This document shows positions 1 through 64,000 of a DNA stretch of 64,000 bases, piece by piece; positions within the stretch are counted from its first letter, which is position 1, and every line of letters begins with the position of its first letter. The position numbers and the translations under genes are program-made. The stretch is from Dethiobacter sp. (lineage in GTDB: Bacteria > Bacillota > Dethiobacteria > DTU022 > UBA8154). The notes beneath the pieces are model-generated. The model was not told the DNA's origin. It saw only the letters and a program-made list of their open reading frames with translations, and did not search any database. Location: assembly GCA_020725665.1 (NCBI GenBank), contig DYEO01000033.1, positions 5,398 through 69,397 of the forward strand, given 5' to 3'.

Positions 1-1027
1 CCTCTGTTTTGCCATCGCCCTTGAGCAGTTTAATACCTTTTTCTCTAGCTACGACCCTGCCGATAACTGTAAAGCTTGTTCCATAATCCCCCAGTACCTT
101 TTGCACAGCCGGCACATCGCCTGGGGGAAGGGTTACAAGCAATTCATAGTCTTCCCCACCGTAGAGAACCCATTCCAGGTAATCCCGCCCCAGAGTCTCC
201 CCCGCTCTTTTTGTGTTTTGATGAACAGGCAAACTGTGAATATCAATTTCTGCACCCACGGTGCTTCCTTCACAGATATGATGTATTTCACTGGCAAGCC
301 CATCACTGATATCGATCATAGCTGAAGGCCGAACTGTTTTTAAAAGGGCGGCAGCTTCTCTAACGCGCGGTTGAGGCAGCAGGTGGGCTCCGATCAGGGT
401 CTGCGCCCAGGCCGCGGCAGGTAATTGTTTCGGGGAAGGCTCTTTTCCCAGGGATAATCCCGATTTCGGGAGATTTCCATTTTCCGGCCCACGGGCTTGC
501 AGAAGTGCCAGTCCGGCAGCTGATGCCCCGAGAGAACCCATGACGGCAAAGACATGGCCCGGTAGAGCACCGCTTCTCGTTACAGGTTCGGCTTCCATCT
601 CACCAATTACCGTGACATCAAGGATAAGTTGTGGGGCACCAACCGTATCCCCGCCAATTATAAAAACACCGTACGCCTCAGCCAGCTCCCTGATTCCCCT
701 GTATATTCCTTCCGCATAGTCCAGGTTCACGTCAGAGGGCCAACCTGCTGAAATAAGCGCATATCGGGGAACACCACCCATGGCGGCAATATCGCTGAGG
801 CTGACTGCCAGGGCTTTGTGGCCAAGCTGCTCCGCGGTGGTCCAGACTCGCCTGAAGTGATGCCCCTCCACAAGCATATCACAGGTTACCACCAGATATC
901 TTCCTGCAGCGACGCGGAATGATGCGGCATCATCCCCGATCCCCAGGAAAACAGAACCGTCATAAGATCTCATTTTCCTTGTAAGATGTTTTATGAGGGC
1001 AAATTCTCCCATTTCTTTCAGTTCCAT
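1..1027 (-). CDS. thiL: thiamine-monophosphate kinase ThiL; C-terminus runs off the left window edge
   Basis: Absent from the ORF track because it is truncated at the window edge. My minus-strand translation from the ATG (rc of cat at 1025-1027) reads MELKEMGEFALIKHL..GIGDDAA..LAVSLSDIAAMGG..GGDTV..IDISDGLASE. This is the ThiL/AIR-synthase-like signature. It is the last gene of the thi operon. Confidence 0.8.
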   Translation of the reverse strand, partial: MELKEMGEFALIKHLTRKMRSYDGSVFLGIGDDAASFRVAAGRYLVVTCDMLVEGHHFRRVWTTAEQLGHKALAVSLSDIAAMGGVPRYALISAGWPSDVNLDYAEGIYRGIRELAEAYGVFIIGGDTVGAPQLILDVTVIGEMEAEPVTRSGALPGHVFAVMGSLGASAAGLALLQARGPENGNLPKSGLSLGKEPSPKQLPAAAWAQTLIGAHLLPQPRVREAAALLKTVRPSAMIDISDGLASEIHHICEGSTVGAEIDIHSLPVHQNTKRAGETLGRDYLEWVLYGGEDYELLVTLPPGDVPAVQKVLGDYGTSFTVIGRVVAREKGIKLLKGDGKTE

Positions 1028-1035
1028 TATTTCTT

Positions 1036-1692
1036 TCAACCCCTCTGCTGCGAGCGTGCTGCATAAACTGCACGGGCCACATCCCGTGTTGCACCGGCCA
1101 CATCCACTACAGATACCACGGCAGAAACCACGGCCACGCCCCCCGCACCGGCTGATACAACATCCCCGGCGTTTTGGGCCTTAATACCTCCAATACCTAC
1201 AACCGGTATTTTCACCCTTTGCACGATTTCTGCCAAACCATGCAAACCGATGGGCTTGCCCGTATTCCCCTTGGTGAAGGTGGCAAAAACAGCCCCTACC
1301 CCCAGGTAAGAGGCACCGGCCTCCTGGAATTGCAGAGCCTGCTGTACGTTACGTGCTGTTACACCCAGGATCATCTCCGGGGGCATAATGCGGCGGGCCG
1401 CCGCTACAGGCAGATCATCCCGCCCCAGGTGGACACCATCGGCTTCCACAGCTAGGGCCACATCCAGGCGGTCGTTAACAATAAAGGTGATACCTTTCTG
1501 CAGGGTAAGTTCTCTTAATGCTTCTGCCGCATGAAATAATTGCCCCGTGGGTAGATCTTTTTCCCGTAACTGAATACAGGTGGCCCCACCGGCAATGGCT
1601 TCCTTTATAACCGTCAGGTTTGATCGACCCCTGGAAAGGCGGGAATCGGTTATAACATACACGCTCAGGTCAAAGGGTTTTGTTGCCGGCAT
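1036..1692 (-). CDS. thiE: thiamine-phosphate synthase
   Basis: 218-aa ORF with VYVITD, IQLREKD, DGVHLG and VVGIGGI motifs typical of ThiE. It lies in the thi operon. Confidence 0.9.
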   Translation of the reverse strand: MPATKPFDLSVYVITDSRLSRGRSNLTVIKEAIAGGATCIQLREKDLPTGQLFHAAEALRELTLQKGITFIVNDRLDVALAVEADGVHLGRDDLPVAAARRIMPPEMILGVTARNVQQALQFQEAGASYLGVGAVFATFTKGNTGKPIGLHGLAEIVQRVKIPVVGIGGIKAQNAGDVVSAGAGGVAVVSAVVSVVDVAGATRDVARAVYAARSQQRG

Positions 1693-1722
1693 ACTTAACC
1701 ACTCCTCGTAACCATATGAAAT

Positions 1723-2571
1723 TCAGCCTTGGGTTACTTCATCAACCTTGATACGGGCGCTTTTTACCAGTTGCTCTGCTGTAAGGAAGAAAAGAGTGTC
1801 CAACCACCGTATTTTGAAGGCGGCAGGTCCTAAAAGCAAATTGTCTTTGCTTTCCGCCGCCAGTTCGGCTGCCACACCCAGGGTTGCAAGAGCTGTCGCA
1901 GCGGCTGTAAAAAAATCTTCCTCAACCGCCGCAAAGGCTGCGATAACGGAAGCTGCCATACAGCCGCTTCCCACCACCAGGGGCAGCAGTGCATTGCCGT
2001 TAAAAACACGGGCAATGCGCCGGAAATCATAAACAACGTCCACCGGTCCCGTTATGACCACTACTGCCTCGTAATCAAGAAAATCCAGCAGGCGCTGTGC
2101 TGCTTCCAGGGGATCCACATCAATGTTTAACGCTTCGATCCCCCTGATCTTTATACCGTGAAGCCCCCCCAGGAAACCGATTTCTGCCTTATTGCCCTTG
2201 ATAATGGAAGGCCTTATTTTGCGCAACAAGGCCAGGATCTCCCCTGTGCGATAACGGGTGGCGCCCGCGCCCACCGGATCAAAAACCACGGGGATTCCCT
2301 TTTCCCGCGCGGTTACGCCCATGCGGCCCATGGCCCGGACACGGGATGGAGAGAGCGTTCCTGTATTGATCACTGCCGCGCGGGCGGCAGAGACCATCTC
2401 TTCCACTTCTTCTTCCGCCTGGGCCATGACGGGAAGGGCCCCCGCACTTACCGTTACGGCAGCACAGTCCCCCATGGTCACAAAATTCGTAAGGTGATGG
2501 ACGAGGGGTTTCTCCCGGCGGACCTTTTCATAAATGGCAGCGGCAATCCTGCCATCGATAATGTCTGGCAT
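1723..2571 (-). CDS. thiM: hydroxyethylthiazole kinase
   Basis: 282-aa ORF. The HHLTNFVTMGDCAA motif and overall ThiM-like sequence support the call, as does operon context. Confidence 0.9.
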   Translation of the reverse strand: MPDIIDGRIAAAIYEKVRREKPLVHHLTNFVTMGDCAAVTVSAGALPVMAQAEEEVEEMVSAARAAVINTGTLSPSRVRAMGRMGVTAREKGIPVVFDPVGAGATRYRTGEILALLRKIRPSIIKGNKAEIGFLGGLHGIKIRGIEALNIDVDPLEAAQRLLDFLDYEAVVVITGPVDVVYDFRRIARVFNGNALLPLVVGSGCMAASVIAAFAAVEEDFFTAAATALATLGVAAELAAESKDNLLLGPAAFKIRWLDTLFFLTAEQLVKSARIKVDEVTQG

Positions 2572-2597
2572 CTTCCCACCCCGTTTTTAACCTGGAT

Positions 2598-3410
2598 TCA
2601 TCTTCCTCTATCACGCCAGACAGCAAAGTGATCCATGGGGCCGCTGCCCTTTCCCAGACCCGGGTCCCATGGCAGGATGCGCTGCAGATAACAGCGGGCA
2701 GCCATGACAGCCTGGGGAACAGAGCGCCCCAGGGCAAGATGGGCGGCGATTGCAGAGGCATATGTGCAGCCCGTGCCGTGCGTATGCCTGGTATTGATTC
2801 GCTGCGCCCGGTAATAATAGAAGCGAATTCCATCGAACAATATGTCGGTGAGTTCCTCCTCACCCTGCAGGTGTCCGCCCTTCAACAGGACATAGGCAGG
2901 CCCCCTCGCATGCAGGGCACGAGCTGCTTTTTTCATATCCTCGATACTTTCAATGGCCTGGCCGCAAAGCACCTCGGCCTCCGGGATATTGGGCGTAATA
3001 ACAAGGGACAGGGGGAGAAGCTTCTCCCGGATGGCTGTCTGGGTATCCTCTTCCAAAAGGGGGTCGCCACTTTTTGCCACCATTACCGGGTCGGCCACAA
3101 TGCTGTACAGGCCATATTGTTGCAGTTTGGCCACAACCGCCTGCACAATGCCGGCATTACCAAGCATCCCGGTTTTTACAGCGGCCACGGGAAAGTCCCG
3201 CAGAACCGCATCCATTTGTGCCTCCACCATTTGGGGCGGCAACACCTGGAACTGATCCACACCCAGCGTGTTTTGCGCTGTAACAGCGGTAATCACGGTG
3301 ATCCCGTAAACGCCCTGGGCTGCCATGGCTTTAAGGTCTGCCTGGATTCCCGCTCCGGCACCGGAATCAGAACCGGCAACAGTCATGACACAGGGCAATT
3401 TATTTTTCAT
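2598..3410 (-). CDS. thiD: hydroxymethylpyrimidine/phosphomethylpyrimidine kinase
   Basis: 270-aa ORF. The N-terminus VMTVAGSDSGAGAGIQADLK is typical of ThiD (ribokinase fold). Confidence 0.9.
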   Translation of the reverse strand: MKNKLPCVMTVAGSDSGAGAGIQADLKAMAAQGVYGITVITAVTAQNTLGVDQFQVLPPQMVEAQMDAVLRDFPVAAVKTGMLGNAGIVQAVVAKLQQYGLYSIVADPVMVAKSGDPLLEEDTQTAIREKLLPLSLVITPNIPEAEVLCGQAIESIEDMKKAARALHARGPAYVLLKGGHLQGEEELTDILFDGIRFYYYRAQRINTRHTHGTGCTYASAIAAHLALGRSVPQAVMAARCYLQRILPWDPGLGKGSGPMDHFAVWRDRGR

Positions 3411-3486
3411 CAGACTTTCACAGCCCCTTCTATCTTTTTCCCCGTGAAGATTTTTTAAAACTTAAATAGATTTTTACAGTCGTGCT

Positions 3487-3987
3487 TTAGCTCCGGGCAA
3501 TCGATTTTGACCAGAGCCTCAGGATGATTAACCCGATAAAGGATCCGGCCAGGCTGCTCAAGGCGAAGGGAATGATAAAGGCATAAGCCATCCCGGCAAA
3601 ACCCAGTATCCATTTGGCCAAGGGGAAGGCTACAAGGGCCCCAATGAAGCCTGTACCTATAACTTCCCCCGCGGCAGCGAAATAATCCCTTTTCAGGTAG
3701 CGAAAAGCCAGTCCGGCCAGCAGTGCACCAAAAATACTCCCGGGAAAAGCCAGTGGTGTGCCTGTACCCATCAAATTGCGCAGCGTTGAGGTAAGCAGAG
3801 CGGCGATCACAGCAGGGCCCGGACCGAGCATAGCCCCCGCCAGGACGTTAATTGCATGCTGGACAGGATAGACCTTGGCCACTCCCACCGGGATAGAAAA
3901 GGGTGCAGCCACAATTCCCAGAGCCACCAGCAAACCAACCGCCACAACTTTGCGTAAGGGGAACGATTTTACCAGCAATTTTTCCAT
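3487..3987 (-). CDS. thiW: ECF-type S component ThiW (predicted thiazole precursor transporter)
   Basis: 166-aa polytopic membrane ORF with a PGSIFGAL motif. It sits between the permease and thiD in a TPP-riboswitch operon. Confidence 0.7.
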   Translation of the reverse strand: MEKLLVKSFPLRKVVAVGLLVALGIVAAPFSIPVGVAKVYPVQHAINVLAGAMLGPGPAVIAALLTSTLRNLMGTGTPLAFPGSIFGALLAGLAFRYLKRDYFAAAGEVIGTGFIGALVAFPLAKWILGFAGMAYAFIIPFALSSLAGSFIGLIILRLWSKSIARS

Positions 3988-4010
3988 AATTTTTCCTCCT
4001 CCTTAATTTT

Positions 4011-5438
4011 TCAATATTTAATATCATGCACCTTTTCCGCCAGGCTTCCCAAATCAACTGCAGGCCTGCTGCATTGGGCCAGGATCAGGGACAAGACGGC
4101 CGGTATGAACAACGCCGCCACAAAGGAAAAAAGCAGGTTGCCCCTGCTGAATCCAGGATCAGGAAAAATCAAAGATCCCGCGGCAATGCCGCTGAGTACG
4201 GAAAAAAAAGCACTTCTTCCGGTTAAACGGGTGGAATAAAGTCCATAAAAGGTGGGAAAAACTGCAGCGGCACATACCAGGTCGGCCAGCAGAAACAGGT
4301 AGAGGACACTGTAACCCTGTGCTGCCACACCAATAACTGTCACACAAATGACTGCTGTGAGGATGCGGGCCCACCTGCGCAGGCGACTGGAGGAGAGAGC
4401 GGGATAAAAACGGGCAATGTCCACGGTAAACACAGCAGCGATGGCATTAATCAGCGTATCGGCACTGCTCATCACCAGCGCCAGTGCCAGTAACAACAGC
4501 ACAAGAAGGACCCAAAATGGCGCCACAGAGAGAACCACTTCAAAAAGGGCCGCAGAAGGAACATCCAGTAAATTGCCGGCTGCCGCCATAAGACCAAATG
4601 TTCCGGCCAGGATTATAACGGGAATAATGGCCAAACCTGCAAAAAGAAACGACTTTTTTACCACGCTCACATCTTTGCCGGCATAAACTCTTGACCAGAA
4701 CCCCTGGTGAAATAAATTAGCAGCCACAATCGCGATGATGAGCGACAGGGTAAAATCCCAGCCTCCCCGGTGTCCCATGCTCAGAAGGGAAGGGTCGATA
4801 TCGCGCAGGGATGACAGCAGTGTTCCCAGGCCGCCGGACCTGAAGCATGCAACAGCAAAGACAATTAGCAGTGCCGGAATGATAATAACAGCCTGTACTG
4901 CATCAGTAAAAATAGAACCGCGTATTCCGCCGTAAGTTGTGTAGATAAGCGTTCCCGATCCGATCAGCAGTGCGGTTATCCACAGGGGTAACCCCATCAC
5001 GATATTCAGGGCCAACGCGATGCCGGTTAACTCGGCACATAAAAAGACCGCCATATAAAAAACTCCCACCACCAGAGTTATGCCATACATGGACCGGCCA
5101 AAGCGGTAATATACGAACTCCACCAGTGAAGATCCGTGAGGGGCAAGATAGCGCATACGCGGACCCAACAGGGCATAAATCATTATCGCCACGGCCTGCG
5201 CCACCGCATATCCCGTGATAGCAGTGATTCCACCCCACGTTCCCGCTTCCGCCGGGGTAAAAAGTATCCATGCCCCCATTATGGAAGCAAAAATTGTGGC
5301 CGTGGCAAGCCAGGTCCCCAGGGTTCCCCTGGCAGTGAGAAAAGCGTCGATAGTGGAATATTGTTGCCGGGTTTGGTAAACATAAAGCATGGCAAGTAAG
5401 GTAAAAACCGTTACTGTTAAAATAAGCAAATAAGTCAC
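4011..5438 (-). CDS. sodium:solute symporter (SSS) family permease, ThiV-like candidate thiamine-precursor transporter
   Basis: Many-TM ORF of SSS type. I place the start at the GTG (rc cac, 5436-5438), preceded by ggaaggag at 7 nt. The track start at 5492 lies inside the riboswitch terminator. This is the first gene after the TPP riboswitch. Confidence 0.7.
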   Translation of the reverse strand: MTYLLILTVTVFTLLAMLYVYQTRQQYSTIDAFLTARGTLGTWLATATIFASIMGAWILFTPAEAGTWGGITAITGYAVAQAVAIMIYALLGPRMRYLAPHGSSLVEFVYYRFGRSMYGITLVVGVFYMAVFLCAELTGIALALNIVMGLPLWITALLIGSGTLIYTTYGGIRGSIFTDAVQAVIIIPALLIVFAVACFRSGGLGTLLSSLRDIDPSLLSMGHRGGWDFTLSLIIAIVAANLFHQGFWSRVYAGKDVSVVKKSFLFAGLAIIPVIILAGTFGLMAAAGNLLDVPSAALFEVVLSVAPFWVLLVLLLLALALVMSSADTLINAIAAVFTVDIARFYPALSSSRLRRWARILTAVICVTVIGVAAQGYSVLYLFLLADLVCAAAVFPTFYGLYSTRLTGRSAFFSVLSGIAAGSLIFPDPGFSRGNLLFSFVAALFIPAVLSLILAQCSRPAVDLGSLAEKVHDIKY

Positions 5439-5465
5439 AGTATCACTCCTTCCGCAAACGAATAT

Positions 5466-5490
5466 AAAAACGGACCCAACGCGGGTCCGC
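5466..5490 (-). terminator. intrinsic terminator forming the expression platform of the TPP riboswitch
   Basis: The minus strand reads gcggacccgcgttgggtccgttttt, a GC-rich hairpin plus U run. It lies between the aptamer and the SD/GTG of the permease. Confidence 0.6.
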
Positions 5491-5518
5491 AATCAAAAGC
5501 TCTATCACTTCAATTACA

Positions 5519-5635
5519 TTCCCTACGCTGGCATTACCCAGACGGACCGGTCTTGCAGTCCGCACAACAGGTTCTTAGGGTTTGGAAACTTCATAGCGTT
5601 CCCCTCTCAGCCTCCACTCGGAAGCACCCCCGGCT
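5519..5635 (-). promoter_or_regulatory. TPP (THI-box) riboswitch aptamer
   Basis: The minus strand reads cgggggtgcttccgagtggaggctgagaggggaacgc...aaaccctaagaacctgttgtgcggactgcaagaccggtccgtctgggtaatgccagcgtagggaa. It contains the conserved ggggtgc, ctgagag, accc, gaacctg and aatgccagcgtagggaa blocks. Confidence 0.85.
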
Positions 5636-5656
5636 TGATTATTCAGTTTAATGGTA

Positions 5657-6091
5657 TTATACACTACAAGAAACAGAAGTTACAAGTAGTTTAAGAGAAA
5701 GATGCAAAATTTTCCCGAATTGTTTAACATAATAAACTTCCTGATATTTAGATAACAGCATCACTTTTAAGTTCCGCCAATGTTTTACTGTCAATCCGCA
5801 GCAAGTCTCGATAAATTTCATCATTGTGCTCGCCAATACGGGGGGGAAACTCAGATGTTTCCCCTGCTCTTCCAAAAACGGCGTCATGCATGGAGGCGGG
5901 GCCAGGTTAAGCTTTAAACCGCTCCGGCTATCTTCTGTAACCAGCATTTTTTCCTGTACCAGCCTGTCATTTGCGACTTCCTTCATGTTGTTTTAAAAAC
6001 CGTCCTGAGCAAGACGATAAGTGAGATAAGGAGCCACGATCGCCTGTTCCAGGCTTACCACTTTCAGCCCCCGGAATATACTCCCATCCAT
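5657..6091 (-). pseudogene. family III (CaiB/BaiF) CoA-transferase remnant with an internal deletion and an in-frame stop
   Basis: Minus-strand reading gives MDGSIFRGLKVVSLEQAIVAPYLTYRLAQDGF, a typical CoA-transferase III N-terminus, then TAA. In the same frame follows NNMKEVANDRLVQEKMLV...PPVL...GLTVKHWRNLK, which resembles the family C-terminus. About 300 residues of core are missing. Confidence 0.45.
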
Positions 6092-6173
6092 AGTACCAAC
6101 ACCCTTTCTGCATAAGCCGTCTGGGCGGCACACATTATTGCAATATAAGCATAATCGACTTGCCTTTGCATGG

Positions 6174-7151
6174 TCAAGTCAAAGTGAATATCGTCTTTCC
6201 CCCTTTTTCATACCGGGAAACAAGGTTCCTGCTCTCTAAATATTTTAGATGGGCAAGAGCCTCTCCTGTGGCAAACCATCGCTGAAAAACGGGAAACTCC
6301 TGCCATGCCAGGGGTAAATCCCAACCCATGCGCGAAGCTGTCTGATAAGCATCACCGGCATTTTCATTTAAGATGGCAAGGATCTCCTCTTCCCTGAACC
6401 TGTGATGGCTTTTTATTTCTTTGATTCTCTGCTGCGGGTTACGAAAAGCTTTCCTGTGGCCGGGAAGGATCAGGTCCACGTTTAGGGCAGCTATTTTATC
6501 AAGACTTTCCAGGTAGCTCTGCAATGGGTTTAACTCTCTTTCCAACAATAAAGAAATGTTCGGGGTTACCTCCTGGAGAATATGATCGCCGGAAAAAAGG
6601 AAATTTTCCCGGTCCTCATAAAGACACATACTACCCGGTGTATGTCCCGGCGTTTCCAGGCATTTAAACTCATGGTTTCCTGTGTTGATTTTGTCCCCTT
6701 CTTTTAAAATGGTAAACTTTACATCATTTATAAACTTAAAAATAGAATTGGCATATATTTTCAAAGTTTTGCGCAGTTCTATTGTTGGAAAGCCGTTTTG
6801 CGCGGCACATCTGATAGCCTCCTCCCACGAACCTTCATCATCCAGTATCTCCCTATCCGGGTTGTTAAAATATACTCTGGAAGTACCCGATGCAATTTTA
6901 AAAACAAGCTCCAAATGATCAACATGAAGGTGCGTAATAAAGAAATCCGTTTCCCCCATATCTATTCCCAATTCAGTAAAAGCTGCAAACAGCGCCTTTG
7001 CGCATTCTTCCCTGTCCATTCCCGTATCAACAACCAGGTTGCGATCCCGCCCCTTTATAATATAAGAATTAACAGACTGGAGGGGATTATTAAAAAGCGG
7101 CACCTCTACACGGAAAATGCCCGGCAGCACTTCTTCGATCAATATTCTCAC
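6174..7151 (-). CDS. MBL-fold metallo-hydrolase
   Basis: 325-aa ORF with the HLHVDH zinc-binding motif and downstream His/Asp ligands (TPGHTPGS, GDH). Confidence 0.8.
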   Translation of the reverse strand: MRILIEEVLPGIFRVEVPLFNNPLQSVNSYIIKGRDRNLVVDTGMDREECAKALFAAFTELGIDMGETDFFITHLHVDHLELVFKIASGTSRVYFNNPDREILDDEGSWEEAIRCAAQNGFPTIELRKTLKIYANSIFKFINDVKFTILKEGDKINTGNHEFKCLETPGHTPGSMCLYEDRENFLFSGDHILQEVTPNISLLLERELNPLQSYLESLDKIAALNVDLILPGHRKAFRNPQQRIKEIKSHHRFREEEILAILNENAGDAYQTASRMGWDLPLAWQEFPVFQRWFATGEALAHLKYLESRNLVSRYEKGGKTIFTLT

Positions 7152-7166
7152 ATCCTCGTCTTTTCC

Positions 7167-9020
7167 TCAATCACCGCTGTTATTTTTTTGCATGCTCACC
7201 TGTTTGTTATAACGATCCCGTTCACCTTTTTGCAGGAACTTTTTGCGTAAACGAATACTTTTGGGTGTGACCTCCACCAGTTCATCATCGCCGATAAACT
7301 CTATGGCTTCTTCCAGGGAAAGGAGACAGGGTTCTTTCAGCCTGACCGTGTCATCGGAACCGCTGGCCCGCATGTTGGTAAGATGTTTACGCTTGCAGAC
7401 GTTTACTTCCACATCCCTGTCCCTGTTGTTGACACCCACAATCATACCTTCGTAAACCCTGGTACCCGGCTCAATAAAGAGAGTGCCCCGTTCTTCCGCC
7501 TGCAGCATGCCATAGGTGACAGCCTCTCCGGTCTCCCAGGCAATGAGGGAGGCCTGGAAACGTGTTTGGATCTCACCCTTATAGGGCTCATAACCATGAA
7601 AACTGTAATTCATAACACCCCTGCCCCGCGTCTCCGTTAAAAACTCAGAACGAAATCCCACAAGTCCCCGGGCCGGCACCAGGTAATCCATGCGTATATC
7701 CCCGCCACCGGCCGGTACCAGGTTGACCAGTTCACCCTTCCGCTTCCCCAGGCTTTCCATAACAACTCCCTGCGCATCTTCCGGGATATGGATAATCAGG
7801 TATTCCACCGGCTCCATCAGGACACCATCAATGGTTTTACAGATGACCTCCGGTTTTGAAACCTGCAGTTCATAACCCTCGCGGCGCATATTCTCGATGA
7901 GAATGGAAAGGTGCAGTTCTCCCCGGCCGGAAACTTTGAATTGATCGGGGCTTTCTGTCTCCTCAACGCGCAGGCTCACATTGGCATTAAGTTCTTTAAA
8001 AAGACGTTCTCTCAATTTTCGGGAAGTTACATACTCCCCCTCCTGTCCGGCAAAGGGACTGTTGTTAACCATAAACGTCATGCGCAGAGTGGGTTCATCA
8101 ACTATAATCACCGGCAGTTGTTCAGGGTGCAGCGGATCGGCAAGGGTCTCACCAATATTAATGTTATCCAGACCCACGATAGCCACTACATCTCCGGCAA
8201 CCGCTTTTTCAACCTCAATTTTTTTCAAGCCGCTGTAACCGAAAATCTTTGCCGTCTTTCCTTTTGTCAGGGATCCGTCCGGGTGTATAATTACAACCTG
8301 TTCCCCCTGACTGATAGTACCTCGCTTAATCATGCCGATGGCATATTTACCAAGATAGTTATCATGTTCCAGGTTGGATACAAGCATCTGGAAAGGCCCG
8401 TTAAGATTACTGTCAGGTGGTTTTACATAATTAATAACAGTTTCAAAGAGTGGTTCCATACTTATACGATCATCAGACCAGTTTCTGATGGCCCAACCCT
8501 CTTTGGCGGATGTATAAAGCACCGGAAAGTCCAATTGCTGATCGTTTGCTCCCAGTTCAAAGAAAAGATCGATTACTTCATTTAGAACTTCCCCGGGACG
8601 GGCATTGGGCCGGTCCGCTTTGTTGATTACGACGAGGGGTTGCAGATTTGCCTGCAGGGCCTTGTTTAAAACAAACTTGGTCTGTGACATGGGACCCTCG
8701 GATGCGTCTATAATCAACAGGACACCATTGACCATACGGAGAGCCCTTTCCACCTCACCCCCAAAATCGGCATGACCGGGGGTATCCACAATATTTATTT
8801 TTATTCCCTTATATACTACCGCCGTATTCTTGGCCAGAATGGTGATGCCCCGTTCCCGTTCCAGGTCAATAGAATCCATAACTCTTTCGACAACAGGGGC
8901 TTTATCGTGAAACATACCGCTTTGGCTCAGCAAACAGTCCACCAGGGTAGTTTTACCGTGATCGACGTGGGCAATAATGGCAATGTTGCGAATCTGATCC
9001 TTGGACAGGCTTTCAAACAT
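7167..9020 (-). CDS. typA: translational GTPase TypA/BipA
   Basis: 617-aa ORF with AHVDHGKTTLVD, DTPGHADF and NKADR G-motifs. It is TypA-like over its full length. Confidence 0.95.
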   Translation of the reverse strand: MFESLSKDQIRNIAIIAHVDHGKTTLVDCLLSQSGMFHDKAPVVERVMDSIDLERERGITILAKNTAVVYKGIKINIVDTPGHADFGGEVERALRMVNGVLLIIDASEGPMSQTKFVLNKALQANLQPLVVINKADRPNARPGEVLNEVIDLFFELGANDQQLDFPVLYTSAKEGWAIRNWSDDRISMEPLFETVINYVKPPDSNLNGPFQMLVSNLEHDNYLGKYAIGMIKRGTISQGEQVVIIHPDGSLTKGKTAKIFGYSGLKKIEVEKAVAGDVVAIVGLDNINIGETLADPLHPEQLPVIIVDEPTLRMTFMVNNSPFAGQEGEYVTSRKLRERLFKELNANVSLRVEETESPDQFKVSGRGELHLSILIENMRREGYELQVSKPEVICKTIDGVLMEPVEYLIIHIPEDAQGVVMESLGKRKGELVNLVPAGGGDIRMDYLVPARGLVGFRSEFLTETRGRGVMNYSFHGYEPYKGEIQTRFQASLIAWETGEAVTYGMLQAEERGTLFIEPGTRVYEGMIVGVNNRDRDVEVNVCKRKHLTNMRASGSDDTVRLKEPCLLSLEEAIEFIGDDELVEVTPKSIRLRKKFLQKGERDRYNKQVSMQKNNSGD

Positions 9021-9025
9021 TCTGT

Positions 9026-9223
9026 TCAGGTTCCTCTCCGGGTGCGATAAATGCCTGAATTTTTGGCCTTTGACTGATTGAATGTGAACATATTCTTCAA
9101 ATATGCAAGGTACTGAGGTTTAATCTCCACACCGTCATTGAGTAAAACCTGGCCTTCACTGCCGAGAATCGCTTTTCCCAAAAACATGCCGGGTTGAATT
9201 GAATCTAGGGAAACCCTGCGCAT
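9026..9223 (-). CDS. small hypothetical protein resembling the N-terminal module of HD-GYP-type proteins (possible fragment)
   Basis: 65-aa ORF. MRRVSLDSIQPGMFLGKAILGSEGQVLLNDGVEI resembles the common N-terminus of clostridial HD-GYP proteins. No HD domain follows. Confidence 0.25.
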   Translation of the reverse strand: MRRVSLDSIQPGMFLGKAILGSEGQVLLNDGVEIKPQYLAYLKNMFTFNQSKAKNSGIYRTRRGT

Positions 9224-9351
9224 ATGCTTCTCTCCTCGTTAGTACTACTAATTATTTAGTATATGAACGGTTTTGAATAAGATAGCTTTCGACATATTTT
9301 ATCATTATCCTTTTACATATAATGGTATTAATAGAAATATTTCAATCAAAC

Positions 9352-9374
9352 AAAAATACGGAGCCTTTCCTCCG
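9352..9374 (-). terminator. weak intrinsic terminator
   Basis: Minus strand: cggag-gaaagg-ctccg followed by tattttt, downstream of the 67-aa ORF. Confidence 0.3.
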
Positions 9375-9427
9375 CTTAGTTAAACAAAATGCATTTTTTG
9401 TTTTACTTAAAGATAGATTTACTTAAT

Positions 9428-9631
9428 TCATCTTTCCCCTTTGTATTTATAGTCGATAATACTTTCCCCGACAATCCAGGTGATTACCGGTAAAATGACG
9501 GCAACAATAAATTCCGGATCCAATTCCAAACCGTAAGCGTGGGACAAGTACATTGATAAAGCCGTTATCACTGCAAGCCAGAATTTGCGACTGAGGAGCG
9601 GATGTTTGCGTTCGTTCTTTTCCAGTGCCAC
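9428..9631 (-). CDS. small two-TM membrane protein (holin-like size and topology, function unknown)
   Basis: 67-aa ORF with two hydrophobic helices and charged termini. No family was recognised with certainty. Confidence 0.3.
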   Translation of the reverse strand: MALEKNERKHPLLSRKFWLAVITALSMYLSHAYGLELDPEFIVAVILPVITWIVGESIIDYKYKGER

Positions 9632-9791
9632 AATAACTCAACCCCCTTCCATCTTCACAGACAAACAGCTTTTCACCTTATCTTTTTGCAATTATTATAT
9701 GTGGTACTGTTAAAGAATGCCTCCCTACACATGTCGTTCTCCACTTACTCCACCTTGAGTATGGAAATCTTGTATTTTAGCAATTTCGGTA

Positions 9792-10691
9792 TTATAAAGC
9801 ACGCAGAAACTCGGGTCGCAGTTGACGCATATCCCCGCTGAGACGTACAGACTCCAGTATCTTCAATAGTTTTTCTTTATCCCGGGGAAGGGTTCCCTTC
9901 AGGGGGAGGTAATTGGATGCATGATTACAGCGGAAGACACAATTGCTCATTTCCAGGGGCCGCAGCATCATTTCTATTTCGGCAAGGATTTCCAGGGGAC
10001 CGGGTACGGCAAACTCTCCCTTGGCTACCTTCCTGGCCAGGGGTGTTCCGGGGCAGACCATTAAGGTGAGCAAGCCCAGGTATTCCGGATCAATCCGGTT
10101 TAACAGCGTTGCCGTATCCAAAGCATGTGCAGACATCTTTTCCATGCCACCAAGCCCGTTAATTACGGTAATGGAGAGAACAAGACCCGCCGCTCGGGCA
10201 CGCCGGCCTGCCGTAATAATTTCATCCCGCGTGGCGCCCTTACGTACCCAGGCCAGGAGTTCCTCGTTCCCTGTCTCCACACCCAGGTAGACAATGCCCA
10301 AACCGGCTTTTTTTAGTGCAGACAGCTCTTCTCCACTCTTGTTTAACAGGTCTTGCGGCGTTGCATAGATACCAACACGCTCAAGCGCAGGAAAAGTACT
10401 GTAAAGTTTTTGCAGCACACTTAACAGCTTTTCCGTATGCATGACCATGGCATTGCCGTCTGCCAGAAAAACCCGATCCACTCCCCACAGTAAACGGGCT
10501 GCCTCTTCAATATCCTCTTCAATTTCTGCAAGCTCCCGCTCCCGGAATTTCTTTTCCAGAAAAGAAACGCAAAAGGTGCAACGGTTATGTGAACAACCGA
10601 TCGTAATTTGCAAGATTAGGCTGTTTGCTTCACTGGGAGGGCGATAGATTGCTCCTTCATAACGCATCTCTGAAAACACCATCCTGTTCAT
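9792..10691 (-). CDS. radical SAM protein
   Basis: 299-aa ORF with a CSHNRCTFC (CxxxCxxC) cluster motif near the N-terminus. No SPASM-like Cys-rich C-terminus is present. Confidence 0.8.
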   Translation of the reverse strand: MNRMVFSEMRYEGAIYRPPSEANSLILQITIGCSHNRCTFCVSFLEKKFRERELAEIEEDIEEAARLLWGVDRVFLADGNAMVMHTEKLLSVLQKLYSTFPALERVGIYATPQDLLNKSGEELSALKKAGLGIVYLGVETGNEELLAWVRKGATRDEIITAGRRARAAGLVLSITVINGLGGMEKMSAHALDTATLLNRIDPEYLGLLTLMVCPGTPLARKVAKGEFAVPGPLEILAEIEMMLRPLEMSNCVFRCNHASNYLPLKGTLPRDKEKLLKILESVRLSGDMRQLRPEFLRAL

Positions 10692-10730
10692 TTGTTTTTT
10701 GTTATTTTACCATACTTAGATTATACTACA

Positions 10731-10762
10731 AAAAAACAACCGGATGTATCCGGTCGTTTTTT
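10731..10762. terminator. bidirectional intrinsic terminator ending the polysaccharide operon
   Basis: aaaaaacaaccggatgtatccggtcgtttttt: an accgga/tccggt stem flanked by an A run and a T run. Confidence 0.6.
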
Positions 10763-10891
10763 CCCTTTTTATTCAATCATTTTCGCATGCTTAGCCTGCC
10801 GCCTCTGGAACAACAGGTTTACCGCAAAAACTGGCCCCCGCATAAACCCAAAGCAAATTAAGTTAAGTAGTCCGCTGCCGCCCACGTAAGC

Positions 10892-13254
10892 TCAGTCTAC
10901 CTGTGAAAAAAAAGCGCTGACAATGGGAAAGCTCTCTTTTTGCCTCACGCGATACACGGGTTCTTCCCAGAAATCCCAACTGTAAAATGGTAATGTAAAG
11001 GCAAAACCATCCCCCTTAACGTTACGTGGGAGATAATCAAGGATCAGGCCATCCCATTCCCCGGGGCTTATGCTGTCTTCACCAACAAAATATTGCCCCC
11101 GCTCTTCCGGCAGGTAATAGGAAAGGGCACAGAAGTAGATGCCGGGGGTGGTGGAGGTCTGCAGGGTATCACGCAGAGGTGCATCACTGTATTCCCGCGG
11201 GTCATCCATTACCTGTCGTGTAGAAGGATCCGTAAAATTCAGAAGTGCCCAGGGCAGCCGCAGCTCCACCCTGTTTTTTCCCCCGTTGATATGTAACATG
11301 GCAAGAGAGTTGTAATCCTGACTTTCCGGGTTAAAATTGCCCCGGGGAAGAACGCTTTGATTGCTGTAAACAGGCGGGAAAACCTGCCCGTCCCGGGATA
11401 TGCGCTCCCGGTTGACCAGGGGGCGGATAGCCTCCCATTTTTCATTAGTATCTCCAGCCAATGCAGCCCCCCCGGCAGAGGAAAAACGCAGCTCCCCCCG
11501 GTTGTAGGATGAGGTTGCCAGCAGGTAAGCTTCTTCATCGCCGGAGATAATAATCAAAAATTCCAGCCCATGGGGCACCTTTTCACCTCGCAGCGGCAGG
11601 CGTGGATTCCCCCCACCCGGGTTATAAGTATCCAGGCCAATCATCAATCCGGTGCCGGGTGGCAACAAAGAACCGCTTACTCCGCCGGCTTGGTCGTTTC
11701 CATCTGCAACCAGTTCCAGACCGAGGTAGAGAAATGCTTCATTATGCTCAACAAGCAGGTTTTGCAGTACAACTGCCGGAAATGCTTGCGCCGCCTGTTG
11801 AGGCGCTGCCTGAGCCGGGACAGTTGCCTGCGTGTAAAGAGGTTCCCCCCTGAGAAAGGGTATGCCGGCCGGCTCCATGGCCAGCAGGCCGTAGTTTTGT
11901 TCGGGGCAGAGGGCGTTATGCCAGTAAGGGTTACGCTCGAAAGGCACAATATACGGCTCGGTAATCCACGTTTTCTTTACCCATTCATCGAACAGTTCAA
12001 AGATAACCCCGCCCGCATAACCCTCTTGTAAAACCGCATCCATCATACGCACAATCATTTCTCCCTGCTGTCTTTCTGTTACCCCCCCGTGATCGAAACC
12101 CTGGGGGTGGACGTGAGCCGTGGCCAAGCCGGTGGCCATGCCAAACTCCGCGACGAGCGCCGGGTAAGGGGGGTGCAGGGCCATAAAATCACGCAGGTAT
12201 CCCCCATAGCGAAGAATGCCTTCATGATCATGATAAGCATTGTACGAGGGCTCGTTGTTCATGAAATCGGGGTAATTGGGGTAGATATGATAACAGCCAA
12301 AAAACCCTGCCACATTCAACTCACCCTGCTGCAGGTGATTCGGATTAAGATCTGCCATATCATTATATTCCTTTGATTTTTCACATAGATGTTCCATTCG
12401 GTAGGGTGATCGAGAGGGTCGAGGGTTGGCCAGCTCACAAAAGAAACAGGATGCTGCCAGCCATAGTTTTCTGTACTGTAGGAAAGGGTATAATCACACA
12501 TCATGGCCAGCCATATTTCCGTCGCGCTGGCTCCGGCGACTGCCTGCACAAAGTCACCGTTATAAACCTTGAGGTTGCTGTTGATCTCGTCGTTTTGCAA
12601 AACAACGTGCGGCTCCATTTCATTACCGATCAGCAAGCCCAGCAGGAAAGGGGAAACGTCCACCCCATAGCTGCCAAAAGCCCTGCCGCGCCTGGCACGG
12701 ATTTCTGCATTGCCGTGGAGGGCGTCCACAACATGGCGAATTTCCTGCATGTAATTCTCCATATAATCGGGGTCAAAATAATTGCCACCTGGGATATCCT
12801 CGTCCGGCCAGATCTCCTGCAGCAGCCAGATTCTTTTATGCGGCGCCGCGGAGATATTATATTCCCGAAAAACCTGGTAAAATAACGGGTCCAATAACGT
12901 ATACAGGCGTATTGTATTGGCATTAAGAGCGGCCGCCTGCTCAAGCCAGAGCCGGTAAACATCCCTGTCCATGGGAAACTGGGTAAAATACTTGCCCGGC
13001 AGGGCCGTGCCGATATTCACTCCTTTTACAATGAACGGCATCCAGCCTTCACCTGCAAACACTTCAAAATAACGTCCACTGGTGCGGGCGGTCAGCATGA
13101 CCCCGCCCATTTCGGCAATCTGGGGCAAGAACTCTGGCACTTTGGAAGAACATCCGATAAATAACGCGCCGCCTGCAAGGATAGAGGCAACCAGCAGGAT
13201 AGCAGCAATAATGGTGCTTACAAAGCGTTTTGACTTTGTTTTCGTCGATTTCAT
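10892..13254 (-). pseudogene. clan GH-A-like glycoside hydrolase lipoprotein, split by a 1-nt frameshift (or sequencing error) at a homopolymer
   Basis: The 312-aa (12316-13254) and 501-aa (10892-12397) ORFs overlap in different frames. A lipobox LFIGC follows the signal peptide. The NE acid/base motif (LLIGNEMEP) is in the upstream ORF and the nucleophile-like AEFG is in the downstream ORF. Adding one A to the A5 run (T5 at 12377-12381 on plus) fuses them into about 787 aa. Confidence 0.55.
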
Positions 13255-13321
13255 ATGTCTGATCCTTTTTTTGTTTACTTCTCAGTAAAAATCTACTCCT
13301 TCTGCTATAGGAATGCCGGTT

Positions 13322-14089
13322 TCAGATACGCAGCCCTCTTCCGAGAGGGCATCTTGTTTTAGGCAGGAAACACAGCCGCAGGCTGCCATAAACCGTGGCC
13401 AATATTTTTAACTTGCTGGCGCTTTTTTTAATACCGTATTTAACCGTAAATGGTACTTCTTCTATTGTGCCGGCAAGGGGGGCCAGCTTCAAAAGCAATT
13501 CCACAGTTGCCGAGAAGGTCCGGGAAGCTAAAAAAGGCCATTTACCGGCGGCTAGGGCCTCGCTGACCAGCGAACTGCGGTATGCACGGAAGTTTACTGT
13601 GTAATCTGTAACGCCGCGCAGTGGGAATGCTATGCGGTAAAACAACTTCGCTCCAATACTCAAAAAGCTGCGCAAGAAGGGTACTCCGTCCTGTCCTCCC
13701 CCTTTTGTAAAGCGTGAAGCAATGGCAATATCGGCACCGGCACGAATCTTTTCAACAAGTTCGGCAATAATCTCTCCCGGGTGAGTGGCATCCGCATCCA
13801 TGGTAACAATACAAGTGGAACGGGCCTTAAGTGCCTCTGCAAAACCTGTGATAACCGCCTCCCCCAGGCCCCTGTTTTCCGTATGGGAAACAATGATTGC
13901 TCTGCCGCTTGCAAGGACCCATTTGGTAGCAAGATCGAGGGTATCATCACTGCTTCCATCGTTAACGATAATCAGGATGAAATCACACCCCGGCGGCATT
14001 GAAATTTCGTCAAACATTTTTTGTAAAGCAGGAATTGATTCTGCCTCGTTATACATGGGGAGAATTATTGCAACAAGCTCGTCCGGCAT
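13322..14089 (-). CDS. GT2 polyprenyl-phosphate glycosyltransferase (Dpm1/ArnC/CsbB-like)
   Basis: 255-aa ORF with ILPMYNEAESI, VNDGSSDDT and MDADATH (DxD) motifs. It is soluble-type, with no C-terminal TM bundle. Confidence 0.75.
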   Translation of the reverse strand: MPDELVAIILPMYNEAESIPALQKMFDEISMPPGCDFILIIVNDGSSDDTLDLATKWVLASGRAIIVSHTENRGLGEAVITGFAEALKARSTCIVTMDADATHPGEIIAELVEKIRAGADIAIASRFTKGGGQDGVPFLRSFLSIGAKLFYRIAFPLRGVTDYTVNFRAYRSSLVSEALAAGKWPFLASRTFSATVELLLKLAPLAGTIEEVPFTVKYGIKKSASKLKILATVYGSLRLCFLPKTRCPLGRGLRI

Positions 14090-14144
14090 TAATAATCACT
14101 CCAATTAATTAAATCTCCACTTTCTTTGAATATCTTATCGCCGG

Positions 14145-14510
14145 TCACTGGTGCAGAAAAAAAACTCCGGCAAGGATCAGAAAAAAACCAACAATTTTAG
14201 TTGCGGTAACCGCCTCTTTAAAAAAAAGGATGGAGAACAAAAATACAATAATATATGAAATACTTATACTCGGGTATGCTTTACTAAGCTCCATACCCGA
14301 AATTACCTTAATCCACAGGACCATACTCGAAATGAAGAATAAGATACCGGTTAAAACCCATGGATTGCGAAATATATGCATAAGCGTATATGGAATTGCC
14401 GGCCATTCCAGGCTGATCTCTCCCATTTTGAGCGTCGCAAATTTTAATAAAAGCTGTCCGCAAGCCCCCAGGAAAACGGAGATAAATAAGAGTATTAAAC
14501 CGGCTTTCAA
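14145..14510 (-). CDS. small 4-TM DMT/SMR-like protein (ArnE/ArnF-like candidate lipid-linked sugar flippase)
   Basis: 121-aa ORF with four hydrophobic helices and an EamA-like half-domain pattern. Its start overlaps the stop of the GT2 synthase gene by 4 nt. Confidence 0.6.
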   Translation of the reverse strand: MKAGLILLFISVFLGACGQLLLKFATLKMGEISLEWPAIPYTLMHIFRNPWVLTGILFFISSMVLWIKVISGMELSKAYPSISISYIIVFLFSILFFKEAVTATKIVGFFLILAGVFFLHQ

Positions 14511-15904
14511 ACTGTTTCGCCACCTTTGTTTTTATTTAAAAACGTACTTGCCCTGGTCAAACGGCGTTTATAACTCCTGAATATTTCCTTCAACTGATCA
14601 ACCGGATACTCCACCCGCCAGCTTTTTTCTTCTGTGAGCACCGTAATAATCCCGGCCAGGCGAAACCAATAAACCATATACCTGTAAAAAGGCAGGATGA
14701 AAACGATCCACCAAATTTTTTTGATTTCACAGCGGTATAAACCGGGGCTGTACTTGTAGACCATGGCAAAGCTGGCGGTATCAAGTATTATATAGCAGAG
14801 CAACAAAATAATCAGGGAGAAAAAAACCGTTTGCATGGAATAGCCGATAAAATACAGGAAAATCAGCAAAAACGTCCAGTTCAGGCGTATCAGCGCCAGC
14901 GTGTGATCGGAGATAAACATACGGCCGATATAGCTGCGCAGATCATGCCAGATGCTCCTTACTTCTTCCCCATGTATGGCGATGGCTTCAATCTCGCCCC
15001 GCTGCCAGCGCAGCCTCTGGGCATATAACTGAGAAATGGAATTGATCGGTTCCACATAGGCGACAGCATCGAGGACGCACCCGACGCGGCGTTTTTGCTT
15101 CTTTTGATCGTTTTTTATATTAAATGTCAGATCCGTATCTTCAGAAACCGTACGGTCCTGGTACATAAATGACTGCAGGAGGGCATCCCGGCGAAAAATG
15201 GAAAAAGCACCGGAAAGGGTAAACAGGGAATCTGTAATCTGTTGGTAGCGGCGGCCGATATTGAATGCGAGCATATATTCGATTATTTCACAATAGTTTA
15301 TCAGGTCAATGAAAGAATAACCTTCCCCAATTTCCTTATCCACCCGGATAAGCCCGGTGGCGGCAGCCAACGAATCGTCTGCTTCGAAAGCTTCCACTAC
15401 CCTCAGCACGGCATTTTTATCCAGCCACGTATCCGAATCAACGTTCATGATGTAAGTGCCGTGACCGTGGTAGATCCCGGCATTTAGGGCAATGGATTTT
15501 CCGGCCCGCTCCATGGAACTCCAGGTCGTCATCATCTCAGGATGCTCAAATTGAAATTCCTGAAATATTTCAAAGCTATTGTCTTCGCTGCCGTTGTTTA
15601 CGCAAACAATCTCAAGCTTATCCTTGGGGTAATTCTGCCTGAAAATGGAATTCAGGCACTGGTAAAGGGTATCTACAGAGTTATGAACAGGAACAACCAC
15701 CGTAACATAAGGGTAAAATTCCATGGCATCGGCATCCGGTGATTTTTCCTTCGCTTTACCGTTTTTCTCTTCGTGTAAAAACAAACCCATAAAACACTTG
15801 GCTGCTGCAGATACATCCACCAACAGCGGCGCCAAAAGCCAGATGCTCCAAAAGAGGAGCAGGCTGATACTTCTGTCCCAAAGAATTTCAAGCACGTTTA
15901 ACAT
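14507..15904 (-). CDS. processive family-2 glycosyltransferase (polysaccharide synthase; XrtG-associated type)
   Basis: 465-aa ORF with an N-terminal TM segment and a GT2 core carrying VPVHNS, DSD, SEDTDL and QRLRWQRGE (QxxRW) motifs. It also has a C-terminal TM bundle. Confidence 0.8.
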   Translation of the reverse strand: MLNVLEILWDRSISLLLFWSIWLLAPLLVDVSAAAKCFMGLFLHEEKNGKAKEKSPDADAMEFYPYVTVVVPVHNSVDTLYQCLNSIFRQNYPKDKLEIVCVNNGSEDNSFEIFQEFQFEHPEMMTTWSSMERAGKSIALNAGIYHGHGTYIMNVDSDTWLDKNAVLRVVEAFEADDSLAAATGLIRVDKEIGEGYSFIDLINYCEIIEYMLAFNIGRRYQQITDSLFTLSGAFSIFRRDALLQSFMYQDRTVSEDTDLTFNIKNDQKKQKRRVGCVLDAVAYVEPINSISQLYAQRLRWQRGEIEAIAIHGEEVRSIWHDLRSYIGRMFISDHTLALIRLNWTFLLIFLYFIGYSMQTVFFSLIILLLCYIILDTASFAMVYKYSPGLYRCEIKKIWWIVFILPFYRYMVYWFRLAGIITVLTEEKSWRVEYPVDQLKEIFRSYKRRLTRASTFLNKNKGGETV

Positions 15905-17087
15905 CTCCCCGTACTTTTTTGATCGAGGGCCGTGTTAGAATATACCAGTAGAGAATAACTATCACAGAGAAAAAGAAAATTCGCCCGAATAAAGTGTGCG
16001 CTACAAAGTTAAAGTTGCGTCCGCCCCAGTATATTATGGAGATAACCAGCATCAGGCGCAGAAGATTAAAAAAAACTAGTGTTGCGGTGCCAAACAGGAT
16101 ATAGTATACTTTCCTGCCGAAGTTGTAGGCTGGATAAAAGAGGACCAGCCCCAGCAAAACAGCAATTTCCAGTAATGCTGAACTTTCAATGTCGATATCC
16201 AGCGTCGTCCAGCTTTCATCAAGTTTTATAAAGACCAGGATTGTTCCGGGAGACTTATCAAAAACGTGGGTGACCACATTGAAGTAATTAAGTATATGGT
16301 GCAAGATCACTCCGGTTCTGTGCTCAACCAGATACTCAATAAAGGAACCCCTGATTACAAGGATAAAAATAAAGGTAAAACCGACAGCACCAAGGATATA
16401 ATAAAGGGGCCAGATGCGGTAACGGTAAAGGGCCGCTGTGGCCACCAGCCAGAATAAGGCAAAAATAATAATGCCGGACCTGTTTCTTACAACTACAGGA
16501 AAAGCTTTCCACTGTACATCGCCTTCAGCGGGCAGGCGGTCGCCCCTAAGCCCGGCAGCGGCGAGATAAAAGCGGATCGGCTGCGCCGGGTAAACATTTA
16601 ATTCGGCCATGGGCAGGTAAAATTCAAAGCCGCTGCCGCCGGCGTCGCTTCGCTGCCCCCACATTCCTTCGTACTCACTGATGAGACTCCCGTCGGATGA
16701 AAAAAGCTTTATCCCCACCAAACCATTGCCATTATCGGGAACATAGAGCAGTTCTGCAAACTTGTCGATGCTGTCTCCATATGACCCGTTGTCATCTATA
16801 TCGAGATAAAGCCTGCAAACGAAGTGTTGGCCCATAGCTATTGGTTTTTTAAGTTTTACAGCAAAGTATAATCTCTGTTCATTCTCGTTGGTACCCCAAT
16901 GCAGTGACTGAAATACGTTGTTCTTATCGGTTTCATCTTTAGGGCTTGTAACAGATGCCCGGCCGTTCCAGTCCTCAAGCTGTCCATCCAGATATATTTT
17001 CTGCATGAAAATTGATCCCGGCGGCCAGATATATATTAAAAACACAAGCGCCAGCGCAATGGCCAGCTTAGCTGCTAATCTGCTCAT
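15888..17087 (-). CDS. exosortase-family (XrtG-like) membrane protein with an N-terminal extracytoplasmic beta-rich domain; the canonical Cys is absent
   Basis: 399-aa ORF. Residues ~205-399 are polytopic and carry the exosortase-like NLLR and AHTLFGR motifs. At the place where exosortases carry CSG the sequence is DIDIESSALLE. The N-terminal ~190 aa has a signal anchor plus a YLDGQLEDW sugar-binding-like module. Confidence 0.55.
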   Translation of the reverse strand: MSRLAAKLAIALALVFLIYIWPPGSIFMQKIYLDGQLEDWNGRASVTSPKDETDKNNVFQSLHWGTNENEQRLYFAVKLKKPIAMGQHFVCRLYLDIDDNGSYGDSIDKFAELLYVPDNGNGLVGIKLFSSDGSLISEYEGMWGQRSDAGGSGFEFYLPMAELNVYPAQPIRFYLAAAGLRGDRLPAEGDVQWKAFPVVVRNRSGIIIFALFWLVATAALYRYRIWPLYYILGAVGFTFIFILVIRGSFIEYLVEHRTGVILHHILNYFNVVTHVFDKSPGTILVFIKLDESWTTLDIDIESSALLEIAVLLGLVLFYPAYNFGRKVYYILFGTATLVFFNLLRLMLVISIIYWGGRNFNFVAHTLFGRIFFFSVIVILYWYILTRPSIKKVRGDVKRA

Positions 17088-20000
17088 TTCTTTTCACATC
17101 TTTATCTAATCTTTTAAGAAAAATCAGGCCTCCAACCAACATTAACGGAGAAAGGAGGGAAAGGATTGAACCCCAAAGGTAAACGGGGGTTCGTTCCAGA
17201 ACTATTGTAATTTCATGTTCACCGGCAGGCAGATCCATACGCAGCAGATTTTCAAACGTAGTGTACGGCCAGGCATGACCATCGATCTCCACCTTGATCC
17301 CGTCCAGCGCAGCGACTGGGACAACTACATTAACATCCCGGTCGATACTGTATTTCATCACGTAACCGCTTTCCGTAGCCTGATAAGCATCTAGAGGAAT
17401 CAACTCTTCACAAAAATATTCCCTCTCTAAACCAAATATTTCTTCAATTATTTGCAGCGCTTGCGGGTCCTTGGTCAGGAAGGTGTGATATGAGAGATTG
17501 CCCCCCAAAAACCAAACTTTGTGTCCCTCAACCAGCTTGTATCCCAATACAGGGGCTTTAACACCATAATAATCGAAATATAGCTCCTCTGCATCCAACC
17601 CCTGTGGAACATATGTTTTCCAAAGCTCAAAGTCCTTCGGAGCAAAAGGTTTCAATAAAAAGCTCTTACCGCTATTGTCGAAAAGCTCGAGCTGGCCGCG
17701 CAGGGTAACCGTCTCACCATAAACACCTAAAAATTCAGGTTGCTTGGCCAATACGTTTTCCGGCAGCCCGGAGAGCTCAACAAAAACCTCACCACCGGCA
17801 GAGATATAATTACGAATAAGCTGTTCTGCTTTAGTTTTAGCCCACCATTCTGTTCCGGAAAGAATTATTTTAGGGTATTTTATTAAATCATCCAGTGAAT
17901 ACCTGTCAAGATAAGGGGACGTCCCCATCTCTACGTTGGGGAACTGGATGGCAATCGTTCCCGCATGTCTGCCGATAACCAGTGCGTCATTATTTTTCAC
18001 GACCAGGTAAGGAAAATCAATAGCCCCGTGCCAGAGGCTGATCTCATCAATATTTACAATATGCTCATAAGCCGCTTTTCCGGCCATCTCCGCAAAAATT
18101 TGCGGCTCCTCAATCACATCGTTTTTAACCAGCAGATCCGTTGCGCCAAGCAGCACACAGGATCGGAACAAAAAGGGATAATACTGATATTCCAGTCCCA
18201 TGTTAAGGAGCATAATGTTTTGTGAAGTTGTAGCCCCCTGCCAGGCCCAACCGAAAACCTGCTCCCTGCCTGCCGTTTCAGAAAACAGGAAGGAAGGGGC
18301 CGAGCCAAGGCGGCTTAAGTCAACAGTAGCAATGCGCCATCCGGGCGCAGCCTTCAGGTACTCCGTACCCTCCAGCAGTATATACGATTTGGCACGTGTA
18401 AAGGCAAGCAAACGGACGGAAAAAAAACAATCAATTAAAAACAAAAAAGCAAGCAGGCATATTATGACAACCTTTTTCAAACTGCCTGCTGAAAGTGAGA
18501 ATCTTTCTATAGAAGGGGAAAAAGCCATGCTTGATATGATTAGAGCCAGTGCGGCAAAACTGGAAAACCTAAGGGGCCAAAGCAGGTGGCTTAAAGGCAT
18601 AAGTAAAAAAAAGAGGCGCGCAGAAGGGAAAGTAATAATAACTAAAACCACGCCGCAAATTGCCAGGCTTTTTACCCAGGGCAACCTGGTACGCCATCCC
18701 AAACATGTAACACCAATGGCAAATAACAGGCTGACACCCCAGTAAAACGTTTCCCGATCAGAAAAACGATTAAAAGGATTAAGTGAAATTGCGGAAGGTA
18801 CAAACTGGACAACGGCACGGACAGCCTCCGGATTGATCACGGTAATTCCACCGCTAAGGCTTGGCAGCAACCACCAACCTGCAGATATAATGCCAACAAA
18901 AACAATAAAAAATCCCCGCAACAAATCTCTTAGCCGGCAGCCGCCAAAAGCCCAGAAAAACAGGGCGAATAAGGCAAGGCAAATGCAGTATACCGCCCCA
19001 ATCATGGCATGGCAGAGGATAACCACATGTATGAGTAAAACCGTGAGAACAACCGTCAGGGAAATCTTACGTTCTTCCAGAATTTTTAAATAAAGAATAA
19101 ACAACAATGGTAACAGGGCCGTTGCCAGGACCCGGGGAAGGTTCCCTTCAGAAAAAGCAACCCGCACGTTATCGATCCAGACCGACCAGATTATTCCTGC
19201 CAGGGTGGCGGGCCAAATGCCAATCCTGCGGGCGAAAAATAGCAGAGATAATCCTCCCAGGAGCGCGCAACCAAAAACATAATAGTTGCCGGCCATGAAA
19301 ATGTCGGTACTGAAAAACCTCAGCAGGGCAATCATGTAGTAGGGCAGCGGCGCCCAGTAGCGAAAAGGCTGGGCGCCATTATACCAGTATTCAGTGAACT
19401 GAGGAAAGAAATCGCCCTGCATGATTTGTTGAAAAAGAAATTCAGCTTTAAAAAGATGGCCCCAGGTATCGGACCCCCAGGGGTAGTGCAGTCTGAATTG
19501 GGGGGTAATGATCTGGTAATAAGCGATGAAGGCTATGAGCATTATTAACAGCGCATGTAAGGCGTAGCGGTAAGCAGGATAATCATAACTAGTTAACCCG
19601 GCGTTCAGGGTTTCATCAGGCTGAGCTGCCCGTTTCGCTGTTTGTTTTCTGCGCTTATCCCTCTGAGAGGATACACGTTTTTCTTTATCATCAGTGTTAT
19701 CTGTGATGTTATCTTTGGTAGCGGCAATTTCTTGTTCCGCCGCCACAGGGATATTGTCAAATTCAGGATTGCGCCGTGTTACCTCAATGCCTTTTGTGGG
19801 GGTTTCCCACACCGCCAAATTGCCCAGCACCAGGCCAAAATCCCGAAAAATATCCTCAAACCGGTTAAAGAAAACCATGGCCATGTTTTCTGTAGTCGGC
19901 TGAACGATATTAAAGGGATACTGCTCATTTAAAACCGTTTTTTCATAGCAGGTAATAACAGAATTAATTGCCTCCATGATGTTGGCAAAAGGTATCTGCT

Positions 20001-20502
20001 CGCTTTTTTCTGCAGGGATTTTTATTTTTATATGAACCTGCCAGGAATGGGCATGGACCGGCCCCTGTTTTTCACCAAAGACAACATAGTGCCGCGCGTT
20101 GAGGAAGGAAACAAGCTGAATAGTGTAGGCTGAGGAATCAACAAGGAATCCCTCCGCCTGCTCAGCAGGAATAATTCCACCGCGCTGCCCCATTGCCCCG
20201 GTACAAGTGATAACCGTTTTCCCTGTCGACTCGTTTGTCGGATCGTCACAAACCAGGCGTTGATAAAAAGAAAGTTCTTCTTTAACCTGCAAAATTTCTT
20301 CTTCAATCAGAGTTATCCTGGTTTTGCTGAGAGCAACCTTCGCCTCGGCATCCATGAGGATACGTCCCGCTTCCAAAGCGGCTTTTTGCTTTATCTCTTC
20401 CGCAAGCTCATTTGCTTCGAGGATTGTCCGTTCAATGTTTTTGCTTTCCTTTTCTTTCTCCTCAATGCGGGCACGCAAAGCATTACATTTTTCCTCGCTC
20501 AA
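17068..20502 (-). CDS. coiled-coil + QueD/6-pyruvoyl-tetrahydropterin-synthase-like domain fused to a large polytopic (PTPS-related, GT-C/YfhO-like) membrane protein
   Basis: 1144-aa ORF. Residues ~1-85 are a heptad-rich coiled coil. Residues ~125-245 read F..ARH..VHAHSWQVHI..LNE..PTTENMA..VWETPT and align by eye with QueD. A Lys/Arg/Asp-rich linker follows, then many TM helices (~310-720), a large exported domain, and a terminal TM helix plus basic tail. Confidence 0.6.
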   Translation of the reverse strand: MSEEKCNALRARIEEKEKESKNIERTILEANELAEEIKQKAALEAGRILMDAEAKVALSKTRITLIEEEILQVKEELSFYQRLVCDDPTNESTGKTVITCTGAMGQRGGIIPAEQAEGFLVDSSAYTIQLVSFLNARHYVVFGEKQGPVHAHSWQVHIKIKIPAEKSEQIPFANIMEAINSVITCYEKTVLNEQYPFNIVQPTTENMAMVFFNRFEDIFRDFGLVLGNLAVWETPTKGIEVTRRNPEFDNIPVAAEQEIAATKDNITDNTDDKEKRVSSQRDKRRKQTAKRAAQPDETLNAGLTSYDYPAYRYALHALLIMLIAFIAYYQIITPQFRLHYPWGSDTWGHLFKAEFLFQQIMQGDFFPQFTEYWYNGAQPFRYWAPLPYYMIALLRFFSTDIFMAGNYYVFGCALLGGLSLLFFARRIGIWPATLAGIIWSVWIDNVRVAFSEGNLPRVLATALLPLLFILYLKILEERKISLTVVLTVLLIHVVILCHAMIGAVYCICLALFALFFWAFGGCRLRDLLRGFFIVFVGIISAGWWLLPSLSGGITVINPEAVRAVVQFVPSAISLNPFNRFSDRETFYWGVSLLFAIGVTCLGWRTRLPWVKSLAICGVVLVIITFPSARLFFLLMPLSHLLWPLRFSSFAALALIISSMAFSPSIERFSLSAGSLKKVVIICLLAFLFLIDCFFSVRLLAFTRAKSYILLEGTEYLKAAPGWRIATVDLSRLGSAPSFLFSETAGREQVFGWAWQGATTSQNIMLLNMGLEYQYYPFLFRSCVLLGATDLLVKNDVIEEPQIFAEMAGKAAYEHIVNIDEISLWHGAIDFPYLVVKNNDALVIGRHAGTIAIQFPNVEMGTSPYLDRYSLDDLIKYPKIILSGTEWWAKTKAEQLIRNYISAGGEVFVELSGLPENVLAKQPEFLGVYGETVTLRGQLELFDNSGKSFLLKPFAPKDFELWKTYVPQGLDAEELYFDYYGVKAPVLGYKLVEGHKVWFLGGNLSYHTFLTKDPQALQIIEEIFGLEREYFCEELIPLDAYQATESGYVMKYSIDRDVNVVVPVAALDGIKVEIDGHAWPYTTFENLLRMDLPAGEHEITIVLERTPVYLWGSILSLLSPLMLVGGLIFLKRLDKDVKRNEQISS

Positions 20503-20606
20503 TCGTTTTTTTTTGAGCAGGTTTTGCAGTTCTTTTTTTAAATCATTTTTTGGATTACGGGAAGAAGGTAATTCTTGACCACGCGTAGAAATTGTAATCT
20601 GCTCCT

Positions 20607-21125
20607 TCAGGATGAATCCCTTTTACGTAGTATATTTTTAATAATTTCCGTTGATTTCTCATTTTCAAGCAAAGTCAGGTTGGGTGCATGCTCCTTGGGT
20701 AAAACGCCCACACTTTCAATGGAAAACCGGTATTCATCGAGCAGTTCTTTAAACTCCTGCTTAAAACGTTCAAGTTTTTCCTGCAACCGTTCCAATTCCT
20801 GTTTTTTATCCTGAAGTTCCTTTTCCGTTGTTTCCAACATGACCTTTGCCTGCCGGCGTGCTTCCTCCTCAAGCTGAAGCGCTTTTTTCTGTGCCAAAAC
20901 CATGACATCAACAATGGACTGTTCCCTGGAAATATAATTATCCAATTTTGACTGCAGAGCATTTACTTCTGCTTCAGACTGTTTCAATTCGGCCTTTGCT
21001 TTTTCAATGTCAGCCCGTAAAATGACAGTTTCCTCCTGGTAAACACTGTTAAGCCGGTTAATCTCATTTTGTACTTCTTCAGGTTTATAGCCGAACAATG
21101 CTTTTTTAAATGATTTGGCCATCAC
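20607..21125 (-). CDS. DivIVA-domain coiled-coil protein
   Basis: 172-aa ORF. The N-terminal FKKALFGYKPEEVQNEINRL matches the DivIVA F..a.rGY...eV motif. The remainder is coiled coil. Confidence 0.7.
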   Translation of the reverse strand: MMAKSFKKALFGYKPEEVQNEINRLNSVYQEETVILRADIEKAKAELKQSEAEVNALQSKLDNYISREQSIVDVMVLAQKKALQLEEEARRQAKVMLETTEKELQDKKQELERLQEKLERFKQEFKELLDEYRFSIESVGVLPKEHAPNLTLLENEKSTEIIKNILRKRDSS

Positions 21126-21200
21126 ATTCCCTCCGTTCCTGCCTGCAATACAGGCTATCCTTCTGCCCTTTATATAATATTTAACTTATTAAATTTCACC

Positions 21201-21236
21201 ATTTAACAATTCATTCCTTCTTAATAATTGTTAAAT
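21201..21236. promoter_or_regulatory. 10-bp perfect inverted repeat upstream of the DivIVA/polysaccharide operon (candidate operator)
   Basis: atttaacaatt-N14-aattgttaaat, located 75-110 nt upstream of the start codon at 21125. Confidence 0.25.
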
Positions 21237-21329
21237 TTTATTAAAATATTTTTACTTCGTGATTATTGATTATAGTATATGCTGCCATTATCAGGTAATG
21301 GAATAAATATAGATTATGTAGAAAAAAAC

Positions 21330-21368
21330 TTAGAAAAAAATAAAGCTTCCTCAGAGAGAGAGAGCTTT
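21330..21368 (-). terminator. intrinsic terminator after the MCP gene
   Basis: Minus strand: aaagct-ctctctctctgagga-agcttt followed by attttttt. Confidence 0.4.
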
Positions 21369-21418
21369 AATTATTTTTCTGAACTGGATTTTTACTATTA
21401 GTCAACCATTATCAAATA

Positions 21419-22561
21419 TCAATATTTGAACCTGTTCAATCCTTCTTCCAATTCGCTAACCATATTTTGCAGTTCGTTGGCGGCACTGGAAATTTCCCCC
21501 ATGGTTGCCGTCTGCTCCTCCACGGCAGCCGAGACCTCTTCGCTGCCGGCGCCAATTTCCTGGGCCGCTGCCGATACCTGCTCTATCTGCCGGGAAATAC
21601 CTTCCAGGCTGTCAATAACCGCCTTCAATACTTCTCCTGCTGAAATGACTACTTCCGTGCCGTCATTAACCTTTTCCACACCTTCATCCATCTTATCGAC
21701 GACACCCTGAATCTGCTCATGTATATCCTGTACCAGGTCAGTAATCTCTGAAGCGGAACTGGAAGATTGTTCGGCCAGTTTCCTCACCTCTTCAGCCACA
21801 ACGGCGAAACCACGACCGTGTTCCCCCGCTCTGGCAGCCTCAATTGCCGCATTTAATGCCAGCAAATTGGTCTGATCGGCGATCCCCTTAATCGTATCGA
21901 CTATCTTGCTGATGTTCTGCGCCCGGTTGCCCAGGATAACGACAACATCTTTCAAGCCGTTCACAATATGCGAAATGACTTGCATCTGGTTTACAGCGTT
22001 TTCCACAGCACTGTTTCCCGCATGGGCTTGTTGCGAAATTTTATTGCCCATTTCCGCCATTTCCAGGGCGCCACTGCTCAAGCGCTGGGCATTTCCGGAA
22101 AATTCATTGGCCGAAGCGGCCACTTCTTGCAGGGAAGCACTTATCTCTTCAGAAGATGCAGCCAAGGACTCGCTTGAAGTGCTGACCCTGTATATACCGG
22201 CTCCGATCTTTTTGAACATTTCCTGCAGCGAACGTTGCATCGTATCGAGCCCTCTTGCCAGATCTCCATACTCATCTTTGAGCTTGACCGCATAGTCGGG
22301 CACGTTTACACTAAAATCTCCTTTTGAGAGCACATTGACAATAAAACTTGTGGAGTCTTTAACATTTCTGATAATCGGTTTTGTGATATACACAATAATG
22401 GCCAGGGTAATGAGGACAATAAGCAGGGACCAGATGAACACCTCCCTGTAGATATTTTTTTCCAATACGGGCAACAAATAAACCAGGTTTAGCAGAATAA
22501 AGAGGATAACAGGAATAATCCCCAGTGCTATCAGCTTCATCTTGATACTGTTTTTAAACAT
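21419..22561 (-). CDS. methyl-accepting chemotaxis protein
   Basis: It has an N-terminal TM pair, a HAMP region and a conserved MCP signalling domain ([31 protein letters not shown]). I place the start at the internal ATG (MFKNS), which is preceded by aaaggag. Confidence 0.85.
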
Positions 22562-22658
22562 GCTTCGTTCTCCTTTCATTTTTAAGATAGCAAACTGTAC
22601 TTGCAAAACCTTGCCTGGAAATGAATTTTTATCGTAACTGCTCAGGGTCTTTTTACAA

Positions 22659-22742
22659 GCGAAGCTGCGGGGACGGTTCGAGCGTCTCCGTAGCGAAGCG
22701 AAGGACCGAAGGGAAGACGATGGAACCGTCCCCCTGCTTCGC
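22659..22742. repeat. 84-nt GC-rich extended hairpin / palindromic element
   Basis: The arms gcgaagctgcggggacggttc and gaaccgtccccctgcttcgc pair over about 20 bp with one bulge. They enclose a 43-nt loop with its own cgtct/agacg stem. Confidence 0.6.
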
Positions 22743-22957
22743 GCAGAGATAATTCGTCATATTAATTTATTTTCCTGCTTAATTACTAATGATTTTACAA
22801 AAGAAATAGCCGTTTAACAAGGCTCTGCAGGCTTTCCCTTCATTTTTCCATGAACCGGGCCATTTGTTTGAAATCCATTGCTATCACCTCCGGGATCACC
22901 ACCATATTTATATTTATCCATATTTTTGATAAAATAAATGGAAAGGAGGTTAAATCA

Positions 22958-23626
22958 ATGCTGCAGATAATGGAAGCTTTAAAGACCACTTATCCCGGGG
23001 CATACGCGGGAATGCTGCTGATGCGTTCTGTATCCAACCGGGAAGATCACCCGGCTCTGGAAAGCGCCAAGAAAAACCTGGAAAAAGAGCTACAGGTAAA
23101 GTATGGTAATTATGAGCGATCCGAACTGAAGGAGGTTACGCCCCTAAGGCAATATACCGCCTATTTCAAGCGTTTTAAGAAGACTTACCCGGTCCTGCTG
23201 CAGCTAGAAACGCTGGTATTTAAAGGAAGAGCTCTGCCTCGCGTCTCCACCCTCGTAGAGGCGATGTTCATGGCCGAACTGAAAAACATGCTGTTAACGG
23301 CGGGGCACGATTGGGATTCACTGCATGAACCTGTCAGAATTGATGTCTCAAGAGGCGATGAACAATATATCCTGCTTAATGGTGAGGGGAAAAAACTTCT
23401 TCCCGGCGATATGCTGATGGCAGACAGTCAGGGAATTATCTCCAGTGTTATCTACGGACCGGACCAGCGAACACGTATCAATCCCGGAACCAAAAATGTT
23501 TTATTCGCTGTTTACGGCGTGCCGGGCATCGCCAGGGAGGCGATACGGCACCACCTGCAGGATATCCGGGATAACGTGCTGCTCTTTGCACCACAGGCCA
23601 GGGCGGAGTTGCTGGATGTTTATTGA
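22958..23626 (+). CDS. B3/B4 tRNA-binding-domain protein (PheT B3/4-like, COG3382 type)
   Basis: The ORF matches the B3/4-domain pattern (..YTAYFKRFKKTYPVLLQLE.., ..LVEAMFMAEL.., ..GDMLMADSQGIISSVIYGPDQRT..). I place the start at the ATG at 22958, after the gaaaggagg SD. Confidence 0.65.
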   Translation: MLQIMEALKTTYPGAYAGMLLMRSVSNREDHPALESAKKNLEKELQVKYGNYERSELKEVTPLRQYTAYFKRFKKTYPVLLQLETLVFKGRALPRVSTLVEAMFMAELKNMLLTAGHDWDSLHEPVRIDVSRGDEQYILLNGEGKKLLPGDMLMADSQGIISSVIYGPDQRTRINPGTKNVLFAVYGVPGIAREAIRHHLQDIRDNVLLFAPQARAELLDVY

Positions 23627-23731
23627 AACCGGGTAGTAAACAATTTTATTTCCCGGGCAAGCGCAGAGTTCGACTCAAAATGGGTTTTCAGGTATAAAAA
23701 TGCTCTTAAATGGACATTTTTGTCTTTTTAA

Positions 23732-25021
23732 TTACTTAAAGGGTTGAAAAGGCCGCAATGGGGGTACTACTGCAGCAACGGCCTCACGCTTTACAAAACG
23801 GACCAGTATTGCTGAAGCGAAGCAGAAAAAACCAAGGTAAATGAAAACCACGCTGAAGTTGCCGGCAGAAATATCGAGGATGTAACCGCTTAAGGAAGGC
23901 CCCAGCAGTCCGGAGATAAAGCCGTACGCGGTAAACACCAGACCAAAGATGGCGCCAAAATGCTTCAGACCAAAGCAATCGGAAACGAGTGGTGCGGAAA
24001 CAGCGAACAAGGTGCCGAAGGCATATCCAATCACGCCGGCCAGGATCAGTAAAAGAGTAAAGCTGGCTGTTCGGGGCAACAGAAAATAAGCGAACCCTGC
24101 TGCCAGGAATGTTATGCTCATGGTCAGCGTCCTGCCAATATAATCAGATAAATAACCGCTCAGCAAGCGGCTGAGACCGCTGGCCAGGTTAAAGGCCGTT
24201 AATATGAGCACGGCTTCAGCAGGATCAAGTCCCCGGGACAGTCCGTAAACAACGGAGAGGGATACCATGGTTATTCCTGCAGAGCCCTGCATCGCCCACG
24301 TAAACCAGAGGAGCCAGAAGTTTTTTGTATGTAAGCTTTCTTTTACGGTGAAAGAGGGAGCCGGCAGCACCCCTTTTACTGTATCCTCCGGTGTTTTTTC
24401 CTGACAGGTTGTATCGGCAGACTTGACCCGATCCGGCATTTCCGTAAAGTTTGCGGCACATATGCCAACCAGCACCACTATAACAGCGAGATGCATATTC
24501 ATGGAGATATAGCCCAGTGTATTAAGCATGCGGAAAAATACAGGTGACATGATTGCCGCGGATAACCCGAAACACAGGTTTACGATTCCTGAAACAAGTC
24601 CCCGTCTGGCCGGAAACCAGCGCTGCACGGTGGTAAGGGCGGGAACGTAAACAAAGGAACAAGCCATTCCGTTGATAAATGCCCAGAGGTAGATTACAAC
24701 AATACTGCCGGCATAGGCAGCAAGGAGGAGATTCAGGCCGCAAATCAGGATGCCTATGCTGATCATCAACCTTGAACCAAGCTTTTCCTGCCAGCGACCG
24801 GCTAAATACATGAATATACCCACGGCAGCAAGAATAAAAAACATGATGTTACCGGTAGCAGCACTGCTGATCCGAAACAGTTCCTGCCAGTAAGCAGCCA
24901 TTACCCCGGGAAAACCAAAACACAAGGCCCCCGGCCAGAATATGGCCGCAGTAGCGCCAATAACAGCAAGGATTCCACGTTTTTGTGTCACCGGTAAAAC
25001 TCCTCTCCGGGTAATAGACAT
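23732..25021 (-). CDS. MFS transporter (oxalate/formate antiporter-like subfamily)
   Basis: 429-aa ORF with roughly 12 hydrophobic helices and a central hydrophilic loop. Confidence 0.75.
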   Translation of the reverse strand: MSITRRGVLPVTQKRGILAVIGATAAIFWPGALCFGFPGVMAAYWQELFRISSAATGNIMFFILAAVGIFMYLAGRWQEKLGSRLMISIGILICGLNLLLAAYAGSIVVIYLWAFINGMACSFVYVPALTTVQRWFPARRGLVSGIVNLCFGLSAAIMSPVFFRMLNTLGYISMNMHLAVIVVLVGICAANFTEMPDRVKSADTTCQEKTPEDTVKGVLPAPSFTVKESLHTKNFWLLWFTWAMQGSAGITMVSLSVVYGLSRGLDPAEAVLILTAFNLASGLSRLLSGYLSDYIGRTLTMSITFLAAGFAYFLLPRTASFTLLLILAGVIGYAFGTLFAVSAPLVSDCFGLKHFGAIFGLVFTAYGFISGLLGPSLSGYILDISAGNFSVVFIYLGFFCFASAILVRFVKREAVAAVVPPLRPFQPFK

Positions 25022-25088
25022 CCTTTTTGCATTATTCTTACCCTTTTATTTCTGCTTGCAGCTTTGATGCATATGCTTGGGTTAAACC

Positions 25089-25727
25089 CTATTCAGAAAT
25101 AACATATTCTTCCATAGAAAGGCGGGCCAGTTCGGCCAGATAGGATTCCTCAGGCTCCATTTCCAGAACCTTTTCCAGGTGTACTCGGGCCTCCTCGCTA
25201 CGCTCACGTAAAGCAAGGAACATTCCGTAATATAGGTGTACTTGCGCATTTTCCCTATCCAGATCAACCGCCTCACGGAAGTATTCTTCCGCCCGAAGAT
25301 CATCATCCTGATAAAAAGCCGCCACCAGGGCAAGCTTGAGGATTGATCCTGCATAAGCCGGGCTTTCGACCTCGGCCTGCTGCAAAAGCTCCTCGCCCCT
25401 TTGGGCGTACCTGTCCCTGGGTTCCACCGCACCAAGACTGCCGTGCACCATGGCCAGTTCAAGATAAAGATCAGCCAGCTGCATTTTCAACTCCCCATCG
25501 TCGGGAGATGCTGCCAGGGCTTCCTCCAACGAGGCGGCCAGTCCCTCCAGCATGGAAGGATAATCCTCTGCCGCAGGAGTAGTCTCTCTGCGGTCACCGC
25601 TAATTAAAAAATCGGCGAAACCAAGGGCCGCGCTTAACACCAGACCAGCTACCAGGATCAGGGCTGTCGCTGACACCAAAATATTACGGCATAAGTTTTT
25701 TTTGTGTGCCTTTCGCTTTGCAGCCAT
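25089..25727 (-). CDS. membrane-anchored TPR-repeat protein
   Basis: 212-aa ORF with an N-terminal TM helix followed by TPR-like A/L/Y-rich 34-aa repeats. Confidence 0.55.
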   Translation of the reverse strand: MAAKRKAHKKNLCRNILVSATALILVAGLVLSAALGFADFLISGDRRETTPAAEDYPSMLEGLAASLEEALAASPDDGELKMQLADLYLELAMVHGSLGAVEPRDRYAQRGEELLQQAEVESPAYAGSILKLALVAAFYQDDDLRAEEYFREAVDLDRENAQVHLYYGMFLALRERSEEARVHLEKVLEMEPEESYLAELARLSMEEYVISE

Positions 25728-25749
25728 GCAATCCCCTTTCTAATTTGTT

Positions 25750-26472
25750 TTAATCGCCGAGGACGAGCAGAGAACCGCAGTTTTCGCAATAAACCAACTG
25801 TCCCGGGGTAAGAATGCGGGCCCGGAAAGCGGAGGGGAGGGAGACATTGCAGATACCGCAATAGCCCCCCACTACAAGGGAAATACACTGGCCCTGCATC
25901 TTGCCGGATAGCTCCCGGTACTTTTGCAACAGAGGTCCTTCCACCTGTTCCATAATCCCTGTACGGCGTTCACCAAGGACAGCCAGTTCCTGCCGGGCTG
26001 ACTGCATATCTTTCTGCGCCTGGACTTTTATCTGCTGGAGTTGCTCCTGTACCTCTTTCCCCTGCCGGCCAAGCCTCGAACTTTCCAATTCATCTTTTTC
26101 CAGTTCTTCCATAATGGAAAGAATTTCATCCTCCAGGGCCGATTGCTCCACTTGCATTAAGGACAATTTCTTCTCCATGCTCTCCAGTTCCCGGTTATTG
26201 TGTACTTCGCCGCCGTAAAGCTTTTTATTCAGGCCCGCAATTACTGCATTGGTATTCTGCAGGTTCATTTCACTGCGCTTCAGTTTTTTCTTTGCAGCAT
26301 CGATCTTTTCCTCATGGCCGCGCAAAATCTCCTGCAGATCGGATACTTCTTTTTTAAGAGCATGAAAGGCTTTTACGCTGGAAATATTCTGTAAATCATT
26401 CTCTTTACGTGCAATTTCCCGCTCAAGCTCCTGCAGTTCCCAAAGCAGTTTTAATTGTTCCACATGGTTCAT
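25750..26472 (-). CDS. coiled-coil zinc-ribbon protein (COG1579/DUF164 type)
   Basis: 240-aa ORF with a long coiled coil and a C-terminal CGIC...CENCG zinc ribbon. It lies downstream of the nif3 homologue, as in many bacteria. Confidence 0.7.
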   Translation of the reverse strand: MNHVEQLKLLWELQELEREIARKENDLQNISSVKAFHALKKEVSDLQEILRGHEEKIDAAKKKLKRSEMNLQNTNAVIAGLNKKLYGGEVHNNRELESMEKKLSLMQVEQSALEDEILSIMEELEKDELESSRLGRQGKEVQEQLQQIKVQAQKDMQSARQELAVLGERRTGIMEQVEGPLLQKYRELSGKMQGQCISLVVGGYCGICNVSLPSAFRARILTPGQLVYCENCGSLLVLGD

Positions 26473-26519
26473 CTCCCTCTTTAACTATAACAAAAAGGGA
26501 CGGTGGTAACAACCCATCC

Positions 26520-27641
26520 CTAATCCAGTGTCACCCACGGGATTTCCTCTTCCCGCCCGATAATGACATCCGTTTCATATCCATTTTGCTTAAGTTTTTC
26601 CCGTAGAAAAGCGGCAACAACAGGGATAACCGGCCTTTCCGTGGCAGCGTGCCCGGCGTCAAGCAAAGCAAGGCCGGCATCGCAGGCCTGCTGTGCATCA
26701 TGATAACGTAAGTCTCCGCTGATAAAAACCTGGGCCCCGCTTTGCACCGCCGCCGGCAGGTACGCAGCGCCACTGCCGCCCAAAACAGCAACCCTTTGGA
26801 CTTTTCTGCCGGCTTCTCCAAGCATCTTTATGGAGCAAGGCCGGAGCATTTCCCGGCATCTGGACGCCAGTGCCTGCAGTGTATCAGGTTCGGGCAGTTC
26901 TCCCACCCGTCCAAGCCCCCTCTTTTCTCCTTCCAGGGAAAGAGGGTAGAGGTCGTAGGCCACCTCTTCATAGGGGTGAGCATACCGCATTGCCTCCAAA
27001 ACATTATCCCGTTTGGCAACAGGCAAAATAGTTTCGAGGCGGTATTCCCTTACCTTCTCCACTACTCCCGGTGTACCGATAAAGGGGCTGCTTCCCTCCC
27101 GGGGCAGGAAAGTACCGGTTCCCATGAGCTGGAAAGTGCAGTGGCTGTAATTGCCGATCCACCCCGCTCCCGCCGCAGTGAGGGCGTTACGCACCTTATC
27201 CTCAAATCCCTCCGGTATAAAGACGACCAGCTTCTCCAGTTTCTCCTGATCCGTGGGATGAAGTACCGTCATATGCTCCAGGCCTAAGAGTTTTCCCAGG
27301 GCATGGCTGACGCCGTAAGGTGCCACATCCAGGTTGGTATGGGCACTATAGAGGACAACCCCTTCTTTTAAGGCACGGGCCAGCAGCGCCGTGCGCCGTT
27401 CCCGTAAATCGAGCTTGAGCAGGGGGTTGTAAAAAAAAGGATGATGGGTAAAGACAAAATTCGCCCCCACAGTTAGTGCTTCCTCCAGAACAGCTTCGTT
27501 GAAATCAAGGGCAAGCAACACGGATTTAACGCTGCAATTCGGATCCCCCCACTGTAACCCGCAGGTGTCCCCGGGAAGGGTCCAGGCCGGCGCAGCGAAC
27601 TCTTCAATGATGGCAATTATATTATTTCCCGTAGCAAACAT
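26520..27641 (-). CDS. Nif3-like dinuclear metal centre protein (YqfO family)
   Basis: 373-aa ORF. It has the NIF3 pattern (FTHHPFF.., AHTNLD.., the PII-like insertion, GHAATE). Confidence 0.85.
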   Translation of the reverse strand: MFATGNNIIAIIEEFAAPAWTLPGDTCGLQWGDPNCSVKSVLLALDFNEAVLEEALTVGANFVFTHHPFFYNPLLKLDLRERRTALLARALKEGVVLYSAHTNLDVAPYGVSHALGKLLGLEHMTVLHPTDQEKLEKLVVFIPEGFEDKVRNALTAAGAGWIGNYSHCTFQLMGTGTFLPREGSSPFIGTPGVVEKVREYRLETILPVAKRDNVLEAMRYAHPYEEVAYDLYPLSLEGEKRGLGRVGELPEPDTLQALASRCREMLRPCSIKMLGEAGRKVQRVAVLGGSGAAYLPAAVQSGAQVFISGDLRYHDAQQACDAGLALLDAGHAATERPVIPVVAAFLREKLKQNGYETDVIIGREEEIPWVTLD

Positions 27642-28353
27642 CCAACAACACGTCCTTTAGTCTTTTATGGCGGGCAACGTAATAACGGTACCGCCCCTCC
27701 CTTTCCCCGCTTCCTGCTTTTTGCAGGCCCTCCAGTATACGTTCACAGCGTCTAATTTTTTGCTGCAACCAAGGCACGAGGAGAGGATCCCGGGAAACAA
27801 GAAGAGCCGGACCCAGCTCATAATAAAACGGGTCGGCCACATGCATGCGTCCCCTTTCTGCAGCAATGATCTCATAAAAATGTCCTTTCTCTCTGGCCAG
27901 CCGCTCCGCCGTAAGGGCAAAACCGCGGGCGACCAGCCAGCGCCGCAGCAGGGGTGCATCGCCCATGGGCTGCAGGACAAGACGCCTGTAGCGCTCCAGG
28001 GAATTTCCGGCAGCCATGAGCAGGCGGCAGATCGTTTTACCTCCCAGCCCCGCAATCACAATAACTGCCACCCCGTCCTCCTCCCGCAGAGCCGGCAGAC
28101 CGTCAGCACATCGCACCTCTATTTTATGTTCCAAGTTAAAGAGAGATACAACCTCCCGGGCCCGATCACAGTTTTTTTGCGATTTTTCCACGGCGAGAAT
28201 ACGGGGACAGGCTTTTTGCGTAACCAGGTAAAGGGGCAGGTAGGCATGATCCGTGCCGATATCGGCTACAACCGTACCCTCAGGAATAAATGAAGCTACT
28301 GCGGCAAGGCGATAGCCCGGCCTAAAAGGAGCTTTGGCTGTTTTTGCAGGCAC
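27622..28353 (-). CDS. trmK: tRNA (adenine22-N1)-methyltransferase TrmK
   Basis: It carries the ADIGTDHAYLPLYL motif and lies next to nif3, in yqfN-yqfO order. I place the start at the GTG at 28353, 8 nt after the ggagagg SD. The longer track ORF reads through a heptamer repeat. Confidence 0.8.
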   Translation of the reverse strand: MPAKTAKAPFRPGYRLAAVASFIPEGTVVADIGTDHAYLPLYLVTQKACPRILAVEKSQKNCDRAREVVSLFNLEHKIEVRCADGLPALREEDGVAVIVIAGLGGKTICRLLMAAGNSLERYRRLVLQPMGDAPLLRRWLVARGFALTAERLAREKGHFYEIIAAERGRMHVADPFYYELGPALLVSRDPLLVPWLQQKIRRCERILEGLQKAGSGEREGRYRYYVARHKRLKDVLLDVCYGK

Positions 28354-28377
28354 AGATGTCACCTCTCCTGAAAATGC

Positions 28378-28405
28378 GGAAGTTGGAAGTTGGAAGTTGG
28401 AAGTT
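28378..28405 (+). repeat. four perfect tandem heptamers (GGAAGTT)4 followed by agagtgccgg
   Basis: Read directly from the sequence. It lies about 25 nt upstream of the trmK start. On the mRNA strand the units read AACUUCC. Confidence 0.9.
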
Positions 28406-28481
28406 AGAGTGCCGGATAAAACAATTTTAAACGGGATTTGCAGCACATATCCCTGCTTCCGGCATTCCAACATCCGAGTTT

Positions 28482-30272
28482 TTATTCCCGATTACCTGCA
28501 TCTTGATCCGTCCTGCCGGAAACAAGGCCGTATTTATGCATCTTGTTGAGAATGGTCGGGTGAGTGACCCCCAGGGCCCGTGCCACTTTGCGCGTGCTCC
28601 CACACTGCTGCAGGGCACGGCGCAGTAATTTTTTTTCCAGCATCTCCCGCGCCTCCTGCAAGGGAAGGAGATCGTTAATGCGGAGCAGCAGCTTTTCCCC
28701 GGTAGCAACATCTTCTTTTTCCATCAGCTTGGTAACCTCCCGGAAGGAAACAACATCTTCCCGGACTACCACTACAAGTCGTTCGATCAGGTTTTCCAGC
28801 TCCCGCACGTTGCCCGGCCAGGTGTAGGATTCAAGAACATGGTAAGCCTCCGGCTCCAGGCGCCGGTTTTTCTGGTAACGGGAATTGAATTTTTCCAGAA
28901 AATAAATGGCCAGGGGCATGATGTCTTCCCGTCGCTCCCGCAGGGGAGGAACTTCAATGGAGACGACATTGAGCCGGTAAAACAGGTCGGCACGGAACTG
29001 CTGTGCCTCCACCAGTTTCTTTAAGTCCTTGTTAGTGGAGGCAATGATGCGCACATCAATCTTGCGGGGACTGGCATCCCCAATACGGAAAATCTCCTGT
29101 TCCTGGATTACCCGGAGCAGTTTAACCTGCAGTCCCAAGGGCATTTCGCCAATTTCATCCAGAAGGACCGATCCCTTGTTGCAGTACTCAAATATTCCCA
29201 CCTTGCCCCCCCTGCGTGCCCCGGTAAAAGCACCATCCATGTAGCCAAAAAGTTCCGATTCAAGTAGATTTTCCGGGATCGCTCCGCAGTTAATCTTGAT
29301 AAAGGGGCCGTCAGTGCGGAAGCTTGTCTTGTGAATAATCTTGGCAATGATCTCTTTGCCCACACCCGTTTCGCCTGTAATCAAAACGTTTGAGTCAACC
29401 AGGGCTACGCGTTGGGCCAACTCCAGTACCTTGTGCATCTCCGGACTCTGGGCCACAATGTGATCATGAGCCAGTTGGCGGGCGCGCAAATCCTGCAGCT
29501 CGGAACAAAAGCGCTCCTTGAAGCTGCGGTAATCTTCGGCCTGTGCTTTGAGATTGTTCAGTTCCGTCATATCCCTGATATTACAGATAACTTTTAAGAC
29601 ATTGCCGTTTTCGTCAAAGACAGGGTTGCCGGTGATTAACACTTCCTTGCCTGTTTTGATTTTCTGCTTAATCGTCACGGGTTTTTTCTCCTGAAATACC
29701 ATCAGCCCCACCGCAGGATAGACATGCCGCTTCTTCTCCAGTTCACGGATATTTTGACCCACCCCTGAATCCTCAAGAGTTAATCCGCTAATCTGACGAT
29801 AAGCCTTGTTAACCCGCAGCAGTGTACCGTCAGCATCGATGATGCCAATGCCGTCAAATGAGGATTCGATAATGGCCTCCAGTTCCGTGTTTAGATCTTT
29901 TTCCTTCTGCAACTCCCGGCGCAGCGTATAGAGCTCCGATACATCCTGGAAAACCCCCACCGCTCCCACGATCTTGCCCTCACGTATGATGGGTGAACGA
30001 TTGGAGATAACCGTTACATTACCAACTTTCACGATTTTAGCAGATTCGGGACGACCGGTGCGCAGGACATCGGGTAAGCCGGAATTGGGGATGATCTGGG
30101 AAATGGGCAGGCCCAGAATCTCGTCTCTCTTGATCGAGAGGATTTTCTCCGCTGCCTTGTTGATCAGAACTACTTTCCCTTCCCTGTTTACGGTAACAAT
30201 ACCGTTATACGCCGCGTTGACGATCTCCGCCAATTCATCCTGCTGCAACAGGGGCCATTCTTTTACAGTCAC
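28482..30272 (-). CDS. sigma-54-dependent transcriptional activator (PAS-PAS-AAA+-HTH)
   Basis: 596-aa ORF with GETGVGKE Walker A, ESELFGY, GAFTGA, a C-terminal Fis-type HTH and two PAS-like N-terminal modules. Confidence 0.9.
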   Translation of the reverse strand: MTVKEWPLLQQDELAEIVNAAYNGIVTVNREGKVVLINKAAEKILSIKRDEILGLPISQIIPNSGLPDVLRTGRPESAKIVKVGNVTVISNRSPIIREGKIVGAVGVFQDVSELYTLRRELQKEKDLNTELEAIIESSFDGIGIIDADGTLLRVNKAYRQISGLTLEDSGVGQNIRELEKKRHVYPAVGLMVFQEKKPVTIKQKIKTGKEVLITGNPVFDENGNVLKVICNIRDMTELNNLKAQAEDYRSFKERFCSELQDLRARQLAHDHIVAQSPEMHKVLELAQRVALVDSNVLITGETGVGKEIIAKIIHKTSFRTDGPFIKINCGAIPENLLESELFGYMDGAFTGARRGGKVGIFEYCNKGSVLLDEIGEMPLGLQVKLLRVIQEQEIFRIGDASPRKIDVRIIASTNKDLKKLVEAQQFRADLFYRLNVVSIEVPPLRERREDIMPLAIYFLEKFNSRYQKNRRLEPEAYHVLESYTWPGNVRELENLIERLVVVVREDVVSFREVTKLMEKEDVATGEKLLLRINDLLPLQEAREMLEKKLLRRALQQCGSTRKVARALGVTHPTILNKMHKYGLVSGRTDQDAGNRE

Positions 30273-30391
30273 ACCGTATCACCCCCATTCCTCGTGCAAG
30301 ATATCGTTTATGCAAAAAATATAAATGCGCGACAAGCAAACCCTTGCCAGTAATCATTATAAAGTTTCTTCTTAAAATAATCAATCAGGCA

Positions 30392-30409
30392 TGGTAATAT
30401 ATTTTACCA
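30392..30409. promoter_or_regulatory. palindromic GGTAw-N6-wTACC site (candidate activator binding site)
   Basis: tGGTAATATATTTTACCa, located about 120 nt upstream of the activator start codon. Confidence 0.45.
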
Positions 30410-30467
30410 GTTTCCGGGCATCTATTTCAAAAAATCAGAAAAAAATAACCATATTGGCTGATTAGCC

Positions 30468-30562
30468 CCCAAAAAGCCTGTTTTCGTAATACTCGCCTTT
30501 AACGAAGTGGCTATTACAGTGACTTTTCCGAGGTCACTTTTCGCCAAACTAGGCTTTTTGGG
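30468..30562. repeat. 95-bp element bounded by perfect 12-bp inverted repeats (MITE-like or structured RNA)
   Basis: cccaaaaagcct ... aggctttttggg encloses nested hairpins (gtaata/tattac; gtgac-ttttccgag-gtcac-tttt). attggct(g/a)a direct repeats lie just outside. Confidence 0.5.
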
Positions 30563-30606
30563 ATTGAATCATTGGCTAAATATGGTATAGAGAAAAGGTT
30601 CCATAC

Positions 30607-30646
30607 TGGTATAATATTTTACCTTGGGTGGTATAAATATTTACCA
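30607..30646. promoter_or_regulatory. two tandem GGTAw-N6-wTACC palindromes, 22 nt centre to centre
   Basis: tGGTATAATATTTTACCt and tGGTATAAATATTTACCa. The pair ends 10 nt before the stop codon of the KPR-family gene. Confidence 0.45.
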
Positions 30647-30655
30647 CAGCAGAAA

Positions 30656-31585
30656 TTATTTACGATGATGGTAAGTACTCTCCAGCGTTTTAATTAACGT
30701 CACCGCTGTTTCATTTACCGGAGTGGGAATCCCCTGTTTTTTCCCTTCTCTGACCACGGCGCCGTTTAAGAAATCTATCTCCGTCTGGCGCTTATGACGA
30801 ATATCAATAACCATGGAGGGATAATGGGCCCGGGCTTCCTCACCCACCTCCATGAGATGCTCCCAGGCACGGTAATAAGGAAGATTGAACCCGGCGGCAC
30901 TGGCTACGGCGGATATTTCTTCCGTTGTAGCCACTAGCAGGCTCCGTGAAGCGTAACAGTCAATAAGTTGCCCAACAGAAAGCCCCAGCAGTGCGCAATA
31001 AGTGTTATAATTGCAATTTACCACGAGTTTTTCCCAGATATGCTGCTTAACATTTTCCGTAACAACCGTGCATAAACCGGCTTTATTAAAAACATCACTC
31101 ACGCACTGGGCGTCTTCCCAGCGTTCTCCGGCCGGCTGGATAGTGGTCTCACCCTCCCCCGCGAAACTCATGAAAATCTTGCCCGGGCCCTCGAGGTCGC
31201 TGGTCAGGGTGGTCATGCCGAAGAGGATATGCTTCCTGTCAATAAATTTTTCAATGATCTCCACATTCCCCAGTCCGTTTTGCAGGGTCAGAACCGCTGT
31301 GTTCTCATCGATTATATCGAGCACACTCTGCATCGCTTCTTCTGTATGAAACCCTTTGACAAAGAGGATAATCAGGTCAACCCGCCCGGCTTCCGAGGCC
31401 TTTGTGGTTGCCCGGGGGGTAACAACAAAGTCCCCTTTATCCCCACACATTTTTAAACCCCGTTCTTTTATGGCATTTATATGCTCTTGCCAAACGTCAA
31501 CAAACCAGACTTCGTTTCCGCTTTTGCACAGCAGGCCGCCAAAAAGGGAACCCATGGCGCCGGCCCCGATAATCGCTATTTTCAT
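30656..31585 (-). CDS. 2-dehydropantoate 2-reductase family (KPR/ApbA) NAD(P)H oxidoreductase
   Basis: 309-aa ORF. It has an MKIAIIGAGAMGSLFG Rossmann N-terminus and a KPR-like C-terminal domain. The physiological substrate is not inferable. Confidence 0.75.
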   Translation of the reverse strand: MKIAIIGAGAMGSLFGGLLCKSGNEVWFVDVWQEHINAIKERGLKMCGDKGDFVVTPRATTKASEAGRVDLIILFVKGFHTEEAMQSVLDIIDENTAVLTLQNGLGNVEIIEKFIDRKHILFGMTTLTSDLEGPGKIFMSFAGEGETTIQPAGERWEDAQCVSDVFNKAGLCTVVTENVKQHIWEKLVVNCNYNTYCALLGLSVGQLIDCYASRSLLVATTEEISAVASAAGFNLPYYRAWEHLMEVGEEARAHYPSMVIDIRHKRQTEIDFLNGAVVREGKKQGIPTPVNETAVTLIKTLESTYHHRK

Positions 31586-31669
31586 CTTTTATCCTCCTGC
31601 CATAGCTTTAAACTTGTACAACTGACACACCCTGTCCTTATGGCCTTCAATATCATGTTCAGCCAACAA

Positions 31670-31754
31670 CCACAAAACATTTCCCCGGGGTGAAGGCATC
31701 CAGTGGTTCCAGCCCTTCAACCCGGGGAAAAAGCAAACGGGGGTTGTTTTGTGG
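31670..31754. repeat. 85-nt extended imperfect palindrome between two cistrons of the sigma-54 operon
   Basis: The outer stem is ccacaaaaca/tgttttgtgg. The inner stem is ccccggggtgaagg/ccttcaacccgggg. Confidence 0.55.
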
Positions 31755-31771
31755 GAAATATATTTTAATTT

Positions 31772-33040
31772 TCAGGTGGACATAAGAGCCCCGTCTGCAT
31801 TAAAACTCATTTCAGTTGCTTCTCCACATATCTCAACATTTTGCAACTCCTGAGCCTGCTGCCGTAAAGACTCGGAGATCCTGATATTCGTCAAAGAAAG
31901 GGTATTTTTTATGTGAATTACCCTCGCTTGGAGAGGTTTTACCCGGGCGCAGGTGTTCAAAGCCACGGCGATGGCATCCCTGTCCGTGGGCATCACCAGG
32001 GGCATCTTGGCCAGGTGTATCACCGTGTTGGTTATGGCATTGGTGTATGTGTCCTCGAAGCTGACCATATCGGCCAGGCGCTGCGTCGTTATATCAGCAA
32101 GCCCAATGCCGAAAGCATTGCCCTTGGTTTTTTTGGTCAGAGAAAGGACGACAATGCGCTGCGGTTCCGAGCCTTCCTCTCCCCGCCTGGGCAAACCACG
32201 GCGAATCACGTTGGGATCAATGCCATCACCGCTGATATCCTTTCCCATTTCATCGATGATCAGTAAATCAAACTGAGGAAAAAGTATCTTCATCATTAAT
32301 GCCGTTGCTTCTTTGAGCAAGTCTTTTTCCCTTGCGATCATCTGTTCCGCTTCAACGGCAACCAGCCTGGCCACTTCATCACGAGCATTTTCCAGCACAG
32401 CCACCCCAAATTTAACCGGTGAATTGCGGAGAATCACGGCACCCGCTTCGGGGATAATCCGGTCAAACAGATCCATGCCCTGGGAGTGGAGCGTGGTGGT
32501 TCCTTTGTGCTTTCCCAGACCGATACAGAGCATCTTCACCAAACCGCTCTCAACTTCGCCGCGAAAATCGGTATGCAGCTTAATTCTGTTCACCGGTATA
32601 ACCACGTCAGCCTGGTACGCCGTTTTATCAAAGAAGACAGGCACGCCGGAAGCAAGGCTTCCGACCTGGCAGACATCCATGGAGGAGACTACCGGGGCTC
32701 CCACCCCTTCCTCCGTGATCCCGTACAGGGCCAAAACCGCTTCCTGCCCTTCCGCCGTGGCTCCGCCATGGCTGCCCATGGCGGGAACAATGAAAGGCTG
32801 CGCCCCCCTGCCTTTTACCCAATGCACCAGTGTCCTCACAATTAATTGGAGGTCGGCAATCCCCCTGCTGCCTACAGCAATGGCCACCCTGTCTCCCGTA
32901 CAAACACGGGAGCGGATGGATTCCCTTTGCAACTCCATCAACAGAGTACGCTCAAGGTTTTGCACACGGGGGTTATCAAAATGCTGATTTACCCGAAGCA
33001 TTTTGGGAAATTCATAAACCAAAAACTTTTGCCAATTCAT
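31772..33040 (-). CDS. LarA N-terminal-like (DUF2088) domain protein of unknown function
   Basis: 422-aa ORF. The blocks RVAIAVGSRGI, PAMGSHGGATAEGQ and RIKLHTDF..ESGL.KM..IGLGKHKG parallel the LarA_N layout. The lactate racemase DHTRP motif is absent. The family call is from memory. Confidence 0.45.
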   Translation of the reverse strand: MNWQKFLVYEFPKMLRVNQHFDNPRVQNLERTLLMELQRESIRSRVCTGDRVAIAVGSRGIADLQLIVRTLVHWVKGRGAQPFIVPAMGSHGGATAEGQEAVLALYGITEEGVGAPVVSSMDVCQVGSLASGVPVFFDKTAYQADVVIPVNRIKLHTDFRGEVESGLVKMLCIGLGKHKGTTTLHSQGMDLFDRIIPEAGAVILRNSPVKFGVAVLENARDEVARLVAVEAEQMIAREKDLLKEATALMMKILFPQFDLLIIDEMGKDISGDGIDPNVIRRGLPRRGEEGSEPQRIVVLSLTKKTKGNAFGIGLADITTQRLADMVSFEDTYTNAITNTVIHLAKMPLVMPTDRDAIAVALNTCARVKPLQARVIHIKNTLSLTNIRISESLRQQAQELQNVEICGEATEMSFNADGALMST

Positions 33041-33048
33041 TGTTTACC

Positions 33049-34521
33049 TTAGCCTTTCGCCACGGCATCCTGCATAGTGTTTTTCTCAATCCCCTGCGTA
33101 GCAAGACTGACGATAAGCATAACCACTGCACCGGTAATTGTTGCGTAAGTGCCACAGATAAACGAGTTCGGGATAATTTTGCCGAAGAACAGGTACATGT
33201 GGACAGCGGGCCCGACGATCATGGCCGCAATGGCACCGTATTTATTGGCTCCTTTCCAGTACATGCCCCAAAGCATCGGTCCTACACACCCGGCGAGAAA
33301 ACCAAAGACGCCGAAAGCAGAAAGAATAGCCAGTAAAGCAGGCGGTTTCATTGCATAAAAAGCGCCAAAAGCGCAGGCAAAGATAATGACAATCCGGCCG
33401 ATAAGGAATGATGTACGTTCTGTTTTTTCGGCAGGCATGTTGGTGCGTTTGGCGATAATGCGTCTAAAAACGTCATTACCCGCAACCGTACCCATGGAGA
33501 CAAGAATGGAATCCAGGGTGGAGGTTCCGGCGGAAATAAGGCCCAGCCCTAAAATCGCAGCGAGTATACCAGGGAAATAAGTGGTAATCAACTCGAGCGT
33601 TGCCCTGTCGGGATATTGTAATCCGGGCAGCAACACCCTGGCATAGAGGCCGCCAAAAACGGAGAGGGAAAGGATAAATACTGTAATGCCGGCGGTAAAA
33701 ATCATCTTTTTAAAGTCCTTTGCCTCCTGGAGCATAAGAAACTTGTTTGCCATGTGGGGTGATAAGAGCATGACAAACTGGTAGAAGCTAAATCCAAAAA
33801 TCGCCAGGGGGCCGGCAAAAATCATAAATCCCGGATTAAATGGTTTCAATAGAGCGGGATTCTGTTGGAAAAGCCCAAGATTAATCTCACCAATACTGTT
33901 GAAGAAAACGAAACCGAGAGAAGCAATAATAACGGCCAGCAGGCACATGATCACCGTCTGTAAAACGTCCGTTTTGATCACGGCATAGTTGCCGCCAAAG
34001 AAGCTGTAGAGGGCAGCGATGATAGCAGCAATGATAATACCCGTCTGGTAGTCCATTCCCATGATAATATGAAAGATATGGCCGAACCCCGCAAGGATGC
34101 TGATGACAAAGAAGAGGTTAAAGAAATAAATGAGGCTGGCCAATCCCCTTACCACATCACTTCCAAAACGATGGCCCATCCAGTCAGGTACCTGTAAAGA
34201 GCCAAGTTTCAGGCCGATTTCCCGGAAATATTTACCAGCAATAACAATGCCAAATGCATGAACCAGGGGAACCATCATCAGCCACCACAGGCCTGATAGT
34301 CCACCAAGGTATACAAATCCTGCCACCCCCATAAATGTGGCCACACTTGCCTGTGTCGCCGCAATGGACATCCCTAACTGGTAAGGGCCTATTCTAGCCG
34401 TTGTCCTGGGAACGGAAAATTCATCAAAGTTCGGAGATAATGTATAACCTTTATAACCAATGTAAATTACGCCTATTGTCCATAATGTAAATAATAACCA
34501 AAACCATGCCGAAGAGTCCAT
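33049..34521 (-). CDS. sodium:solute symporter family transporter
   Basis: About 490 aa and polytopic, of SSS type. I place the start at the ATG (MDSSAWFW) after aaggag. The track start would overlap the upstream small ORF. Confidence 0.8.
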   Translation of the reverse strand: MDSSAWFWLLFTLWTIGVIYIGYKGYTLSPNFDEFSVPRTTARIGPYQLGMSIAATQASVATFMGVAGFVYLGGLSGLWWLMMVPLVHAFGIVIAGKYFREIGLKLGSLQVPDWMGHRFGSDVVRGLASLIYFFNLFFVISILAGFGHIFHIIMGMDYQTGIIIAAIIAALYSFFGGNYAVIKTDVLQTVIMCLLAVIIASLGFVFFNSIGEINLGLFQQNPALLKPFNPGFMIFAGPLAIFGFSFYQFVMLLSPHMANKFLMLQEAKDFKKMIFTAGITVFILSLSVFGGLYARVLLPGLQYPDRATLELITTYFPGILAAILGLGLISAGTSTLDSILVSMGTVAGNDVFRRIIAKRTNMPAEKTERTSFLIGRIVIIFACAFGAFYAMKPPALLAILSAFGVFGFLAGCVGPMLWGMYWKGANKYGAIAAMIVGPAVHMYLFFGKIIPNSFICGTYATITGAVVMLIVSLATQGIEKNTMQDAVAKG

Positions 34522-34561
34522 TTGTTTATACACTCCTTTTTCAATTTTGTTTGCAACAGTT

Positions 34562-34651
34562 TTAATAGGTTTTTTGAACAACCAGATACAAAATTACCCA
34601 TGTAACAACAATCCAAAGGGGAGCAAACCACCACATAATAGTATTAGCCAT
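34562..34651 (-). CDS. 29-aa single-TM small protein (symporter small accessory protein-like)
   Basis: It is below the ORF-track cutoff. ggaggtgatgat precedes the ATG. The product is MANTIMWWFAPLWIVVTWVILYLVVQKTY, encoded directly upstream of the SSS gene. Confidence 0.45.
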   Translation of the reverse strand: MANTIMWWFAPLWIVVTWVILYLVVQKTY

Positions 34652-34698
34652 ATCATCACCTCCTTTGCAAGTTACTCAATTACTCCTAAATGTTATAT

Positions 34699-34716
34699 AT
34701 GCAAAGAATATGCCAA
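34699..34716 (-). promoter_or_regulatory. sigma-54 promoter P1 (-24/-12)
   Basis: The minus strand reads TTGGCATATTCTTTGCAT, an exact TGGCA-N6-TTGCA match with 10 nt between GG and GC. It lies about 50 nt upstream of the small ORF/symporter operon. Confidence 0.65.
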
Positions 34717-34892
34717 GTCTAATACCAATTTTTAATATATCTGTATGAAAAATGGAATAAAATGCTATACCTCAATCTTACACAATAATTCTTATTTCGC
34801 CATTATACTTCCTTATTCCATATCTCTATTTAGTAACAACCATCCTCCCCCATAAATAATTGTATATGTCTAAGCATTACTAAAAAATATAT

Positions 34893-34910
34893 CTGCAATA
34901 ATTATGCCAA
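34893..34910 (-). promoter_or_regulatory. sigma-54 promoter P2, a duplicate about 190 nt upstream of P1
   Basis: The minus strand reads TTGGCATAATTATTGCAG with the same exact spacing. The downstream flank (atata..tttag..taat) resembles that of P1. Confidence 0.5.
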
Positions 34911-34975
34911 TATTTAGTTTGGTACAAAAAACCTTAAAAGTGTGGCTTTAACTGATACATATAGAAAATGTTTAG

Positions 34976-34993
34976 TGGTAAGATAAATTACCA
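34976..34993. promoter_or_regulatory. GGTAw-N6-wTACC palindrome (candidate UAS)
   Basis: tGGTAAGATAAATTACCa, about 83 nt upstream of P2. Confidence 0.45.
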
Positions 34994-35075
34994 TTTTAGT
35001 TTACAGGCCACTGCAAAACGGTTAAAATATGCGAACTGAACAGCGATCAAGAGATACACTACAGCTCCCGCAAAG

Positions 35076-35116
35076 CGGTAATATTGTTTACCATACTGCG
35101 GTAAGGGGAAATACCA
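35076..35116. promoter_or_regulatory. two tandem GGTAw-N6-wTACC palindromes (candidate UAS pair)
   Basis: cGGTAATATTGTTTACCa and cGGTAAGGGGAAATACCa, 23 nt centre to centre. They lie between the divergent sigma-54 promoters. Confidence 0.45.
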
Positions 35117-35208
35117 GCATCATCTTTCCCATACCACTGTTGCAGTGGTACCATCAGAAATGATCGGAACCACAGCTGGCGGGAGATGCCTGAGGGGCCT
35201 TCCTTTTA

Positions 35209-35231
35209 GATGTCGGATGTCGGAGTGCCGG
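35209..35231 (+). repeat. (GATGTCG)2 followed by GAGTGCCGG
   Basis: Read directly from the sequence. The same terminal motif (gagtgccgg) follows the GGAAGTT array at 28406-28415. Confidence 0.7.
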
Positions 35232-35369
35232 CGAGCCGGGAAACAACATCCACCGTTATTTTTTTTAATGAATGCCAGCATGCTAATACAGTGGCATAAG
35301 CAAAAGGACGAAATTCAATGATACAACAAGAGTTCTTCTTTTTTGGTTTCTCATGTGGCACACTGACCT

Positions 35370-35399
35370 GGCGGGCAATTAAGACCCGCCCCTTGTACA
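35370..35399 (+). repeat. REP-like GC-rich hairpin copy
   Basis: ggcgggcaattaagacccgccccttgtaca, compared with gggcgggcacggagacccgcccctaca at 45097-45123. Confidence 0.55.
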
Positions 35400-35431
35400 T
35401 TTGACTTCCGTATTTATGCCATAAGGCAAGA

Positions 35432-35447
35432 TGGCAAGATAATTGCA
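35432..35447 (+). promoter_or_regulatory. sigma-54 promoter P3 for the oxidoreductase operon
   Basis: TGGCAAGATAATTGCA with exact -24/-12 spacing, 90 nt upstream of the TTG start at 35537. Confidence 0.6.
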
Positions 35448-35536
35448 AGTAATTAAGGTAAAGGGAATCAGAAAGAAATAGACGGGCTCCGCTTAAAAAA
35501 ACGGCACTACCAAAGAAACCCGGAGGTGTTAAAGCA

Positions 35537-36085
35537 TTGCTGCAAATCAGGATGCACGGACGCGGTGGCCAGGGAGCGCAAATGGCGGCGCAGATACTGG
35601 CAACGGCATTTTTCCGTGAAGGGAAATATGTTCAGGCTTTTGCCACCTATGGCGGGGCAAGGCGCGGCACAGCGGTAAGTTCTTTTTTACGTATCGCTGA
35701 CCGGCCGATCCGCCTGCGCTGTGATATTGAGGACCCCGATGCCATTCTCTGTTTTGATGCCAGCCTGCTTGAGGATAAATTACTTAAAGGGGCTACCGAA
35801 AAAACATTGATCCTGGTAAATTCTACGATGCCACCGGAGGCTTTTAAGGAGTTCGACAGCCTAAAAATATTCACCGTCGACGGCAAGAGCATCGCCGGCC
35901 GCAATGGTTTGGGACGTATTGTCAACTCTGCCCTGCTGGGAGCCTTTGCCGGTTTGCTTGGTGCCCCCGCTTTTCAGAACCTGCAAAGTGTTGTTGAGGA
36001 AATGAGCCCGGTAAAAGTAAAAGAAAACGTCAGTTCCTGTCTGGAGGGGTATGAACTGGCCAGGACAATTAAAGGGGTGGCATAA
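35537..36085 (+). CDS. 2-oxoacid:ferredoxin oxidoreductase gamma subunit
   Basis: 182-aa ORF. The N-terminus IRMHGRGGQGAQMAAQILA is typical of POR/VOR/KOR gamma subunits. The ggaggtg SD lies 8 nt before the TTG. Confidence 0.85.
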   Translation: MLQIRMHGRGGQGAQMAAQILATAFFREGKYVQAFATYGGARRGTAVSSFLRIADRPIRLRCDIEDPDAILCFDASLLEDKLLKGATEKTLILVNSTMPPEAFKEFDSLKIFTVDGKSIAGRNGLGRIVNSALLGAFAGLLGAPAFQNLQSVVEEMSPVKVKENVSSCLEGYELARTIKGVA

Positions 36086-37762
36086 ATGGCGAAAACAATG
36101 GGCGAAGTTCATGAAGTGCCAACCACCTGGACAACGGGTTGGACTGATATTTTTAATACGGGAACCTGGCGCAGCGTCATGCCGGTGCACCAGCGCCGCT
36201 ACGCACCATGTCACGCTGCCTGTCCGGTAAGCGGGGAGATCCCCACCTGGATTCAGCAGTTAAAAAAGGGGGATTACCAGGAAGCCTGGCTGACCCTGGT
36301 CGCCAACAACCCCTTTCCTGCTGTTACGGGAAGGGTCTGCCACCACCCCTGTGAGCTTAAGTGCAACCGCAATGAATATGACGAAAAAGTTTCCGTAAAA
36401 ACCCTGGAACGCTGCCTGGGAGATATGGCCCTGGAAAAGAACTGGAAATTACCCACAAGTGATCAGCTGAAAGATGAAAAAATCGCCGTTGTCGGTGCAG
36501 GCCCTGCCGGCCTCTCCGCCGCATACCAACTCAGAGCCAGAGGTTTTGGCGTGACGATATACGAGGCCCGCCAACAACCGGGTGGACTTTTGTATTACGG
36601 CATCCCTGCCTACCGCCTGCCTCGGAATATACTCAAGGGTGAAATGGAAAGATTGCTGCAAACCGGCATTGAACTCCTGGCAGGCACTCCCCTGAAGAGC
36701 CCTGCTGACTTCAAACAACTGGAGGAGAAATATGCGGCCGTTTTCATAGCCACGGGTGCGCAGCGCTCCCTTGGCCTGCCTGAGCTGGAAGGCGCGGCGG
36801 AGGTGCTCGATGGCTTGTATTTTCTCGAAAGAGTTAATGAAGGGGCGCCACCGGAGCTTGGCAGTAAGGTGGTTGTTATCGGCGGGGGCAATACGGCCGT
36901 GGACGCGGCCCGCTGTGCTCTGCGTCTGGGTTCCCGGGATGTTGCCATTCTCTACCGTCGGGGCAGAGAACAGATGCCGGCCCAGGCCGAAGAGATCGCT
37001 GAAGCGGAAGAAGAGGGAGTTAAACTGGAACTGCTGGCCGCCCCGATAGCGCTAAAAAAAGAGGGGCAGAAAAAGATACTGCTTTGCCGGAGAATGCGGC
37101 TGGGAGCACCCGACGCATCGGGACGGCAGCGTCCCGAACCAGTGGCAGGTCAAACGTTTGCCATGGAGATAGATACATTGATCTGCGCCACCGGTGCAGA
37201 AGCGGATCTTACACCCCTGCAGGGGGTGCTGCCGGCGGCAGGGTCCCTTGTTCAGGTTGACGGGGAGCAGGGGACAGGGCGCAAAGGCTTTTTTGCCGGC
37301 GGAGATCTAACGAGCAGGGAACGTTATGTTGCCAGCGCTATTGGTACCGGCAGGCGCGGCGCGGCTGCCATTGCACGTTTTTTAGGTGTGCCGGAGGAGA
37401 TCGGCAAGGCGGATGGATTAGACGAAGATCCCGTTGTTTTTGCAGATATTAACACTTATTACTTTTCCTCACTACCGACGCTTAAAAAAAGCAAAGCAGC
37501 AGCGGCACGAGTCGCTGATTTTAGGGAAATTGAACCGGGAATTGGCCTGGATGAGGCAGCAGCGGAGGCGGAGCGTTGTTTCAGTTGCGGCAACTGCCTG
37601 CACTGTGACAACTGCTTTTATTTCTGCCCTGATATGGCCGTACAGCGGGACGAAACTGCAGCTGAGGGTTATCGCGTGCTTGACCAGTACTGCAAGGGCT
37701 GCGGCCTCTGTGCCGCCGAATGCCCCCGCGGCGCCATCGTTTTAAAGGAGGAGATAAAATGA
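36086..37762 (+). CDS. GltD-like NAD(P)H:FAD oxidoreductase fused to a 2x[4Fe-4S] ferredoxin (delta-type) domain
   Basis: 558-aa ORF. The N-terminal Cys clusters match the glutamate synthase small-subunit type. VVGAGPAGLSAAYQL and VIGGGNTAVD are dinucleotide folds. The C-terminus is CFSCGNCLHCDNC...CKGCGLCAAECP. Confidence 0.8.
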   Translation: MAKTMGEVHEVPTTWTTGWTDIFNTGTWRSVMPVHQRRYAPCHAACPVSGEIPTWIQQLKKGDYQEAWLTLVANNPFPAVTGRVCHHPCELKCNRNEYDEKVSVKTLERCLGDMALEKNWKLPTSDQLKDEKIAVVGAGPAGLSAAYQLRARGFGVTIYEARQQPGGLLYYGIPAYRLPRNILKGEMERLLQTGIELLAGTPLKSPADFKQLEEKYAAVFIATGAQRSLGLPELEGAAEVLDGLYFLERVNEGAPPELGSKVVVIGGGNTAVDAARCALRLGSRDVAILYRRGREQMPAQAEEIAEAEEEGVKLELLAAPIALKKEGQKKILLCRRMRLGAPDASGRQRPEPVAGQTFAMEIDTLICATGAEADLTPLQGVLPAAGSLVQVDGEQGTGRKGFFAGGDLTSRERYVASAIGTGRRGAAAIARFLGVPEEIGKADGLDEDPVVFADINTYYFSSLPTLKKSKAAAARVADFREIEPGIGLDEAAAEAERCFSCGNCLHCDNCFYFCPDMAVQRDETAAEGYRVLDQYCKGCGLCAAECPRGAIVLKEEIK

Positions 37763-38919
37763 TCAGTAAACCGACCGCCATGCTCCTCACCGGGAATCAC
37801 GCCGTATCTTACGGGGCGATGCTCGCCAGACCCAAGGTTATTCCCATCTATCCCATCACTCCCCAGACCCCCATAGCGGAGAAGCTTACCGAATTGCAAC
37901 TCAGCGGGGCACTGGAAGCGGAAACGATGACTCCCGAATCGGAACATTCCGCCATGGCCGCCTGTATCACCGCCTCCCTGGCCGGTGTGCGCGTTTTTAC
38001 GGCCACGGCTTCCCAGGGACTTATGCTCATGCATGAAATGCTCCATTACGCCTCGGGCGCCCGGGCCCCCATTGTCATGGCCAATGTGAACCGGACCATC
38101 GGGTCCCCCTGGGGCTTCTGGCCCGACCAGACCGACAGCCTGGCCCAGCGGGATACGGGTTGGATACATTATTATACGGAAAGTGCGCAGGAGTCGCTGG
38201 ATACGGTGCTGCAGGCTTACCGCACGGCAGAGCAGGTTTCCCTGCCCGCCATGGTTATCCATGAGGCATTTTACGTCTCCCACTCCCTGGAGGTTGTGGA
38301 GGTACCTTCCCATGCCATGGTGGACTCCTACCTGCCGCCCTTTACGCCGGAAATAATGCTTGACCCCTCAATTAATCGTTCATGGGGAAACGTGGTCAAC
38401 CAGGAGATGTTCTGGCGGCACCGCAAGTACCTGGGAGAAGCAATGGAACAAACACTGGAAGTGGCAGCCAAAGCTGATGCACAGTGGAAAGAACTGACGG
38501 GACGCGGTTATGAGCTGGTTGAGGCATACCGCTGCGCGGATGCCGAGGTTATTATCGTGACCATGGGGAGTATGGCCGGAACAACACGGGAAGCCGTGGA
38601 TATGATGCGTGCACGGGGGCTTGCCGCCGGGCTGCTGAAGGTGCGCCTTTTCCGTCCGTTCCCGGTACAAAAGCTGCAAAGTCTGCTCAAAGGTGTACCC
38701 CGGGTGATGATCATGGATCGCAACTTTTCCCCCGGCCTGGGAGGAGTGCTGCACCAGGAGGTCAAGGCAGCCCTTTACGGCATGAAGAAAGCTCCCCCTC
38801 TCTACGGTTACCTGGTGGGAGTAGGCGGCCTCAATGTTTCCCCTGCACTAATTGAAAAGCTGGTAAGAAGAACGCTTCGGGAAAAAGCGGAAATAAACTC
38901 TATTTGGGTAGGTGAGTAA
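37759..38919 (+). CDS. 2-oxoacid:ferredoxin oxidoreductase alpha subunit
   Basis: MISKPTAMLLTGNHAVSYGAM..IYPITPQT is a POR alpha-type N-terminus. The ATG overlaps the upstream stop (atga). Confidence 0.85.
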   Translation: MISKPTAMLLTGNHAVSYGAMLARPKVIPIYPITPQTPIAEKLTELQLSGALEAETMTPESEHSAMAACITASLAGVRVFTATASQGLMLMHEMLHYASGARAPIVMANVNRTIGSPWGFWPDQTDSLAQRDTGWIHYYTESAQESLDTVLQAYRTAEQVSLPAMVIHEAFYVSHSLEVVEVPSHAMVDSYLPPFTPEIMLDPSINRSWGNVVNQEMFWRHRKYLGEAMEQTLEVAAKADAQWKELTGRGYELVEAYRCADAEVIIVTMGSMAGTTREAVDMMRARGLAAGLLKVRLFRPFPVQKLQSLLKGVPRVMIMDRNFSPGLGGVLHQEVKAALYGMKKAPPLYGYLVGVGGLNVSPALIEKLVRRTLREKAEINSIWVGE

Positions 38920-39820
38920 AGTGGAAAACAAGGCCAACGCTGCCAGGTACTACGATATACACGAGGAGAAGGTATTCAATTCCGGGCACCAGGCCTGCCC
39001 CGGTTGCGGGCAAGCCCTGGCTTTTCGCTATGTCCTGAATACCATGGGTCCGGAGACAATTGCGGTGGTGCCTCCTTCATGTGCGGCCATAATATCCGGT
39101 CCACAGCCCTACAGCTCCATGCGCATCCCCGTTTACCAGACTACGCTGGAGGCCAGTGCAGCCTCTGCAGCAGGTATCAAGAGGGCACTCATAGCCAGGG
39201 GTAAGGAACACGTACATGCCATTGCCATCGCCGGAGACGGGGGAACCTATGACATCGGTTTTCAAGCTCTCTCCTCGGCTGCGGAACGGGGCGAGGATAT
39301 CATCTATTTCTGCATGGACAACGAAGGTTATATGAATACGGGTACGCAGAAGAGTTCTTCCACCCCCCGCTACGCCTATACCACTTCCACCCCCGGGGGC
39401 AAGCCCACGAAGAAAAAAAACCTGGCAGAGATCATGGCCGCCCACCAGATCCCCTACGTGGCCACGGCCACGGTGGGTTTTCCCGACGATCTTGTGCGCA
39501 AGGTAAAAAAAGCTAAAGAAATTAAGGGAACACGGGTTATTATTATTCTTACACCCTGCCTGGACGGCTGGGGACTTGCAGACAATGCATCGGTAAAGAT
39601 CTCCCGCCTGGCGGTATTTACTGGCATTTTCCCTCTTTACGAGGTGGAAAACGGGGTCAAATACACCCTCACCCATGGATCTGACGGGACTCCCATCTCC
39701 GCTTACCTCAAGCCGCAGCGCCGCTACCGGCACCTCACGGCAGAGCAGATTGACACGATTCAGCAGGAAGTGGACGAACAATACGATATCCTGCTGCGCC
39801 GCGTAAAGTGTTTTGCTTAA
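38912..39820 (+). CDS. 2-oxoacid:ferredoxin oxidoreductase beta subunit (TPP-binding)
   Basis: 302-aa ORF with CPGCG and GDGG..DIG TPP-binding motifs. It has a GTG start overlapping the end of the alpha gene. Confidence 0.85.
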   Translation: MSKVENKANAARYYDIHEEKVFNSGHQACPGCGQALAFRYVLNTMGPETIAVVPPSCAAIISGPQPYSSMRIPVYQTTLEASAASAAGIKRALIARGKEHVHAIAIAGDGGTYDIGFQALSSAAERGEDIIYFCMDNEGYMNTGTQKSSSTPRYAYTTSTPGGKPTKKKNLAEIMAAHQIPYVATATVGFPDDLVRKVKKAKEIKGTRVIIILTPCLDGWGLADNASVKISRLAVFTGIFPLYEVENGVKYTLTHGSDGTPISAYLKPQRRYRHLTAEQIDTIQQEVDEQYDILLRRVKCFA

Positions 39821-40139
39821 AACCCCCTTTTTTATAAAGGCGATGCAGATTTTTGTAGTTTCCCTTGACGTTCAGCTTAAAGATGCTTTAACATTAAATG
39901 CGGCAAAATCAATTCGGCAAATGACGGAAGCAAAAAAATGTTCAGTGAAAGGCGGCTTAAAGATGCCGGCATGCTTGTGCTGCGGCAAAAAAATTGAGGC
40001 CGATTATCTCCTTTGGAAAGGGGGAGAAAATCGGTCTTTTTGCGAGAAATGCAATAACGAGGAAGAATTTTCCTCTATATTCGGCCGTATAGTTGATACG
40101 GGAAAGGAAAATATAAAGATGATGCTACCACCAAAGTAA
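39813..40139 (+). CDS. hypothetical small protein with CxxC...CxxC zinc-ribbon-like motif (start uncertain)
   Basis: The ORF contains ACLCCGKK...FCEKCNN. No clear SD is present, and the true product may be the C-terminal ~58 aa. Confidence 0.25.
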   Translation: MLKTPFFIKAMQIFVVSLDVQLKDALTLNAAKSIRQMTEAKKCSVKGGLKMPACLCCGKKIEADYLLWKGGENRSFCEKCNNEEEFSSIFGRIVDTGKENIKMMLPPK

Positions 40140-40155
40140 TGAAAGGGGTGAAACG

Positions 40156-40389
40156 ATGCAGGCAACAAGGACCAACATTAAAAACATCGGGAAAGCTGAG
40201 TTCATGTCTCTCTTTCACCAGTACCAGGGTGAATCTTTGTGCTCCAAGAAATTGAGTATTTACAGCAATCAGTGCCAGGATCCCACCATGAAGAACATGA
40301 TTAACCAGATGAGTGCACAGTGCCAGGAAAGGGCGAACCGCCTTTCTTCATTACTTCAGGAAGCGGGCGGCGGCCAGTTTCTTTCCTAA
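40156..40389 (+). CDS. small CotF-like / ferritin-like spore coat-associated protein
   Basis: 77-aa ORF after aaagggg. It carries the ..YSNQCQDPTMKNMINQM..H-less helical pattern seen in Coat F relatives and is paired with the next gene. Confidence 0.4.
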   Translation: MQATRTNIKNIGKAEFMSLFHQYQGESLCSKKLSIYSNQCQDPTMKNMINQMSAQCQERANRLSSLLQEAGGGQFLS

Positions 40390-40489
40390 GAACCAGGGAT
40401 CGATGAGTAAATACCCTTGATCTCAGGGGTTCGGGTATAACACCATGAAAACTAAAATAATCAAATTGTTTTTTGAAAGGAGGTCAAAC

Positions 40490-40741
40490 ATGCAGGCTCA
40501 ACAATTTACTGATAAAGATATCGCCGGCGATGTGCTGACCGGTGTGAAACACATGGCGCAAGGTTATATGACGGCAGTAATGGAATCGCAGGATCAGAAC
40601 CTGCGTCAAACTTTTAAGGATTTCCATGATCAGTGTATGAACGATCAATATCAAATCTTTCAGCTTATGAGCAAGAACGGCTGGTATAAAGTGCCGAAGA
40701 TCCTGGATGAAGCCCAAACACAACCACAAGCTCAATATTAA
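40490..40741 (+). CDS. spore coat protein, CotF family
   Basis: FTDKDIAGDVLTGVKHMAQGYMTAVMES..LRQTF..MSKNGWY is the Coat F domain pattern. I place the start at the ATG after gaaaggagg. Confidence 0.7.
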   Translation: MQAQQFTDKDIAGDVLTGVKHMAQGYMTAVMESQDQNLRQTFKDFHDQCMNDQYQIFQLMSKNGWYKVPKILDEAQTQPQAQY

Positions 40742-40783
40742 TCAAGTATAACCGGTCCAAGCACAATGTTGCCGGTTAAGCAA

Positions 40784-40825
40784 GGGGCTGTCCCAAAAGT
40801 ATATTTTGGGCAGCCCTTTTCTTTT
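40784..40825 (+). terminator. strong intrinsic terminator
   Basis: ggggctgtcccaaaa-gtatat-tttgggcagccc followed by ttttctttt. Confidence 0.8.
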
Positions 40826-40974
40826 ACCGATCAGAATAATGTAAGTGTAACAATGGTCTCTCTATTATTATCCCATATTATCCTAAAAAAGATTATCCGT
40901 AAAAAGACTTGAATATGTCGGCCGGCGGGGTTATGATAAAACATAAATTTTGCTATGCAAATCAGGTGATATAA

Positions 40975-41946
40975 TTGGATAGAATAATTAAACTCAACGG
41001 TGATATTTGGCAGGTGGACCTGGAAGAAAGAGGTATCCCGGGTTGGACGGCCGCATACTTTATCAAAGGTGAAGGCAACAGCGGCTGGATGCTTATTGAA
41101 ACAGGGCCAGCGAGTTCGGCTAAAAAGCTTTTAGAAGCTGCAGCCAGTATCGGGATATCCCCTGGAGAGGTTAAATACATAGGAGTTACCCATATACACG
41201 TGGATCATGCAGGTAGCCTGGGGGTTATATCCCGTTATTTTAACAATGCCGAAATATGGGTACATCCCCGTGGGGAAAAGCATCTGGTCGATCCCGCCAG
41301 ATTGATCGAGGGATCCAGGGCTGTCTACGGAGAACGGAAAATGCAGGAATATGGAGAGGTATTGCCTGTCCCTGCGGAAAGGCTCCATTCAGCCAGGGAA
41401 GGAACAATCATCCGCCTTGGGGAAAGGTCAATCGAGGTATGGGAAACGCCGGGTCATGCCCGGCACCATGCCTGTTTTTATGACCGCAAAACCAGGGGGT
41501 TATTTAGCGGAGATGCGGCCGGAGTATATGCTCCCCGTCTTTCCAAACTGCTCAATCAGGCGGTAACGCGCCCGGCTACTCCCGGCCCTGATTTTCATGG
41601 AGAGTTAATGCTGCAAGACCTTTACCGCATGGCATGCAGTGAAGTGAGAAACATTTACTATACACATTTTGGAGCTGCTGCTCCGGCGCAGTTGTTGCTG
41701 GAACTTGTGATCGGACAGTTGTCCGTGCACATGCGCATGGCCCGTGATTATGCGGATAAAGAAGATGCGGTACAAAAATTGGGCCTCGCCTTGCAGGAGG
41801 AAATAAAAACAGGCCTGCTCAACGGCACGGCGCAGGAAATAATCTATGATGACAGAGCCGGTAATGAAATGAGATTGTTGCTGGAACCCTTGTTTGATTC
41901 AGCGGACGGCCTGCTTTTAGATTTGAAAGGTAAATCCTCCGTGTAA
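40975..41946 (+). CDS. MBL-fold metallo-hydrolase
   Basis: 323-aa ORF with a TTG start, the HIHVDHAG motif and downstream TPGHARHH. Confidence 0.8.
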   Translation: MDRIIKLNGDIWQVDLEERGIPGWTAAYFIKGEGNSGWMLIETGPASSAKKLLEAAASIGISPGEVKYIGVTHIHVDHAGSLGVISRYFNNAEIWVHPRGEKHLVDPARLIEGSRAVYGERKMQEYGEVLPVPAERLHSAREGTIIRLGERSIEVWETPGHARHHACFYDRKTRGLFSGDAAGVYAPRLSKLLNQAVTRPATPGPDFHGELMLQDLYRMACSEVRNIYYTHFGAAAPAQLLLELVIGQLSVHMRMARDYADKEDAVQKLGLALQEEIKTGLLNGTAQEIIYDDRAGNEMRLLLEPLFDSADGLLLDLKGKSSV

Positions 41947-41987
41947 TCAAGGAGAATTTACTTCAATTTCCCGGTGGACGACTTCTA

Positions 41988-42215
41988 TCAGTTCACAGTG
42001 AAAATATCTTTTAATGGTATCTCCAGACCCTCAAAAACAGTTGATTTAATTGTATCTTCTTCCCTGAAGGTATTTAAGCTTCTTATATCTCTTTCTTGAG
42101 AAAAGGAGTATTGATTAATGCTTTTGTTTTCTAAATCTACAATCCAGCATTCCTTCTCTACCAAAGAAAGATATTTTCCAAAAGCATTCTGCAAATCCGT
42201 GGTATTAACACGCAT
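41988..42215 (-). pseudogene. chimeric remnant: Phd/YefM-like antitoxin N-terminus fused to a Uma2-family endonuclease C-terminus
   Basis: In this 75-aa ORF, MRVNTTDLQNAFGKYLSLVEKE looks like an antitoxin N-terminus. CWIVDLENKSINQYSF...STVFEGLEIPLKDIF looks like the end of Uma2/DUF820 proteins (yWivDp...v.vy...fpgl.i.l.eif). Confidence 0.4.
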
Positions 42216-42235
42216 AGGATCGCCGCCTTTCTTTG

Positions 42236-42303
42236 ATAGCTAATTAATAGCTAATATTATAAAGCTTATTAGCTATTACGTCAATTGACGATAGCTATAA
42301 AGG
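42236..42303. promoter_or_regulatory. cluster of short palindromes (4x TAGCTA, AAGCTT, CGTCAATTGACG), candidate operator region
   Basis: Read directly from the sequence, immediately upstream of the 75-aa ORF start. Confidence 0.3.
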
Positions 42304-42320
42304 ATTGATAATATCTTGCG

Positions 42321-42764
42321 TTAGGGTTTTATTGCCATCAGCACCGCCTCCCGGGGAGATGAAGCAATTTCCATACCGGGAATTTCAAAAGAAGGCTGCA
42401 AGGCGATGACCCGTTTCCCCTCTTTCAGGGCGATAGCTATTTCCGAAAGGGTTCCATACTCTCCTGCAACAGCTATGAGCAGATCGCTGCAGCGCACCAC
42501 CAGGAAATTTCGCATCTCCCCCATACCCGTGGCCAGGGCATAACTAACGTATGCATTGGCTTCACCTCGATTGCTTCCGGGTAAAATACCAAGGGCCACC
42601 CCACCGCTCTCCCGGCAACCGCGGCAGGCCTCTTCCATCACCCCGCCAAGGCCCCCGCAGATTAAAATCGCTCCGCTACGGGCGATCTCCCTCCCTAATG
42701 CGCGGGCAAGCTGACCCGTAGCAGCATCGCAGCGTCCCGCACCGACAACGCCTATGTAGATCAT
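42321..42764 (-). CDS. TIGR00725-family (LOG/SLOG-like Rossmann) protein
   Basis: 147-aa ORF with the IGVVGAG....A..LG..IA..GA.LICGGLGGVMEA.C.G pattern of that family. Confidence 0.65.
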   Translation of the reverse strand: MIYIGVVGAGRCDAATGQLARALGREIARSGAILICGGLGGVMEEACRGCRESGGVALGILPGSNRGEANAYVSYALATGMGEMRNFLVVRCSDLLIAVAGEYGTLSEIAIALKEGKRVIALQPSFEIPGMEIASSPREAVLMAIKP

Positions 42765-43001
42765 AATGTTGTCCTCCCAGCCTCTTTTAGATCATTTTTC
42801 TTACCATACACACCATGCACACACCTTGAATCCGCGTAAAAAGAAGGATATTAACCACCGCGTGTTGAATTGGCAATAGTAACCTTTCACCCACCAGGCC
42901 CGCTGTCTCGACGTATTCTCAAAGAACGGCACAGCCATATTATATACACCGGGGTGAAACCCGGCAACAAGATAAAAAAACATTCCGGAGGGATAATCCA
43001 G

Positions 43002-44993
43002 GTGGAAAAAAAGATTGTCGGTGTTTTTAATGATCACACCCCACAGGCTGGTGAGAACTCATCCTGGCAGGAACGCCTGCGGCAGGAACTTAATGCGGAG
43101 CAATTTTTTTTCGTCACCCATCATCATCATACCATCCTGGGAATCGCCGGTCCCGGTTCCGGGAAAACGCGGGCTCTCACCTACCGTCTGGCCAACCTGC
43201 TCCAGGAGAAGGTCCCTCCCCACAACATCATGCTGGTAACATTTACGAACAAGGCTGCCGAGGAAATGAAAAAACGTGTGCGTGAAATCGCCGGTTATCT
43301 GCCGCCCGGCCTGTGGGCCGGGACTTTCCACAGCATCGGCGCCAGGATGTTGCGGCGCCACGCTCCCCTGGTGGAACGGAGTGCCAATTTCTCCATCCTG
43401 GATGAGGATGACCGGGCCGCCATGCTTAAGCTTGTTCTGGCCTCTTATAAAAGCGAACTTAAAGAGAAGGACCGGGACCTCTTCGTCAAGCGAGGTCTGC
43501 TTGGCAAAATAATCAGCTCCGCCCGTAACTCCGGCCTGGAGCTTGGCGCATACGTCAACAGCAGGATGCCGGAACTGGCCCCCTATCTTTCCATGTTCTA
43601 CCGTGTGGAGGAAGATTACGAGGAGAAAAAAAGGCTGGCCAACGCCTTCGATTACGATGACCTTTTAATCGTATGGTTAAGACTGCTCCAGGAAAACGCA
43701 GATCTGCTGCTGCGCTACCAGGAACAATTTCAGCATATCCTCGTGGACGAATTTCAAGATACCAATGTCATCCAGGACCGCCTGATCCTGCTGCTCGGGG
43801 AAAAAGGGTCCACCTGCCTGGTGGGGGATGACGCCCAGTCCATCTACAGTTTTCGCTGTGCGGAGATTGACAATATGCTGAACTTTCCCCATAAGAAAGC
43901 GGGCTGCACCGTCGTCAAGCTGGTACAGAATTACCGCAGCGTACCCGAGATCCTGGAATTGGCCAACTGCTCCATCAGCAACAACAACGTGCAGATCCCC
44001 AAACAGTTGACGGCCGTTCGTCCCTCCGGGGATAAACCCCGTATCTACCTTCCCTCCGACAATTATGAGGAGGCTGGTTTTGTTACGCGCATGGTGCAGG
44101 AGCTATATAGTGACGGCCTGCAGCTTCAGGATATAGCCGTACTTTACCGCAGTTCTTACCTGTCGCAGGATATTGAGCTGGCCCTGATCAATCAGAACAT
44201 CCCCTACCTGACCTTCGGCGGCCTTAAGTTCTTGCAAAGGGCGCATATTAAGGATATTTTGGCGTGGCTGAAGATCCTGGAAAACCCCCGGGACGAACTG
44301 TCCTGGCAGCGGGTGGCTCTTCTGCACGAAGGCATCGGACCTGCTACCTTCCAGGCAGCCTGGCAGAAACTTAAATCCTACCCCAACCCCCTGGAGGCGG
44401 TGCTGGGAGAAAAAATATTGCCGCAGCGGGGCCGGCAGGGGTGGCAAACCTTGAAAGATACTTTGGCGCGCCTGCATGAAGCAGACCGGGATAGCGTGCC
44501 CCAGCTGATCTCTATCATCATGAAGAGCCCCTACGGCCATATCCTGCAGCAAAAATATCCCGATGATTACGTGGAAAGAAGCCTGGGCATTGAAAGGCTT
44601 GCCGCTTACGGGGCACGCTGTGCTTCCGTGAGAGATTTTTTGGAGTCCCTGCTGCTGGAGGAGACGCTGATTCTCGACAGTATAAAGGAAGAAAATCCGG
44701 ATAAGGATTTCTTAACCCTCTCCACCATTCACAGCGCCAAGGGTAAGGAATGGAAAGCGGTCTTCGTGGTAGGGTTGAACGAGGGACATTTTCCCTCGGC
44801 CCTGGGGATGAAAAATTTGGAAGAGGAAAGACGGCTCTTTTACGTAGCTGTCACACGGGCCAAGGATTTCCTTTATCTTACGGCGGCACAGGAGGACTAT
44901 CGCGGCTGGAACCGCTACATCAGCGGTCCATCCCCCTTTCTCACTGAACTACCCCTGCACTGCTACCAGGTAGTGGAAGAGTACGATATATAG
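43002..44993 (+). CDS. UvrD/PcrA-family ATP-dependent DNA helicase
   Basis: It carries AGPGSGKT (motif I), LVDEFQDTN (II), VGDDAQSIYSFR, NYRS, TIHSAKGKEW and YVAVTRA. I place the start at the GTG at 43002 after ggaggg. The upstream part of the track ORF has no helicase similarity. Confidence 0.85.
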   Translation: MEKKIVGVFNDHTPQAGENSSWQERLRQELNAEQFFFVTHHHHTILGIAGPGSGKTRALTYRLANLLQEKVPPHNIMLVTFTNKAAEEMKKRVREIAGYLPPGLWAGTFHSIGARMLRRHAPLVERSANFSILDEDDRAAMLKLVLASYKSELKEKDRDLFVKRGLLGKIISSARNSGLELGAYVNSRMPELAPYLSMFYRVEEDYEEKKRLANAFDYDDLLIVWLRLLQENADLLLRYQEQFQHILVDEFQDTNVIQDRLILLLGEKGSTCLVGDDAQSIYSFRCAEIDNMLNFPHKKAGCTVVKLVQNYRSVPEILELANCSISNNNVQIPKQLTAVRPSGDKPRIYLPSDNYEEAGFVTRMVQELYSDGLQLQDIAVLYRSSYLSQDIELALINQNIPYLTFGGLKFLQRAHIKDILAWLKILENPRDELSWQRVALLHEGIGPATFQAAWQKLKSYPNPLEAVLGEKILPQRGRQGWQTLKDTLARLHEADRDSVPQLISIIMKSPYGHILQQKYPDDYVERSLGIERLAAYGARCASVRDFLESLLLEETLILDSIKEENPDKDFLTLSTIHSAKGKEWKAVFVVGLNEGHFPSALGMKNLEEERRLFYVAVTRAKDFLYLTAAQEDYRGWNRYISGPSPFLTELPLHCYQVVEEYDI

Positions 44994-45009
44994 GCAACGT
45001 TATTACCGG

Positions 45010-45041
45010 CTGTAGGGGCGAGGCATGCCCCGCCCCTACAG
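45010..45041. repeat. REP-like palindrome (GTAG...CTAC) between convergent genes; probably also a bidirectional terminator
   Basis: ctGTAGgggcgaggcatgccccgcccCTACag forms a 14-bp stem with one mismatch. Confidence 0.65.
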
Positions 45042-45093
45042 ATAAACAGCAGCCAGACTAAACAAAAAATGTCCCTGGTTTTTCCGGCTCGCA

Positions 45094-45123
45094 GGCGGGC
45101 GGGCACGGAGACCCGCCCCTACA
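45094..45123 (-). repeat. REP-like element: GTAG head plus GC-rich hairpin
   Basis: The minus strand reads tGTAGgggcgggtctccgtgcccgcccgcc. Confidence 0.65.
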
Positions 45124-45183
45124 TTCCACATCTGTATATTAATATAGTGGACATTCCCTCTGAAAGAGGTGTGTCCCCTTACC

Positions 45184-45564
45184 TTAGAAGGCGTTTTCAA
45201 TTATTTTTACCTGGCAGGCCTGCCGGGCGTCCCTTTCAAGGTGGACGATAACTACGTCAAAGCGGCAGGGACGTTCCAACATTCCCTTCACCTTGAGGTA
45301 GTATGTGGCTACCTGGCACAGTTTACGCTGCTTGCGGAAACCGATGGACGCCTCGGCCAGGCCGGTAAAACGGGGGCTGTTGGTCCGCACCTCCACGAAT
45401 ACGAGGGTATCTCCCTGGTAAGCGATAATGTCAAGTTCTCCGAGTGGGCAGGTATAATTCCGCTCCGTAATGCGGTAACCCTTCCGTTGCAGGTAGGCAG
45501 CGGCAATTTCCTCCCCCTGTGTTCCCAGAGTTTGTTTATATTTCGGTTTCTTCTCCAGTGCCAT
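45184..45564 (-). CDS. yraN: YraN-family (UPF0102) endonuclease-like protein
   Basis: 126-aa ORF carrying GEEIAAAYLQRKGYRITERNY....GELDIIA......VFVEVR. Confidence 0.85.
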   Translation of the reverse strand: MALEKKPKYKQTLGTQGEEIAAAYLQRKGYRITERNYTCPLGELDIIAYQGDTLVFVEVRTNSPRFTGLAEASIGFRKQRKLCQVATYYLKVKGMLERPCRFDVVIVHLERDARQACQVKIIENAF

Positions 45565-45570
45565 CCTCTC

Positions 45571-45653
45571 CCGCCCTGCGGGGGCGGGTTTGGTGTGCCC
45601 GCCCGTTTTGGTTATTGCAGGTGAGCGAAGCGATACAGAGACCGCCCCCTACA
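45571..45653. repeat. REP-like elements: an inverted copy of the 45094 hairpin plus a GTAG-headed partial copy
   Basis: The reverse complement of 45571-45605 is cgggcgggcacaccaaacccgcccccgcagggcgg, compared with gcgggcgggcacggagacccgcccc. The segment gagaccgccccctaca at 45638-45653 repeats 45107-45123. Confidence 0.6.
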
Positions 45654-45666
45654 ATTTCGCCTGCCC

Positions 45667-46467
45667 TTAGATCCCCCATCTAAAGCTGTGGCGGTGCAGC
45701 GGCGACGGCCCCAGAACCTGCAGCATCACATGGTGATAGGAAGTGGCATAACCTTTGTGTTGGTCAAAGCCGTAGCCGGGATAGAGCGCAGCGAAGCCGT
45801 TCATAATATGGTCGCGCATAACCTTGGCCACAATCGATGCAGCAGCAATGCAAAGACAGGAGGCATCCCCTCCCCGAATCCCCTCCTGAGGGATGTCCAT
45901 CCCGGGAAGGGAGAAACCATCGCAGAGTAAGTAGTGGGGTTGGGGATGAAGCTGCCTGACAGCCAGGCGCATCGCTTCCAGGGAGGCCTGGTAAATATTT
46001 ATGCGGTCAATGAGGGCATGATCCACGACCCCCACCGCAATAGCCGTAGCCTCGGCGGCAAGTACGGTAAAGAGCCGTTCCCGTGCGGACGCGGTTAACT
46101 TTTTTGAATCATCCAACCCCTCCCAGAGAGATTCCTTGCGCCAGTCCAGGATCACCGCAGCAGCCACAACCGGACCGGCCAGGGGCCCCCGCCCCGCCTC
46201 GTCAATGCCGGCAACGAGGGAATGACCCTGCTCTTGCAACTCTCTTTCCCGGAGACTCATCCTATGTATGCGCTCCCGCTCTGCATCTCCTGTCCTGATC
46301 CGTCTCCGGTATGCCAGGAGTAGTTCGTGCACACCCTTGCGGGGGTCCTTACAGAGCAGTTCAATTTCTTCGTCATTCAGGTATTCGCTGGAGAGGATTT
46401 CTTGCAGTTTCTTAACGCTCAGGGCAGCAGGCTCAATTTTGCGGCTATTTACCCTTTCCTTTTTCAT
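45667..46467 (-). CDS. rnhB: ribonuclease HII
   Basis: 266-aa ORF with the VAGIDEAGRGPLAGPVV motif and the N-terminal extension common in Firmicutes. Confidence 0.9.
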   Translation of the reverse strand: MKKERVNSRKIEPAALSVKKLQEILSSEYLNDEEIELLCKDPRKGVHELLLAYRRRIRTGDAERERIHRMSLRERELQEQGHSLVAGIDEAGRGPLAGPVVAAAVILDWRKESLWEGLDDSKKLTASARERLFTVLAAEATAIAVGVVDHALIDRINIYQASLEAMRLAVRQLHPQPHYLLCDGFSLPGMDIPQEGIRGGDASCLCIAAASIVAKVMRDHIMNGFAALYPGYGFDQHKGYATSYHHVMLQVLGPSPLHRHSFRWGI

Positions 46468-47324
46468 CCCTCTTCACCTTCTGCCCCTTCTGCCGCTTCA
46501 GGCTCTTCCAGGCTTATACGTCCGAAAGCGCCCCGGCGAAAATCATTGATCATAAGATTTGCTGTTTTATCCAGATCAACCGCGCCGCCCGGCCCCAGGC
46601 AACAACGAACCTTGCCGATCTGCTGCAGCATGGTTTCAAAGTCTGCCGCTGTTTCACTTTTTCCCAGGTAAAAACGTGAAAAACGATTGAACAGAACATC
46701 CCTAGCAGAGATACGGAAAAACAACCAGCGTGCTGCATCTTCGGCCTGCGGCGCATCCCTTTCCAAGGCCCCGATTACTGCCAGTGCCAGCTTGCTGTTC
46801 TCGTTCCTAAGATAAGGGTAGAGGAGACCGGGTGTGTCCAGCATCTCCCAGCCGGCACGCAGGCGGATCCATTGCGGGCCGCGGGTAATACCGGGTCGCG
46901 CGCCCGTCTTCAGGGCAAACCTGCCGGCCAGACGGTTGATGATGGAGGACTTACCCACATTGGGAATACCGGCAACAACAAGCCGCAGGGGGCGGTTAAA
47001 TTTTAAATCACGGGGGCTTCGCTGCAGCAGTTTTTTTTCCAGTTCCTTGAGGGCGGTGGGGTTTTTTGTACTGAAAGGAAAAGCAGGGCGCCCCTCCCTG
47101 CAAAAAAAATCGAGCCAGCGGCCCGTGATCTCTTTTTCTGCCAAATCGGCTTTATTCAGGATGATGACATTCTTCACAGCGAGCATTTTAGCAAGGCGTG
47201 TATTCCTGCTGGTAAGGGGCAGACGGGCGTCCAGAACCTCCAGCACCATATCCACATGCCTGAGAATCTTCAGCAGTTTCTTTTCTTCCTTGAAAACAAC
47301 ATCGGGTGTTCCCGGGGCTTGCAT
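46464..47324 (-). CDS. rbgA: ribosome biogenesis GTPase A (YlqF/RbgA)
   Basis: It has circularly permuted G motifs: LDARLP, NKADL and GIPNVGKSSIINRL. Confidence 0.9.
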   Translation of the reverse strand: MQAPGTPDVVFKEEKKLLKILRHVDMVLEVLDARLPLTSRNTRLAKMLAVKNVIILNKADLAEKEITGRWLDFFCREGRPAFPFSTKNPTALKELEKKLLQRSPRDLKFNRPLRLVVAGIPNVGKSSIINRLAGRFALKTGARPGITRGPQWIRLRAGWEMLDTPGLLYPYLRNENSKLALAVIGALERDAPQAEDAARWLFFRISARDVLFNRFSRFYLGKSETAADFETMLQQIGKVRCCLGPGGAVDLDKTANLMINDFRRGAFGRISLEEPEAAEGAEGEEG

Positions 47325-47330
47325 GCCGTG

Positions 47331-47924
47331 TCACCTGTTCAGAAGGATATCCTTTGCGGAATTATTCAACAAGCCTGCGCTGGGGATGGGCCAGAAAACG
47401 AGCATGGCCTTGCCCTTGACCCGTTCCAGGGAGATGGTTCCCACGGCCGGGTCGCGGCTGTCCATGCTGTTATCCCGGTTATCTCCTAGGACAAAGATAT
47501 GCCCCCCCGGCACAACGATCGGACCATAATCTTGCATTGCCTGTCTCCGGATGTACGGCTCCACCTGCATTTTTTCGTTAACATAAAGCCGACCGTCCCG
47601 AATCTCCACCTCATCGCCGCCAAAAGCAATTATTCTTTTGATAAAATCGCGGCGGGGTGAATAGTTGAAAACAATAATATCGCCTTGTTCCGGCTCTTTA
47701 AAGTTATAGATGATTTTGTTTACAATTAACCTTTCATGGTGCTTGAGCGTGGGGTACATGGAAGTGCCTTCTACGAGAAAGGTCTCGAAAAAGAAGAGGC
47801 GGATGATCAAAGCGATAACAATAGCCAGGGCAATGGATTTAAGCCATTCCTTCAATTCGCTGCTGCTAGCCTTTGGCTCCCTCTCCTCCTTAACCGCTTG
47901 CTCGTTCATTAACAAAGACCCCAA
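47331..47924 (-). CDS. lepB: signal peptidase I
   Basis: It has an N-terminal TM segment and the GTSMYPTL and GDNRDNSMDSR boxes. Confidence 0.9.
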   Translation of the reverse strand: MGSLLMNEQAVKEEREPKASSSELKEWLKSIALAIVIALIIRLFFFETFLVEGTSMYPTLKHHERLIVNKIIYNFKEPEQGDIIVFNYSPRRDFIKRIIAFGGDEVEIRDGRLYVNEKMQVEPYIRRQAMQDYGPIVVPGGHIFVLGDNRDNSMDSRDPAVGTISLERVKGKAMLVFWPIPSAGLLNNSAKDILLNR

Positions 47925-47944
47925 TCTTCAATAGTATAAGCATT

Positions 47945-48286
47945 TTAACGCGCTTCCTTGATCCGGGCCGCCTTTCCTCTTAACCTGCGCAGGTAGTATA
48001 GCTTGGCCCGTCTTACCGCGCCCTTGCGTATAACCTCGATCTTTTCGATCTTGGGAGAATGAAGGGGAAACGAGCGTTCCACGCCGACACCGTAAGAGAC
48101 GCGCCGCACTGTAAAACTCTCACCCAGGCCGCTGCCCCGGCGTTTAATCACTATCCCTTCAAAGGTCTGAATTCTTTCCCTGTTCCCTTCAATTACCTTG
48201 AAGTGAATACGTACCGTATCACCAGGGGTAAAATGGGTTACTTCTTCTTTCATAAAATCTTTTTCCACGTTCTTGATCAGATCCAT
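47945..48286 (-). CDS. rplS: 50S ribosomal protein L19
   Basis: [31 protein letters not shown] is the L19 pattern. I place the start at the ATG after aaaggag. Confidence 0.95.
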
Positions 48287-48320
48287 TTTCCTTGCTCCTT
48301 TCACCTTACAATCTCTATTT

Positions 48321-48362
48321 ACTCAGGTATTCAGCATTCAGCATTCAGCATTCAGCATTCAG
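48321..48362 (+). repeat. heptamer tandem array (actcagg, tattcag, then cattcag x4) followed by aatgccccgag
   Basis: Read directly from the sequence. mRNA sense is CTGAATG. It lies in the trmD-rplS spacer. Confidence 0.9.
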
Positions 48363-48448
48363 AATGCCCCGAGATTATGCTTCCAGCAATTAATTAACCT
48401 CTTGCAAAAGAAGTGTTGTATCGGAAATATCCCCCATATCCCGGTTCT

Positions 48449-48490
48449 CTCATTCTGACTCCTGACTCCTGTCTCCTGCCTCCTGCCTTT
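48449..48490 (+). repeat. heptamer tandem array (ctcattc tgactcc tgactcc tgtctcc tgcctcc tgccttt)
   Basis: Read directly from the sequence. mRNA sense is GGAGNCA. It covers the stop codon and roughly the last 12 codons of trmD. Confidence 0.9.
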
Positions 48491-49166
48491 TTTCAAACAG
48501 TTCCGGTCTGTACAGCCGGGTACGCTCCAGGGATTGCCGGTAGCGCCAATGCTTAATCTCTCCATGGTTGCCGGAGAGAAGCACATCCGGCACGAGCATC
48601 CCTCTGAAATTATAGGGGCGTGTGTACTGGGGGTATTCAAGCATACCGTTTGTAAAGGACTCCTCTGCCAAAGAGGAATTACTTAACAAGCCGGGGATCA
48701 GGCGTGTTACGGCATCGACTAAAACCATGGCCGGAATTTCCCCTCCAGTGAGGACGAAATCGCCAATGGAAATCCGCTCCTGCGCCAGGTGGAGCGCTAC
48801 CCGTTCGTCAACACCTTCATAATGGCCACAGAGAATCACCATGTGGTTAAGAGCGCTCAGTTCCTGTGCTTTTCCCTGGTTAAAAATTGCTCCTCCCGGG
48901 GAAAGGAGAATAATTCTTGTTCCCGGATCCTCTTTTTTTACACCCAACGCCTCAACAGCCAGGAAAAAGGGTTCAGCACTCATTACCATGCCTGCTCCGC
49001 CACCGTAAGGGGCGTCATCCACACGGCGGTGTTTATCCGTACTGAAATCACGCAGGTCGATAATCCTGAGTTGCAACAACTCCTTTTCCTGTGCCCTTCT
49101 GAGCATGCTCTCGTCAAAAACACCGCTAAAACTGCCTGGAAAGGCGGAGATAATATCAATTTGCAT
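48450..49166 (-). CDS. trmD: tRNA (guanine37-N1)-methyltransferase
   Basis: 238-aa ORF that is TrmD-like throughout (MQIDIISAFP.., DDAPYGGGAGMVM, GRYEG-type HYEGVDER). The C-terminal tail RQEAGDRSQESE is encoded by the heptamer array. Confidence 0.95.
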   Translation of the reverse strand: MQIDIISAFPGSFSGVFDESMLRRAQEKELLQLRIIDLRDFSTDKHRRVDDAPYGGGAGMVMSAEPFFLAVEALGVKKEDPGTRIILLSPGGAIFNQGKAQELSALNHMVILCGHYEGVDERVALHLAQERISIGDFVLTGGEIPAMVLVDAVTRLIPGLLSNSSLAEESFTNGMLEYPQYTRPYNFRGMLVPDVLLSGNHGEIKHWRYRQSLERTRLYRPELFEKRQEAGDRSQESE

Positions 49167-49243
49167 TTCCTACCACACCCTGTCATTTCCAGCCACCGGA
49201 TAGATAGAGTTTAAATAATCATCCTGACAGGTAAGCTTAAAGG

Positions 49244-49780
49244 CTAATCCACAAGTCCCGGGGGGAGATCCAGCAGCATATAGCCTTCCTGCAGGTTGAT
49301 TTCCTTTACCACGATACGGGTGGCCGGAACGAGTATTTCCCCGCGTGGTTTTTCCCCTGCACTCTCCACAACATAAATATCATTACCCCCGGTTTTAATG
49401 ACCTCCCGTACCACACCCAGTTTCTCACCAGCGACGCTAAGGGCCGTCAGGCCGATGATCTCGTCAAAGTAATAGCTTCCCGCCGGCAGTTGAACCCGCT
49501 GATTTGCTGGAATTTTAAGCAGTGATCCGGTTAGGCGGGCCGCATCTTCCCATGTAGCACAACCTTCCAGATGAATGATCCAGAGGTTTTTATATACCCG
49601 TGCCTCTTTCACATTGTGGTACTCGAGCTGTCCATTTCTCTCCACGATCACTTCACGCAGTTCAGCGCAGCGCTCCGGGAAATCGGAGTAAGGGTAAACC
49701 TTTACGGCCCCCGTAACACCAAACGGGCCAATAAATTTACCAATAGTTGCCAGAGGTTCAGAGAGGGAAGAAGACATCAT
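49244..49780 (-). CDS. rimM: 16S rRNA processing protein RimM
   Basis: 178-aa ORF with RimM N-terminal and PRC barrel pattern, in conserved context. Confidence 0.9.
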   Translation of the reverse strand: MMSSSLSEPLATIGKFIGPFGVTGAVKVYPYSDFPERCAELREVIVERNGQLEYHNVKEARVYKNLWIIHLEGCATWEDAARLTGSLLKIPANQRVQLPAGSYYFDEIIGLTALSVAGEKLGVVREVIKTGGNDIYVVESAGEKPRGEILVPATRIVVKEINLQEGYMLLDLPPGLVD

Positions 49781-49787
49781 GTTCCCC

Positions 49788-50018
49788 TTATTCGATAATC
49801 TCTACCATGACCCGCTTGTTTTCCTTAACAGCAGCCGCGTTAACCACGGTGCGGATAGCCTTGGCGATACGCCCCTGTTTACCGATAACCTTGCCCATAT
49901 CTTCCGGGGCCACGCGCAGTTCCAGGATAATTGAGCGCTCACCTTCCACCTGCTGTACATCCACCTGTTCGGGATAATCAACAAGCGCTCTGGCAATGTA
50001 TTCCACGATTTCTTTCAT
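49788..50018 (-). CDS. KH-domain RNA-binding protein (YlqC/UPF0109)
   Basis: 76-aa ORF carrying ..[21 protein letters not shown].. It lies between rpsP and rimM. Confidence 0.85.
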
Positions 50019-50045
50019 CTGAAACCTACTCCCTTTTTGGTGTTG

Positions 50046-50291
50046 TTAGCCCTGGAGTCCTGCTTTGGTAAATAGGGCCTTTACGGTATCAGTGGGCAAC
50101 GCACCGCGGGAAAGCCATTCGCCGGCCTTCTCAGCATCGATTTTAATCGTTGTCGGTTGAGTAGTCGGGTTATAATAACCTATCTCTTCAATAAACCTTC
50201 CATCACGGGGAGAACGAGAATCAGCAACAACGATACGGTAAAACGGTTTCTTTTTCGCTCCCATTCTTTTCAGACGAATACGTACGGGCAA
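50046..50291 (-). CDS. rpsP: 30S ribosomal protein S16
   Basis: [25 protein letters not shown] is the S16 pattern. The probable TTG start lies 8 nt after aggaggtg. Confidence 0.95.
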
Positions 50292-50332
50292 TGACAGCAC
50301 CTCCTGTGGTTAATAGTTTATTTAATAATAAA

Positions 50333-51676
50333 TTATCTAAAAGGGAAGAATCCCTTTGTTTTCTTCAAGCGGTTTTTATCGAGAGAACTGAACTGCCTGA
50401 GCATTTTTTTCATCTCGCCAAACTGTTTTAACAGCCGGTTCACGTCCTGCACTGTCGTTCCACTCCCGCCGGCAATACGGCGCCTGCGACTGCTGTTAAT
50501 GATCTCCGGCTGCAGCCGCTCCTGCCGGGTCATGGATTTTACGATGGCTTCAGCCTTCACCAACTCTTTTTCGTTAATGGACAGGTTTTTCATTCCCCTG
50601 GCCGCCTTGTTCATGCCGGGAATCATGCCCAGCAGTTCATCAAGGGGACCCATCTGCCTCACCTGTTGCAGCTGTTCCAGGAAATCCTCCAAAGTAAGGG
50701 TCTGGTTGTGCAGTTTCCGCTCGAGGAGGCGGCTTTTTTCCACGTCCACCACCTGTTGCGCTTTTTCAATGAGGGAAAGGACATCACCCATGCCAAGGAT
50801 GCGCGAGGCCATGCGGTCGGGGTGGAAGGGCTCAAAAGCATCCATTTTTTCCCCCAAACCGCTGAATTTAATGGGACAACCGGTAACAGCCCGTACGGAT
50901 AGAGCTGCACCACCCCTGGTATCACCGTCCAATTTGGTGAGGATAACCCCGGTCAGGCCCAACTGCTGGTGAAAAGTTCCGGCCACGTTAACCGCATCCT
51001 GCCCCGTCATGGCATCCACCACCAACAGGATTTCCAGGGGTTTTAGTCCTTCCTTAAGCCGGCCCAGTTCGGCCATTAACTCTGCGTCGATGTGCAGCCG
51101 GCCGGCCGTATCAATTATTACATAATCGTTTTGGTCGTAAGACGCTTTTTTTATGGCCTGCCTGGCAATCTGCAAGGGGTTTTCCCTGCCCATAGCGAAA
51201 ACCGGACTTCCCGTTTCCCGCCCCAGGGTCTCAAGTTGTTGGATCGCCGCCGGACGGTAGATATCAGCAGCCACCAGCAGGGGGTTGTGACCGCCACGGC
51301 GCAAGAGCAAAGCAAGTTTGGCCGCACTGGTAGTCTTCCCTGAGCCCTGCAGCCCTACCAGCATAACAGACTGGGGAGGCGGCGACGGCGGGGCAATTTT
51401 ACTCTGGGTTTCCCCCATGAGCCTGACCAGCTCTTCGTGGACGATCTTGATTACCTGCTGCCCGGGGGTAAGGCTCTTGATTACCTCCGCCCCGATGGCC
51501 CTTTCCTTCACGGCGGCGGTAAAATCTTTGGCTACCCGGTAATTAACATCCGCCTCCAGCAGGGCCATGCGCACTTCACGCAGGGCTGTCTCCACATCTT
51601 TCTCATTTAATTTTCCCTTACGTTTCAGTTTCTGAAACGTATCCTGAAGCTTTTCTGCCAGACCGCTAAATAACAA
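50333..51676 (-). CDS. ffh: signal recognition particle protein Ffh
   Basis: It has N, G (GLQGSGKTT, DTAGR, TKLDGD) and M domains. The start is uncertain. I chose the TTG giving MLFSGLAEKLQ, and the track start at 51712 overlaps the SD-like aaggagg. Confidence 0.93.
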   Translation of the reverse strand: MLFSGLAEKLQDTFQKLKRKGKLNEKDVETALREVRMALLEADVNYRVAKDFTAAVKERAIGAEVIKSLTPGQQVIKIVHEELVRLMGETQSKIAPPSPPPQSVMLVGLQGSGKTTSAAKLALLLRRGGHNPLLVAADIYRPAAIQQLETLGRETGSPVFAMGRENPLQIARQAIKKASYDQNDYVIIDTAGRLHIDAELMAELGRLKEGLKPLEILLVVDAMTGQDAVNVAGTFHQQLGLTGVILTKLDGDTRGGAALSVRAVTGCPIKFSGLGEKMDAFEPFHPDRMASRILGMGDVLSLIEKAQQVVDVEKSRLLERKLHNQTLTLEDFLEQLQQVRQMGPLDELLGMIPGMNKAARGMKNLSINEKELVKAEAIVKSMTRQERLQPEIINSSRRRRIAGGSGTTVQDVNRLLKQFGEMKKMLRQFSSLDKNRLKKTKGFFPFR

Positions 51677-51757
51677 AATAAATCGCCCCCAGTGGGCTAC
51701 CTCCTTTAACAATAACAGTTATACACTATTCCAACCCTAAAGTAAATACCTTGTTCC

Positions 51758-51772
51758 CATTCAGGTATTCAG
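51758..51772 (+). repeat. two heptamer-type units (cattcag, gtattcag) followed by aatgcaag
   Basis: Read directly from the sequence. It belongs to the same family as 48321-48362. Confidence 0.7.
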
Positions 51773-51810
51773 AATGCAAGTCTACGAATGTTTTCGCCTG
51801 TTTTTTATCC

Positions 51811-51873
51811 TTACTTCTGTTTCCTGTCTCTTGTCTCCTGGCTCTTGTTTCCTGGCTCTTGTTTCCTGAATGC
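51811..51873 (+). repeat. heptamer array of 8 units (ttacttc tgtttcc tgtctct tgtctcc tggctct tgtttcc tggctct tgtttcc) followed by tgaatgc
   Basis: Read directly from the sequence. mRNA sense is GGARACA/AGAGMCA. It includes a 14-nt higher-order duplication. Confidence 0.9.
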
Positions 51874-51880
51874 CGACCCC

Positions 51881-52786
51881 TCAGCCGAGGAGTGCCTCGA
51901 CAAAGAGGGAAGGGTCAAAAACCTGCAGATCTTCCTTCTTCTCTCCCATGCCCACGAGTTTTACCGGAATCCCGGTTAGGTCCTTAACGGCAACGACAAT
52001 ACCACCCCGGGCCGTGCCATCCAGTTTCGTCAGCACTATTCCGGAAAGAGGGACAGCCTGTTGAAAATATTTTGCCTGGGCAATGCCGTTTTGTCCGGTT
52101 GTAGCATCAAGGACCAGGAGTGTTTCATGGGGTGCTCCCAGCAGGGCCCGGCCGATAACGCGATAAATTTTCTTGATTTCTTCGATCAGATTGGCCTTGG
52201 TATGCAGCCGGCCGGCCGTGTCGCAGAGGAGCAGGTCCGCTTTGCGTGCCACGGCGGCACTGACCGCATCATAGATCACCGCCGAGGGATCGCCCCCGGC
52301 CTGGTGCTTGATTATCCCCGCCCCCACCCGGTTGGACCACTCCTCCAGTTGCTCAATGGCGGCGGCACGGAACGTATCCCCTGCCGCAATCAGTACATCC
52401 TTACCCATCTCCCGGTAGTGGTAGGCCAGCTTGGCGATACTTGTGGTCTTCCCCACGCCGTTGACACCTAGCACGAGAAAAACCGTTGGAGGAGAGGGGG
52501 CAAGAGCCAGAGAAACATTCTTCTCCCCGTCCATAATGGCGTTAAGCAGTTCCTTTAGCATCTCCCTGGCCCGGAACGCTTCTTTAACTTTGCCATCGTG
52601 CAGACGCTGCTGTAACAATGTGATTATTTTAGTGGATGTCTCCACTCCCACATCGGCGGAGATTAAAACCTCCTCCAGGCTTTCAAAAAAATCATCATTG
52701 ATCTCACTTTTGCTGAATAATTGGTCAAAACGGCCCTGCAGGGCTTCCCTGGTGCGGCGCAAACCTTCTTTAAAAATTTTCAACAT
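51881..52786 (-). CDS. ftsY: signal recognition particle receptor FtsY
   Basis: 301-aa ORF with an NG domain (GVNGVGKTT, DTAGR, TKLDGT). Confidence 0.95.
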   Translation of the reverse strand: MLKIFKEGLRRTREALQGRFDQLFSKSEINDDFFESLEEVLISADVGVETSTKIITLLQQRLHDGKVKEAFRAREMLKELLNAIMDGEKNVSLALAPSPPTVFLVLGVNGVGKTTSIAKLAYHYREMGKDVLIAAGDTFRAAAIEQLEEWSNRVGAGIIKHQAGGDPSAVIYDAVSAAVARKADLLLCDTAGRLHTKANLIEEIKKIYRVIGRALLGAPHETLLVLDATTGQNGIAQAKYFQQAVPLSGIVLTKLDGTARGGIVVAVKDLTGIPVKLVGMGEKKEDLQVFDPSLFVEALLG

Positions 52787-52800
52787 CTACTCTATCACCT

Positions 52801-52898
52801 TGCTTTTCTCCTTCTGCCTCCTGCTTCCTGACTCCTGACTTTTGACTTTCGAATCCCGCCTCCTGCTTCCTGCCTCCTGCTTCCTGCTTCTTGCACTC
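52801..52898 (+). repeat. 14 heptamers in unbroken 7-nt phase filling the smc-ftsY spacer
   Basis: The units are tgctttt ctccttc tgcctcc tgcttcc tgactcc tgacttt tgacttt cgaatcc cgcctcc tgcttcc tgcctcc tgcttcc tgcttct tgcactc. mRNA sense is GGAGGCA/GGAAGCA/GGAGTCA. Confidence 0.95.
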
Positions 52899-55800
52899 AC
52901 CCTGCTTTTTGTTTTAAATCAAGGGAGATAACCTTTGATACTCCCTCTTCCTCCATCGTTATACCATAGAGTACGTCCGCTTCTTCCATTGTCTGGCGGC
53001 GGTGCGTGATTAAAATAAACTGGGTCTCCCGGGCGAAGCTCTTCAGATAACTGATAAAGCGGCCGGCATTGTTATCGTCGAGCGAAGAATCAATCTCATC
53101 GAGGATACAGAAAGGAACAGGCCGGTAATACAACAGGGCAAAAAGAAGGGCGATAGCGGTAAGTGCCTTTTCTCCTCCGGAGAGGAGAGATATGTTCTTT
53201 AAATTTTTACCCGGCGGCTGGGCTGTGATTTCGATCCCCGAATCAAGGACATTTTGGGGATCGGCAAGCCGCAACAAGGCCTGCCCGCCGCCGAACAGTT
53301 GTTGAAAAACATCGTTAAAATGCTTCTCCACGGCAGAGAGGGACGCCAGAAACTGTTCTTTCATATGCCGGTCAAGCTCAGCCAGTACTTTTTTTATCCC
53401 CTTTTCCCCCGCCTGCAAATCCTGATGTTGCGTCTCCAGAAAGGTGATCCTTTCCTGCAGGCGCTCGTATTCATCAATTACCGCAGTATTTACCGTTCCC
53501 AGGGCGGCGATCTCCCCGCCAAGCTGATCCCGCCGGGCTGTCAGCTCTGCCGCAGGCTCATCCCCTGCGGCTTTATCTTGCAGGACGGACATCTCCTTAA
53601 TGGGGTCCAGATCATATTTCTCCCGTAACTGTTCCTCCAGATAACGTTGCGCTTCCTCCAGTTTTACCGATTCGAGCTGCAATTGCTGGCTGCGCCGCGT
53701 ATATTTTTCGCTGTCTTTTTCCACCTTTTCCAGTTCTCCGGAAAGTTCCGTTTTTTCCCGGACCAGGTTATCCACTTCAACTGCAAGGGTGAGAAGCCGG
53801 GCCTTACACCGCTTCAACTCTCCTCTCCCTTCCTCAAGCCGGCCAGCCAGCATTACCTCCTCTGCGGCCAAACGTTCCCATTCTGCCTGCAGCCTTTCCT
53901 TTTCTCCCACCAGTTCCGCCGCCAAACCCTGCAAACCGCTTTTTTCATGTATATGCCGGCGGCGCTGTTCCTGCAGGGAACTTTCTTTCTCCTGGATGGC
54001 GGAAAAACGTACGCGTAGCTCCACAAGTTCGTTTTCTGTGCAGCGGAACACCTCTTCGCTCTGCCTGACCCGCTCCCCCAGTCTGTTCTCTTCCCTTTGC
54101 AGGTTGATTATTTCTTTTTCTATTCGATCCCGTTCTTTTTTTTCCTGGTTTGCCAGTCCGGCCAGGGCGGCTAACTTACCCTGCCATTTCTCCATCTCCT
54201 GCTCCAGCCGCTGCCTTTCGTCGGCAAGCATCTTCAACTCCCTGGCAATATGCTCCCCTTCACCCTGTAGCTTTAGTTTATCCTTGGTCAGCTCTCTTCC
54301 TTCCTGTTCGCCGGCGGCTATTTTTTGATAAATCTGCTCCCGTTCTTTTTTTATCTCCTGCATGGCCAGGCTTGACGCGGTTAAAGCAGCATCCCGGGCA
54401 CTGATCTCCTTCAACAGTTCTTCCAACTCCCGCTTGCGTTGCAAAAATCCTGGATTTTCCCGGGGCTGGTAACCGCCGGAGATAGCCCCCCCGGGGGTAA
54501 TCACCTCGCCATCAAGTGTTACCAGTTTCCAGCCCCCCCGGTTCGAGTGGGCCAGCTTAAGAGCCGTATCCAGGTTGGCGGCTACCAGGACATTGCCCAG
54601 CAGATGGTCAACGGCCTTGCGGAAACGATCCGGCGCCTCCACCAGTTTCGCGGCTATTCCCAGCAAGCCTTCGCCTCCATCAGCGGGCAGATCACGGCGC
54701 TGCGGCGGACGCAACAGGTTCAGGGGAAGAAAGGTTGCTCTTCCGGCCCGCTCCTTTTTCAAATATTCGATGGCACAGCGTGCAGCCGCATCATTATCCG
54801 TAACTATGTATTGCATCGCTCCCCCCAGGGTTACCTCTATCGCTTTTTCAAGGAAAGGAGGGACAGTAATAAGGCCGACCAGGGGTCCATGAATTCCGGA
54901 AAGAGCGGTTTTTCCGCCGCTTACGGCCTGCATTACCGCCCTAACCCCCCCTGCATAATAGCTCAGGTTCTCTTCGCTCTCACGCAGGTACCTGGCCCGG
55001 TTGCGTTTTTTTTCCTGTTCTTTCTCCATCTCCTGGAGCTCCGCCTGTGCTCTTTCCAGCCTGCTCTCCAACTCCTGCCGCATCTTTGCCAGCAGGGATT
55101 GTTCTTTAACCCACTTCTCCTCCTCCCAGCGCAGACGTTCCTGCAAAACGGCATTCTTTTTCTCCTGTTCCAGGATATACTGCCGGTCTGAAAGGACCTT
55201 TTTTATACGCCCGCTTAGTTCTTCCATGGTTTCGTTAATCTCAACGCAACGCGTTTCCTTGTCCTGCAGGGCCTGGTTTAGCGTTACGAGACGGGATGCT
55301 GCCTGTGCAACCTGCCGGCGCAGGCTCTCCAGGGCGGGAAGTTCCTGCTTTGCTTGCAGCAGTTTTAGTTTTTCCTTCAGCGTTGCCGCCCTTTCCCCCT
55401 GCTCCCTTTGTTCCTGTTCCAGTTTTTGCAGTTCAAGCCTGTTTTGTTCCAGCGTCTTATCCAAACCGGAAATTCGCTCCCAAACTTCCTGCATGGCGTT
55501 TTCCTTAAAGCGGCGCTTCTCCAGGGAAAAGTTTTTCTGTTCCCGTACCACGGCCAACTTTCTCTCCAACTGCTGCACATTTTGCTCATGCTCGCGCAAC
55601 AGGGCCTGCTCTGTCTCCACCCTCTCTTTTTTTTCCTGCTCCTGCCGGTTATTGTCGTCGAGTTTGCTTCTCCAGGCTTTACGGTTTTCTTCCTGTTCCC
55701 GGAGCTGCTCATCTATCCTTGCAAGTTCGTCCTGTATTTTCTGCCGGCGTTTATTGTTGTCAACCCATTGTCTTGCCAGAATCTTTTCCTCCACTTCACG

Positions 55801-56466
55801 CAAAAGACTGCGTAAAAAACGGTATCGCTTTGCCAGGGAAACTGCATCTGCAAGGGGCTCCTGCTGATTCTTTAGCTCCAGCAGGAGATCTTCCACACGC
55901 AGCAAATTTTGCGCCGCTTCCTCCAGTTTGCCCAGTGTTTCTTTTTTCCTGCGCCTGTATTTATGGATACGGGCTACTTCCTCAAAAAGCTCCCTGTGCT
56001 CTTCCGGCCTGGCATTGATTAATTGCTCCACCCGGCCCTGGCCGATAAGTGAATATGTTTCCATACCGATACCCGTATCAAGAAAAAGATCCACAATATC
56101 CCTGAGGCGGCACGGGTTCTTATTTATGTAGTATTCCCCCTCCCCCGATCGGTACATCCGCCTGGTAATCACAACTTCATCATAATCAAGGGGTAAAAAA
56201 CCACCGACTCCCGCCAGACTGAGCGAGACCTCTGCGTAGTTCATGGCACGCCGTTTTGCTGTTCCGGAAAAAATCAGCTCATCCATCTGTGCGCCCCGCA
56301 ACAGGCGCGCGCTTTGTGATCCCAGCACCCAGCGCACGGCGTCGAGCAGGTTGCTTTTCCCGCAGCCATTGGGCCCCACAGCCGCAGTAATCCCGGGAGA
56401 AAAGGTAAATTCCACTTTCTCCGGGAAAGATTTAAAACCGGTTATCTCCAGCTTCTTTAAATACAT
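52897..56466 (-). CDS. smc: chromosome segregation protein SMC
   Basis: 1189-aa ORF with N-terminal Walker A GPNGCGKSN, long coiled coils, a hinge, and C-terminal LSGGEK and Walker B ILDEID. Confidence 0.95.
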   Translation of the reverse strand: MYLKKLEITGFKSFPEKVEFTFSPGITAAVGPNGCGKSNLLDAVRWVLGSQSARLLRGAQMDELIFSGTAKRRAMNYAEVSLSLAGVGGFLPLDYDEVVITRRMYRSGEGEYYINKNPCRLRDIVDLFLDTGIGMETYSLIGQGRVEQLINARPEEHRELFEEVARIHKYRRRKKETLGKLEEAAQNLLRVEDLLLELKNQQEPLADAVSLAKRYRFLRSLLREVEEKILARQWVDNNKRRQKIQDELARIDEQLREQEENRKAWRSKLDDNNRQEQEKKERVETEQALLREHEQNVQQLERKLAVVREQKNFSLEKRRFKENAMQEVWERISGLDKTLEQNRLELQKLEQEQREQGERAATLKEKLKLLQAKQELPALESLRRQVAQAASRLVTLNQALQDKETRCVEINETMEELSGRIKKVLSDRQYILEQEKKNAVLQERLRWEEEKWVKEQSLLAKMRQELESRLERAQAELQEMEKEQEKKRNRARYLRESEENLSYYAGGVRAVMQAVSGGKTALSGIHGPLVGLITVPPFLEKAIEVTLGGAMQYIVTDNDAAARCAIEYLKKERAGRATFLPLNLLRPPQRRDLPADGGEGLLGIAAKLVEAPDRFRKAVDHLLGNVLVAANLDTALKLAHSNRGGWKLVTLDGEVITPGGAISGGYQPRENPGFLQRKRELEELLKEISARDAALTASSLAMQEIKKEREQIYQKIAAGEQEGRELTKDKLKLQGEGEHIARELKMLADERQRLEQEMEKWQGKLAALAGLANQEKKERDRIEKEIINLQREENRLGERVRQSEEVFRCTENELVELRVRFSAIQEKESSLQEQRRRHIHEKSGLQGLAAELVGEKERLQAEWERLAAEEVMLAGRLEEGRGELKRCKARLLTLAVEVDNLVREKTELSGELEKVEKDSEKYTRRSQQLQLESVKLEEAQRYLEEQLREKYDLDPIKEMSVLQDKAAGDEPAAELTARRDQLGGEIAALGTVNTAVIDEYERLQERITFLETQHQDLQAGEKGIKKVLAELDRHMKEQFLASLSAVEKHFNDVFQQLFGGGQALLRLADPQNVLDSGIEITAQPPGKNLKNISLLSGGEKALTAIALLFALLYYRPVPFCILDEIDSSLDDNNAGRFISYLKSFARETQFILITHRRQTMEEADVLYGITMEEEGVSKVISLDLKQKAG

Positions 56467-56496
56467 AGGGATAAGACCACCACTTATTTTATCATT

Positions 56497-56538
56497 TATT
56501 CAGAACTGCGTGTTCAGAATTCAGACTTCAGGATGTTG
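56497..56538 (+). repeat. heptamer array (tattcag aactgcg tgttcag aattcag acttcag gatgttg)
   Basis: Read directly from the sequence, in the rnc-smc spacer. mRNA sense is CTGAANN. Confidence 0.8.
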
Positions 56539-56580
56539 GTTTCTCGCTACCCTGCTGCCCAAGTTACAGAGCTCTAACTC

Positions 56581-57327
56581 TTACTCTGGCGGGTCTGTCT
56601 CCCGCTGAACGCCCCAGCCTTTGGCTGGGCATACATCAACTATCAACTGTTCCCAGGCTGCTTTTGCCGCCGCTTGCTCCGCTTCTTTTTTTGTCTTGCC
56701 CGTTCCCAGTCCGATAATCATATCATCAAGCTCTGCCGCCGCTTCAAAGGTCTTATCATGTTGCGGCCCCACTTCTTTGATAATGGAGTATACAGGTGTC
56801 TTACCCGTAAGAGACTGGCATTTTTCCTGAAGCATCGTTTTAAAGTCGGCCAGCGGGAAAAGACCTTTTTCCAGCGCTTCCAGCATAGGCTCAAAAAGGG
56901 CGATCACCCGGGTGCCGGTCTGCACGTATCCCGTATCCAGAAAAAGAGCGCCAATCAGCGCCTCCAGGGCATCAGCCAGCAACGAGGCTTTCTCAGCGCC
57001 TCCACTGGTGCTCTCTCCTTTTCCCAGTTTTATGTACTCCCCCAGGTTTAACTGTCGGGCCAGTCCCGCCAGGGATTTTTCATTAACAATGCTGTGCCGC
57101 ATCTGTGTTAATTTGCCTTCAGGGTAGCCCGGATAGGATTTAAATAAATATTCTGATATCACCAATTCCAGGACAGCATCTCCGAGAAATTCCAGGCGTT
57201 CGTTGTGCCTGCGGTTTCCCGCTTCGTGGGCAAAGGAGGTATGAGTAAGCGCCTCTTCATATATTACCATATTATGTATTGGCCAAGCCAGTTCCCGCAG
57301 CAACTCCCCCGTTTTCTTATCCGGCAC
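56581..57327 (-). CDS. rnc: ribonuclease III
   Basis: It carries ALTHTSFAHE...NERLEFLGDAVL and a C-terminal dsRBD. I place the start at the GTG after ggaggg. The longer track ORF would overlap fabF. Confidence 0.9.
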   Translation of the reverse strand: MPDKKTGELLRELAWPIHNMVIYEEALTHTSFAHEAGNRRHNERLEFLGDAVLELVISEYLFKSYPGYPEGKLTQMRHSIVNEKSLAGLARQLNLGEYIKLGKGESTSGGAEKASLLADALEALIGALFLDTGYVQTGTRVIALFEPMLEALEKGLFPLADFKTMLQEKCQSLTGKTPVYSIIKEVGPQHDKTFEAAAELDDMIIGLGTGKTKKEAEQAAAKAAWEQLIVDVCPAKGWGVQRETDPPE

Positions 57328-57341
57328 GCTGCAATACCCTC

Positions 57342-58580
57342 CTAAACAGGCTCCCGCCGCACGACAAGGCAGGCATTCGTTCCCCCGAAACCAAAGGAGT
57401 TGGAAATGGCTACAGCAATTTCTTTGGCACAAGGTTCGTTCGGGACATAGTTCAAGTCGCAGTCGGGATCCGCCTCTTCATAATTGATCGTCGGCGGTAT
57501 CATGCCGTTTTTCACAGTCAACAGGGTGGCCACCAACTCCACACCGCCGGCCGCCCCCAGCAAATGACCAATCATGGATTTGGTGGAACTGATGGCCAGG
57601 CGGTAAGCGTGCTCACCAAAAAGCTTTTTAATAGCCAACGTTTCCACCCGGTCATTTAACTGGGTCGATGTACCGTGGGCATTGATATAATCCACCATCT
57701 CAGGGGAGATGGCTGCATCTTTCAGAGCCCGTTCCATACAGAGATACGCTCCCCTTCCTTCCGGATCGGGAGCGGTGATATGGTAACCGTCCCCGGACAT
57801 GCCGTATCCGGCCAGTTCCCCGTAAATATCGGCACCCCGGGACAGGGCATGTTCCCATGTTTCCAGGATCAGGATACCGGCGCCTTCGCCCATAACAAAA
57901 CCGTCCCGCTGCATCTCAAAGGGACGGGAAGCTTTTTGCGGCTCTGCATTACGGGTGGAAAGGGCCCTTGCCGCGCAAAAACCTGCAAAAGCAATGTCAG
58001 TGAGAGGTGCTTCCGCACCTCCGGCAATCATCACATCCGCATCTCCCCGCTGCAAAAGTCGAAAAGCCTCACCGATGGCATGGGTGCCCGTGGTGCAGGC
58101 GGTGGCGGGAGTGATGTTGGGTCCCCTTAAACCGTAATAGATTGAGACATATCCTGTAGCCATGTTGGCAATGAGCATGGGAACAAGGAAAGGGGAAACA
58201 CGGCGCGGTCCCTTTTCCATGAGGACCTGAAACTGTTTTTCAATGGTATCCAAGCCGCCGATCCCGGAGCCGATGATTACCCCGACTCTCTCCCGATCCT
58301 CCTTCTCCAGCTCAATCTTTGCATCCGCAACAGCCATGACCGCCGCTGCGTGGGCAAACTGGGTATAGGTATCCGTTTTCTTAAGATCTCTTTTGTCCAT
58401 GAAGCTTTCCGGTTGAAAACCTTCAACGGTCCCGGCAATCCAGGTGGGATAATCCCGGAACCGCTCGACCACCCGCACCCCGCTCTGTCCCCTGATCAGG
58501 TTTTCCCAGAAATCCTTTATCCCGAGGCCAATGGGCGTCACCACTCCCAGGCCCGTGATAACGACGCGTTTTTTCGACAA
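57342..58580 (-). CDS. fabF: 3-oxoacyl-ACP synthase II
   Basis: 412-aa ORF, KAS II-like throughout, with an active-site Cys in PATACTTG and a His-His pair. Confidence 0.95.
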   Translation of the reverse strand: MSKKRVVITGLGVVTPIGLGIKDFWENLIRGQSGVRVVERFRDYPTWIAGTVEGFQPESFMDKRDLKKTDTYTQFAHAAAVMAVADAKIELEKEDRERVGVIIGSGIGGLDTIEKQFQVLMEKGPRRVSPFLVPMLIANMATGYVSIYYGLRGPNITPATACTTGTHAIGEAFRLLQRGDADVMIAGGAEAPLTDIAFAGFCAARALSTRNAEPQKASRPFEMQRDGFVMGEGAGILILETWEHALSRGADIYGELAGYGMSGDGYHITAPDPEGRGAYLCMERALKDAAISPEMVDYINAHGTSTQLNDRVETLAIKKLFGEHAYRLAISSTKSMIGHLLGAAGGVELVATLLTVKNGMIPPTINYEEADPDCDLNYVPNEPCAKEIAVAISNSFGFGGTNACLVVRREPV

Positions 58581-58674
58581 CTATTTCACCTCTCTTACGT
58601 CACCATGGACGGAAAGACATTTCCCAATGAATAAAAAAGTTCTAACCCGGAAACAGCAAACGCGCCTCTATCAA

Positions 58675-58902
58675 TTAGAGATTTGCTTCTATGTAATTCA
58701 CAATATCCCCCACAGTCTTAATCTTTTCCACTTCTTCATCGGCAATTTCCAGGCCAAACTCTTCCTCCAACGCCATTACCAGCTCCACCACATCCAGGGA
58801 ATCAGCATCAATATCCTCAAAAGTAGTCGACATCGTGATCTTCTCCCCATCTACATCGAGCTGCTCCACAATTAATGCTTTTACCTTTTCAAAAACGGAC
58901 AT
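58675..58902 (-). CDS. acpP: acyl carrier protein
   Basis: 75-aa ORF with the [18 protein letters not shown] phosphopantetheine attachment motif. Confidence 0.95.
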
Positions 58903-58930
58903 TCCTCATTATACCTCCTTCTTTTTCACC

Positions 58931-59677
58931 TTATATGGCAAGCCCTCCATCTATGGAAAGCACCGATCCGGTTATATAAGCAGAATCTTCACCCGCCAGG
59001 AAAAGAACTGCTGCAGCAACTTCGGAAGGTTTGCCAAATCTCCCCAGGGCAATCTGGCTGCGCAGCGTCTCTTGCCAAGGCTCCGCTAGTGAAGCGGTCA
59101 TTTCTGTTTCGATAAACCCGGGAGCAATGGCATTTACGGTAATATCTCTGCGTCCCAACTCTTTTGCCAGCGATTTAGTAAAGGCAATAACTCCCGCTTT
59201 GGCAGCAGCATAATTTGTTTGACCGCTGTTGCCGCACAGTCCGGCTACAGAAGCGATGTTAATGATGCGGCCACCACTTTTTTGTTTTAGAAGGGGCTTG
59301 ATCACGGCCTTGCAACAGTTGAATACCCCTTTCAGGTTGGTATCCAGCACGGCATCCCAGTCTGCGTTTTTCATCACAGCCAGGAGACTGTCCCGTCTCA
59401 CCCCGGCATTATTTACCAGTATATCAATTCTGCCAAAATGATCAAGTGTGGCCTGGACCATCTGTTCGCATTCAGAAAATATGGCAACATCGGCACGGTA
59501 AAGCAAGGCCTCCCCGCCGCATGCTTCCACCTCTTCCTTGACCTGCAGCGCCGCCTCTTCCCGCTGCTGATAGTTTATTACCACTTTTGCCCCGGCTCCA
59601 GCCAAGGCCAGGACGATAGCGCCGCCGATACCCCGTGAACCTCCACTGACGAGAGCTACTTTTCCCCATAAAGGCAA
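58931..59677 (-). CDS. fabG: 3-oxoacyl-ACP reductase
   Basis: 248-aa SDR with GGSRGIG and YAAAKAG motifs, in fab cluster context. Confidence 0.9.
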   Translation of the reverse strand: MPLWGKVALVSGGSRGIGGAIVLALAGAGAKVVINYQQREEAALQVKEEVEACGGEALLYRADVAIFSECEQMVQATLDHFGRIDILVNNAGVRRDSLLAVMKNADWDAVLDTNLKGVFNCCKAVIKPLLKQKSGGRIINIASVAGLCGNSGQTNYAAAKAGVIAFTKSLAKELGRRDITVNAIAPGFIETEMTASLAEPWQETLRSQIALGRFGKPSEVAAAVLFLAGEDSAYITGSVLSIDGGLAI

Positions 59678-59680
59678 AGG

Positions 59681-60616
59681 CTATACCTCCTCCAGCATTT
59701 TTTGCATCCGTTCCATTGTCAGCGGATCTTCAACGTGCACAGCCTGTACATCGCTGCTTATTTTCTTCATAAACCCGGTAAGTACACGCCCGGGGCCAAC
59801 CTCAATAAAGAAATCATAACCTTCGTATAATAAAAGCAGCATGGCGTCTTCCCAGAGGACAGGGCGGTAAACCTGCTCCACCAGGGATTCCCTGATAGCT
59901 TCAGGGTCCTGCAGACAGGCGGCATGCACGTTGTTGACAAAGAGAATCTCCGGCCGGTTCAAGGGCACGTCCTTTAAAAGAAGAGACATCTTTTCATGGA
60001 GGGGAAACAGCAGGCGGCTGTGAAAAGGAGCGCTTACCGAGAGCATAACCGTGCGCGCTTTTCGTTCCCTGGCAAGGCGGCAAACCTCCTCCAGGACATT
60101 TCTATAACCCGAGATCACAATCTGGCCCGGGCAGTTAAAATTGGCCGGTTCCACATGTCCGAGGGGAAGGCACATTTCACAGAGGGCACTTACCTCCGCG
60201 GCGCTGAGGCCCAGGATGGCAGCCATTCCGCCACTCCCTGCAGGCACAGTGTTTTGCATGTATTTACCCCTTTCTCGAACCACCAGCAAGGCATCGCGGA
60301 AATTGAGCACACCGGCGCAGACAAGCGCACTGTACTCACCCAGGCTGAATCCTGCCGTTGCATCAGCTTTGATCCCGGCCTCACGCAAAACTGCCAAAAT
60401 AGCCATACTGGTAGTCAGAATGGCCGGTTGGGTAATCTCCGTCTGCCGCAGTTCTTCCTCCTTTCCCTGGAAAATAATCTCGCTCAGCTTGAAACCCAAT
60501 ACCTCGTCAGCCTCGGCGAAAACGTCGCGGGCTACAGGAAACGCATGGTAAAAGGCCTGGCCCATCCCAACATACTGCGAACCCTGCCCCGGAAAAAGAA
60601 AAACAGTTTTCCTCAT
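59681..60616 (-). CDS. fabD: ACP S-malonyltransferase
   Basis: 311-aa ORF with FPGQGSQ and GFSLGEYSAL motifs. Confidence 0.93.
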   Translation of the reverse strand: MRKTVFLFPGQGSQYVGMGQAFYHAFPVARDVFAEADEVLGFKLSEIIFQGKEEELRQTEITQPAILTTSMAILAVLREAGIKADATAGFSLGEYSALVCAGVLNFRDALLVVRERGKYMQNTVPAGSGGMAAILGLSAAEVSALCEMCLPLGHVEPANFNCPGQIVISGYRNVLEEVCRLARERKARTVMLSVSAPFHSRLLFPLHEKMSLLLKDVPLNRPEILFVNNVHAACLQDPEAIRESLVEQVYRPVLWEDAMLLLLYEGYDFFIEVGPGRVLTGFMKKISSDVQAVHVEDPLTMERMQKMLEEV

Positions 60617-60646
60617 CTTTCCACACCCGCCCTGCTGTTCATTCTT

Positions 60647-61636
60647 TTACCACTGGGCTATAGCGGCTCCCCAGGTCAGCCCCGCTCCAAAAGAGACCAG
60701 TCCGACAAGATGACCCACCTTTAACTTACCCTCTTCCACCGCCTCGTCCAGCACCACCGGTATTGCCGCCGAGGACATATTGCCATAGCGATGGATGTTG
60801 ACAAGGACCTGTTCAGGCTGCATTTTTAACCGCTTGCAGGCAAAGTTAATGATGCGCAGATTCGCCTGGTGGGGCGCCAAAATATCCAGGTCAGCCGCTG
60901 TCTTGCCGCAGAGAGCCAGCACTTCCTGCACAGAATCAACCATTACGGTTACAGCGAATTTAAACACTTCCTGCCCGTTCATCTTGATGTAGTGAGCCCG
61001 CTCCTCCACGCTTTGCCGCGTTGCCGGCCTGGTTGAACCCCCGGCCGGGACATATAGCAGGTTTGCCTTACTGCCGTCGGAGTACATCTTCGAAGCAAGG
61101 ACGCCCCGGCCCTCCTCCAGCTTACCCAAAACCACGGCGCCGGCACCGTCACCAAAAAGAACACAGGTATTGCGGTCCTGCCAGTCCACTATAGGGGAAA
61201 GAGTATCAACGCCCACAAGGAGAATGTAACGGGCCGCACCGCTGTTAATATAGCGAATACCCACGTCAAGACCGTAGAGAAAACCCGTACAACCAGCTAC
61301 CAGGTCGAAGGCGGAGGCGTTAAAAGCGCCGAGTTTGTCCTGAAGCAGGCAGGCAGTGGAAGGAAGAGTCTGATCGGGCGTTACCGTGGCTACAATGATC
61401 ACATCAATTTCGGCCGGGCTAAGCCCGGCCCGTTCCAGGGCAATGGAAGCGGCCCTGGCTGCAAGGCCGGACGCTGTTTCATTACCGGTGATGATGCGCC
61501 TTTCTTCAATACCGGTCCTTGCCTTAATCCATTCATCGCTCGTATCCACTATTTTTTCCAGGTCAAAATTGGTCAGTTTCCCCACGGGAAGGGCTTTTCC
61601 CGTGGAGATAATTCCTGCGGTATTAGTTTTATTCAT
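60647..61636 (-). CDS. fabH: 3-oxoacyl-ACP synthase III
   Basis: It has an AGCTGF active-site Cys and is FabH-like throughout. I place the start at the internal ATG (MNKTNTAGII), which overlaps the plsX end by 8 nt. Confidence 0.92.
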   Translation of the reverse strand: MNKTNTAGIISTGKALPVGKLTNFDLEKIVDTSDEWIKARTGIEERRIITGNETASGLAARAASIALERAGLSPAEIDVIIVATVTPDQTLPSTACLLQDKLGAFNASAFDLVAGCTGFLYGLDVGIRYINSGAARYILLVGVDTLSPIVDWQDRNTCVLFGDGAGAVVLGKLEEGRGVLASKMYSDGSKANLLYVPAGGSTRPATRQSVEERAHYIKMNGQEVFKFAVTVMVDSVQEVLALCGKTAADLDILAPHQANLRIINFACKRLKMQPEQVLVNIHRYGNMSSAAIPVVLDEAVEEGKLKVGHLVGLVSFGAGLTWGAAIAQW

Positions 61637-62678
61637 CGCCCGCCTCCTCGTTATGCCATTCCCCTGCCAGCTCCAGCTCAATTTTCTTGTTGATCTCCCG
61701 CTGCACAAGGGGGTAAGCCTGCCTGATCAATGCCTGCGTAACGGCCTTGCGGCGGGAGGCCCCGTGACATTTGATACAAACACCGTTGACACCGATTAGC
61801 AGGGCCCCACCGTATTCCGCTTCGTCGAGATCAGCCCGCAATTTTTGCATCAGGGGAGAAAGGAGAGGTGAAACGACGCCCTCTTGTAAATTCCCTTCAA
61901 TCTGGGTACGGAGATAAAAAAAGATTTCCCTGGTAATTCCCTCCATTGCCTTCAACATAACATTTCCGGCAAAACCGTCACAAATAACCACATCGGCCAT
62001 GTTACGAAAAATTTCCCTGGCTTCAAGGTTTCCCACAAAACCGGGCAGTTTCCGTTGAAAGAGCCGGTACGCGTTTCTTACCTGGTGATTGCCCTTGTTC
62101 TCTTCAACGCCCACATTCAGCAGGGCAACGCGCGGAGTCGCTTTGCCGAGTATTTCCCGGGCATAAATGGAGCCCATGAGAGCATACTGCAGCATTTGTT
62201 CCGGCCGTGCGTCCATATTTGCTCCTACGTCCAGCATAACCGTCATTTCACCACGCAGGGCGGGCATTACCGTAAGGAGAGCAGGCCGCCTGATCCCGCT
62301 GATCCTCCCCAGGAAAAGGAGTCCCCCGGCCATGAGGGCACCGGTGCTGCCGCAGCTTACCACAGCATCGGCTCTACCCTGTCGTACCAGCTGCAGAGCA
62401 GCTACCATGGAAGATTTTCTTTTACGGCGAATAGTCAAACCGGGATCTTCATCATTACCGATAATTTCGTCCGCATGGATGATATCAACACGCGGCGAAT
62501 TTATTTTTCCGCCATTGACACTCTTGATCTGCTCGGCCCGGCCCACTAGCAGAATCTCCAGTTCTTCCACCATTTCCACGGCGGTAAGAACCCCATTTAT
62601 TATCTCTGCGGGGGCATAGTCTCCCCCCATGGCATCTACAGCTATACGCAAAACATTTTCGTCCTCTCCGGTTTTCAC
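61629..62678 (-). CDS. plsX: phosphate acyltransferase PlsX
   Basis: 349-aa ORF with the IAVDAMGGD.AP N-terminal motif. Confidence 0.93.
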   Translation of the reverse strand: MKTGEDENVLRIAVDAMGGDYAPAEIINGVLTAVEMVEELEILLVGRAEQIKSVNGGKINSPRVDIIHADEIIGNDEDPGLTIRRKRKSSMVAALQLVRQGRADAVVSCGSTGALMAGGLLFLGRISGIRRPALLTVMPALRGEMTVMLDVGANMDARPEQMLQYALMGSIYAREILGKATPRVALLNVGVEENKGNHQVRNAYRLFQRKLPGFVGNLEAREIFRNMADVVICDGFAGNVMLKAMEGITREIFFYLRTQIEGNLQEGVVSPLLSPLMQKLRADLDEAEYGGALLIGVNGVCIKCHGASRRKAVTQALIRQAYPLVQREINKKIELELAGEWHNEEAGDE

Positions 62679-62741
62679 AGCTAAAAATAAATACCGGGTT
62701 AGCCTGCTGGCGCAGTTAACCCAGGTAAAAACAATAACAGT

Positions 62742-62912
62742 CTATTTAACAACTGCTTTCCCATTATAAAAGCCACAAGCAGGACACACACGATGGGGCA
62801 TTTTTATTTCATGACACTTGGGACACCGGGATAAGCCGGGTGCAGACAATTTCCAATGTGTTCTCCGCTTGTCTCTTCTTGTTTTTGATACTCTCCGCTT
62901 GGGAACTGCCAA
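62742..62912 (-). CDS. rpmF: 50S ribosomal protein L32
   Basis: It is below the ORF-track cutoff. My translation from the TTG after ggaggtg gives (M)[55 protein letters not shown]. Confidence 0.9.
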
Positions 62913-63037
62913 AAGTAACACCTCCTCCAGTTGTACGATGGGCCTTCACCAGCACACGCCGACGGACCTTTTTTTATCCTGCTCTTTTTTAGGTTAAGGC
63001 CCCACCTCCAGGCTTTAGCGCAGGTGGGGAAACGAGT

Positions 63038-63577
63038 TCACTGCAGTTGTTTTTTATCTTTTAACGCCATAAGCACACGTAATCTGGGGTCAATTGCCTC
63101 CTCACGGCAACGACACTCCTCCCTGTTTCGATCAACTCCACATCCCGGGCAAAGACCCCGGCAATCTTCCCGGCAGAGGATTTTCAGGGGCTGGGCCATG
63201 AGGAAAGACTGGCGTAAATACTCCTTCAGGTCCAGCACCTCACCCGCATAAACCAGTGTTTCTTCCCCCTCAGAAGCGACCGTATTCTCTCCGCCCTCTG
63301 CAGCAGCTCCCCTGAGTGGTATAAACTCTTCTGTGAACTGCTCTGTCAAAGAGAAGGCAGTTTGCGCCAAACAACGGCTGCACTCACCTGTAAGCTCCAC
63401 CTGCCACTGCCCCCTTACCAACACACGCCCGGCAACATAGGATGCGTGGAAAGTAACCGTCATACAGGACTGGTCACATCCCGGTAGATCAACCCCCAGG
63501 GATGCAAGGGATACCTGGCGTATAAAGGGTATAAATTCCCCCTCATGTTTTTCCAGGTCGGGAACAAAGATCTTCAT
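63038..63577 (-). CDS. YceD-family (DUF177) protein
   Basis: It has the C-terminal CREDCRGLCPGCG motif and the conserved position upstream of rpmF. I chose the start at MKIFVPDL. Confidence 0.85.
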   Translation of the reverse strand: MKIFVPDLEKHEGEFIPFIRQVSLASLGVDLPGCDQSCMTVTFHASYVAGRVLVRGQWQVELTGECSRCLAQTAFSLTEQFTEEFIPLRGAAAEGGENTVASEGEETLVYAGEVLDLKEYLRQSFLMAQPLKILCREDCRGLCPGCGVDRNREECRCREEAIDPRLRVLMALKDKKQLQ

Positions 63578-63662
63578 TGTTACTTCAACACCTCTTAAAG
63601 TCAAGCCTAATTATATATGAGGTTTTACTTTTTTGTCAAGAAATTGCCAGAAGCAGGCGTCT

Positions 63663-64000
63663 CTAGAAGGTTACACCATCTATGCGATCATTTTTTTGTT
63701 CACTGAAAGAAACAACAATACGGTTTGGCACGCATACAATACTCTGGTAATACCTGCTGATCCATCCCGTATGTGAACAGATGCCGCGGGGACAGAGCTC
63801 CTTAGCCATCGGCAGCATACGCACCTTCCCTCCGGAGATCTCCAGTACGGCAGTATGCTCTTTCGCCGCGCCAAAGGGAAAAACAACTTGCTTTTCCGTA
63901 CTCTCGTCAAAGGAAATCTCCATGACAAACTCATTGTCTACATGAACGGTAATATATTGCCGGGCCGGTCCGGCGGAAATCTGTAAATTGAAAACAAACA
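63663..64000 (-). CDS. NusG domain II-containing protein (DUF1312); N-terminus off the right window edge
   Basis: It carries CPRGICSHTGWISRYYQSIVCVPNRIVV. The frame stays open upstream of the track ATG to position 64000 (..FVFNLQISAGPARQYITVHVDNEFV-MEISF..). Confidence 0.7.
   Translation of the reverse strand, partial: FVFNLQISAGPARQYITVHVDNEFVMEISFDESTEKQVVFPFGAAKEHTAVLEISGGKVRMLPMAKELCPRGICSHTGWISRYYQSIVCVPNRIVVSFSEQKNDRIDGVTF

Follow-up and report, generated by a model that had tools for sequence, protein, structure and literature searches.

A probable sugar-polymer operon of the cell envelope, of the catalogued, never studied XrtG type, in Dethiobacter sp., with a presumed substrate fused to its exosortase-family protein

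The closest described relative of the locus analysed here is the XrtG system catalogued in NCBIfam, which comprises an exosortase (TIGR03110), an associated GT2 glycosyltransferase (TIGR03111), a PTPS-related protein (TIGR03112) and a Firmicu-CTERM protein (TIGR04145), canonically in the order CTERM protein, XrtG and GT2 with the PTPS/PF10131 gene upstream. A 2026 paper counts the CTERM protein in the complete XrtG system and gives the same order of CTERM, Xrt, GT and GT for the L. plantarum locus (PMC12854382). No experiment on any XrtG system was found in the literature searched. The sequence-only reading had called the trio functionally uncharacterised; its statement that no sorting-signal substrates are known is out of date, since TIGR04145 exists and the 2026 paper names the CTERM protein. 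The ArtA/PGF-CTERM and exosortase A/PEP-CTERM systems likewise combine a polytopic exosortase-family domain (TIGR04178) having conserved Arg and His with a tripartite signal and a link to glycan biosynthesis genes, and in the archaeosortase ArtA Cys173, Arg214 and Arg253 are essential (PMC9263693). Two further groups of systems share components with the locus, namely the three-component glycosylation modules GtrA/GtrB/GT-C, ArnC/ArnE-F/ArnT and CsbB/GtcA/YfhO, which unite a sugar-synthase GT2, a 4-TM flippase-like protein and a GT-C protein in one operon, and the PgaABCD/IcaADBC and BcsA-BcsB systems, built on a membrane GT2 that has TM helices at its C-terminus and the motifs D, DxD, ED and QxxRW. 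BcsB is a TM-anchored, beta-rich partner on the outer face that adjoins the synthase.

All four component types of the XrtG system are represented in a gene cluster on the minus strand, running from 21125 to 10892 of the window (the whole 64-kb stretch of Dethiobacter sp. DNA analysed), which is read here as a cell-envelope sugar-polymer operon of XrtG type. To the NCBIfam set it adds a DivIVA gene, an ArnF/GtrB-like pair and a GH-A lipoprotein gene. Its features are as follows.

21126..21418, minus: AT-rich intergenic region, presumed promoter region of the cluster (inferred only, from reading the sequence)
20607..21125, minus: DivIVA-domain coiled-coil protein, 172 aa (PF05103, 41.9 bits, cut-off 28)
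17068..20502, minus: 1144-aa protein (PF10131, 522 bits; PF01242, 50.3; TIGR03112, 70.0)
19777..20112, minus: PTPS-like domain of the 1144-aa protein, residues 131-242, predicted cytoplasmic (PF01242)
17485..19365, minus: PF10131 'PTPS_related' membrane domain of the same protein, GT-C-clan glycosyltransferase-like (profile match)
15888..17087, minus: 399-aa exosortase-family protein (TIGR03110, TIGR04178)
16473..17087, minus: its N-terminal half, a signal-anchor and a beta-sandwich of ~170 aa, homologous to separate Firmicu-CTERM-like proteins
16410..16520, minus: internal segment resembling a tripartite sorting signal (GDVQWKAFPVV motif, TM helix, YRYR basic cluster)
15888..16472, minus: XrtG exosortase-family membrane domain, residues 206-399 (TIGR03110, TIGR04178)
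14507..15904, minus: XrtG-associated GT2, 465 aa, membrane-embedded synthase type, PgaC/IcaA- and NodC-like (TIGR03111)
14145..14510, minus: 121-aa 4-TM protein, ArnF/ArnE-like, half-size EamA/SMR-type (profile matches, hydropathy)
13322..14089, minus: 255-aa soluble GT2 resembling polyprenyl-phosphate sugar synthases of GtrB/ArnC/DPM1 type (PF00535, 83.6 bits)
12316..13254, minus: first GH-A-like fragment, 312-aa ORF (lipobox LFIGC, barrel strands up to GNEMEP)
12371..12390, minus: frameshift site, one base fewer than in the intact frame, most likely in the A5 run 12381-12377
10892..12397, minus: second GH-A-like fragment, 501-aa ORF in the -1 frame (nucleophile segment VAEFG, C-terminal beta-rich domains)
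10731..10762, minus: intrinsic terminator closing the cluster, usable in both directions (hairpin and T7)

The gene string lies where the sequence-only reading had placed it, with overlaps of exactly 20, 17 and 4 nt and remaining gaps of 104, 55 and 67 nt; the departure from that description is the seventh gene, which consists of two ORFs split by a frameshift. The presumed promoter region is bounded by the stop of a chemoreceptor gene (21419) and the DivIVA start; promoter scans that included this region gave no enrichment over shuffles, and no Rfam element was found in it. No intergenic terminator was found within the cluster by the terminator scan, which, with the gene overlaps and the strong terminator beyond the last gene, speaks for an operon. 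The promoter and terminator pattern scans, being no better than shuffles, neither prove nor disprove a single unit. The terminator proposed beyond the last gene is a clean hairpin (ACCGGAT-ac-ATCCGGT) followed by T7 on the minus strand, and was also scored on the plus strand.

The Dethiobacter locus departs from the NCBIfam system in its 399-aa protein, where the CTERM-type protein and XrtG are one polypeptide and the catalytic Cys is replaced by Ser. The exosortase-family assignment stands, TIGR03110 being the best exosortase model (100.6 bits over residues 206-391, 2 bits under the cut-off of 102.75) and the exosortase/archaeosortase signature TIGR04178 passing at 44.2 against 23. By profile search and alignment, residues 1-205 are homologous to separate proteins of ~225 aa whose C-terminal end shows a motif, a TM helix and a basic tail, and whose genes sit directly upstream of XrtG in unfused loci (L004, L005, L031-L036), and the N-terminal half is thus, judged from sequence, a presumed XrtG substrate fused to its own sortase. 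An AlphaFold model shows a beta-sandwich over residues 44-193; a fold search with the fused protein returned nothing significant. The Firmicu-CTERM assignment comes through relatives: 13 of 27 members of the family give weak TIGR04145 matches (E <= 0.01), none of which reaches the cut-off, and the beta-sandwich encoded in the window gives no direct match. In alignments, the internal signal-like segment falls on the 'GDIQWSPIPILG + TM + KKRR' with which the separate proteins end, and W193, F196 and P197 are invariant across the fused family. In the nearest unfused relatives XrtG retains the catalytic Cys, and the beta-sandwich is a secreted protein whose last elements are a QWSPIP motif, a TM helix and a basic tail.

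Ser302 (codon 16184-16182, AGT) occupies the catalytic position, within DIESSALLE as against the canonical IECSGLLE. A census of this position gave 0 Cys, 19 Ser and 10 Asn in the ~399-aa fused family (29 proteins scored), compared with 53 Cys, 8 Ser and 1 Thr in unfused proteins; counted by locus copy, 16 of 37 carry Asn. The codon path runs from TGY in unfused sister loci through AGY to AAY, and in a rough NJ tree the fused proteins form a single clade, sister to a Cys-type unfused group, within which Asn arose more than once. R344 is nearly invariant in the fused family, and H364 and R369 are invariant, a pattern that a preserved activity and a preserved binding site would explain equally well. 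About 25 species share the Cys-less fused form, with many residues invariant among them. Whereas ArtA depends on its Cys and the ArtA and exosortase A systems serve many targets, here the signal is internal and continuous with the enzyme, which has one dedicated target.

The 1144-aa protein consists of an N-terminal coiled coil that is weakly DivIVA-like (18 bits, residues 3-77), the PTPS-like T-fold, a basic linker and the polytopic PF10131 domain (residues 380-1006), followed, according to a hydropathy scan, by a large extracytoplasmic region and a C-terminal TM helix. TIGR03112 passes its cut-off of 69.35, and the earlier DivIVA and PTPS-related assignments hold. The protein had also been described as a QueD/PTPS fusion, of which the fold survives and the enzyme does not. 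As in PTPS/QueD, a metal-binding His triad (H138, H150, H152) and Glu205, the latter in a PTTEN segment, are kept in 28 of 28 loci, as is E233 with one exception (Asp). In contrast to that family, the QueD score is only 31.3 bits against 89.25, the catalytic Cys expected before the HxH is absent in the alignment to P. horikoshii PH0634 (2dj6), and the Asp-His pair of PH0634 is replaced by Lys-Thr; assignment as a QueD or PTPS enzyme was rejected on these absences. In every case it is fused to a GT-C membrane protein or lies next to one.

PF10131 is assigned to the GT-C clan CL0111 (PMC7801869), and therefore provides a concrete partner for the two small genes of the decoration step. Asp345 and His349 lie in the first outside loop, just before the PF10131 domain (codons 19470-19456); at least 93% of 38 homologues share these two residues and P341, and Asp345 and His349 are invariant in alignment A5 (there D46 and H50). 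The 255-aa GT2, previously called Dpm1-like, indeed resembles polyprenyl-phosphate sugar synthases (PgfS 62.9, ArnC-type 59.8, dolichyl-P hexose transferase 47.6 and PpgS 47.6 bits, all below equivalog cut-offs), and the 121-aa protein, called DMT-like, has four hydrophobic segments and matches ArnF at 70.7 bits (cut-off 99), ArnE at 29.6 and EamA at 27.2 (cut-off 28.2), making it a candidate polyprenyl-phosphate-sugar flippase. Together, the PF10131 GT-C, the GtrB-like GT2 and the ArnF-like protein are an extracytoplasmic glycosylation module of Gtr/Arn type, differing from the three-component modules in that all matches fall below equivalog cut-offs, that the GT-C belongs to the uncharacterised PF10131 family with a cytoplasmic PTPS-like domain, and that many related loci are without the GT2/flippase pair.

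The 465-aa GT2 scores 370.2 bits with TIGR03111 (cut-off 363.95), which agrees with its earlier naming as the XrtG-associated GT2, and carries DSD (156-158), EDTD (255-258) and the predicted QxxRW motif as QRLRW (296-300), with flanking TM segments. Among named families the poly-GlcNAc synthase PgaC/IcaA comes closest, at only 136 bits against a cut-off of 422.3; NodC scores 69.9 bits. Like PgaABCD/IcaADBC, the locus holds a gene for an outer-face hydrolase, of a family fused elsewhere, in other phyla, to GT2 synthases or a CE4 deacetylase. PgaD/IcaD, a PilZ domain and a deacetylase are absent from the window.

We consider the whole best explained, with a probability of about 0.5, as a derived, fused version of an XrtG-type locus for an envelope glycopolymer, whose core, as read from the sequence, is the PTPS-like::GT-C protein, the beta-sandwich::XrtG protein and the TIGR03111 GT2, with DivIVA before it and the ArnE/F-like protein, the small GT2 and the GH-A lipoprotein after it. 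On this reading, the TIGR03111 enzyme would use a nucleotide sugar on the membrane's inner face to build a polysaccharide, which it would thread out through its own TM bundle, while the 255-aa GT2 would load a sugar onto undecaprenyl phosphate, the ArnF-like protein would flip the lipid-linked sugar across the membrane, and the GT-C domain, with Asp345 and His349, would transfer it on the outer face to the nascent polymer or to the beta-sandwich domain. The latter would be a former XrtG substrate, now continuous in frame with XrtG through the same tripartite signal. Because it is joined in frame to XrtG and the nucleophile has become Ser (Asn in about half of the family), it is most likely no longer cut off. 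It probably remains attached next to the synthase, a fixed subunit on the outer face for which the XrtG-like domain is the membrane dock, by analogy perhaps a counterpart of BcsB. DivIVA and the DivIVA-like coil on the GT-C protein may place the assembly at curved membrane (poles or septa), a role inferred for DivIVA from its family alone. The PTPS-like domain would be a putative cytoplasmic metal-binding module rather than a pterin or queuosine enzyme, and cleavage or remodelling of the polymer would fall to the GH-A lipoprotein.

A possible, if doubtful, alternative is that the locus is mainly a surface-glycoprotein system, in which the GT-C protein would be a protein O-glycosyltransferase of PMT/TMTC type acting on the beta-sandwich/CTERM protein, and the GT2 would build or extend the glycan with no free exopolysaccharide being made. 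PF10131 is grouped with PMT, STT3 and TMTC in the GT-C clan (PMC7801869), exosortase/archaeosortase substrates are classically glycoproteins (general knowledge; PMC9263693), and GT-C is fused straight to the beta-sandwich precursor in P0160, P0191, P0202, P0249 and P0226. In P0160, P0191 and P0226 the fusion unites PTPS, GT-C and beta-sandwich, which argues for a physical complex and is counted towards the glycopolymer reading. Several relatives also carry long Thr/Pro/Ser-rich linkers before the domain, typical of O-glycosylated regions, but the protein encoded in the window has no such linker, TIGR03111 has the full layout of a processive synthase with C-terminal TM helices, and the fusions of the GH-A family to synthases and the CE4 deacetylase point to a polysaccharide.

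We regard it as rather unlikely that the fused protein is a self-processing sortase, in which Ser302 and the conserved Arg and His would form a serine-type transpeptidase that cuts its own beta-sandwich at the internal signal and passes it to polymer, lipid or wall, the fusion merely guaranteeing 1:1 delivery. Consistent with such a function, the fused family retains the QW.PFP motif, TM helix and basic cluster as well as R344, H364 and R369. Since unfused systems with separate substrates (L004, L005, L035, L036) also carry Ser, this residue could itself serve as nucleophile, and cleavage of the fused protein may still occur; according to a reference cited in PMC9263693, ArtA can process an internal tripartite signal. 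However, Asn cannot be such a nucleophile, and the fused genes that carry it, a state reached repeatedly, are still intact and conserved. No fused member has Cys.

The preferred glycopolymer reading includes a hydrolase that Dethiobacter sp. probably does not make in full in this genome. The distance from 13254 to 10892 is 2363 nt and no multiple of 3, so the seventh gene is not one open frame. The match of the first fragment to orthologues runs up to '...DHPTEWNI', GNEMEP being the acid/base segment, and in alignments full-length orthologues (750-805 aa) run through the junction, both fragments abutting in one polypeptide; one extra A in the A5 run restores a 787-aa protein with 100% coverage of the orthologue P0002. 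A model of P0002 (pLDDT 87.2) is a clan GH-A barrel, as the GH-A-like call had anticipated, and the PDB folds that match it best, at 9-16% identity, are those of GH157, GH2 and GH5; the family is without sequence-level match in Pfam, NCBIfam and PDB. The claim of a complete machine for synthesis, decoration and trimming does not stand, since with the trimming gene frameshifted the machine is not demonstrably complete.

Decay or inactivity of the locus in this genome, with the frameshift and the Cys-less exosortase both marking loss of function, appears improbable. Besides the frameshift, 3 of 87 family-invariant residues are altered (R209N, E215V, T219N), all beside the putative acid/base Glu, compared with 0.56 on average and at most 4 in a leave-one-out control, and there are remnants of the hydrolase gene in loci L009 and L020, as well as a degenerate second cluster in L020. 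Against decay, the other six genes are full length relative to their orthologues in locus L006 (66-78% identity), the Cys-less form is kept across its many species, most intact loci lack the hydrolase gene, which is hence dispensable, and the frameshift, in a short homopolymer, could be an assembly error.

That the genes are chance neighbours in unrelated transcription units, a reading toward which the pattern scans are neutral, is highly improbable and already contradicted for the core by the gene overlaps, by the fusion of neighbouring components in other genomes, and by the recurrence of the order PTPS/GT-C, (beta-sandwich)XrtG, GT2 in 31 of 31 loci from GTDB species genomes, as far as their flanks are present, spanning Bacillota and Chloroflexota. 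At least 14 of the 31 have a DivIVA homologue as the immediate upstream neighbour of the PTPS/GT-C gene. As a point against the glycopolymer reading, the ArnF/GtrB pair stands beside the core in only about one third of loci, and in some of these it adjoins a second GT-C paralogue; the pair is therefore not tied exclusively to the PTPS-fused GT-C.

The minus-strand gene string described in the sequence-only reading was recovered in the ORF listing at the coordinates claimed, and the three overlaps given there (20, 17 and 4 nt) are exactly right. What had been given as a single seventh gene for a GH-A-like lipoprotein reads as two ORFs in different frames. The string, in order of transcription, is as follows.

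21125-20607, minus strand: DivIVA protein, 172 aa
20502-17068, minus strand: PTPS/GT-C protein, 1144 aa, TTG start
17087-15888, minus strand: fused exosortase-family protein, 399 aa
15904-14507, minus strand: TIGR03111 GT2, 465 aa
14510-14145, minus strand: ArnF-like protein, 121 aa
14089-13322, minus strand: small GT2, 255 aa
13254-12316, minus strand: hydrolase fragment 1, 312 aa
12397-10892, minus strand: hydrolase fragment 2, 501 aa, in a frame other than that of fragment 1

The terminator named in the same reading is a hairpin followed by T7 at 10762-10731, after the last stop of the cluster.

The 399-aa product matches the XrtG exosortase model TIGR03110 over residues 206-391 only, with 100.6 bits against a cut-off of 102.75; this is by far its best exosortase subfamily, and the general signature TIGR04178 passes (44.2 versus 23). 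An exhaustive profile search built from 25 orthologues revealed that positions ~207-397 match canonical XrtG proteins of ~200 aa, and that positions ~8-225 match separate proteins of ~225 aa, which have a cleavable-looking signal peptide, a common domain of ~170 aa (LDGxFxDW ... DxNxNGxY) and a C-terminus consisting of DRxPDxGDIQWSPIPILG, a TM helix and then KKRR. Motif, TM helix and basic tail constitute the tripartite layout of exosortase/archaeosortase sorting signals. Among 27 homologues of the N-terminal domain, 13 match TIGR04145 (Firmicu-CTERM), all below its cut-off of 50 bits (the strongest at 28 bits, E 1.8e-6), and no second family turns up repeatedly; the window's own N-terminal domain gave no direct match to TIGR04145. 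In unfused loci (L004, L005, L031-L036) the gene for the small protein lies directly upstream of XrtG and overlaps it, the order being PTPS, GT-C, small protein, XrtG, GT2; the same gene order is reported for L. plantarum (PMC12854382). Motif (GDVQWKAFPVV), TM helix and basic YRYR cluster are all kept in the window's protein, continuous into the XrtG domain, and W193, F196 and P197 do not vary within the fused family. Judged by homology, gene position and signal architecture, the beta-sandwich is most likely the ancestral XrtG target, and the 399-aa gene a fusion of XrtG with this presumed substrate.

A search of all six frames with the N-domain profile found no second substrate gene in the window, and the N-domain alignment search yielded two unfused loci, L004 and L005. 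A fold search with a model of the fused XrtG (pLDDT 77.3, moderate) gave no match below E 0.026, only generic beta-sandwiches, and Pfam gave none on the N-terminal domain, leaving a specific CBM or lectin identity unsupported. In L034, a relative's locus, the separate beta-sandwich/CTERM-type protein is encoded by two paralogues in tandem (9229-9894 and 9962-10672) upstream of a Cys-type XrtG, indicating that unfused systems can have more than one target. In other genomes (P0160, P0191, P0202, P0249 and P0226) the PTPS/GT-C protein ends instead in a fused copy of the small protein, complete with signal peptide and C-terminal signal. The repeated pairwise joining of three neighboring products argues that they work as one assembly.

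At the cysteine position of canonical XrtG (I-E-C-S-G-L-L-E) the window has Ser302 (codon AGT), within the sequence I-E-S-S-A-L-L-E. In archaeosortase ArtA the equivalent Cys173 is essential, as are Arg214 and Arg253 (PMC9263693); unlike ArtA and other Cys transpeptidases among exosortases and archaeosortases, the window's XrtG domain lacks the catalytic cysteine. Of the 62 unfused XrtG domains among the retrieved proteins, 53 have Cys here, 8 have Ser and one has Thr; the ~399-aa fused family comprises 19 proteins with Ser and 10 with Asn, and Cys is absent from it. The codon is TGY in the unfused sister loci, AGY for each fused Ser and AAY for each Asn, a path of single steps; a separate unfused group with Ser uses TCC in L035 and L036 and AGY in L004 and L005. 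In a rough neighbor-joining tree, drawn without support values, the fused proteins form one clade within which Asn arises more than once, and the sister of this clade is the Cys-type unfused XrtGs of Syntrophomonadaceae-like genomes. Ser at this position is what one plausible main rival, a self-processing sortase of the Ser type, would use; Asn is what the AAY-coded relatives carry there. Across 25 fused-family sequences N341, H364, G368 and R369 are invariant and R344 is nearly so, and the conservation of R344, H364 and R369, residues of the active-site region, indicates that the XrtG-like domain is under selection, but probably not as a Cys transpeptidase.

We tentatively propose, with a probability of roughly one in three, that a single fusion in an ancestor of Peptococcaceae-/Syntrophomonadaceae-like Bacillota let the exosortase capture its only substrate, that the sorting signal stayed on as a permanent linker and the cysteine was lost (TGY to AGY Ser to AAY Asn), and that the resulting pseudo-sortase serves to dock the beta-sandwich on a complex of GT2 synthase and GT-C protein positioned by DivIVA. 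The mechanism judged likeliest for the locus would have the beta-sandwich held permanently at the complex by the XrtG-like domain lacking Cys. The 399-aa architecture forms only 27 clusters at 90% identity. In 31 loci from GTDB species genomes the core of PTPS/GT-C, XrtG and GT2, in that order, is invariant; these loci are from Peptococcaceae-, Syntrophomonadaceae- and Dethiobacter-labelled MAGs and from the cultured Syntrophomonas wolfei subsp. methylbutyratica and Desulforamulus putei, and the unfused forms are carried by S. palmitatica and by Dehalococcoidia- and Anaerolinea-type genomes. The cluster nearest to the window's, with 66-78% amino-acid identity, is in a Dethiobacter-labelled MAG.

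The 1144-aa product begins with a weak DivIVA-like coil (residues 3-77), followed by a PTPS match (PF01242, residues 134-242; the PTPS-related model TIGR03112 gives 70.0 bits against a cut-off of 69.35) and by PF10131 'PTPS_related' (522 bits, residues 380-1006), and its gene shares 20 nt with that of XrtG. The GT-C clan CL0111 includes PF10131 together with STT3, PMT and ArnT-like families (PMC7801869). By hydropathy the protein has ~8 hydrophobic segments and then a non-hydrophobic region of ~400 aa; a basic linker precedes the first TM helix. D345 and H349, in the loop after TM1 (the first extracytoplasmic loop), are each kept in at least 93% of 38 homologues and are invariant in alignment A5. 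This loop is presumably the usual place of the GT-C catalytic acid, and we infer D345 to be the putative acid. A PDB search with the GT-C domain, as single sequence and as profile, gave no match. The C-terminal TM helix and basic tail of the protein were considered as a sorting signal and rejected, having neither an NCBIfam match nor a match to the N-domain profile; in the GT-C::beta-sandwich fusions the substrate's own signal peptide simply comes after the GT-C's C-terminal helix, and we treat this helix as an ordinary anchor. An A9 run (20506-20514) lies three bases 5' of the assigned TTG start, with no obvious Shine-Dalgarno sequence before it, and the closest orthologue, in locus L006, aligns from residue 1 but its ORF opens 13 codons further upstream.

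In the PTPS-like domain, H138, H150 and H152, at the metal-binding triad positions, and E205 are kept in 28/28 loci, and E233 is Glu in 27 and Asp in one. The His triad aligns with His residues of 2dj6 (archaeal PTPS homologue PH0634). The Asp-His pair of PH0634 is Lys-Thr in the window, however, and, in contrast to PTPS enzymes, the segment before HAH has no Cys; the QueD model reaches 31.3 bits against 89.25. In every case the domain is fused to the GT-C or encoded directly beside it. We interpret it as a T-fold module of the cytoplasm that would bind metal and whose ligand would differ from that of PTPS/QueD.

The 465-aa GT2, whose gene overlaps that of XrtG by 17 nt, matches TIGR03111 with 370.2 bits against 363.95; the next models are PgaC/IcaA (TIGR03937, 136.4 bits against 422.3) and NodC (70 bits). 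It has the processive motifs DSD156, EDTD255 and QRLRW296 with TM segments on the flanks, and would make and export a polysaccharide. The 121-aa protein matches ArnF (70.7 bits against 99), ArnE and EamA, all below cut-off. The 255-aa GT2, without a TM segment, resembles PgfS (62.9 against 500), ArnC (ArnC-type score 59.8 against 529), an archaeal dolichyl-P hexose transferase and PpgS, all of which load sugars onto polyprenyl phosphate. As in Gtr/Arn-type systems, a synthase-like GT2, a small flippase-like protein and a GT-C thus stand together, in the window within one operon and with every equivalog score below cut-off; the 255-aa GT2, the ArnF-like protein and the GT-C domain would add sugar on the outer face from a lipid-linked donor. 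The ArnF-like/GtrB-like pair occurs in about a third of the loci, at times beside a second PF10131 paralogue. This second paralogue, without the PTPS domain, lies downstream of the pair at 13865-15583 in L001 and at ~15.4-18.1 kb in L022, L024 and L030; the window has the PTPS-fused PF10131 copy only. The first gene of the string encodes a DivIVA protein (PF05103, 41.9 bits against a gathering score of 28, residues 3-128); at least 14 of the 31 loci have DivIVA upstream, and the assembly may be localised by this protein together with the coil on the GT-C protein.

The repaired hydrolase (787 aa) has 720 homologues at E <= 0.001, the best of them P0002 (805 aa), 63% identical over 100% of the length. 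The 312-aa fragment aligns with orthologues as far as '...DHPTEWNI', and from 'KSKEYNDMADLN...' on it is the 501-aa fragment that aligns; judged by this alignment, the two ORFs are one gene by descent, and since the fragments abut in one orthologous polypeptide, the break lies within 12390-12371. One base is missing there, the A5 run 12381-12377 being the obvious candidate. Programmed frameshifting was rejected: the upstream frame lacks an X XXY YYZ heptamer and the A run is only 5 long. The shift may reflect an assembly error or a true pseudogene. Three of 87 family-invariant residues are changed in the window (R209N, E215V and T219N; leave-one-out control mean 0.56, maximum 4), and all three adjoin the putative acid/base Glu (12576-12650, residues 209-219 of the repaired hydrolase), where the window has N-E-M-E-P against R-E-L-E-P in 52/52 relatives, a hint of relaxed constraint. 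The gene is intact in about seven loci and left as remnants in two, its position being variable.

No Pfam, NCBIfam or PDB sequence match was found for the hydrolase, the PDB search giving a chance match only (E 0.31). A model of the orthologue P0002, not of the window's protein (pLDDT 87.2, pTM 0.89), has a (beta/alpha)8 barrel with beta-rich C-terminal domains, and with it Foldseek gave probability 1.00 to GH157, GH2, GH5 and GH72 barrels (E down to 7.7e-12, 9-16% identity); on this predicted structure the family is a clan GH-A barrel. Clan GH-A enzymes have two catalytic Glu residues, after strands 4 and 7; candidates for them are the family-invariant Glu of the segments G-R/N-E-L/M-E-P and V-A-E-F-G, both of which the window has, on separate ORF fragments. 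The lipoprotein would cut or remodel the product, and its gene is disrupted here. Members from other phyla carry fusions that tie the family to a synthase-made polysaccharide: the partner is a CE4 polysaccharide deacetylase in P0003, and a GT2 synthase of chitin/PNAG type in P0076 and others. The other plausible main rival, a glycoprotein system instead of a polymer system, has these fusions to account for. In P0170, P0176 and P0226, from some non-Bacillota relatives, the beta-sandwich follows long low-complexity linkers rich in Thr, Pro, Ser and Ala, a type that is usually O-glycosylated; this hints that the GT-C may glycosylate the beta-sandwich protein.

Exosortases are widespread, and to our knowledge nearly nothing is known of what their substrates become attached to. 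The XrtG trio is already catalogued in NCBIfam, and no functional study of or experiment on any XrtG system was found in the literature searched. Within the sources searched, the fusion of substrate and sortase, coupled to Cys loss, is new, as are the association of DivIVA with the XrtG locus, the reading of PF10131, small GT2 and ArnF-like protein as a three-part glycosylation module within it, and the large hydrolase-like family without a Pfam entry defined here, together with its broken state in this genome. If our proposal is true, a sortase-family enzyme would here, for the first time, have become a structural subunit of a polysaccharide machine, and the XrtG 'substrate' would be a working part of that machine and not cargo. 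The fused locus of the window and the unfused Cys-type sisters in Syntrophomonas palmitatica-like genomes constitute a natural pair for testing, bearing on whether the QWSPIP-type signal is cut by XrtG, on whether the synthase is where the beta-sandwich works, and on the role of a GT-C with a cytoplasmic PTPS-like domain. In S. palmitatica the unfused Cys-type pair lies at 9950-10648 and 10645-11235 of L031. These questions are directly testable because cultured carriers exist, namely S. wolfei subsp. methylbutyratica, S. palmitatica, Desulforamulus putei and Anaerolinea thermolimosa.

An AT-rich gap of ~290 nt separates the cluster from the chemoreceptor gene that adjoins it upstream (methyl-accepting chemotaxis-like, 21419-22606). 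In the JGI relative L001 the stretch ahead of the cluster (1-4756) encodes a response regulator bearing an HD-type domain (PF13487) as well as two PAS/GAF histidine kinases, for all of which there is no counterpart beside the window's cluster. Promoter and terminator scans showed no enrichment over shuffles (27 versus 22.3 +/- 4.8 and 25 versus 18 +/- 4.8, respectively), and these counts were left out of the evidence. Because Rfam gave nothing credible in 9000-23500 at E <= 1 and no family at gathering score in the whole 64 kb, a c-di-GMP or other riboswitch for the cluster is unsupported. The ORF translations place the window in the core chromosome (smc, ftsY, ffh, rpsP-rimM-trmD-rplS, fab genes and plsX), yet no Rfam family reaches the gathering score.

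Two relatives' loci are themselves disrupted. In L029 (Desulforamulus putei DSM 12395, NZ_FQUY01000025.1) the fused XrtG gene (8780-9958) is shortened at its 5' end, leaving residues ~103-397, and a 392-aa reverse-transcriptase ORF (PF00078, 87.6 bits) lies just upstream; it looks as if a retroelement inserted into the beta-sandwich half. The MAG contig JAGVAS010000056.1 carries two copies of the cluster, L020 and L007, ~16 kb apart. In the second copy the PTPS/GT-C gene is truncated, the fused-XrtG gene is frameshifted and of the hydrolase gene only remnants are left; on these features it is a decaying duplicate; the label Desulfovibrio on this contig looks like a binning or label error, the locus being of Bacillota type.

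Follow-up and report, generated by a model that had tools for sequence, protein, structure and literature searches.

Exosortase subfamilies were reportedly introduced by Haft in 2012. To our knowledge, the XrtG/Firmicu-CTERM system has been defined bioinformatically, through the families TIGR03110 (XrtG), TIGR04145 (Firmicu_CTERM), TIGR03111 (a glycosyltransferase), and TIGR03112 (a PTPS-related protein). In a literature search, the terms "XrtG" and "Firmicu-CTERM" occurred in a single biological paper, which lists the locus as up-regulated in Lactiplantibacillus plantarum (PMC12854382); the search found no experimental study of XrtG and no paper on Cys-less or substrate-fused exosortases. EpsH/XrtA spans the membrane several times, bears a motif at the outer end of each of three successive helices, is encoded in exopolysaccharide loci, and is paired with a tripartite C-terminal signal; the C-x-G cysteine of exosortases is invariant and is the proposed nucleophile (Haft 2006, PMC1569441). 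For ArtA, conserved residues are described as critical for activity (Abdul Halim 2018, in the part of PMC7157517 that cites it).

We analyzed a gene in a 64,000-nucleotide stretch of DNA from Dethiobacter sp. (the window). Its product shares with EpsH/XrtA and PEP-CTERM, and with ArtA and PGF-CTERM, the predicted multi-pass form, the three motifs, the pairing with a tripartite signal, and the link to exopolysaccharide. Those families are defined by the invariant C-x-G Cys, whereas the window protein lacks it, and they have many substrates per enzyme, whereas here the pairing is 1:1 and fused. With the XrtG/Firmicu-CTERM system, the locus has in common the cassette content and gene order, an XrtG domain homologous over its full length, one presumed dedicated partner per cassette, and the E-x-S-G-x-x-E, N-x-x-R, and H-x-x-x-G motifs. 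It differs from that system in that the two parts form one polypeptide, the transmembrane (TM) helix of the signal is gone, and Ser (in relatives also Asn) stands in place of the nucleophile Cys; in addition, the XrtG domain narrowly misses its curated cut-off, and the partner domain has diverged too far to reach that of TIGR04145. On sequence grounds, this is an undescribed natural variant, a substrate-fused XrtG with Ser for Cys, within a known, experimentally uncharacterized system.

Architecture of the fused gene and its cassette

The open reading frame is genuine, starts with ATG, and shares 20 nt with the gene upstream and 17 nt with the one downstream (Table 1). The N-terminal hydrophobic segment closes with a WPPGS motif, which is typical of the fused clade; split homologues show an AxA site instead. 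The extracytoplasmic domain contains YLDGQLEDW from residue 32, LYFAVKL from residue 73, LYLDIDDNG from residue 93, and an acidic loop that reads D96-x-D-x-N-G-x-Y-...-D108. This domain also holds C91 (16815-16817), and the translation bears out the first-pass annotation that it is the sole Cys of the product. In the AF2 model, the XrtG half has predicted helices at residues 204-222, 226-245, 302-316, 323-355, and 357-385, with a predicted extracytoplasmic insert (residues 249-298) of a helix and a beta-sheet. Together with hydropathy and the positive-inside rule, the last three helices fit a predicted topology in which the three motifs lie near the outer helix ends.

Table 1. Features of the fused gene and neighboring cassette genes, with positions in the window
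Feature	Position (strand)	Residues or length	Remarks
Whole fused gene	15888..17087 (-)	399 aa	Firmicu-CTERM-like ectodomain protein + Cys-less XrtG
N-terminal hydrophobic signal or anchor	17013..17087 (-)	1-25	Helix 2-20
Extracytoplasmic beta-sandwich domain	16533..17012 (-)	26-185	Homologous to stand-alone 225-245-aa proteins beside XrtG elsewhere
Retained signature motif of former C-terminal sorting signal	16497..16532 (-)	186-197	PAEGDVQWKAFP
Junction VVVRNRSG	16473..16496 (-)	198-205	Aligns with basic tail of split substrate proteins (RKRKTA / VRNKTT)
XrtG (exosortase-family) membrane domain	15891..16472 (-)	206-399	
E301-S302-S303-A304-L-L-E307	16167..16187 (-)	301-307	Counterpart of E-C-S-G-x-x-E / C-x-G motif; E301-A304 at 16176-16187; S302 codon AGT, 16182-16184; S303 codon, 16179-16181
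N341-L-L-R344	16056..16067 (-)	341-344	Conserved N-x-x-R motif; R344 codon, 16056-16058
H364-T-L-F-G368-R369	15981..15998 (-)	364-369	Conserved H-x-x-x-G motif; H364 codon, 15996-15998
PTPS-related membrane protein	17068..20502 (-)	1144 aa	Upstream; TIGR03112 70.0 bits vs 69.35; PF10131 522 bits
XrtG-associated family-2 glycosyltransferase (GT2)	14507..15904 (-)	465 aa	Downstream; TIGR03111 370.2 bits vs 363.95
Small EamA / ArnE-ArnF-like membrane protein	14145..14510 (-)	121 aa	Kept in cassette at many related loci
Second GT2	13322..14089 (-)	255 aa	Polyprenyl-phosphate sugar synthase-like (PgfS/ArnC-like, sub-threshold); kept at many related loci
DivIVA-like coiled-coil protein	20607..21125 (-)	172 aa	Directly upstream of cassette in most related loci

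Membership in the exosortase family, as first annotated, is supported by profile searches. The exosortase signature TIGR04178 scored 44.2 bits against a cut-off of 23, with residues 297-384 covering profile positions 2-92 of 97, and the XrtG profile TIGR03110 scored 100.6 bits, narrowly below its cut-off of 102.75. The split XrtG of a related locus in Syntrophomonas palmitatica (L027) scored 109.3 bits on TIGR03110, above the curated cut-off, and carries Cys in the catalytic column; in both proteins the residue in that column lies 5 positions past the start of the TIGR04178 match. Fused relatives are named "exosortase family protein XrtG" in some public sources. A Pfam scan of the whole protein gave nothing relevant, PF09721 being recorded for a few relatives and not for the window sequence, and sequence searches of the PDB with the fused protein and its PTPS-related neighbor found no solved relative.

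A profile alignment of 103 XrtG domains placed S302 in the catalytic Cys column, as had been proposed, within the aligned motif I-E-C-S-G/A-x-x-E. The column holds Cys in 67 domains, Ser in 25, Asn in 10, and Thr in 1, which answers in the negative the question whether all XrtG members share Ser. Conservation elsewhere in the site is high: E301, E307, and N341 are present in 103/103 domains, R344 in 102/103, and H364 and S303 in 99/103. The superfamily's N-x-x-R and H-x-x-x-G motifs are retained, in agreement with the earlier reading of the Arg and His contexts, while S302-S303-A304 stands where C-x-G is expected and the invariant Cys of the superfamily is missing. The absence of Cys from 200 membrane residues is in itself unremarkable by chance; what goes beyond chance, judging from the alignment, is that the residue in the family's nucleophile column has changed, and has done so throughout a whole clade. 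An alternative Cys nucleophile in the membrane core is ruled out, as no Cys is present there in the window protein and the one that relatives carry in column 309 is not conserved.

By gene content, the fused gene sits in a standard XrtG cassette. The upstream protein has a weak DivIVA-like N terminus, a PTPS domain (~131-242), and the PF10131 PTPS_related membrane domain (380-1006). The 465-aa GT2 resembles PgaC, IcaA, and NodC and is therefore a probable processive synthase. One gene neighboring the fused gene in the window is frameshifted.

The ectodomain and the history of the fusion

The N-terminal half had been interpreted as a fused, sugar-binding-like ectodomain. Profile comparisons indicate that it is no accessory sugar-binding module attached to an exosortase but is homologous to the Firmicu-CTERM-type protein with a sorting signal that belongs to the cassette itself. 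This protein, which XrtG is presumed to process, has its own neighboring gene in sister lineages. When residues 1-228 were used as a profile, 63 proteins without an XrtG domain matched at ~100-207 bits, most of them 199-275 aa long. These stand-alone homologues have a signal peptide, the ectodomain, a DRxPDxGDIQWSPxP motif, a TM helix, and a basic tail. Firmicu_CTERM (TIGR04145) was their top and only consistent NCBIfam match (18/34 members), at 12-34 bits, below the 50-bit cut-off; the best E value was 2.7e-8 (34 bits), and 1.8e-6 in the 34-member scan. The window's N-terminal half gave no match to TIGR04145 (cut-off, 50 bits), so its homology to that family rests on transitive profile evidence.

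The split homologues end in this tripartite signal. In the window protein, the motif and a remnant of the basic part persist, but the TM helix has been lost and the polypeptide goes on into XrtG; at the window locus the Firmicu-CTERM partner is present only as this fused half. At the position of residues 186-197, split homologues carry DR[VC]PDxGDIQWSP[IV]P, and P186, D190, W193, F196, and P197 are invariant across the fused clade.

The CBM9-type fold suggested earlier for the ectodomain fared less clearly. The window protein had no CBM9 or DOMON match in Pfam even at E values up to 10. A Foldseek search with a domain-only model of the ectodomain (pLDDT, 90.3) gave 4zel_A (E 0.017, probability 0.98, TM score 0.42) and 2ivf_C (TM score 0.42) as top matches, nothing at an E value of 0.001 or better, and CBM9 outside the top 50; with the full-length model, it returned only generic beta-sandwich noise. 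The DBH DOMON domain and the ethylbenzene dehydrogenase subunit belong to one superfamily with CBM9-2, whose members bind heme or sugar (PMC4846438). The best structural likeness of the ectodomain, through 4zel_A and 2ivf_C, is thus to the DOMON superfamily, which includes CBM9, at a sub-significant level; the window ectodomain differs from that superfamily in having neither a Pfam CBM9 or DOMON match nor identified ligand-binding residues.

At eight related loci (L027-L031 and L034-L036), genes for a DivIVA-like protein, a PTPS_related protein, the N-domain, a 193-203-aa XrtG, and a GT2 follow one another in the window order, except that the N-domain and XrtG are two genes, and 8/8 of these XrtGs carry Cys. 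In the sister Bacillota, the protein with the sorting signal has a gene of its own, immediately upstream of an XrtG gene whose product bears Cys. What the fused proteins lack is precisely the signal's TM helix (~21-24 residues), whereas TM1 of XrtG is kept. Because exactly this one helix is absent, a simple read-through fusion is ruled out.

At each of the 26 fused genome loci, the Cys column holds Ser (11) or Asn (15), never Cys; Ser or Asn likewise stands there in 29 fused cluster representatives and the window. The frameshifted neighbor could hint at an assembly or frameshift error that joined two genes artificially. However, the 26 genome loci come from different MAGs and isolates, and they and the 29 cluster representatives all have the same continuous open reading frame, with the 21-24-residue deletion and Ser or Asn in the Cys column; its recurrence in independent assemblies effectively refutes an artefact, the chance of which is negligible.

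The fused proteins form a monophyletic clade whose next relative is the split Cys clade, apart from a PTPS-XrtG fusion (P0033, Thr) that branches closer. Isolates with fused-clade members include Syntrophomonas wolfei subsp. methylbutyratica JCM 14075 and Desulforamulus putei DSM 12395. Codons in the column are TGY for Cys, AGY for Ser (12/12), and AAY for Asn (14), neighbors in this series being one step apart, and the codon appears, from this pattern, to have changed from TGY to AGY to AAY. Asn is found there in fused proteins only. Outside the fused clade, ~89% of XrtG domains keep Cys and the remainder have almost all Ser, and the Ser/Asn state is specific to the fused clade plus a few others. 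Despite a minimum pairwise identity of 36-40%, the fused clade keeps N341, R344, H364, E301, E307, and S303, and Ser-type and Asn-type members show equal conservation of the motif and remaining pocket. We hold this history of fusion and substitution with high confidence.

Fusion with the substrate was dropped as a general cause of Cys loss, because a second, independent fusion clade (P0161 and P0184-P0187; loci L037/L038) keeps Cys. It joins the same kind of ectodomain to XrtG in the same cassette and with the same architecture (signal, Firmicu-CTERM-like ectodomain, one TM helix, XrtG); it differs from the window protein in its origin within the "DYECSG" XrtG branch, its Cys, and its pre-TM motif, …ITISTASTFP. 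Thus, fusion does not force the loss of catalysis, and a self-processing precursor is viable. Chloroflexota loci L032 and L033 encode unfused Ser-type XrtGs, with an independent TCC codon, beside substrates with intact sorting signals, so Ser may be catalytically competent in the family. Other lineages have further fusions among PTPS_related, N-domain, and XrtG, indicating that these parts act together.

Possible roles of the Cys-less XrtG half

The first-pass annotation had offered three readings, and we favor a modified form of its non-catalytic scaffold. The gene has arisen by fusion of the two core components of an XrtG protein-sorting cassette, the dedicated secreted Firmicu-CTERM-type protein (the presumed substrate) and the XrtG exosortase. 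The stop codon and the TM helix of the signal were lost in the window lineage, the ectodomain and motif now continue straight into the first, predicted N-out helix of XrtG, and the nucleophile Cys has been replaced by Ser in the window protein and Asn in many relatives. We infer that the XrtG half no longer cleaves or transpeptidates the sorting signal in a Cys-dependent manner. It may instead tether the DOMON/CBM9-like ectodomain permanently to the membrane and serve as its docking module, so that the ectodomain would be held beside the co-transcribed TIGR03111 GT2 glycan synthase and the PTPS-related membrane protein. Because its Glu, Asn, Arg, and His residues are still strictly conserved, the pocket probably keeps a binding role; it could bind the protein's own retained motif, in cis, or the acceptor (glycan or lipid) to which the ancestral enzyme transferred the protein. 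As far as conservation can indicate, strict retention of the pocket exceeds the need of a pure anchor. Taken as a whole (cleavage lost, ectodomain permanently anchored, pocket with a binding role), this mechanism seems to us evenly balanced between right and wrong.

Among rhomboids, iRhoms and derlins have lost the nucleophile and conserve the fold and client-binding surface. By analogy, nucleophile loss with a conserved fold would suggest a binding or scaffolding role for the XrtG half. The rhomboid family is unrelated, however, and the presumed client of the window protein is covalently fused to it.

Alternatively, the protein could be a self-processing precursor. Ser302 or Ser303, with His364 and Arg344, would then act as the nucleophile with which the XrtG half cuts off or transfers the ectodomain tethered to it, at the motif that has been kept; a nucleophile weaker than Cys would suffice, because the substrate is held in cis and only one turnover is needed. 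This would agree with the strictly conserved remainder of the active site, the retained motif, the near-invariance of S303, and the Chloroflexota Ser-type XrtGs beside intact signals, and the Cys-keeping fusion clade suggests that an enzyme-substrate fusion is compatible with an intact nucleophile. Cys-to-Ser changes abolish sortase A activity, however, and no fused member of the window clade has reverted to Cys. Moreover, Asn, which is incapable of attacking a remote peptide bond, replaces Ser302 in 15/26 fused loci, apparently several independent times and with no compensating change. The equal conservation of Ser-type and Asn-type members speaks against residue 302 as the nucleophile of either. 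The Ser nucleophile of the first-pass annotation is weakened by this replacement in an otherwise unchanged site, and we consider self-processing unlikely.

The retained motif, and the several cassettes of some genomes (L002/L015, L016/L024, and L022/L023), would also fit cleavage in trans by a Cys-bearing exosortase elsewhere in the genome, with the protein's own XrtG half as the leaving anchor. However, a genome scan found a split Cys-type locus in 0 genomes with a fused locus, none lies within the window, and invariant Arg, His, and Glu would be unexplained in a mere leaving group. Processing in trans is very unlikely.

The remaining alternative is that the XrtG pocket handles or binds the cassette glycan or a lipid-linked intermediate, not a protein, with the ectodomain guiding the polymer; Cys would be dispensable because the family's core task in the cassette would be polysaccharide handling. 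Consistent with this, E301, E307, and N341 are better conserved than Cys across XrtG, the gene is closely linked to genes for a processive-type GT2, an ArnE/F-like protein, and a polyprenyl-phosphate-type GT2, and the ectodomain weakly resembles a superfamily of sugar or heme binders. Yet that fold match is not significant (E 0.017), the large majority of XrtG domains outside the fused clade keep Cys, with Ser in almost all the rest, and a neighbor with a classical tripartite sorting signal points to ancestral protein processing. We regard this explanation as quite improbable.

Meaning for the XrtG family

Exosortases are widespread and biochemically poorly characterized, and their enzyme-substrate pairings rest on co-occurrence. 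A predicted enzyme physically joined to its predicted single substrate is Rosetta-stone evidence for such a pairing, in a protein whose proposed nucleophile has been removed while the remaining site stays under selection. Should the Asn and Ser forms be fully functional, the XrtG pocket would have an essential Cys-independent activity, for example binding or transfer of a glycan or lipid acceptor, or organization of the synthase complex; we think this doubtful. If true, the model of the exosortase as a cysteine transpeptidase would be incomplete for the XrtG branch, and a 1:1 physical pairing of XrtG with the Firmicu-CTERM protein would have direct genetic evidence in the fusion.

The split (Cys) form and the fused forms with Cys, Ser, or Asn, all closely related and in otherwise identical cassettes, amount to a natural mutant set, and the split (Ser) form completes a graded series within one cassette type. 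With these natural mutants, one can ask whether cleavage of the surface protein is needed, what the Arg/His/Glu pocket binds, and how the protein may work together with the neighboring polysaccharide synthase in anaerobic Bacillota, among them syntrophs and Dethiobacter-like organisms.

The fused gene and its cassette

The C-terminal half of the fused protein, residues 206 to 391, scores 100.6 bits on the NCBIfam model TIGR03110 (exosortase family protein XrtG), narrowly under the curated cut-off of 102.75, and residues 297 to 384 score 44.2 bits on TIGR04178, the exosortase/archaeosortase signature (cut-off, 23). A Pfam scan of the protein gave no useful match. The gene overlaps both of its neighbors (table), and the domains these encode, TIGR03111 downstream and TIGR03112/PTPS_related upstream, identify the locus as a standard XrtG cassette. 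The protein lacks the family-defining Cys and just misses the XrtG cut-off, yet is clearly homologous and syntenic. Translation confirmed the first-pass annotation in placing R344 in FFNLLR and H364 in AHTLFGR and in naming C91 as the sole cysteine.

Positions of features in the window and in related loci
Feature	Locus	Position	Strand	Remarks
Fused ORF	window	15888-17087	-	ATG start, 399 codons
E301-S302-S303-A304	window	16176-16187	-	S302 codon AGT at 16182-16184
D96-D108 loop	window	16764-16802	-	
Downstream gene	window	14507-15904	-	TIGR03111 "XrtG-associated glycosyltransferase," 370.2 bits (cut-off, 363.95)
Upstream gene	window	17068-20502	-	1144 aa; TIGR03112 PTPS-related domain, Pfam PTPS_related
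DivIVA-like coiled-coil gene	window	20607-21125	-	
GT2 and EamA genes	window	13322-14510	-	
Frameshifted gene	window	10892-13254	-	ORFs 12316-13254 (312 aa) and 10892-12397 (501 aa)
Relative of frameshifted gene	L002	14948-17167		single ORF
Tandem partner-protein genes	L031	7208-7891, 7938-8669		split locus
Second-clade fusion	L037/L038	8001-9173		PTPS_related, fusion, GT2, MBOAT, polysaccharide deacetylase
Unfused Ser XrtG	L032	8576-9295		Dehalococcoidia MAG
Unfused Ser XrtG	L033	8564-9301		Anaerolinea thermolimosa

In the window, as in most related loci, the DivIVA-like gene lies ahead of the cassette, and the upstream PTPS-related protein has a weak DivIVA-like segment at residues 3 to 77; these parts may hint at machinery localized to poles or septa. 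Further downstream are a polyprenyl-phosphate-sugar-synthase-like GT2 and a small ArnE/F-like EamA protein. Together with the large multi-pass upstream protein, they may by analogy resemble three-component extracytoplasmic glycosylation systems, e.g., ArnC/ArnEF/ArnT. A PDB sequence search found no solved relative of the PTPS_related domain.

Two neighboring ORFs are halves of one gene, whose relatives (related loci L002, L006, L011, and L013) are single ORFs of ~720 to 740 aa. The frame shifts between 12367 and 12394, past …DHPTEW and ahead of YNDMADLN…, through either pseudogene formation or a sequencing indel. The product has no Pfam or NCBIfam match and begins with a putative lipoprotein signal (…LAGGALFIGC). 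This gene family often occurs near the XrtG cassette.

The ectodomain half and its junction with XrtG

We searched a profile from 27 aligned full-length homologs against 1.84 billion representative proteins and obtained 417 relatives. The XrtG half alone accounted for 79 matches, many stand-alone (~195 to 210 aa), and the N-terminal half alone for 63, mostly 199 to 275 aa at ~100 to 207 bits. Stand-alone N-terminal halves have a cleavable-looking signal peptide, the ectodomain, the motif DR[VC]PDxGDIQWSP[IV]P, a hydrophobic helix, and a terminal Lys/Arg tail; the last three have the layout of a tripartite C-terminal sorting signal. Of 34 members, 18 matched the Firmicu_CTERM model TIGR04145, their leading and sole consistent NCBIfam match, at sub-threshold but significant scores (E down to 1.8e-6), and the protein from split locus L031 scored 34 bits (E, 2.7e-8), also under threshold.

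In split loci, the order is a DivIVA-like gene, PTPS/PTPS_related, the N-half gene, XrtG (193 to 203 aa), and a TIGR03111-like GT2, with EamA and another GT2 frequently next in line. Five GTDB genomes (L027 to L031, among them Syntrophomonas palmitatica) and three contigs from metagenomes (L034 to L036) share this order. The window has the same order, the two genes being separate only in split loci, which settles that the ectodomain corresponds to the cassette's own partner protein. Locus L031 carries two tandem copies of the partner gene.

Alignment of concatenated split pairs with fused proteins showed the latter to be short by 21 to 24 residues, exactly the transmembrane helix of the sorting signal. 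The window protein retains the signal's motif (P186-P197, PAEGDVQWKAFP), a short basic remnant (VVVRNRSG; compare the terminal …VRNKTT in split locus L028), and XrtG's own first helix (IIIFALFWLVATAALYRYRIW, versus IIWLLSITAWALIGYYLYSHRIW in the split form). The positive-inside rule, hydropathy, and AlphaFold secondary structure suggest that this first XrtG helix runs from outside to inside. Helices are modeled at 204-222, 226-245, 302-316, 323-355, and 357-385, with a predicted extracytoplasmic helix and beta-sheet at 249-298. Plain read-through would invert XrtG, and loss of one helix would keep its topology. The gene joins a substrate-type protein to XrtG, has lost the signal helix, and carries another residue in the Cys column.

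The domain-only AlphaFold model of the ectodomain was confident (pLDDT, 90.3; pTM, 0.87), and Foldseek found no significant match to it in the PDB. The top match was human dopamine beta-hydroxylase (4zel_A; E, 0.017; probability, 0.98; TM, 0.42), and ethylbenzene dehydrogenase 2ivf_C also reached TM 0.42. The DBH DOMON domain, the 2IVF subunit, and the cellobiose dehydrogenase cytochrome domain share the DOMON fold, CBM9-2 (1I8A) less closely, and DOMON domains bind heme or sugar (PMC4846438). Thus, the earlier guess of a CBM9-type domain amounts to a weak structural likeness at the superfamily level, with no sequence support. The acidic loop D-I-D-D-N-G-S-Y-G-D-S-I-D (D-x-D-x-N-G-x-Y) looks like a calcium-binding-like metal site; DxNxNGxYxDxxD is conserved in fused and split homologs.

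The cysteine column across XrtG

Three motifs define the exosortases, namely C-x-G, N-x-x-R, and H-x-x-x-G (Haft et al. 2006, PMC1569441); the window protein has N-L-L-R and H-T-L-F-G, but S-S-A in place of the first. Aligning 103 XrtG domains to one profile placed S302 in the catalytic Cys column, as proposed from the sequence. Serine is not shared by all XrtGs: the column carries Cys 67 times, Ser 25 times, Asn 10 times, and Thr once, within [IV]-E-C-S-[GA]-x-x-E. E301, E307, and N341 are invariant, R344 occurs in 102, and H364 and S303 in 99 each. The split XrtG of L027 (109.3 bits, above the curated cut-off) has Cys at this position, and both this Cys and S302 lie five positions past the TIGR04178 match start.

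Cys is present in 8/8 split Bacillota loci and in none of 26 fused genome loci (Ser, 11; Asn, 15); the window protein and 29 fused cluster representatives also have Ser or Asn. The fused clade is monophyletic in a neighbor-joining tree, and we give practically no credence to the fusion being an artifact. At this column, Cys is encoded by TGY, the Ser of fused proteins by AGY (12/12), and Asn by AAY (14/14), a series in which each step changes one base. The two split XrtGs from Chloroflexota (L032, L033) use TCC, so their Ser arose independently; their partner proteins keep the complete signal of motif, transmembrane helix, and basic tail. Asn is confined to fused proteins, falling on three or more branches of the approximate tree, and Ser and Asn types alike have the same motif and the same E301, S303, E307, N341, R344, H364, G368, and R369. 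The MAG contig JAGVAS010000056.1 carries two complete fused cassettes ~16 kb apart (L002 and L015), the XrtG fusion of L015 being frameshifted.

Other fusions and the possible role of the cysteine-less XrtG

A follow-up search turned up another fusion clade of independent origin (library proteins P0161 and P0184 to P0187; 383 to 413 aa), which joins a Firmicu-CTERM-like ectodomain to XrtG within the same kind of cassette. It stems from the DYECSG branch and retains Cys (DFECAG in P0187), as do many other XrtGs with unrelated N-terminal ectodomains. Substrate fusion does not in itself, therefore, require nucleophile loss. P0040, P0064, and P0085 (1060 to 1389 aa) are PTPS plus PTPS_related membrane proteins with a C-terminal Firmicu-CTERM-like N-half. 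P0033 (554 aa) fuses a PTPS domain with an XrtG whose Cys column holds Thr, and in the neighbor-joining tree it alone branches nearer the fused clade than the split Cys clade does. Such recurrent fusion supports the parts working as one complex.

We favor, with even confidence, a reading in which the XrtG half would have abandoned Cys-dependent cleavage and become a fixed anchor and docking module placing the ectodomain by the glycan synthase, its conserved pocket keeping a binding role. What argues most strongly for this reading is that Ser and Asn interchange freely while all else stays constant. A self-processing precursor using Ser302 or Ser303 is the main alternative; the fusion clade that retains Cys, the split Ser-type systems, and the strictly conserved pocket speak for it, and we consider it rather unlikely. 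That the same pocket acts on glycan or lipid seems improbable, and processing of the fused protein in trans by another exosortase very improbable.

XrtG/Firmicu-CTERM is already known as a system defined by computation; the searched literature mentions it in a single biological paper (PMC12854382) and yielded nothing on Cys-less or substrate-fused exosortases. Some fused relatives are publicly labeled plain "exosortase family protein XrtG" or "hypothetical protein." The fused/split series is a natural mutant set for an uncharacterized enzyme family.

Follow-up and report, generated by a model that had tools for sequence, protein, structure and literature searches.

YfhO-type glycosyltransferases of the GT-C fold pair with a C55-P-sugar synthase and a small flippase when they act on teichoic acids (PMC5836110, PMC8035078). 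With the same kind of partners they also act on Ser/Thr-rich regions of proteins (PMC12041528). The YfhO of B. subtilis has been studied experimentally and has an extracellular region of 389 residues between its last two TM helices (PMC5836110). A further GT-C enzyme, mycobacterial AftD, has extracellular carbohydrate-binding domains (PMC8035078). The family PF10131 has been placed in the Pfam GT-C clan CL0111 without an assigned function (PMC7801869).

Exosortase homologues of the XrtG type are found with glycosyltransferases as well. As defined by NCBIfam/TIGRFAMs, the XrtG cassette consists of TIGR03110, TIGR03111, TIGR03112 and TIGR04145. The system of L. plantarum comprises a Firmicu-CTERM protein, XrtG and two glycosyltransferases, and a self-aggregating phenotype of Lactiplantibacillus strains correlates with such XrtG systems (PMC12854382). 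The suspected triad of exosortases is Cys/Arg/His (10.1101/2023.06.07.544157).

All four components of this cassette are recognisable in the stretch of Dethiobacter sp. DNA analysed here (64,000 nucleotides, referred to as the window). Its gene 17068-20502 probably encodes a GT-C glycosyltransferase of the YfhO/PTPS_related type that carries a degenerate PTPS module, ends in an ordinary last membrane anchor, and is a partner of the neighbouring XrtG-like protein rather than its substrate. The relevant features are as follows.

17068..20502, minus strand: whole ORF, 1144 aa (PF10131, PF01242 and TIGR03112 profile matches, names of homologues)
20248..20502, minus strand: N-terminal coiled coil, residues ~1-85, predicted cytoplasmic (AF2, weak DivIVA match)
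19774..20133, minus strand: PTPS/QueD T-fold domain, residues ~124-243 (profiles, Foldseek, alignment to PDB chains)
19576..19755, minus strand: basic disordered linker KEKRVSSQRDKRRKQTAKRAA before TM1, residues ~250-309 (pLDDT, sequence)
18406..19575, minus strand: predicted GT-C transmembrane core, residues ~310-699 (Foldseek, near-invariant columns)
17188..18405, minus strand: predicted extracytoplasmic domain, residues ~700-1105, with conserved last strand LPAGEHEITIVL (AF2, Foldseek)
17116..17184, minus strand: terminal TM helix VYLWGSILSLLSPLMLVGGLIFL, residues 1107-1129 (alignments, conservation)
17071..17115, minus strand: basic, predicted cytoplasmic tail KRLDKDVKRNEQISS, residues 1130-1144; the final 20 nt are shared with the beginning of the next gene
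16488..17087, minus strand: N-terminal half of the neighbour gene, signal-anchor and Firmicu-CTERM-like beta-sandwich domain
15888..16487, minus strand: C-terminal half of the neighbour gene, XrtG-type exosortase core (TIGR03110, TIGR04178, core alignment)
14507..15904, minus strand: TIGR03111 XrtG-associated GT2, a PgaC/IcaA/NodC-like membrane synthase (370.2 bits, cutoff 363.95)
14145..14510, minus strand: ArnF/ArnE-like four-TM SMR/EamA protein, candidate flippase for a lipid-linked sugar
13322..14089, minus strand: GT2 akin to polyprenyl-phosphate sugar synthases (PgfS, ArnC, PpgS, Dol-P-hexose transferases)
20607..21125, minus strand: DivIVA-domain protein, immediately upstream of the 1144-aa gene (PF05103, E 1.2e-10)

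Judged by its profile matches, the 1144-aa product is a full-length member of a catalogued, uncharacterised family of '6-pyruvoyl-tetrahydropterin synthase-related' proteins, the name given by NCBI to several of the 170 homologues. PF10131 covers residues 380-1006 (E 2.8e-156; 522 bits against a gathering score of 26.4; model positions 1-621 of 621), PF01242 matches the PTPS-like domain (E 2.9e-13), and TIGR03112 is passed marginally (70.0 bits, cutoff 69.35). Some homologues match both PF10131 and PF09586; the window protein matches PF10131 and not PF09586. At E <= 1e-30 the family counts 273 cluster representatives (clusters of 50% identity), mainly from Bacillota and Chloroflexota. The order of parts described in the initial annotation, namely coiled coil, PTPS/QueD fold, polytopic domain, ectodomain, terminal TM and basic tail, is borne out by the ORF, profile matches, AF2 and Foldseek. 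This architecture corresponds to entries already in Pfam (PF10131 'PTPS_related', PF01242) and NCBIfam (TIGR03112), and as an ordinary member of an annotated family the protein as first described is no discovery.

The 1144 residues are counted from the first canonical start, TTG, while the database version of the protein (P0001) begins 8 codons downstream of it. Upstream of TTG the reading frame is open to 20622 and encodes residues that resemble the N-termini of homologues; AAGGAG occurs ahead of the ORF at 20607-20602. Translation may therefore begin at a non-canonical codon, as much as ~40 codons upstream of TTG. The AF2 model, used along with Foldseek for the GT-C and PTPS folds, has a pLDDT of 88.5. 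In this model the coiled coil is one long helix (2-77 in P0001 numbering, pLDDT ~90), and its match to DivIVA is weak (E 0.003, under the cutoff). The strongly basic linker has pLDDT <50 at P0001 247-292 and by the positive-inside rule would lie on the cytoplasmic side.

QueD and PTPS families carry a Cys as catalytic base. The window domain has the fold of these proteins (COG0720; 4ntk, 3qn0, 2oba, 2dj6, 1b66), with TM-scores normalised to the target of 0.68-0.82 (~0.8 for 2dj6 and 4ntk), so that the QueD/PTPS likeness seen by eye at residues ~125-245 holds up in Foldseek as it does with PF01242 and TIGR03112. The His residues proposed to bind Zn are indeed retained: His138, His150 and His152 are invariant in the profile alignment with PDB QueD/PTPS chains. 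Also invariant are the Glu residues of the PTxE and xET motifs at the pterin-anchoring positions, Glu205 (PTTEN) and Glu233 (WETP). In contrast, the catalytic Cys and the Asp-His pair, both reported missing, have been replaced. Gln146 stands at the equivalent of Cys27 (in the reference 2oba, GHKCGRLHGH, the Cys is four residues before HxH), and LDHHYLN aligns with YEKTVLN, with Glu187 for Asp and Lys188 for His. Across the PTPS-related family the Cys column holds Lys, Gln or other residues, and the consensus of the second motif is YENTxLN. Unlike QueD and PTPS, the domain sits inside a membrane protein, and no pterin or queuosine pathway genes were found in the locus. With the Zn triad kept and the Cys and relay His gone, the suggestion of a repurposed fold is supported. 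Our guess is that the domain is most likely a cytoplasmic ligand-binding or oligomerising module rather than a pterin synthase.

The polytopic part is modelled as a GT-C glycosyltransferase fold like that of YfhO, with Foldseek matches to AftD, AglB, STT3, PglB, DPY19, AftA and ArnT. A near-invariant motif, PWGSD345TWGH349..K352 (nt 19456-19482), is located in the first outside loop just after TM1. Paralogues carry the same YP...D...H motif, and Asp345 is a candidate catalytic Asp. The ectodomain is made up of an alpha/beta domain and beta-sandwiches (AF2 secondary structure, pLDDT >90), and its Foldseek matches, to non-catalytic domains of GH42/GH164/GH29 enzymes, are weak and partial.

The hydrophobic helix and basic tail first noticed at the C-terminus are real and widespread. 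Of 120 orthologues, 105 have this ending, which is made up of a PxGxHxIxI strand, a TM with a Gly/Ser face and a basic tail. The helix is conserved as strongly as the core TM helices, with Gly1111 in 90%, Ser1115 in 79% and Ser1118 in 53%; conservation of the tail is limited to the first 2-3 basic residues. A pLDDT of ~96 together with this conservation pattern suggests that the helix packs on the TM bundle. The 20-nt overlap reported with the exosortase-like gene is confirmed at 17068-17087.

The product of that neighbouring gene consists of two parts. Its core falls just under the cutoff of TIGR03110 (100.6 bits, cutoff 102.75) and passes that of the signature TIGR04178 (44.2 bits, cutoff 23), and several of its homologues are named XrtG by NCBI and JGI. 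Arg344 and His364 are kept, and the canonical Cys position, which we take to lie within the CSG motif of XrtG, is occupied by Ser302 (IESSALLE). In an alignment of 67 cores the canonical Cys is present in 0 of 27 fused forms versus 21 of 40 split forms. The N-terminal domain aligns over its whole length with free-standing Firmicu-CTERM-like proteins, whose genes directly precede XrtG in related loci and which carry a complete sorting signal: QW[S/A]P, a TM and at least two K/R occur in 29 of 37 such upstream proteins, and TIGR04145 is matched by 15 of the 24 beta-domain proteins scanned (best E 2.4e-8). The fused domain in the window gives no TIGR04145 match itself; it ends in a degenerate sorting motif, GDVQWKAFP (nt 16497-16523), the TM and basic tail having been lost. 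Depending on lineage, the beta-domain stands free or is joined to either XrtG or the GT-C protein. Some Chloroflexota beta-domain proteins have long Pro/Thr-rich linkers, typical of O-glycosylated regions. The substrate of XrtG is therefore likely to be the small beta-domain protein with its QWSP-type signal, not the GT-C enzyme.

The 1144-aa gene, the XrtG-like gene and the TIGR03111 GT2 gene have an identical order in 58 of 61 related loci and are rearranged in the other three. In the window, the latter two genes directly follow the first. A partnership of the 1144-aa protein with the XrtG-like protein is well supported because of this linkage. Gene fusions also occur among the cassette components. 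The initial suggestion that the protein is substrate or partner of XrtG thus survives in its second half, on gene order and fusions, and gives way in its first to the better Firmicu-CTERM-like candidate. Other genes are less constant. The DivIVA-domain gene is placed as in the window in 22 of 68 related loci, and an ArnC-like gene accompanies the cassette in only 17, an ArnF-like gene in only 19, of 61. The 14145-14510 product matches NF002816 (E 1.4e-19) and EamA (E 5e-6), both under curated cutoffs; the matches of the 13322-14089 GT2 are at the family level, all under equivalog cutoffs. In several Syntrophomonas loci the ArnC-like and ArnF-like genes are beside a second GT-C paralogue, so that they may not serve this GT-C enzyme.

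From the positive-inside rule and family precedent, the coiled coil, PTPS-like Zn domain and basic linker would be cytoplasmic, and the TM core would expose Asp345 of loop 1 at the outer face. Also outside would be the large ectodomain, and the last helix would return to the cytoplasm with its short basic tail. By analogy with its family, the GT-C enzyme would take a polyprenyl-phosphate-linked sugar on the outer leaflet. In this operon the ArnC/PgfS-like GT2 (13322-14089) could plausibly make this sugar and the ArnF-like protein (14145-14510) could flip it. The enzyme might then pass it to an extracytoplasmic acceptor, for which the glycan of the TIGR03111 GT2 and the Firmicu-CTERM-like beta-domain on the XrtG-like protein are candidates. 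Donor, acceptor and even catalytic activity of the 1144-aa protein are presumed in this scheme.

The initial annotation saw in the C-terminus an exosortase-type sorting signal, in which case the terminal motif, helix and tail would be cleaved or re-anchored by the XrtG-like protein. The shape is generically tripartite, a short motif before the helix (T-P-V/I-Y-x-W/x-G) is conserved in orthologues, this motif is predicted to sit at the outer membrane face, as is the E301/S303 region of XrtG, the genes share 20 nt and stay linked in every related locus, and within the 64-kb window no other ORF ends in a TM and basic tail. Yet the same ending is common to relatives that have no XrtG neighbour. 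It is present in the paralogue clade (TM in 61 of 64, TM and basic tail in 46 of 64), in 26 of 38 distant PF10131/YfhO proteins, and in B. subtilis YfhO; the contigs of three of the distant proteins, with housekeeping contexts, contain no XrtG-like or TIGR03111-like ORF. The last 49 or 80 residues matched none of the sorting-signal models, TIGR04145 included, up to E 10 (HMMER filters drop most matches above ~0.1). In three fused homologues (L048, L050, L061) the helix lies inside a longer protein. Loss of one of ~14 TM helices would not free or re-sort a polytopic protein, the cassette has its own Firmicu-CTERM-like substrate candidate with a different motif (QWSP), and the XrtG core has Ser in place of the canonical Cys, with Asn, Arg or His in sister fused forms. 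A sorting signal is thus highly improbable, and the helix is probably the last membrane anchor typical of the family. The thought that the PTPS-like domain is an active enzyme of altered chemistry, using Glu187 or another base to supply the cassette with a small cytoplasmic product and making the protein bifunctional, fares little better and is very unlikely. The 23 positions of the domain that are invariant over 19 diverse sequences, among them the Zn triad and both Glu, are compatible with a real, different activity. In Chloroflexota the domain is retained as a separate gene directly upstream of that for the GT-C protein, and PH0634 (2dj6), the closest of the solved structures, seems from the alignment to be without the canonical Cys as well, yet was deposited as a PTPS. 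Against this are the absent Cys base, the relay His replaced by Lys or Asn, and the lack of pterin or queuosine pathway genes in the locus; we also know of no glycan pathway that needs a pterin.

The GT-C protein could instead be a polymerising or ligating enzyme that extends a glycan, or transfers one en bloc to the beta-domain in the manner of an oligosaccharyltransferase, with the XrtG core holding the acceptor. Among the best Foldseek matches are indeed AftD, which elongates arabinan, and the oligosaccharyltransferases AglB, STT3 and PglB, but such structures come up for any GT-C query, and they score low here (query-normalised TM-score 0.27-0.33). Even where ArnC-like and ArnF-like genes are absent, the core cassette (GT-C, beta-domain, XrtG, GT2) is kept; the beta-domain is fused to GT-C or XrtG in different lineages, its Pro/Thr-rich linkers in Chloroflexota would suit the role, and YfhO-type enzymes are able to glycosylate proteins (PMC12041528). 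However, the TIGR03111 GT2 (136 bits with PgaC/IcaA) is similar to processive synthases, enzymes that need no lipid carrier to export what they make; there would then be no lipid-linked oligosaccharide for en bloc transfer, and the acceptor is a presumed one. On balance this alternative is unlikely. Somewhat less probable still, and doubtful, is that in this lineage the XrtG homologue is a non-cleaving or purely cis-acting scaffold, its former substrate fused to it as an ectodomain, that docks the GT-C protein and the GT2 into one envelope-glycan machine; the coiled coil, Zn PTPS-like domain and DivIVA-domain protein would position or gate this machine, perhaps by a pterin- or purine-like metabolite. 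This idea is compatible with the varied free and fused states of the beta-domain, the absence of the Cys in all fused forms, and the QW.PFP motif, which is invariant after fusion.

The PTPS-related family, uncharacterised as a whole, is firmly tied to a four-part cassette that includes an exosortase homologue. For experiments on XrtG, the likely substrate is the small QWSP-type beta-domain protein rather than the GT-C enzyme, and a large clade that includes the window has this substrate fused to an XrtG core without the canonical Cys. There is also the puzzle of why an outward-facing glycosyltransferase should carry a pterin-synthase fold that binds Zn yet has lost its catalytic base.

PEP-CTERM, PGF-CTERM and Firmicu-CTERM substrates have in common with the 1144-aa protein a short C-terminal motif, a hydrophobic helix, a basic cluster and an adjoining exosortase homologue. 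Unlike substrates of exosortases and archaeosortases, the window protein lacks an N-terminal signal peptide and crosses the membrane many times. Its ending is shared with exosortase-free relatives and matches no sorting-signal HMM, and its helix has conserved Gly/Ser, as in a packing helix. The locus differs from the defined XrtG cassette in two fusions, that of the Firmicu-CTERM-like domain to the N-terminus of XrtG, with Ser for the canonical Cys, and that of the PTPS-related domain to a large GT-C protein and a coiled coil.

The best structural match is AftD (6w98; E 1e-8, 934 aligned columns), which likewise has a GT-C core and a large extracytoplasmic domain. Identity to AftD is 11% and the TM-score ~0.3; the ectodomain folds differ, and an arabinofuranosyl donor is without support in the window protein. 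The YfhO family was compared through B. subtilis, S. aureus and Listeria YfhO with CsbB and GtcA, and through streptococcal PgtC2 and PgfM1 with GtrB/PgfS. Unlike YfhO, the window protein adds a cytoplasmic coiled coil and a PTPS-like domain, and its gene is firmly tied to those of an XrtG-like protein and a synthase-type GT2. The candidate flippase resembles ArnE/F, not GtrA/GtcA, and in the 255-aa GT2 inspection by eye reveals no clear hydrophobic stretch at the C-terminus, where CsbB-type enzymes carry two TM helices (PMC5836110). As in the YfhO family, a GT-C core of many TM helices is followed by an extracytoplasmic domain of ~400 aa and then a single last TM, and the operon contains a GT2 that resembles polyprenyl-P-sugar synthases and a small four-TM protein that resembles flippases.

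The open reading frame at 17068-20502 (minus strand) comprises 1144 codons counted from its first canonical start, a TTG. At E <= 1e-5 its product retrieves 170 homologues, headed by the identical database entry (P0001, eight codons shorter) and followed by proteins of 30-69% identity among the 120 listed. Those with a named source are mostly from Bacillota (Dethiobacter-like organisms, Syntrophomonadaceae, Peptococcaceae, Desulforamulus) or Chloroflexota, and several carry the NCBI name '6-pyruvoyl-tetrahydropterin synthase-related protein'. At E <= 1e-30 the family numbers 273 representatives of 50%-identity clusters, out of 1.84 billion, and so is not large. Its architecture is already catalogued: PF10131 is named after it and the neighbourhood is built into NCBIfam models, so the protein is a further member of a known, uncharacterised family. 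Literature searches under the family name, PF10131, XrtG and Firmicu-CTERM turned up no work on its function.

The elements read from the sequence in the initial annotation (coiled coil, QueD/PTPS fold, polytopic domain, ectodomain, terminal helix with basic tail) are all present where they were placed, as judged from Pfam and NCBIfam matches and an AlphaFold2 model (mean pLDDT 88.5, 86 homologues used), and the next gene does overlap this one by 20 nt. Model numbering is that of P0001, the 1144-aa numbering minus eight.

Domain matches and modelled regions of the 1144-aa protein
Residues 380-1006: PF10131 'PTPS_related' (Pfam, E 2.8e-156)
Residues 134-242: PF01242 'PTPS' (Pfam, E 2.9e-13)
Residues 131-237: TIGR03112 (NCBIfam, 70.0 bits, cutoff 69.35)
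N-terminus: single long helix (AlphaFold2)
P0001 116-233: alpha/beta domain (AlphaFold2)
Between the alpha/beta domain and the membrane core: basic disordered linker (AlphaFold2)
P0001 302-691: helical membrane core (AlphaFold2)
P0001 715-1094: mixed alpha/beta and beta-sandwich region (AlphaFold2)
P0001 1098-1130: final helix (AlphaFold2)

The N-terminus may be longer than this. The frame remains open for 40 codons 5' of the TTG at 20502, to about 20622-20625 (20503-20625, minus strand); these codons encode residues similar to the N-termini of homologues, and the stop codon of the upstream gene (TGA, 20609-20607) overlaps a strong AAGGAG (20607-20602). Translation may therefore begin at a non-canonical codon, as many as about 40 codons further upstream. 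With no ATG, GTG or TTG in the open stretch, it might start at a CTG or ATT, or the N-terminus might be shortened. The upstream gene encodes a DivIVA-domain protein. The N-terminal coil was not called a DivIVA paralogue, because BLASTP between the two gave no significant match.

The likeness of the alpha/beta domain to QueD/PTPS holds up. Searched against PDB sequences, the whole protein found no match; matches were obtained with the isolated domain or its profile only. With a profile from 19 diverse domain copies, PTPS and QueD chains matched at E 1.7e-10 to 2e-3, and Foldseek aligns the model with 2dj6, 4ntk, 3qn0 and 2oba at TM-scores, normalised to the target, of 0.68-0.82. The putative zinc ligands His138 (NARH), His150 and His152 (VHAH) are invariant in the alignments, as are Glu205 of PTTEN and Glu233 of WETP. 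The catalytic residues are missing, as first noticed: Gln146 aligns with the Cys of 'GHKCGRLHGH', and 'YEKTVLN' aligns with 'LDH(H/N)YLN', with Asp replaced by Glu and His by Lys. The domain keeps the fold and the metal and ligand pocket but has lost the QueD/PTPS catalytic base. It is catalytically degenerate and probably serves in ligand binding or oligomerisation.

For comparison 78 related loci were fetched and their open reading frames searched with the proteins of the window. In Chloroflexota the PTPS-like domain is a separate small protein whose gene lies directly upstream of a gene for a GT-C protein of about 830 aa. At some Chloroflexota/Dehalococcoidia loci it forms the C-terminus of a cytoplasmic protein of 460-560 aa.

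Loci with a C-terminal PTPS-like domain in a longer cytoplasmic protein
L056, 5299-6687
L058, 8897-10360
L071, 8852-10360
L072, 8747-10432

The N-termini of these four proteins are Cys-rich, and their motif CxNCFxEF...CCxGCxxGGPCxC has a metal-binding look. Whatever its role, then, the PTPS-like domain is an obligate partner of the membrane enzyme on the cytoplasmic side.

The membrane part belongs to PF10131, a family in the Pfam GT-C clan CL0111 whose function is listed there as unknown (PMC7801869). Its best Foldseek matches in the PDB are GT-C enzymes: AftD (6w98, E 1e-8), AglB, STT3, PglB, DPY19, AftA and ArnT. A near-invariant motif, PWGSD345TWGH349..K352, directly follows the first transmembrane (TM) helix, and a paralogous clade has YP...D..GH in its place. 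This is the site of the GT-C catalytic acidic residue, at the outer face (family knowledge, summarised in PMC5836110). Some homologues also match PF09586 (YfhO).

Genes around the GT-C gene (all on the minus strand)
10892-13254: two overlapping open reading frames of 312 aa and 501 aa, halves of one protein of about 810-850 aa
13322-14089: 255-aa GT2, best NCBIfam relatives PgfS, ArnC and PpgS (polyprenyl-phosphate sugar synthases)
14145-14510: ArnF/ArnE-like four-TM protein (E 1.4e-19)
14507-15904: GT2 matching TIGR03111 (370.2, cutoff 363.95)
15888-17087: XrtG-like protein
20607-21125: DivIVA-domain protein, 172 aa, directly upstream of the GT-C gene

The XrtG-like protein passes the exosortase/archaeosortase signature TIGR04178 and scores 100.6 against 102.75 for TIGR03110. 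Among the 61 loci with at least 3 kb of downstream sequence, 58 have the XrtG-like and TIGR03111-like GT2 genes downstream on the same strand; the other three are rearranged. The DivIVA-domain gene occupies the same upstream position in 22 of 68 loci, a hint of polar or septal placement of the system. A scan of 10500-22900 for promoters and terminators found about as many as in the shuffled sequences and so does not inform operon limits. The split gene carries a frameshift near 12316-12397 and is either a pseudogene or the product of a sequencing error; its intact relative (locus L004, 20385-22949) is 63% identical. Neither half matched Pfam or NCBIfam, and the intact relative had no match in the PDB. 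The N-terminal half has a signal-anchor and, by eye, the look of a glycoside-hydrolase-type barrel.

YfhO-type GT-C systems draw on a C55-P-sugar that a GT-A enzyme makes and a small four-TM protein flips; the sugar goes to teichoic acids (PMC5836110, PMC8035078) or, in membrane proteins, to regions rich in Ser/Thr (PMC12041528). Both kinds of helper are present in the window operon, downstream of the cassette; the ArnF/ArnE-like protein, the 255-aa GT2 and the GT-C protein look like the three parts of a transmembrane glycosylation system. That these helpers serve this enzyme can only be inferred, because, of 61 related loci, only 17 have the 255-aa GT2 gene and 19 the ArnF-like gene, and in Syntrophomonas they adjoin a second GT-C paralogue of about 860 aa.

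Second PF10131 GT-C paralogue (about 860 aa, without PTPS domain) at Syntrophomonas-type loci; others exist
L010, 19119-21716
L016, 18903-21488
L029, 18893-21475
L039, 17163-19781

This paralogue has the same terminal strand and TM helix, with a longer amphipathic tail.

The initial annotation noted that the terminal helix and basic tail have the generic shape of a sorting signal, and speculated that the protein is a substrate or partner of the XrtG-like protein. The partner half is strongly supported by the linkage in 58 of 61 loci, rearranged in three; features of the C-terminus speak against the substrate half. The ending is indeed conserved: in 105 of 120 orthologues the last 75 residues include a hydrophobic helix with two or more Lys/Arg after it, and T-P-(V/I)-Y-x-x-G precedes the helix. 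The ending as a whole (strand PxGxHx(I/V)x(I/V), short turn, TM helix carrying conserved Gly and Ser, basic tail) also occurs beyond the orthologues. In the clade of about 860 aa the TM helix is present in 61 of 64 proteins and helix plus basic tail in 46 of 64, and 26 of 38 distant PF10131 and YfhO proteins from other phyla share the ending. Three of the distant proteins sit amid housekeeping genes, and phmmer found no XrtG-like or TIGR03111-like reading frame on their contigs (L079-L082), of which L079 ends just downstream of the gene. B. subtilis YfhO is laid out alike, its 389-aa extracellular region lying between the last two of its TM helices (PMC5836110). The terminal helix is conserved to the same degree as the core TM helices, with a mean column identity of 0.43 compared with 0.41-0.68; one face reads Gly(90%)-x3-Ser(79%)-x2-Ser(53%), pLDDT is about 96, and in the tail conservation is limited to the first two or three residues. 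Pfam and NCBIfam sorting-signal models matched neither the last 49 nor the last 80 residues at E up to 10, a search in which HMMER filters drop most hits above about E 0.1. In three Chloroflexota loci the helix is internal, because further domains follow in the same reading frame: basic linker, signal-anchor helix, Firmicu-CTERM-like domain and a different C-terminal signal of the form Q(W/Y)SP-TM-basic.

Fusions of GT-C protein and beta-domain (1052-1075 aa)
L048, 10368-13526
L050, 7921-11148
L061, 10437-13631

The occurrence of the ending beyond orthologues and without XrtG, the layout of YfhO, its core-like conservation, the lack of a model match and its internal position in the fusions argue that the helix is an ordinary structural one. 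In one Pelotomaculum MAG (L015, 9899-14518) GT-C and XrtG-like proteins form a single 1539-aa reading frame, and the terminal helix of the former has merged with the signal-anchor helix of the latter. Such a topology is odd, and an assembly artefact or a deletion may lie behind it.

A better substrate candidate lies within the XrtG-like protein. The XrtG match covers only residues 206-391 of its 399; residues 1-200 are a signal-anchor helix and a Firmicu-CTERM-like beta-sandwich. For the whole protein, Foldseek with an AlphaFold2 model found no significant structural match beyond a generic beta-sandwich, and a PDB search no exosortase-like match. At 40 related loci the N-terminal part is its own gene, directly upstream of an XrtG core of about 200 aa. 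These separate proteins have a signal peptide, the beta-domain and a textbook tripartite signal (for example, ...DSGDIQWSPIPIMPLWALISIFVVALLTGTYFIRKRMKA). QW[S/A]P, a TM helix and at least two Lys/Arg are found in 29 of 37, with close variants in the rest. Of 24 scanned, 15 match the signal model TIGR04145 (best E 2.4e-8), with all checked scores below its curated cutoff, and single proteins also match the IPTL-CTERM or PID-CTERM models. The window domain aligns with them end to end, up to the degenerate motif GDVQWKAFP, after which the TM helix and basic tail are lost and the XrtG core (residues 201-399) follows directly. Firmicu-CTERM proteins are the annotated XrtG targets. The cassette thus includes a dedicated substrate-type protein of its own, the beta-domain protein and not the GT-C enzyme. 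Some Firmicu-CTERM-like proteins (L063, 5940-7646; L071, 13039-14748) are longer by an additional domain at the N-terminus and about 150 residues of Pro/Thr-rich linker. Such linkers are typical of O-glycosylated regions and would fit a protein acceptor for the GT-C enzyme.

An alignment of 67 XrtG cores shows little or no variation at Glu301, Ser303, Glu307, Asn341, Arg344 and His364. The residue before Ser303, which we take to be the Cys of the exosortase 'CSG' motif, is Cys in 21 cores, Ser in 29 and Asn in 14, and the motif reads IECSGLLE in many. Cys occupies this position in 21 of the 40 split systems and in none of the 27 fused ones, of which 14 have Asn, 11 Ser, one Arg and one His; the protein of the window, with Ser302, is among them, and its core contains no Cys at all. 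In exosortases and archaeosortases the catalytic triad is suspected to be Cys, Arg and His (10.1101/2023.06.07.544157). Loss of activity is too strong a reading of the missing Cys, since Ser is also present in 18 split Chloroflexota systems whose sorting signal is intact. That sister fused lineages have Asn, Arg or His instead suggests a relaxed constraint on the position after fusion of the substrate, which further weakens the case for XrtG-like cleavage of the GT-C enzyme.

The protein is most likely a YfhO-like GT-C glycosyltransferase acting at the outer face of the membrane, bearing a cytoplasmic coiled coil and a degenerate PTPS-like zinc domain. Fold, family membership, synteny, residue states and the spread of the C-terminal ending were established computationally. 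In its predicted topology it would use a lipid-linked donor to modify either the synthase product or the beta-domain protein, and would work in a conserved cassette with the Firmicu-CTERM-like beta-domain, the XrtG core and the synthase-type GT2. The beta-domain occurs free, fused to XrtG (27 forms including the window) and fused to GT-C (three loci), a pattern classically seen where proteins act in one complex. The fused, Cys-less XrtG and the QWSP-type signal are a more useful output than the GT-C protein itself. For comparison, the system of L. plantarum consists of a Firmicu-CTERM protein, XrtG and two glycosyltransferases (PMC12854382).
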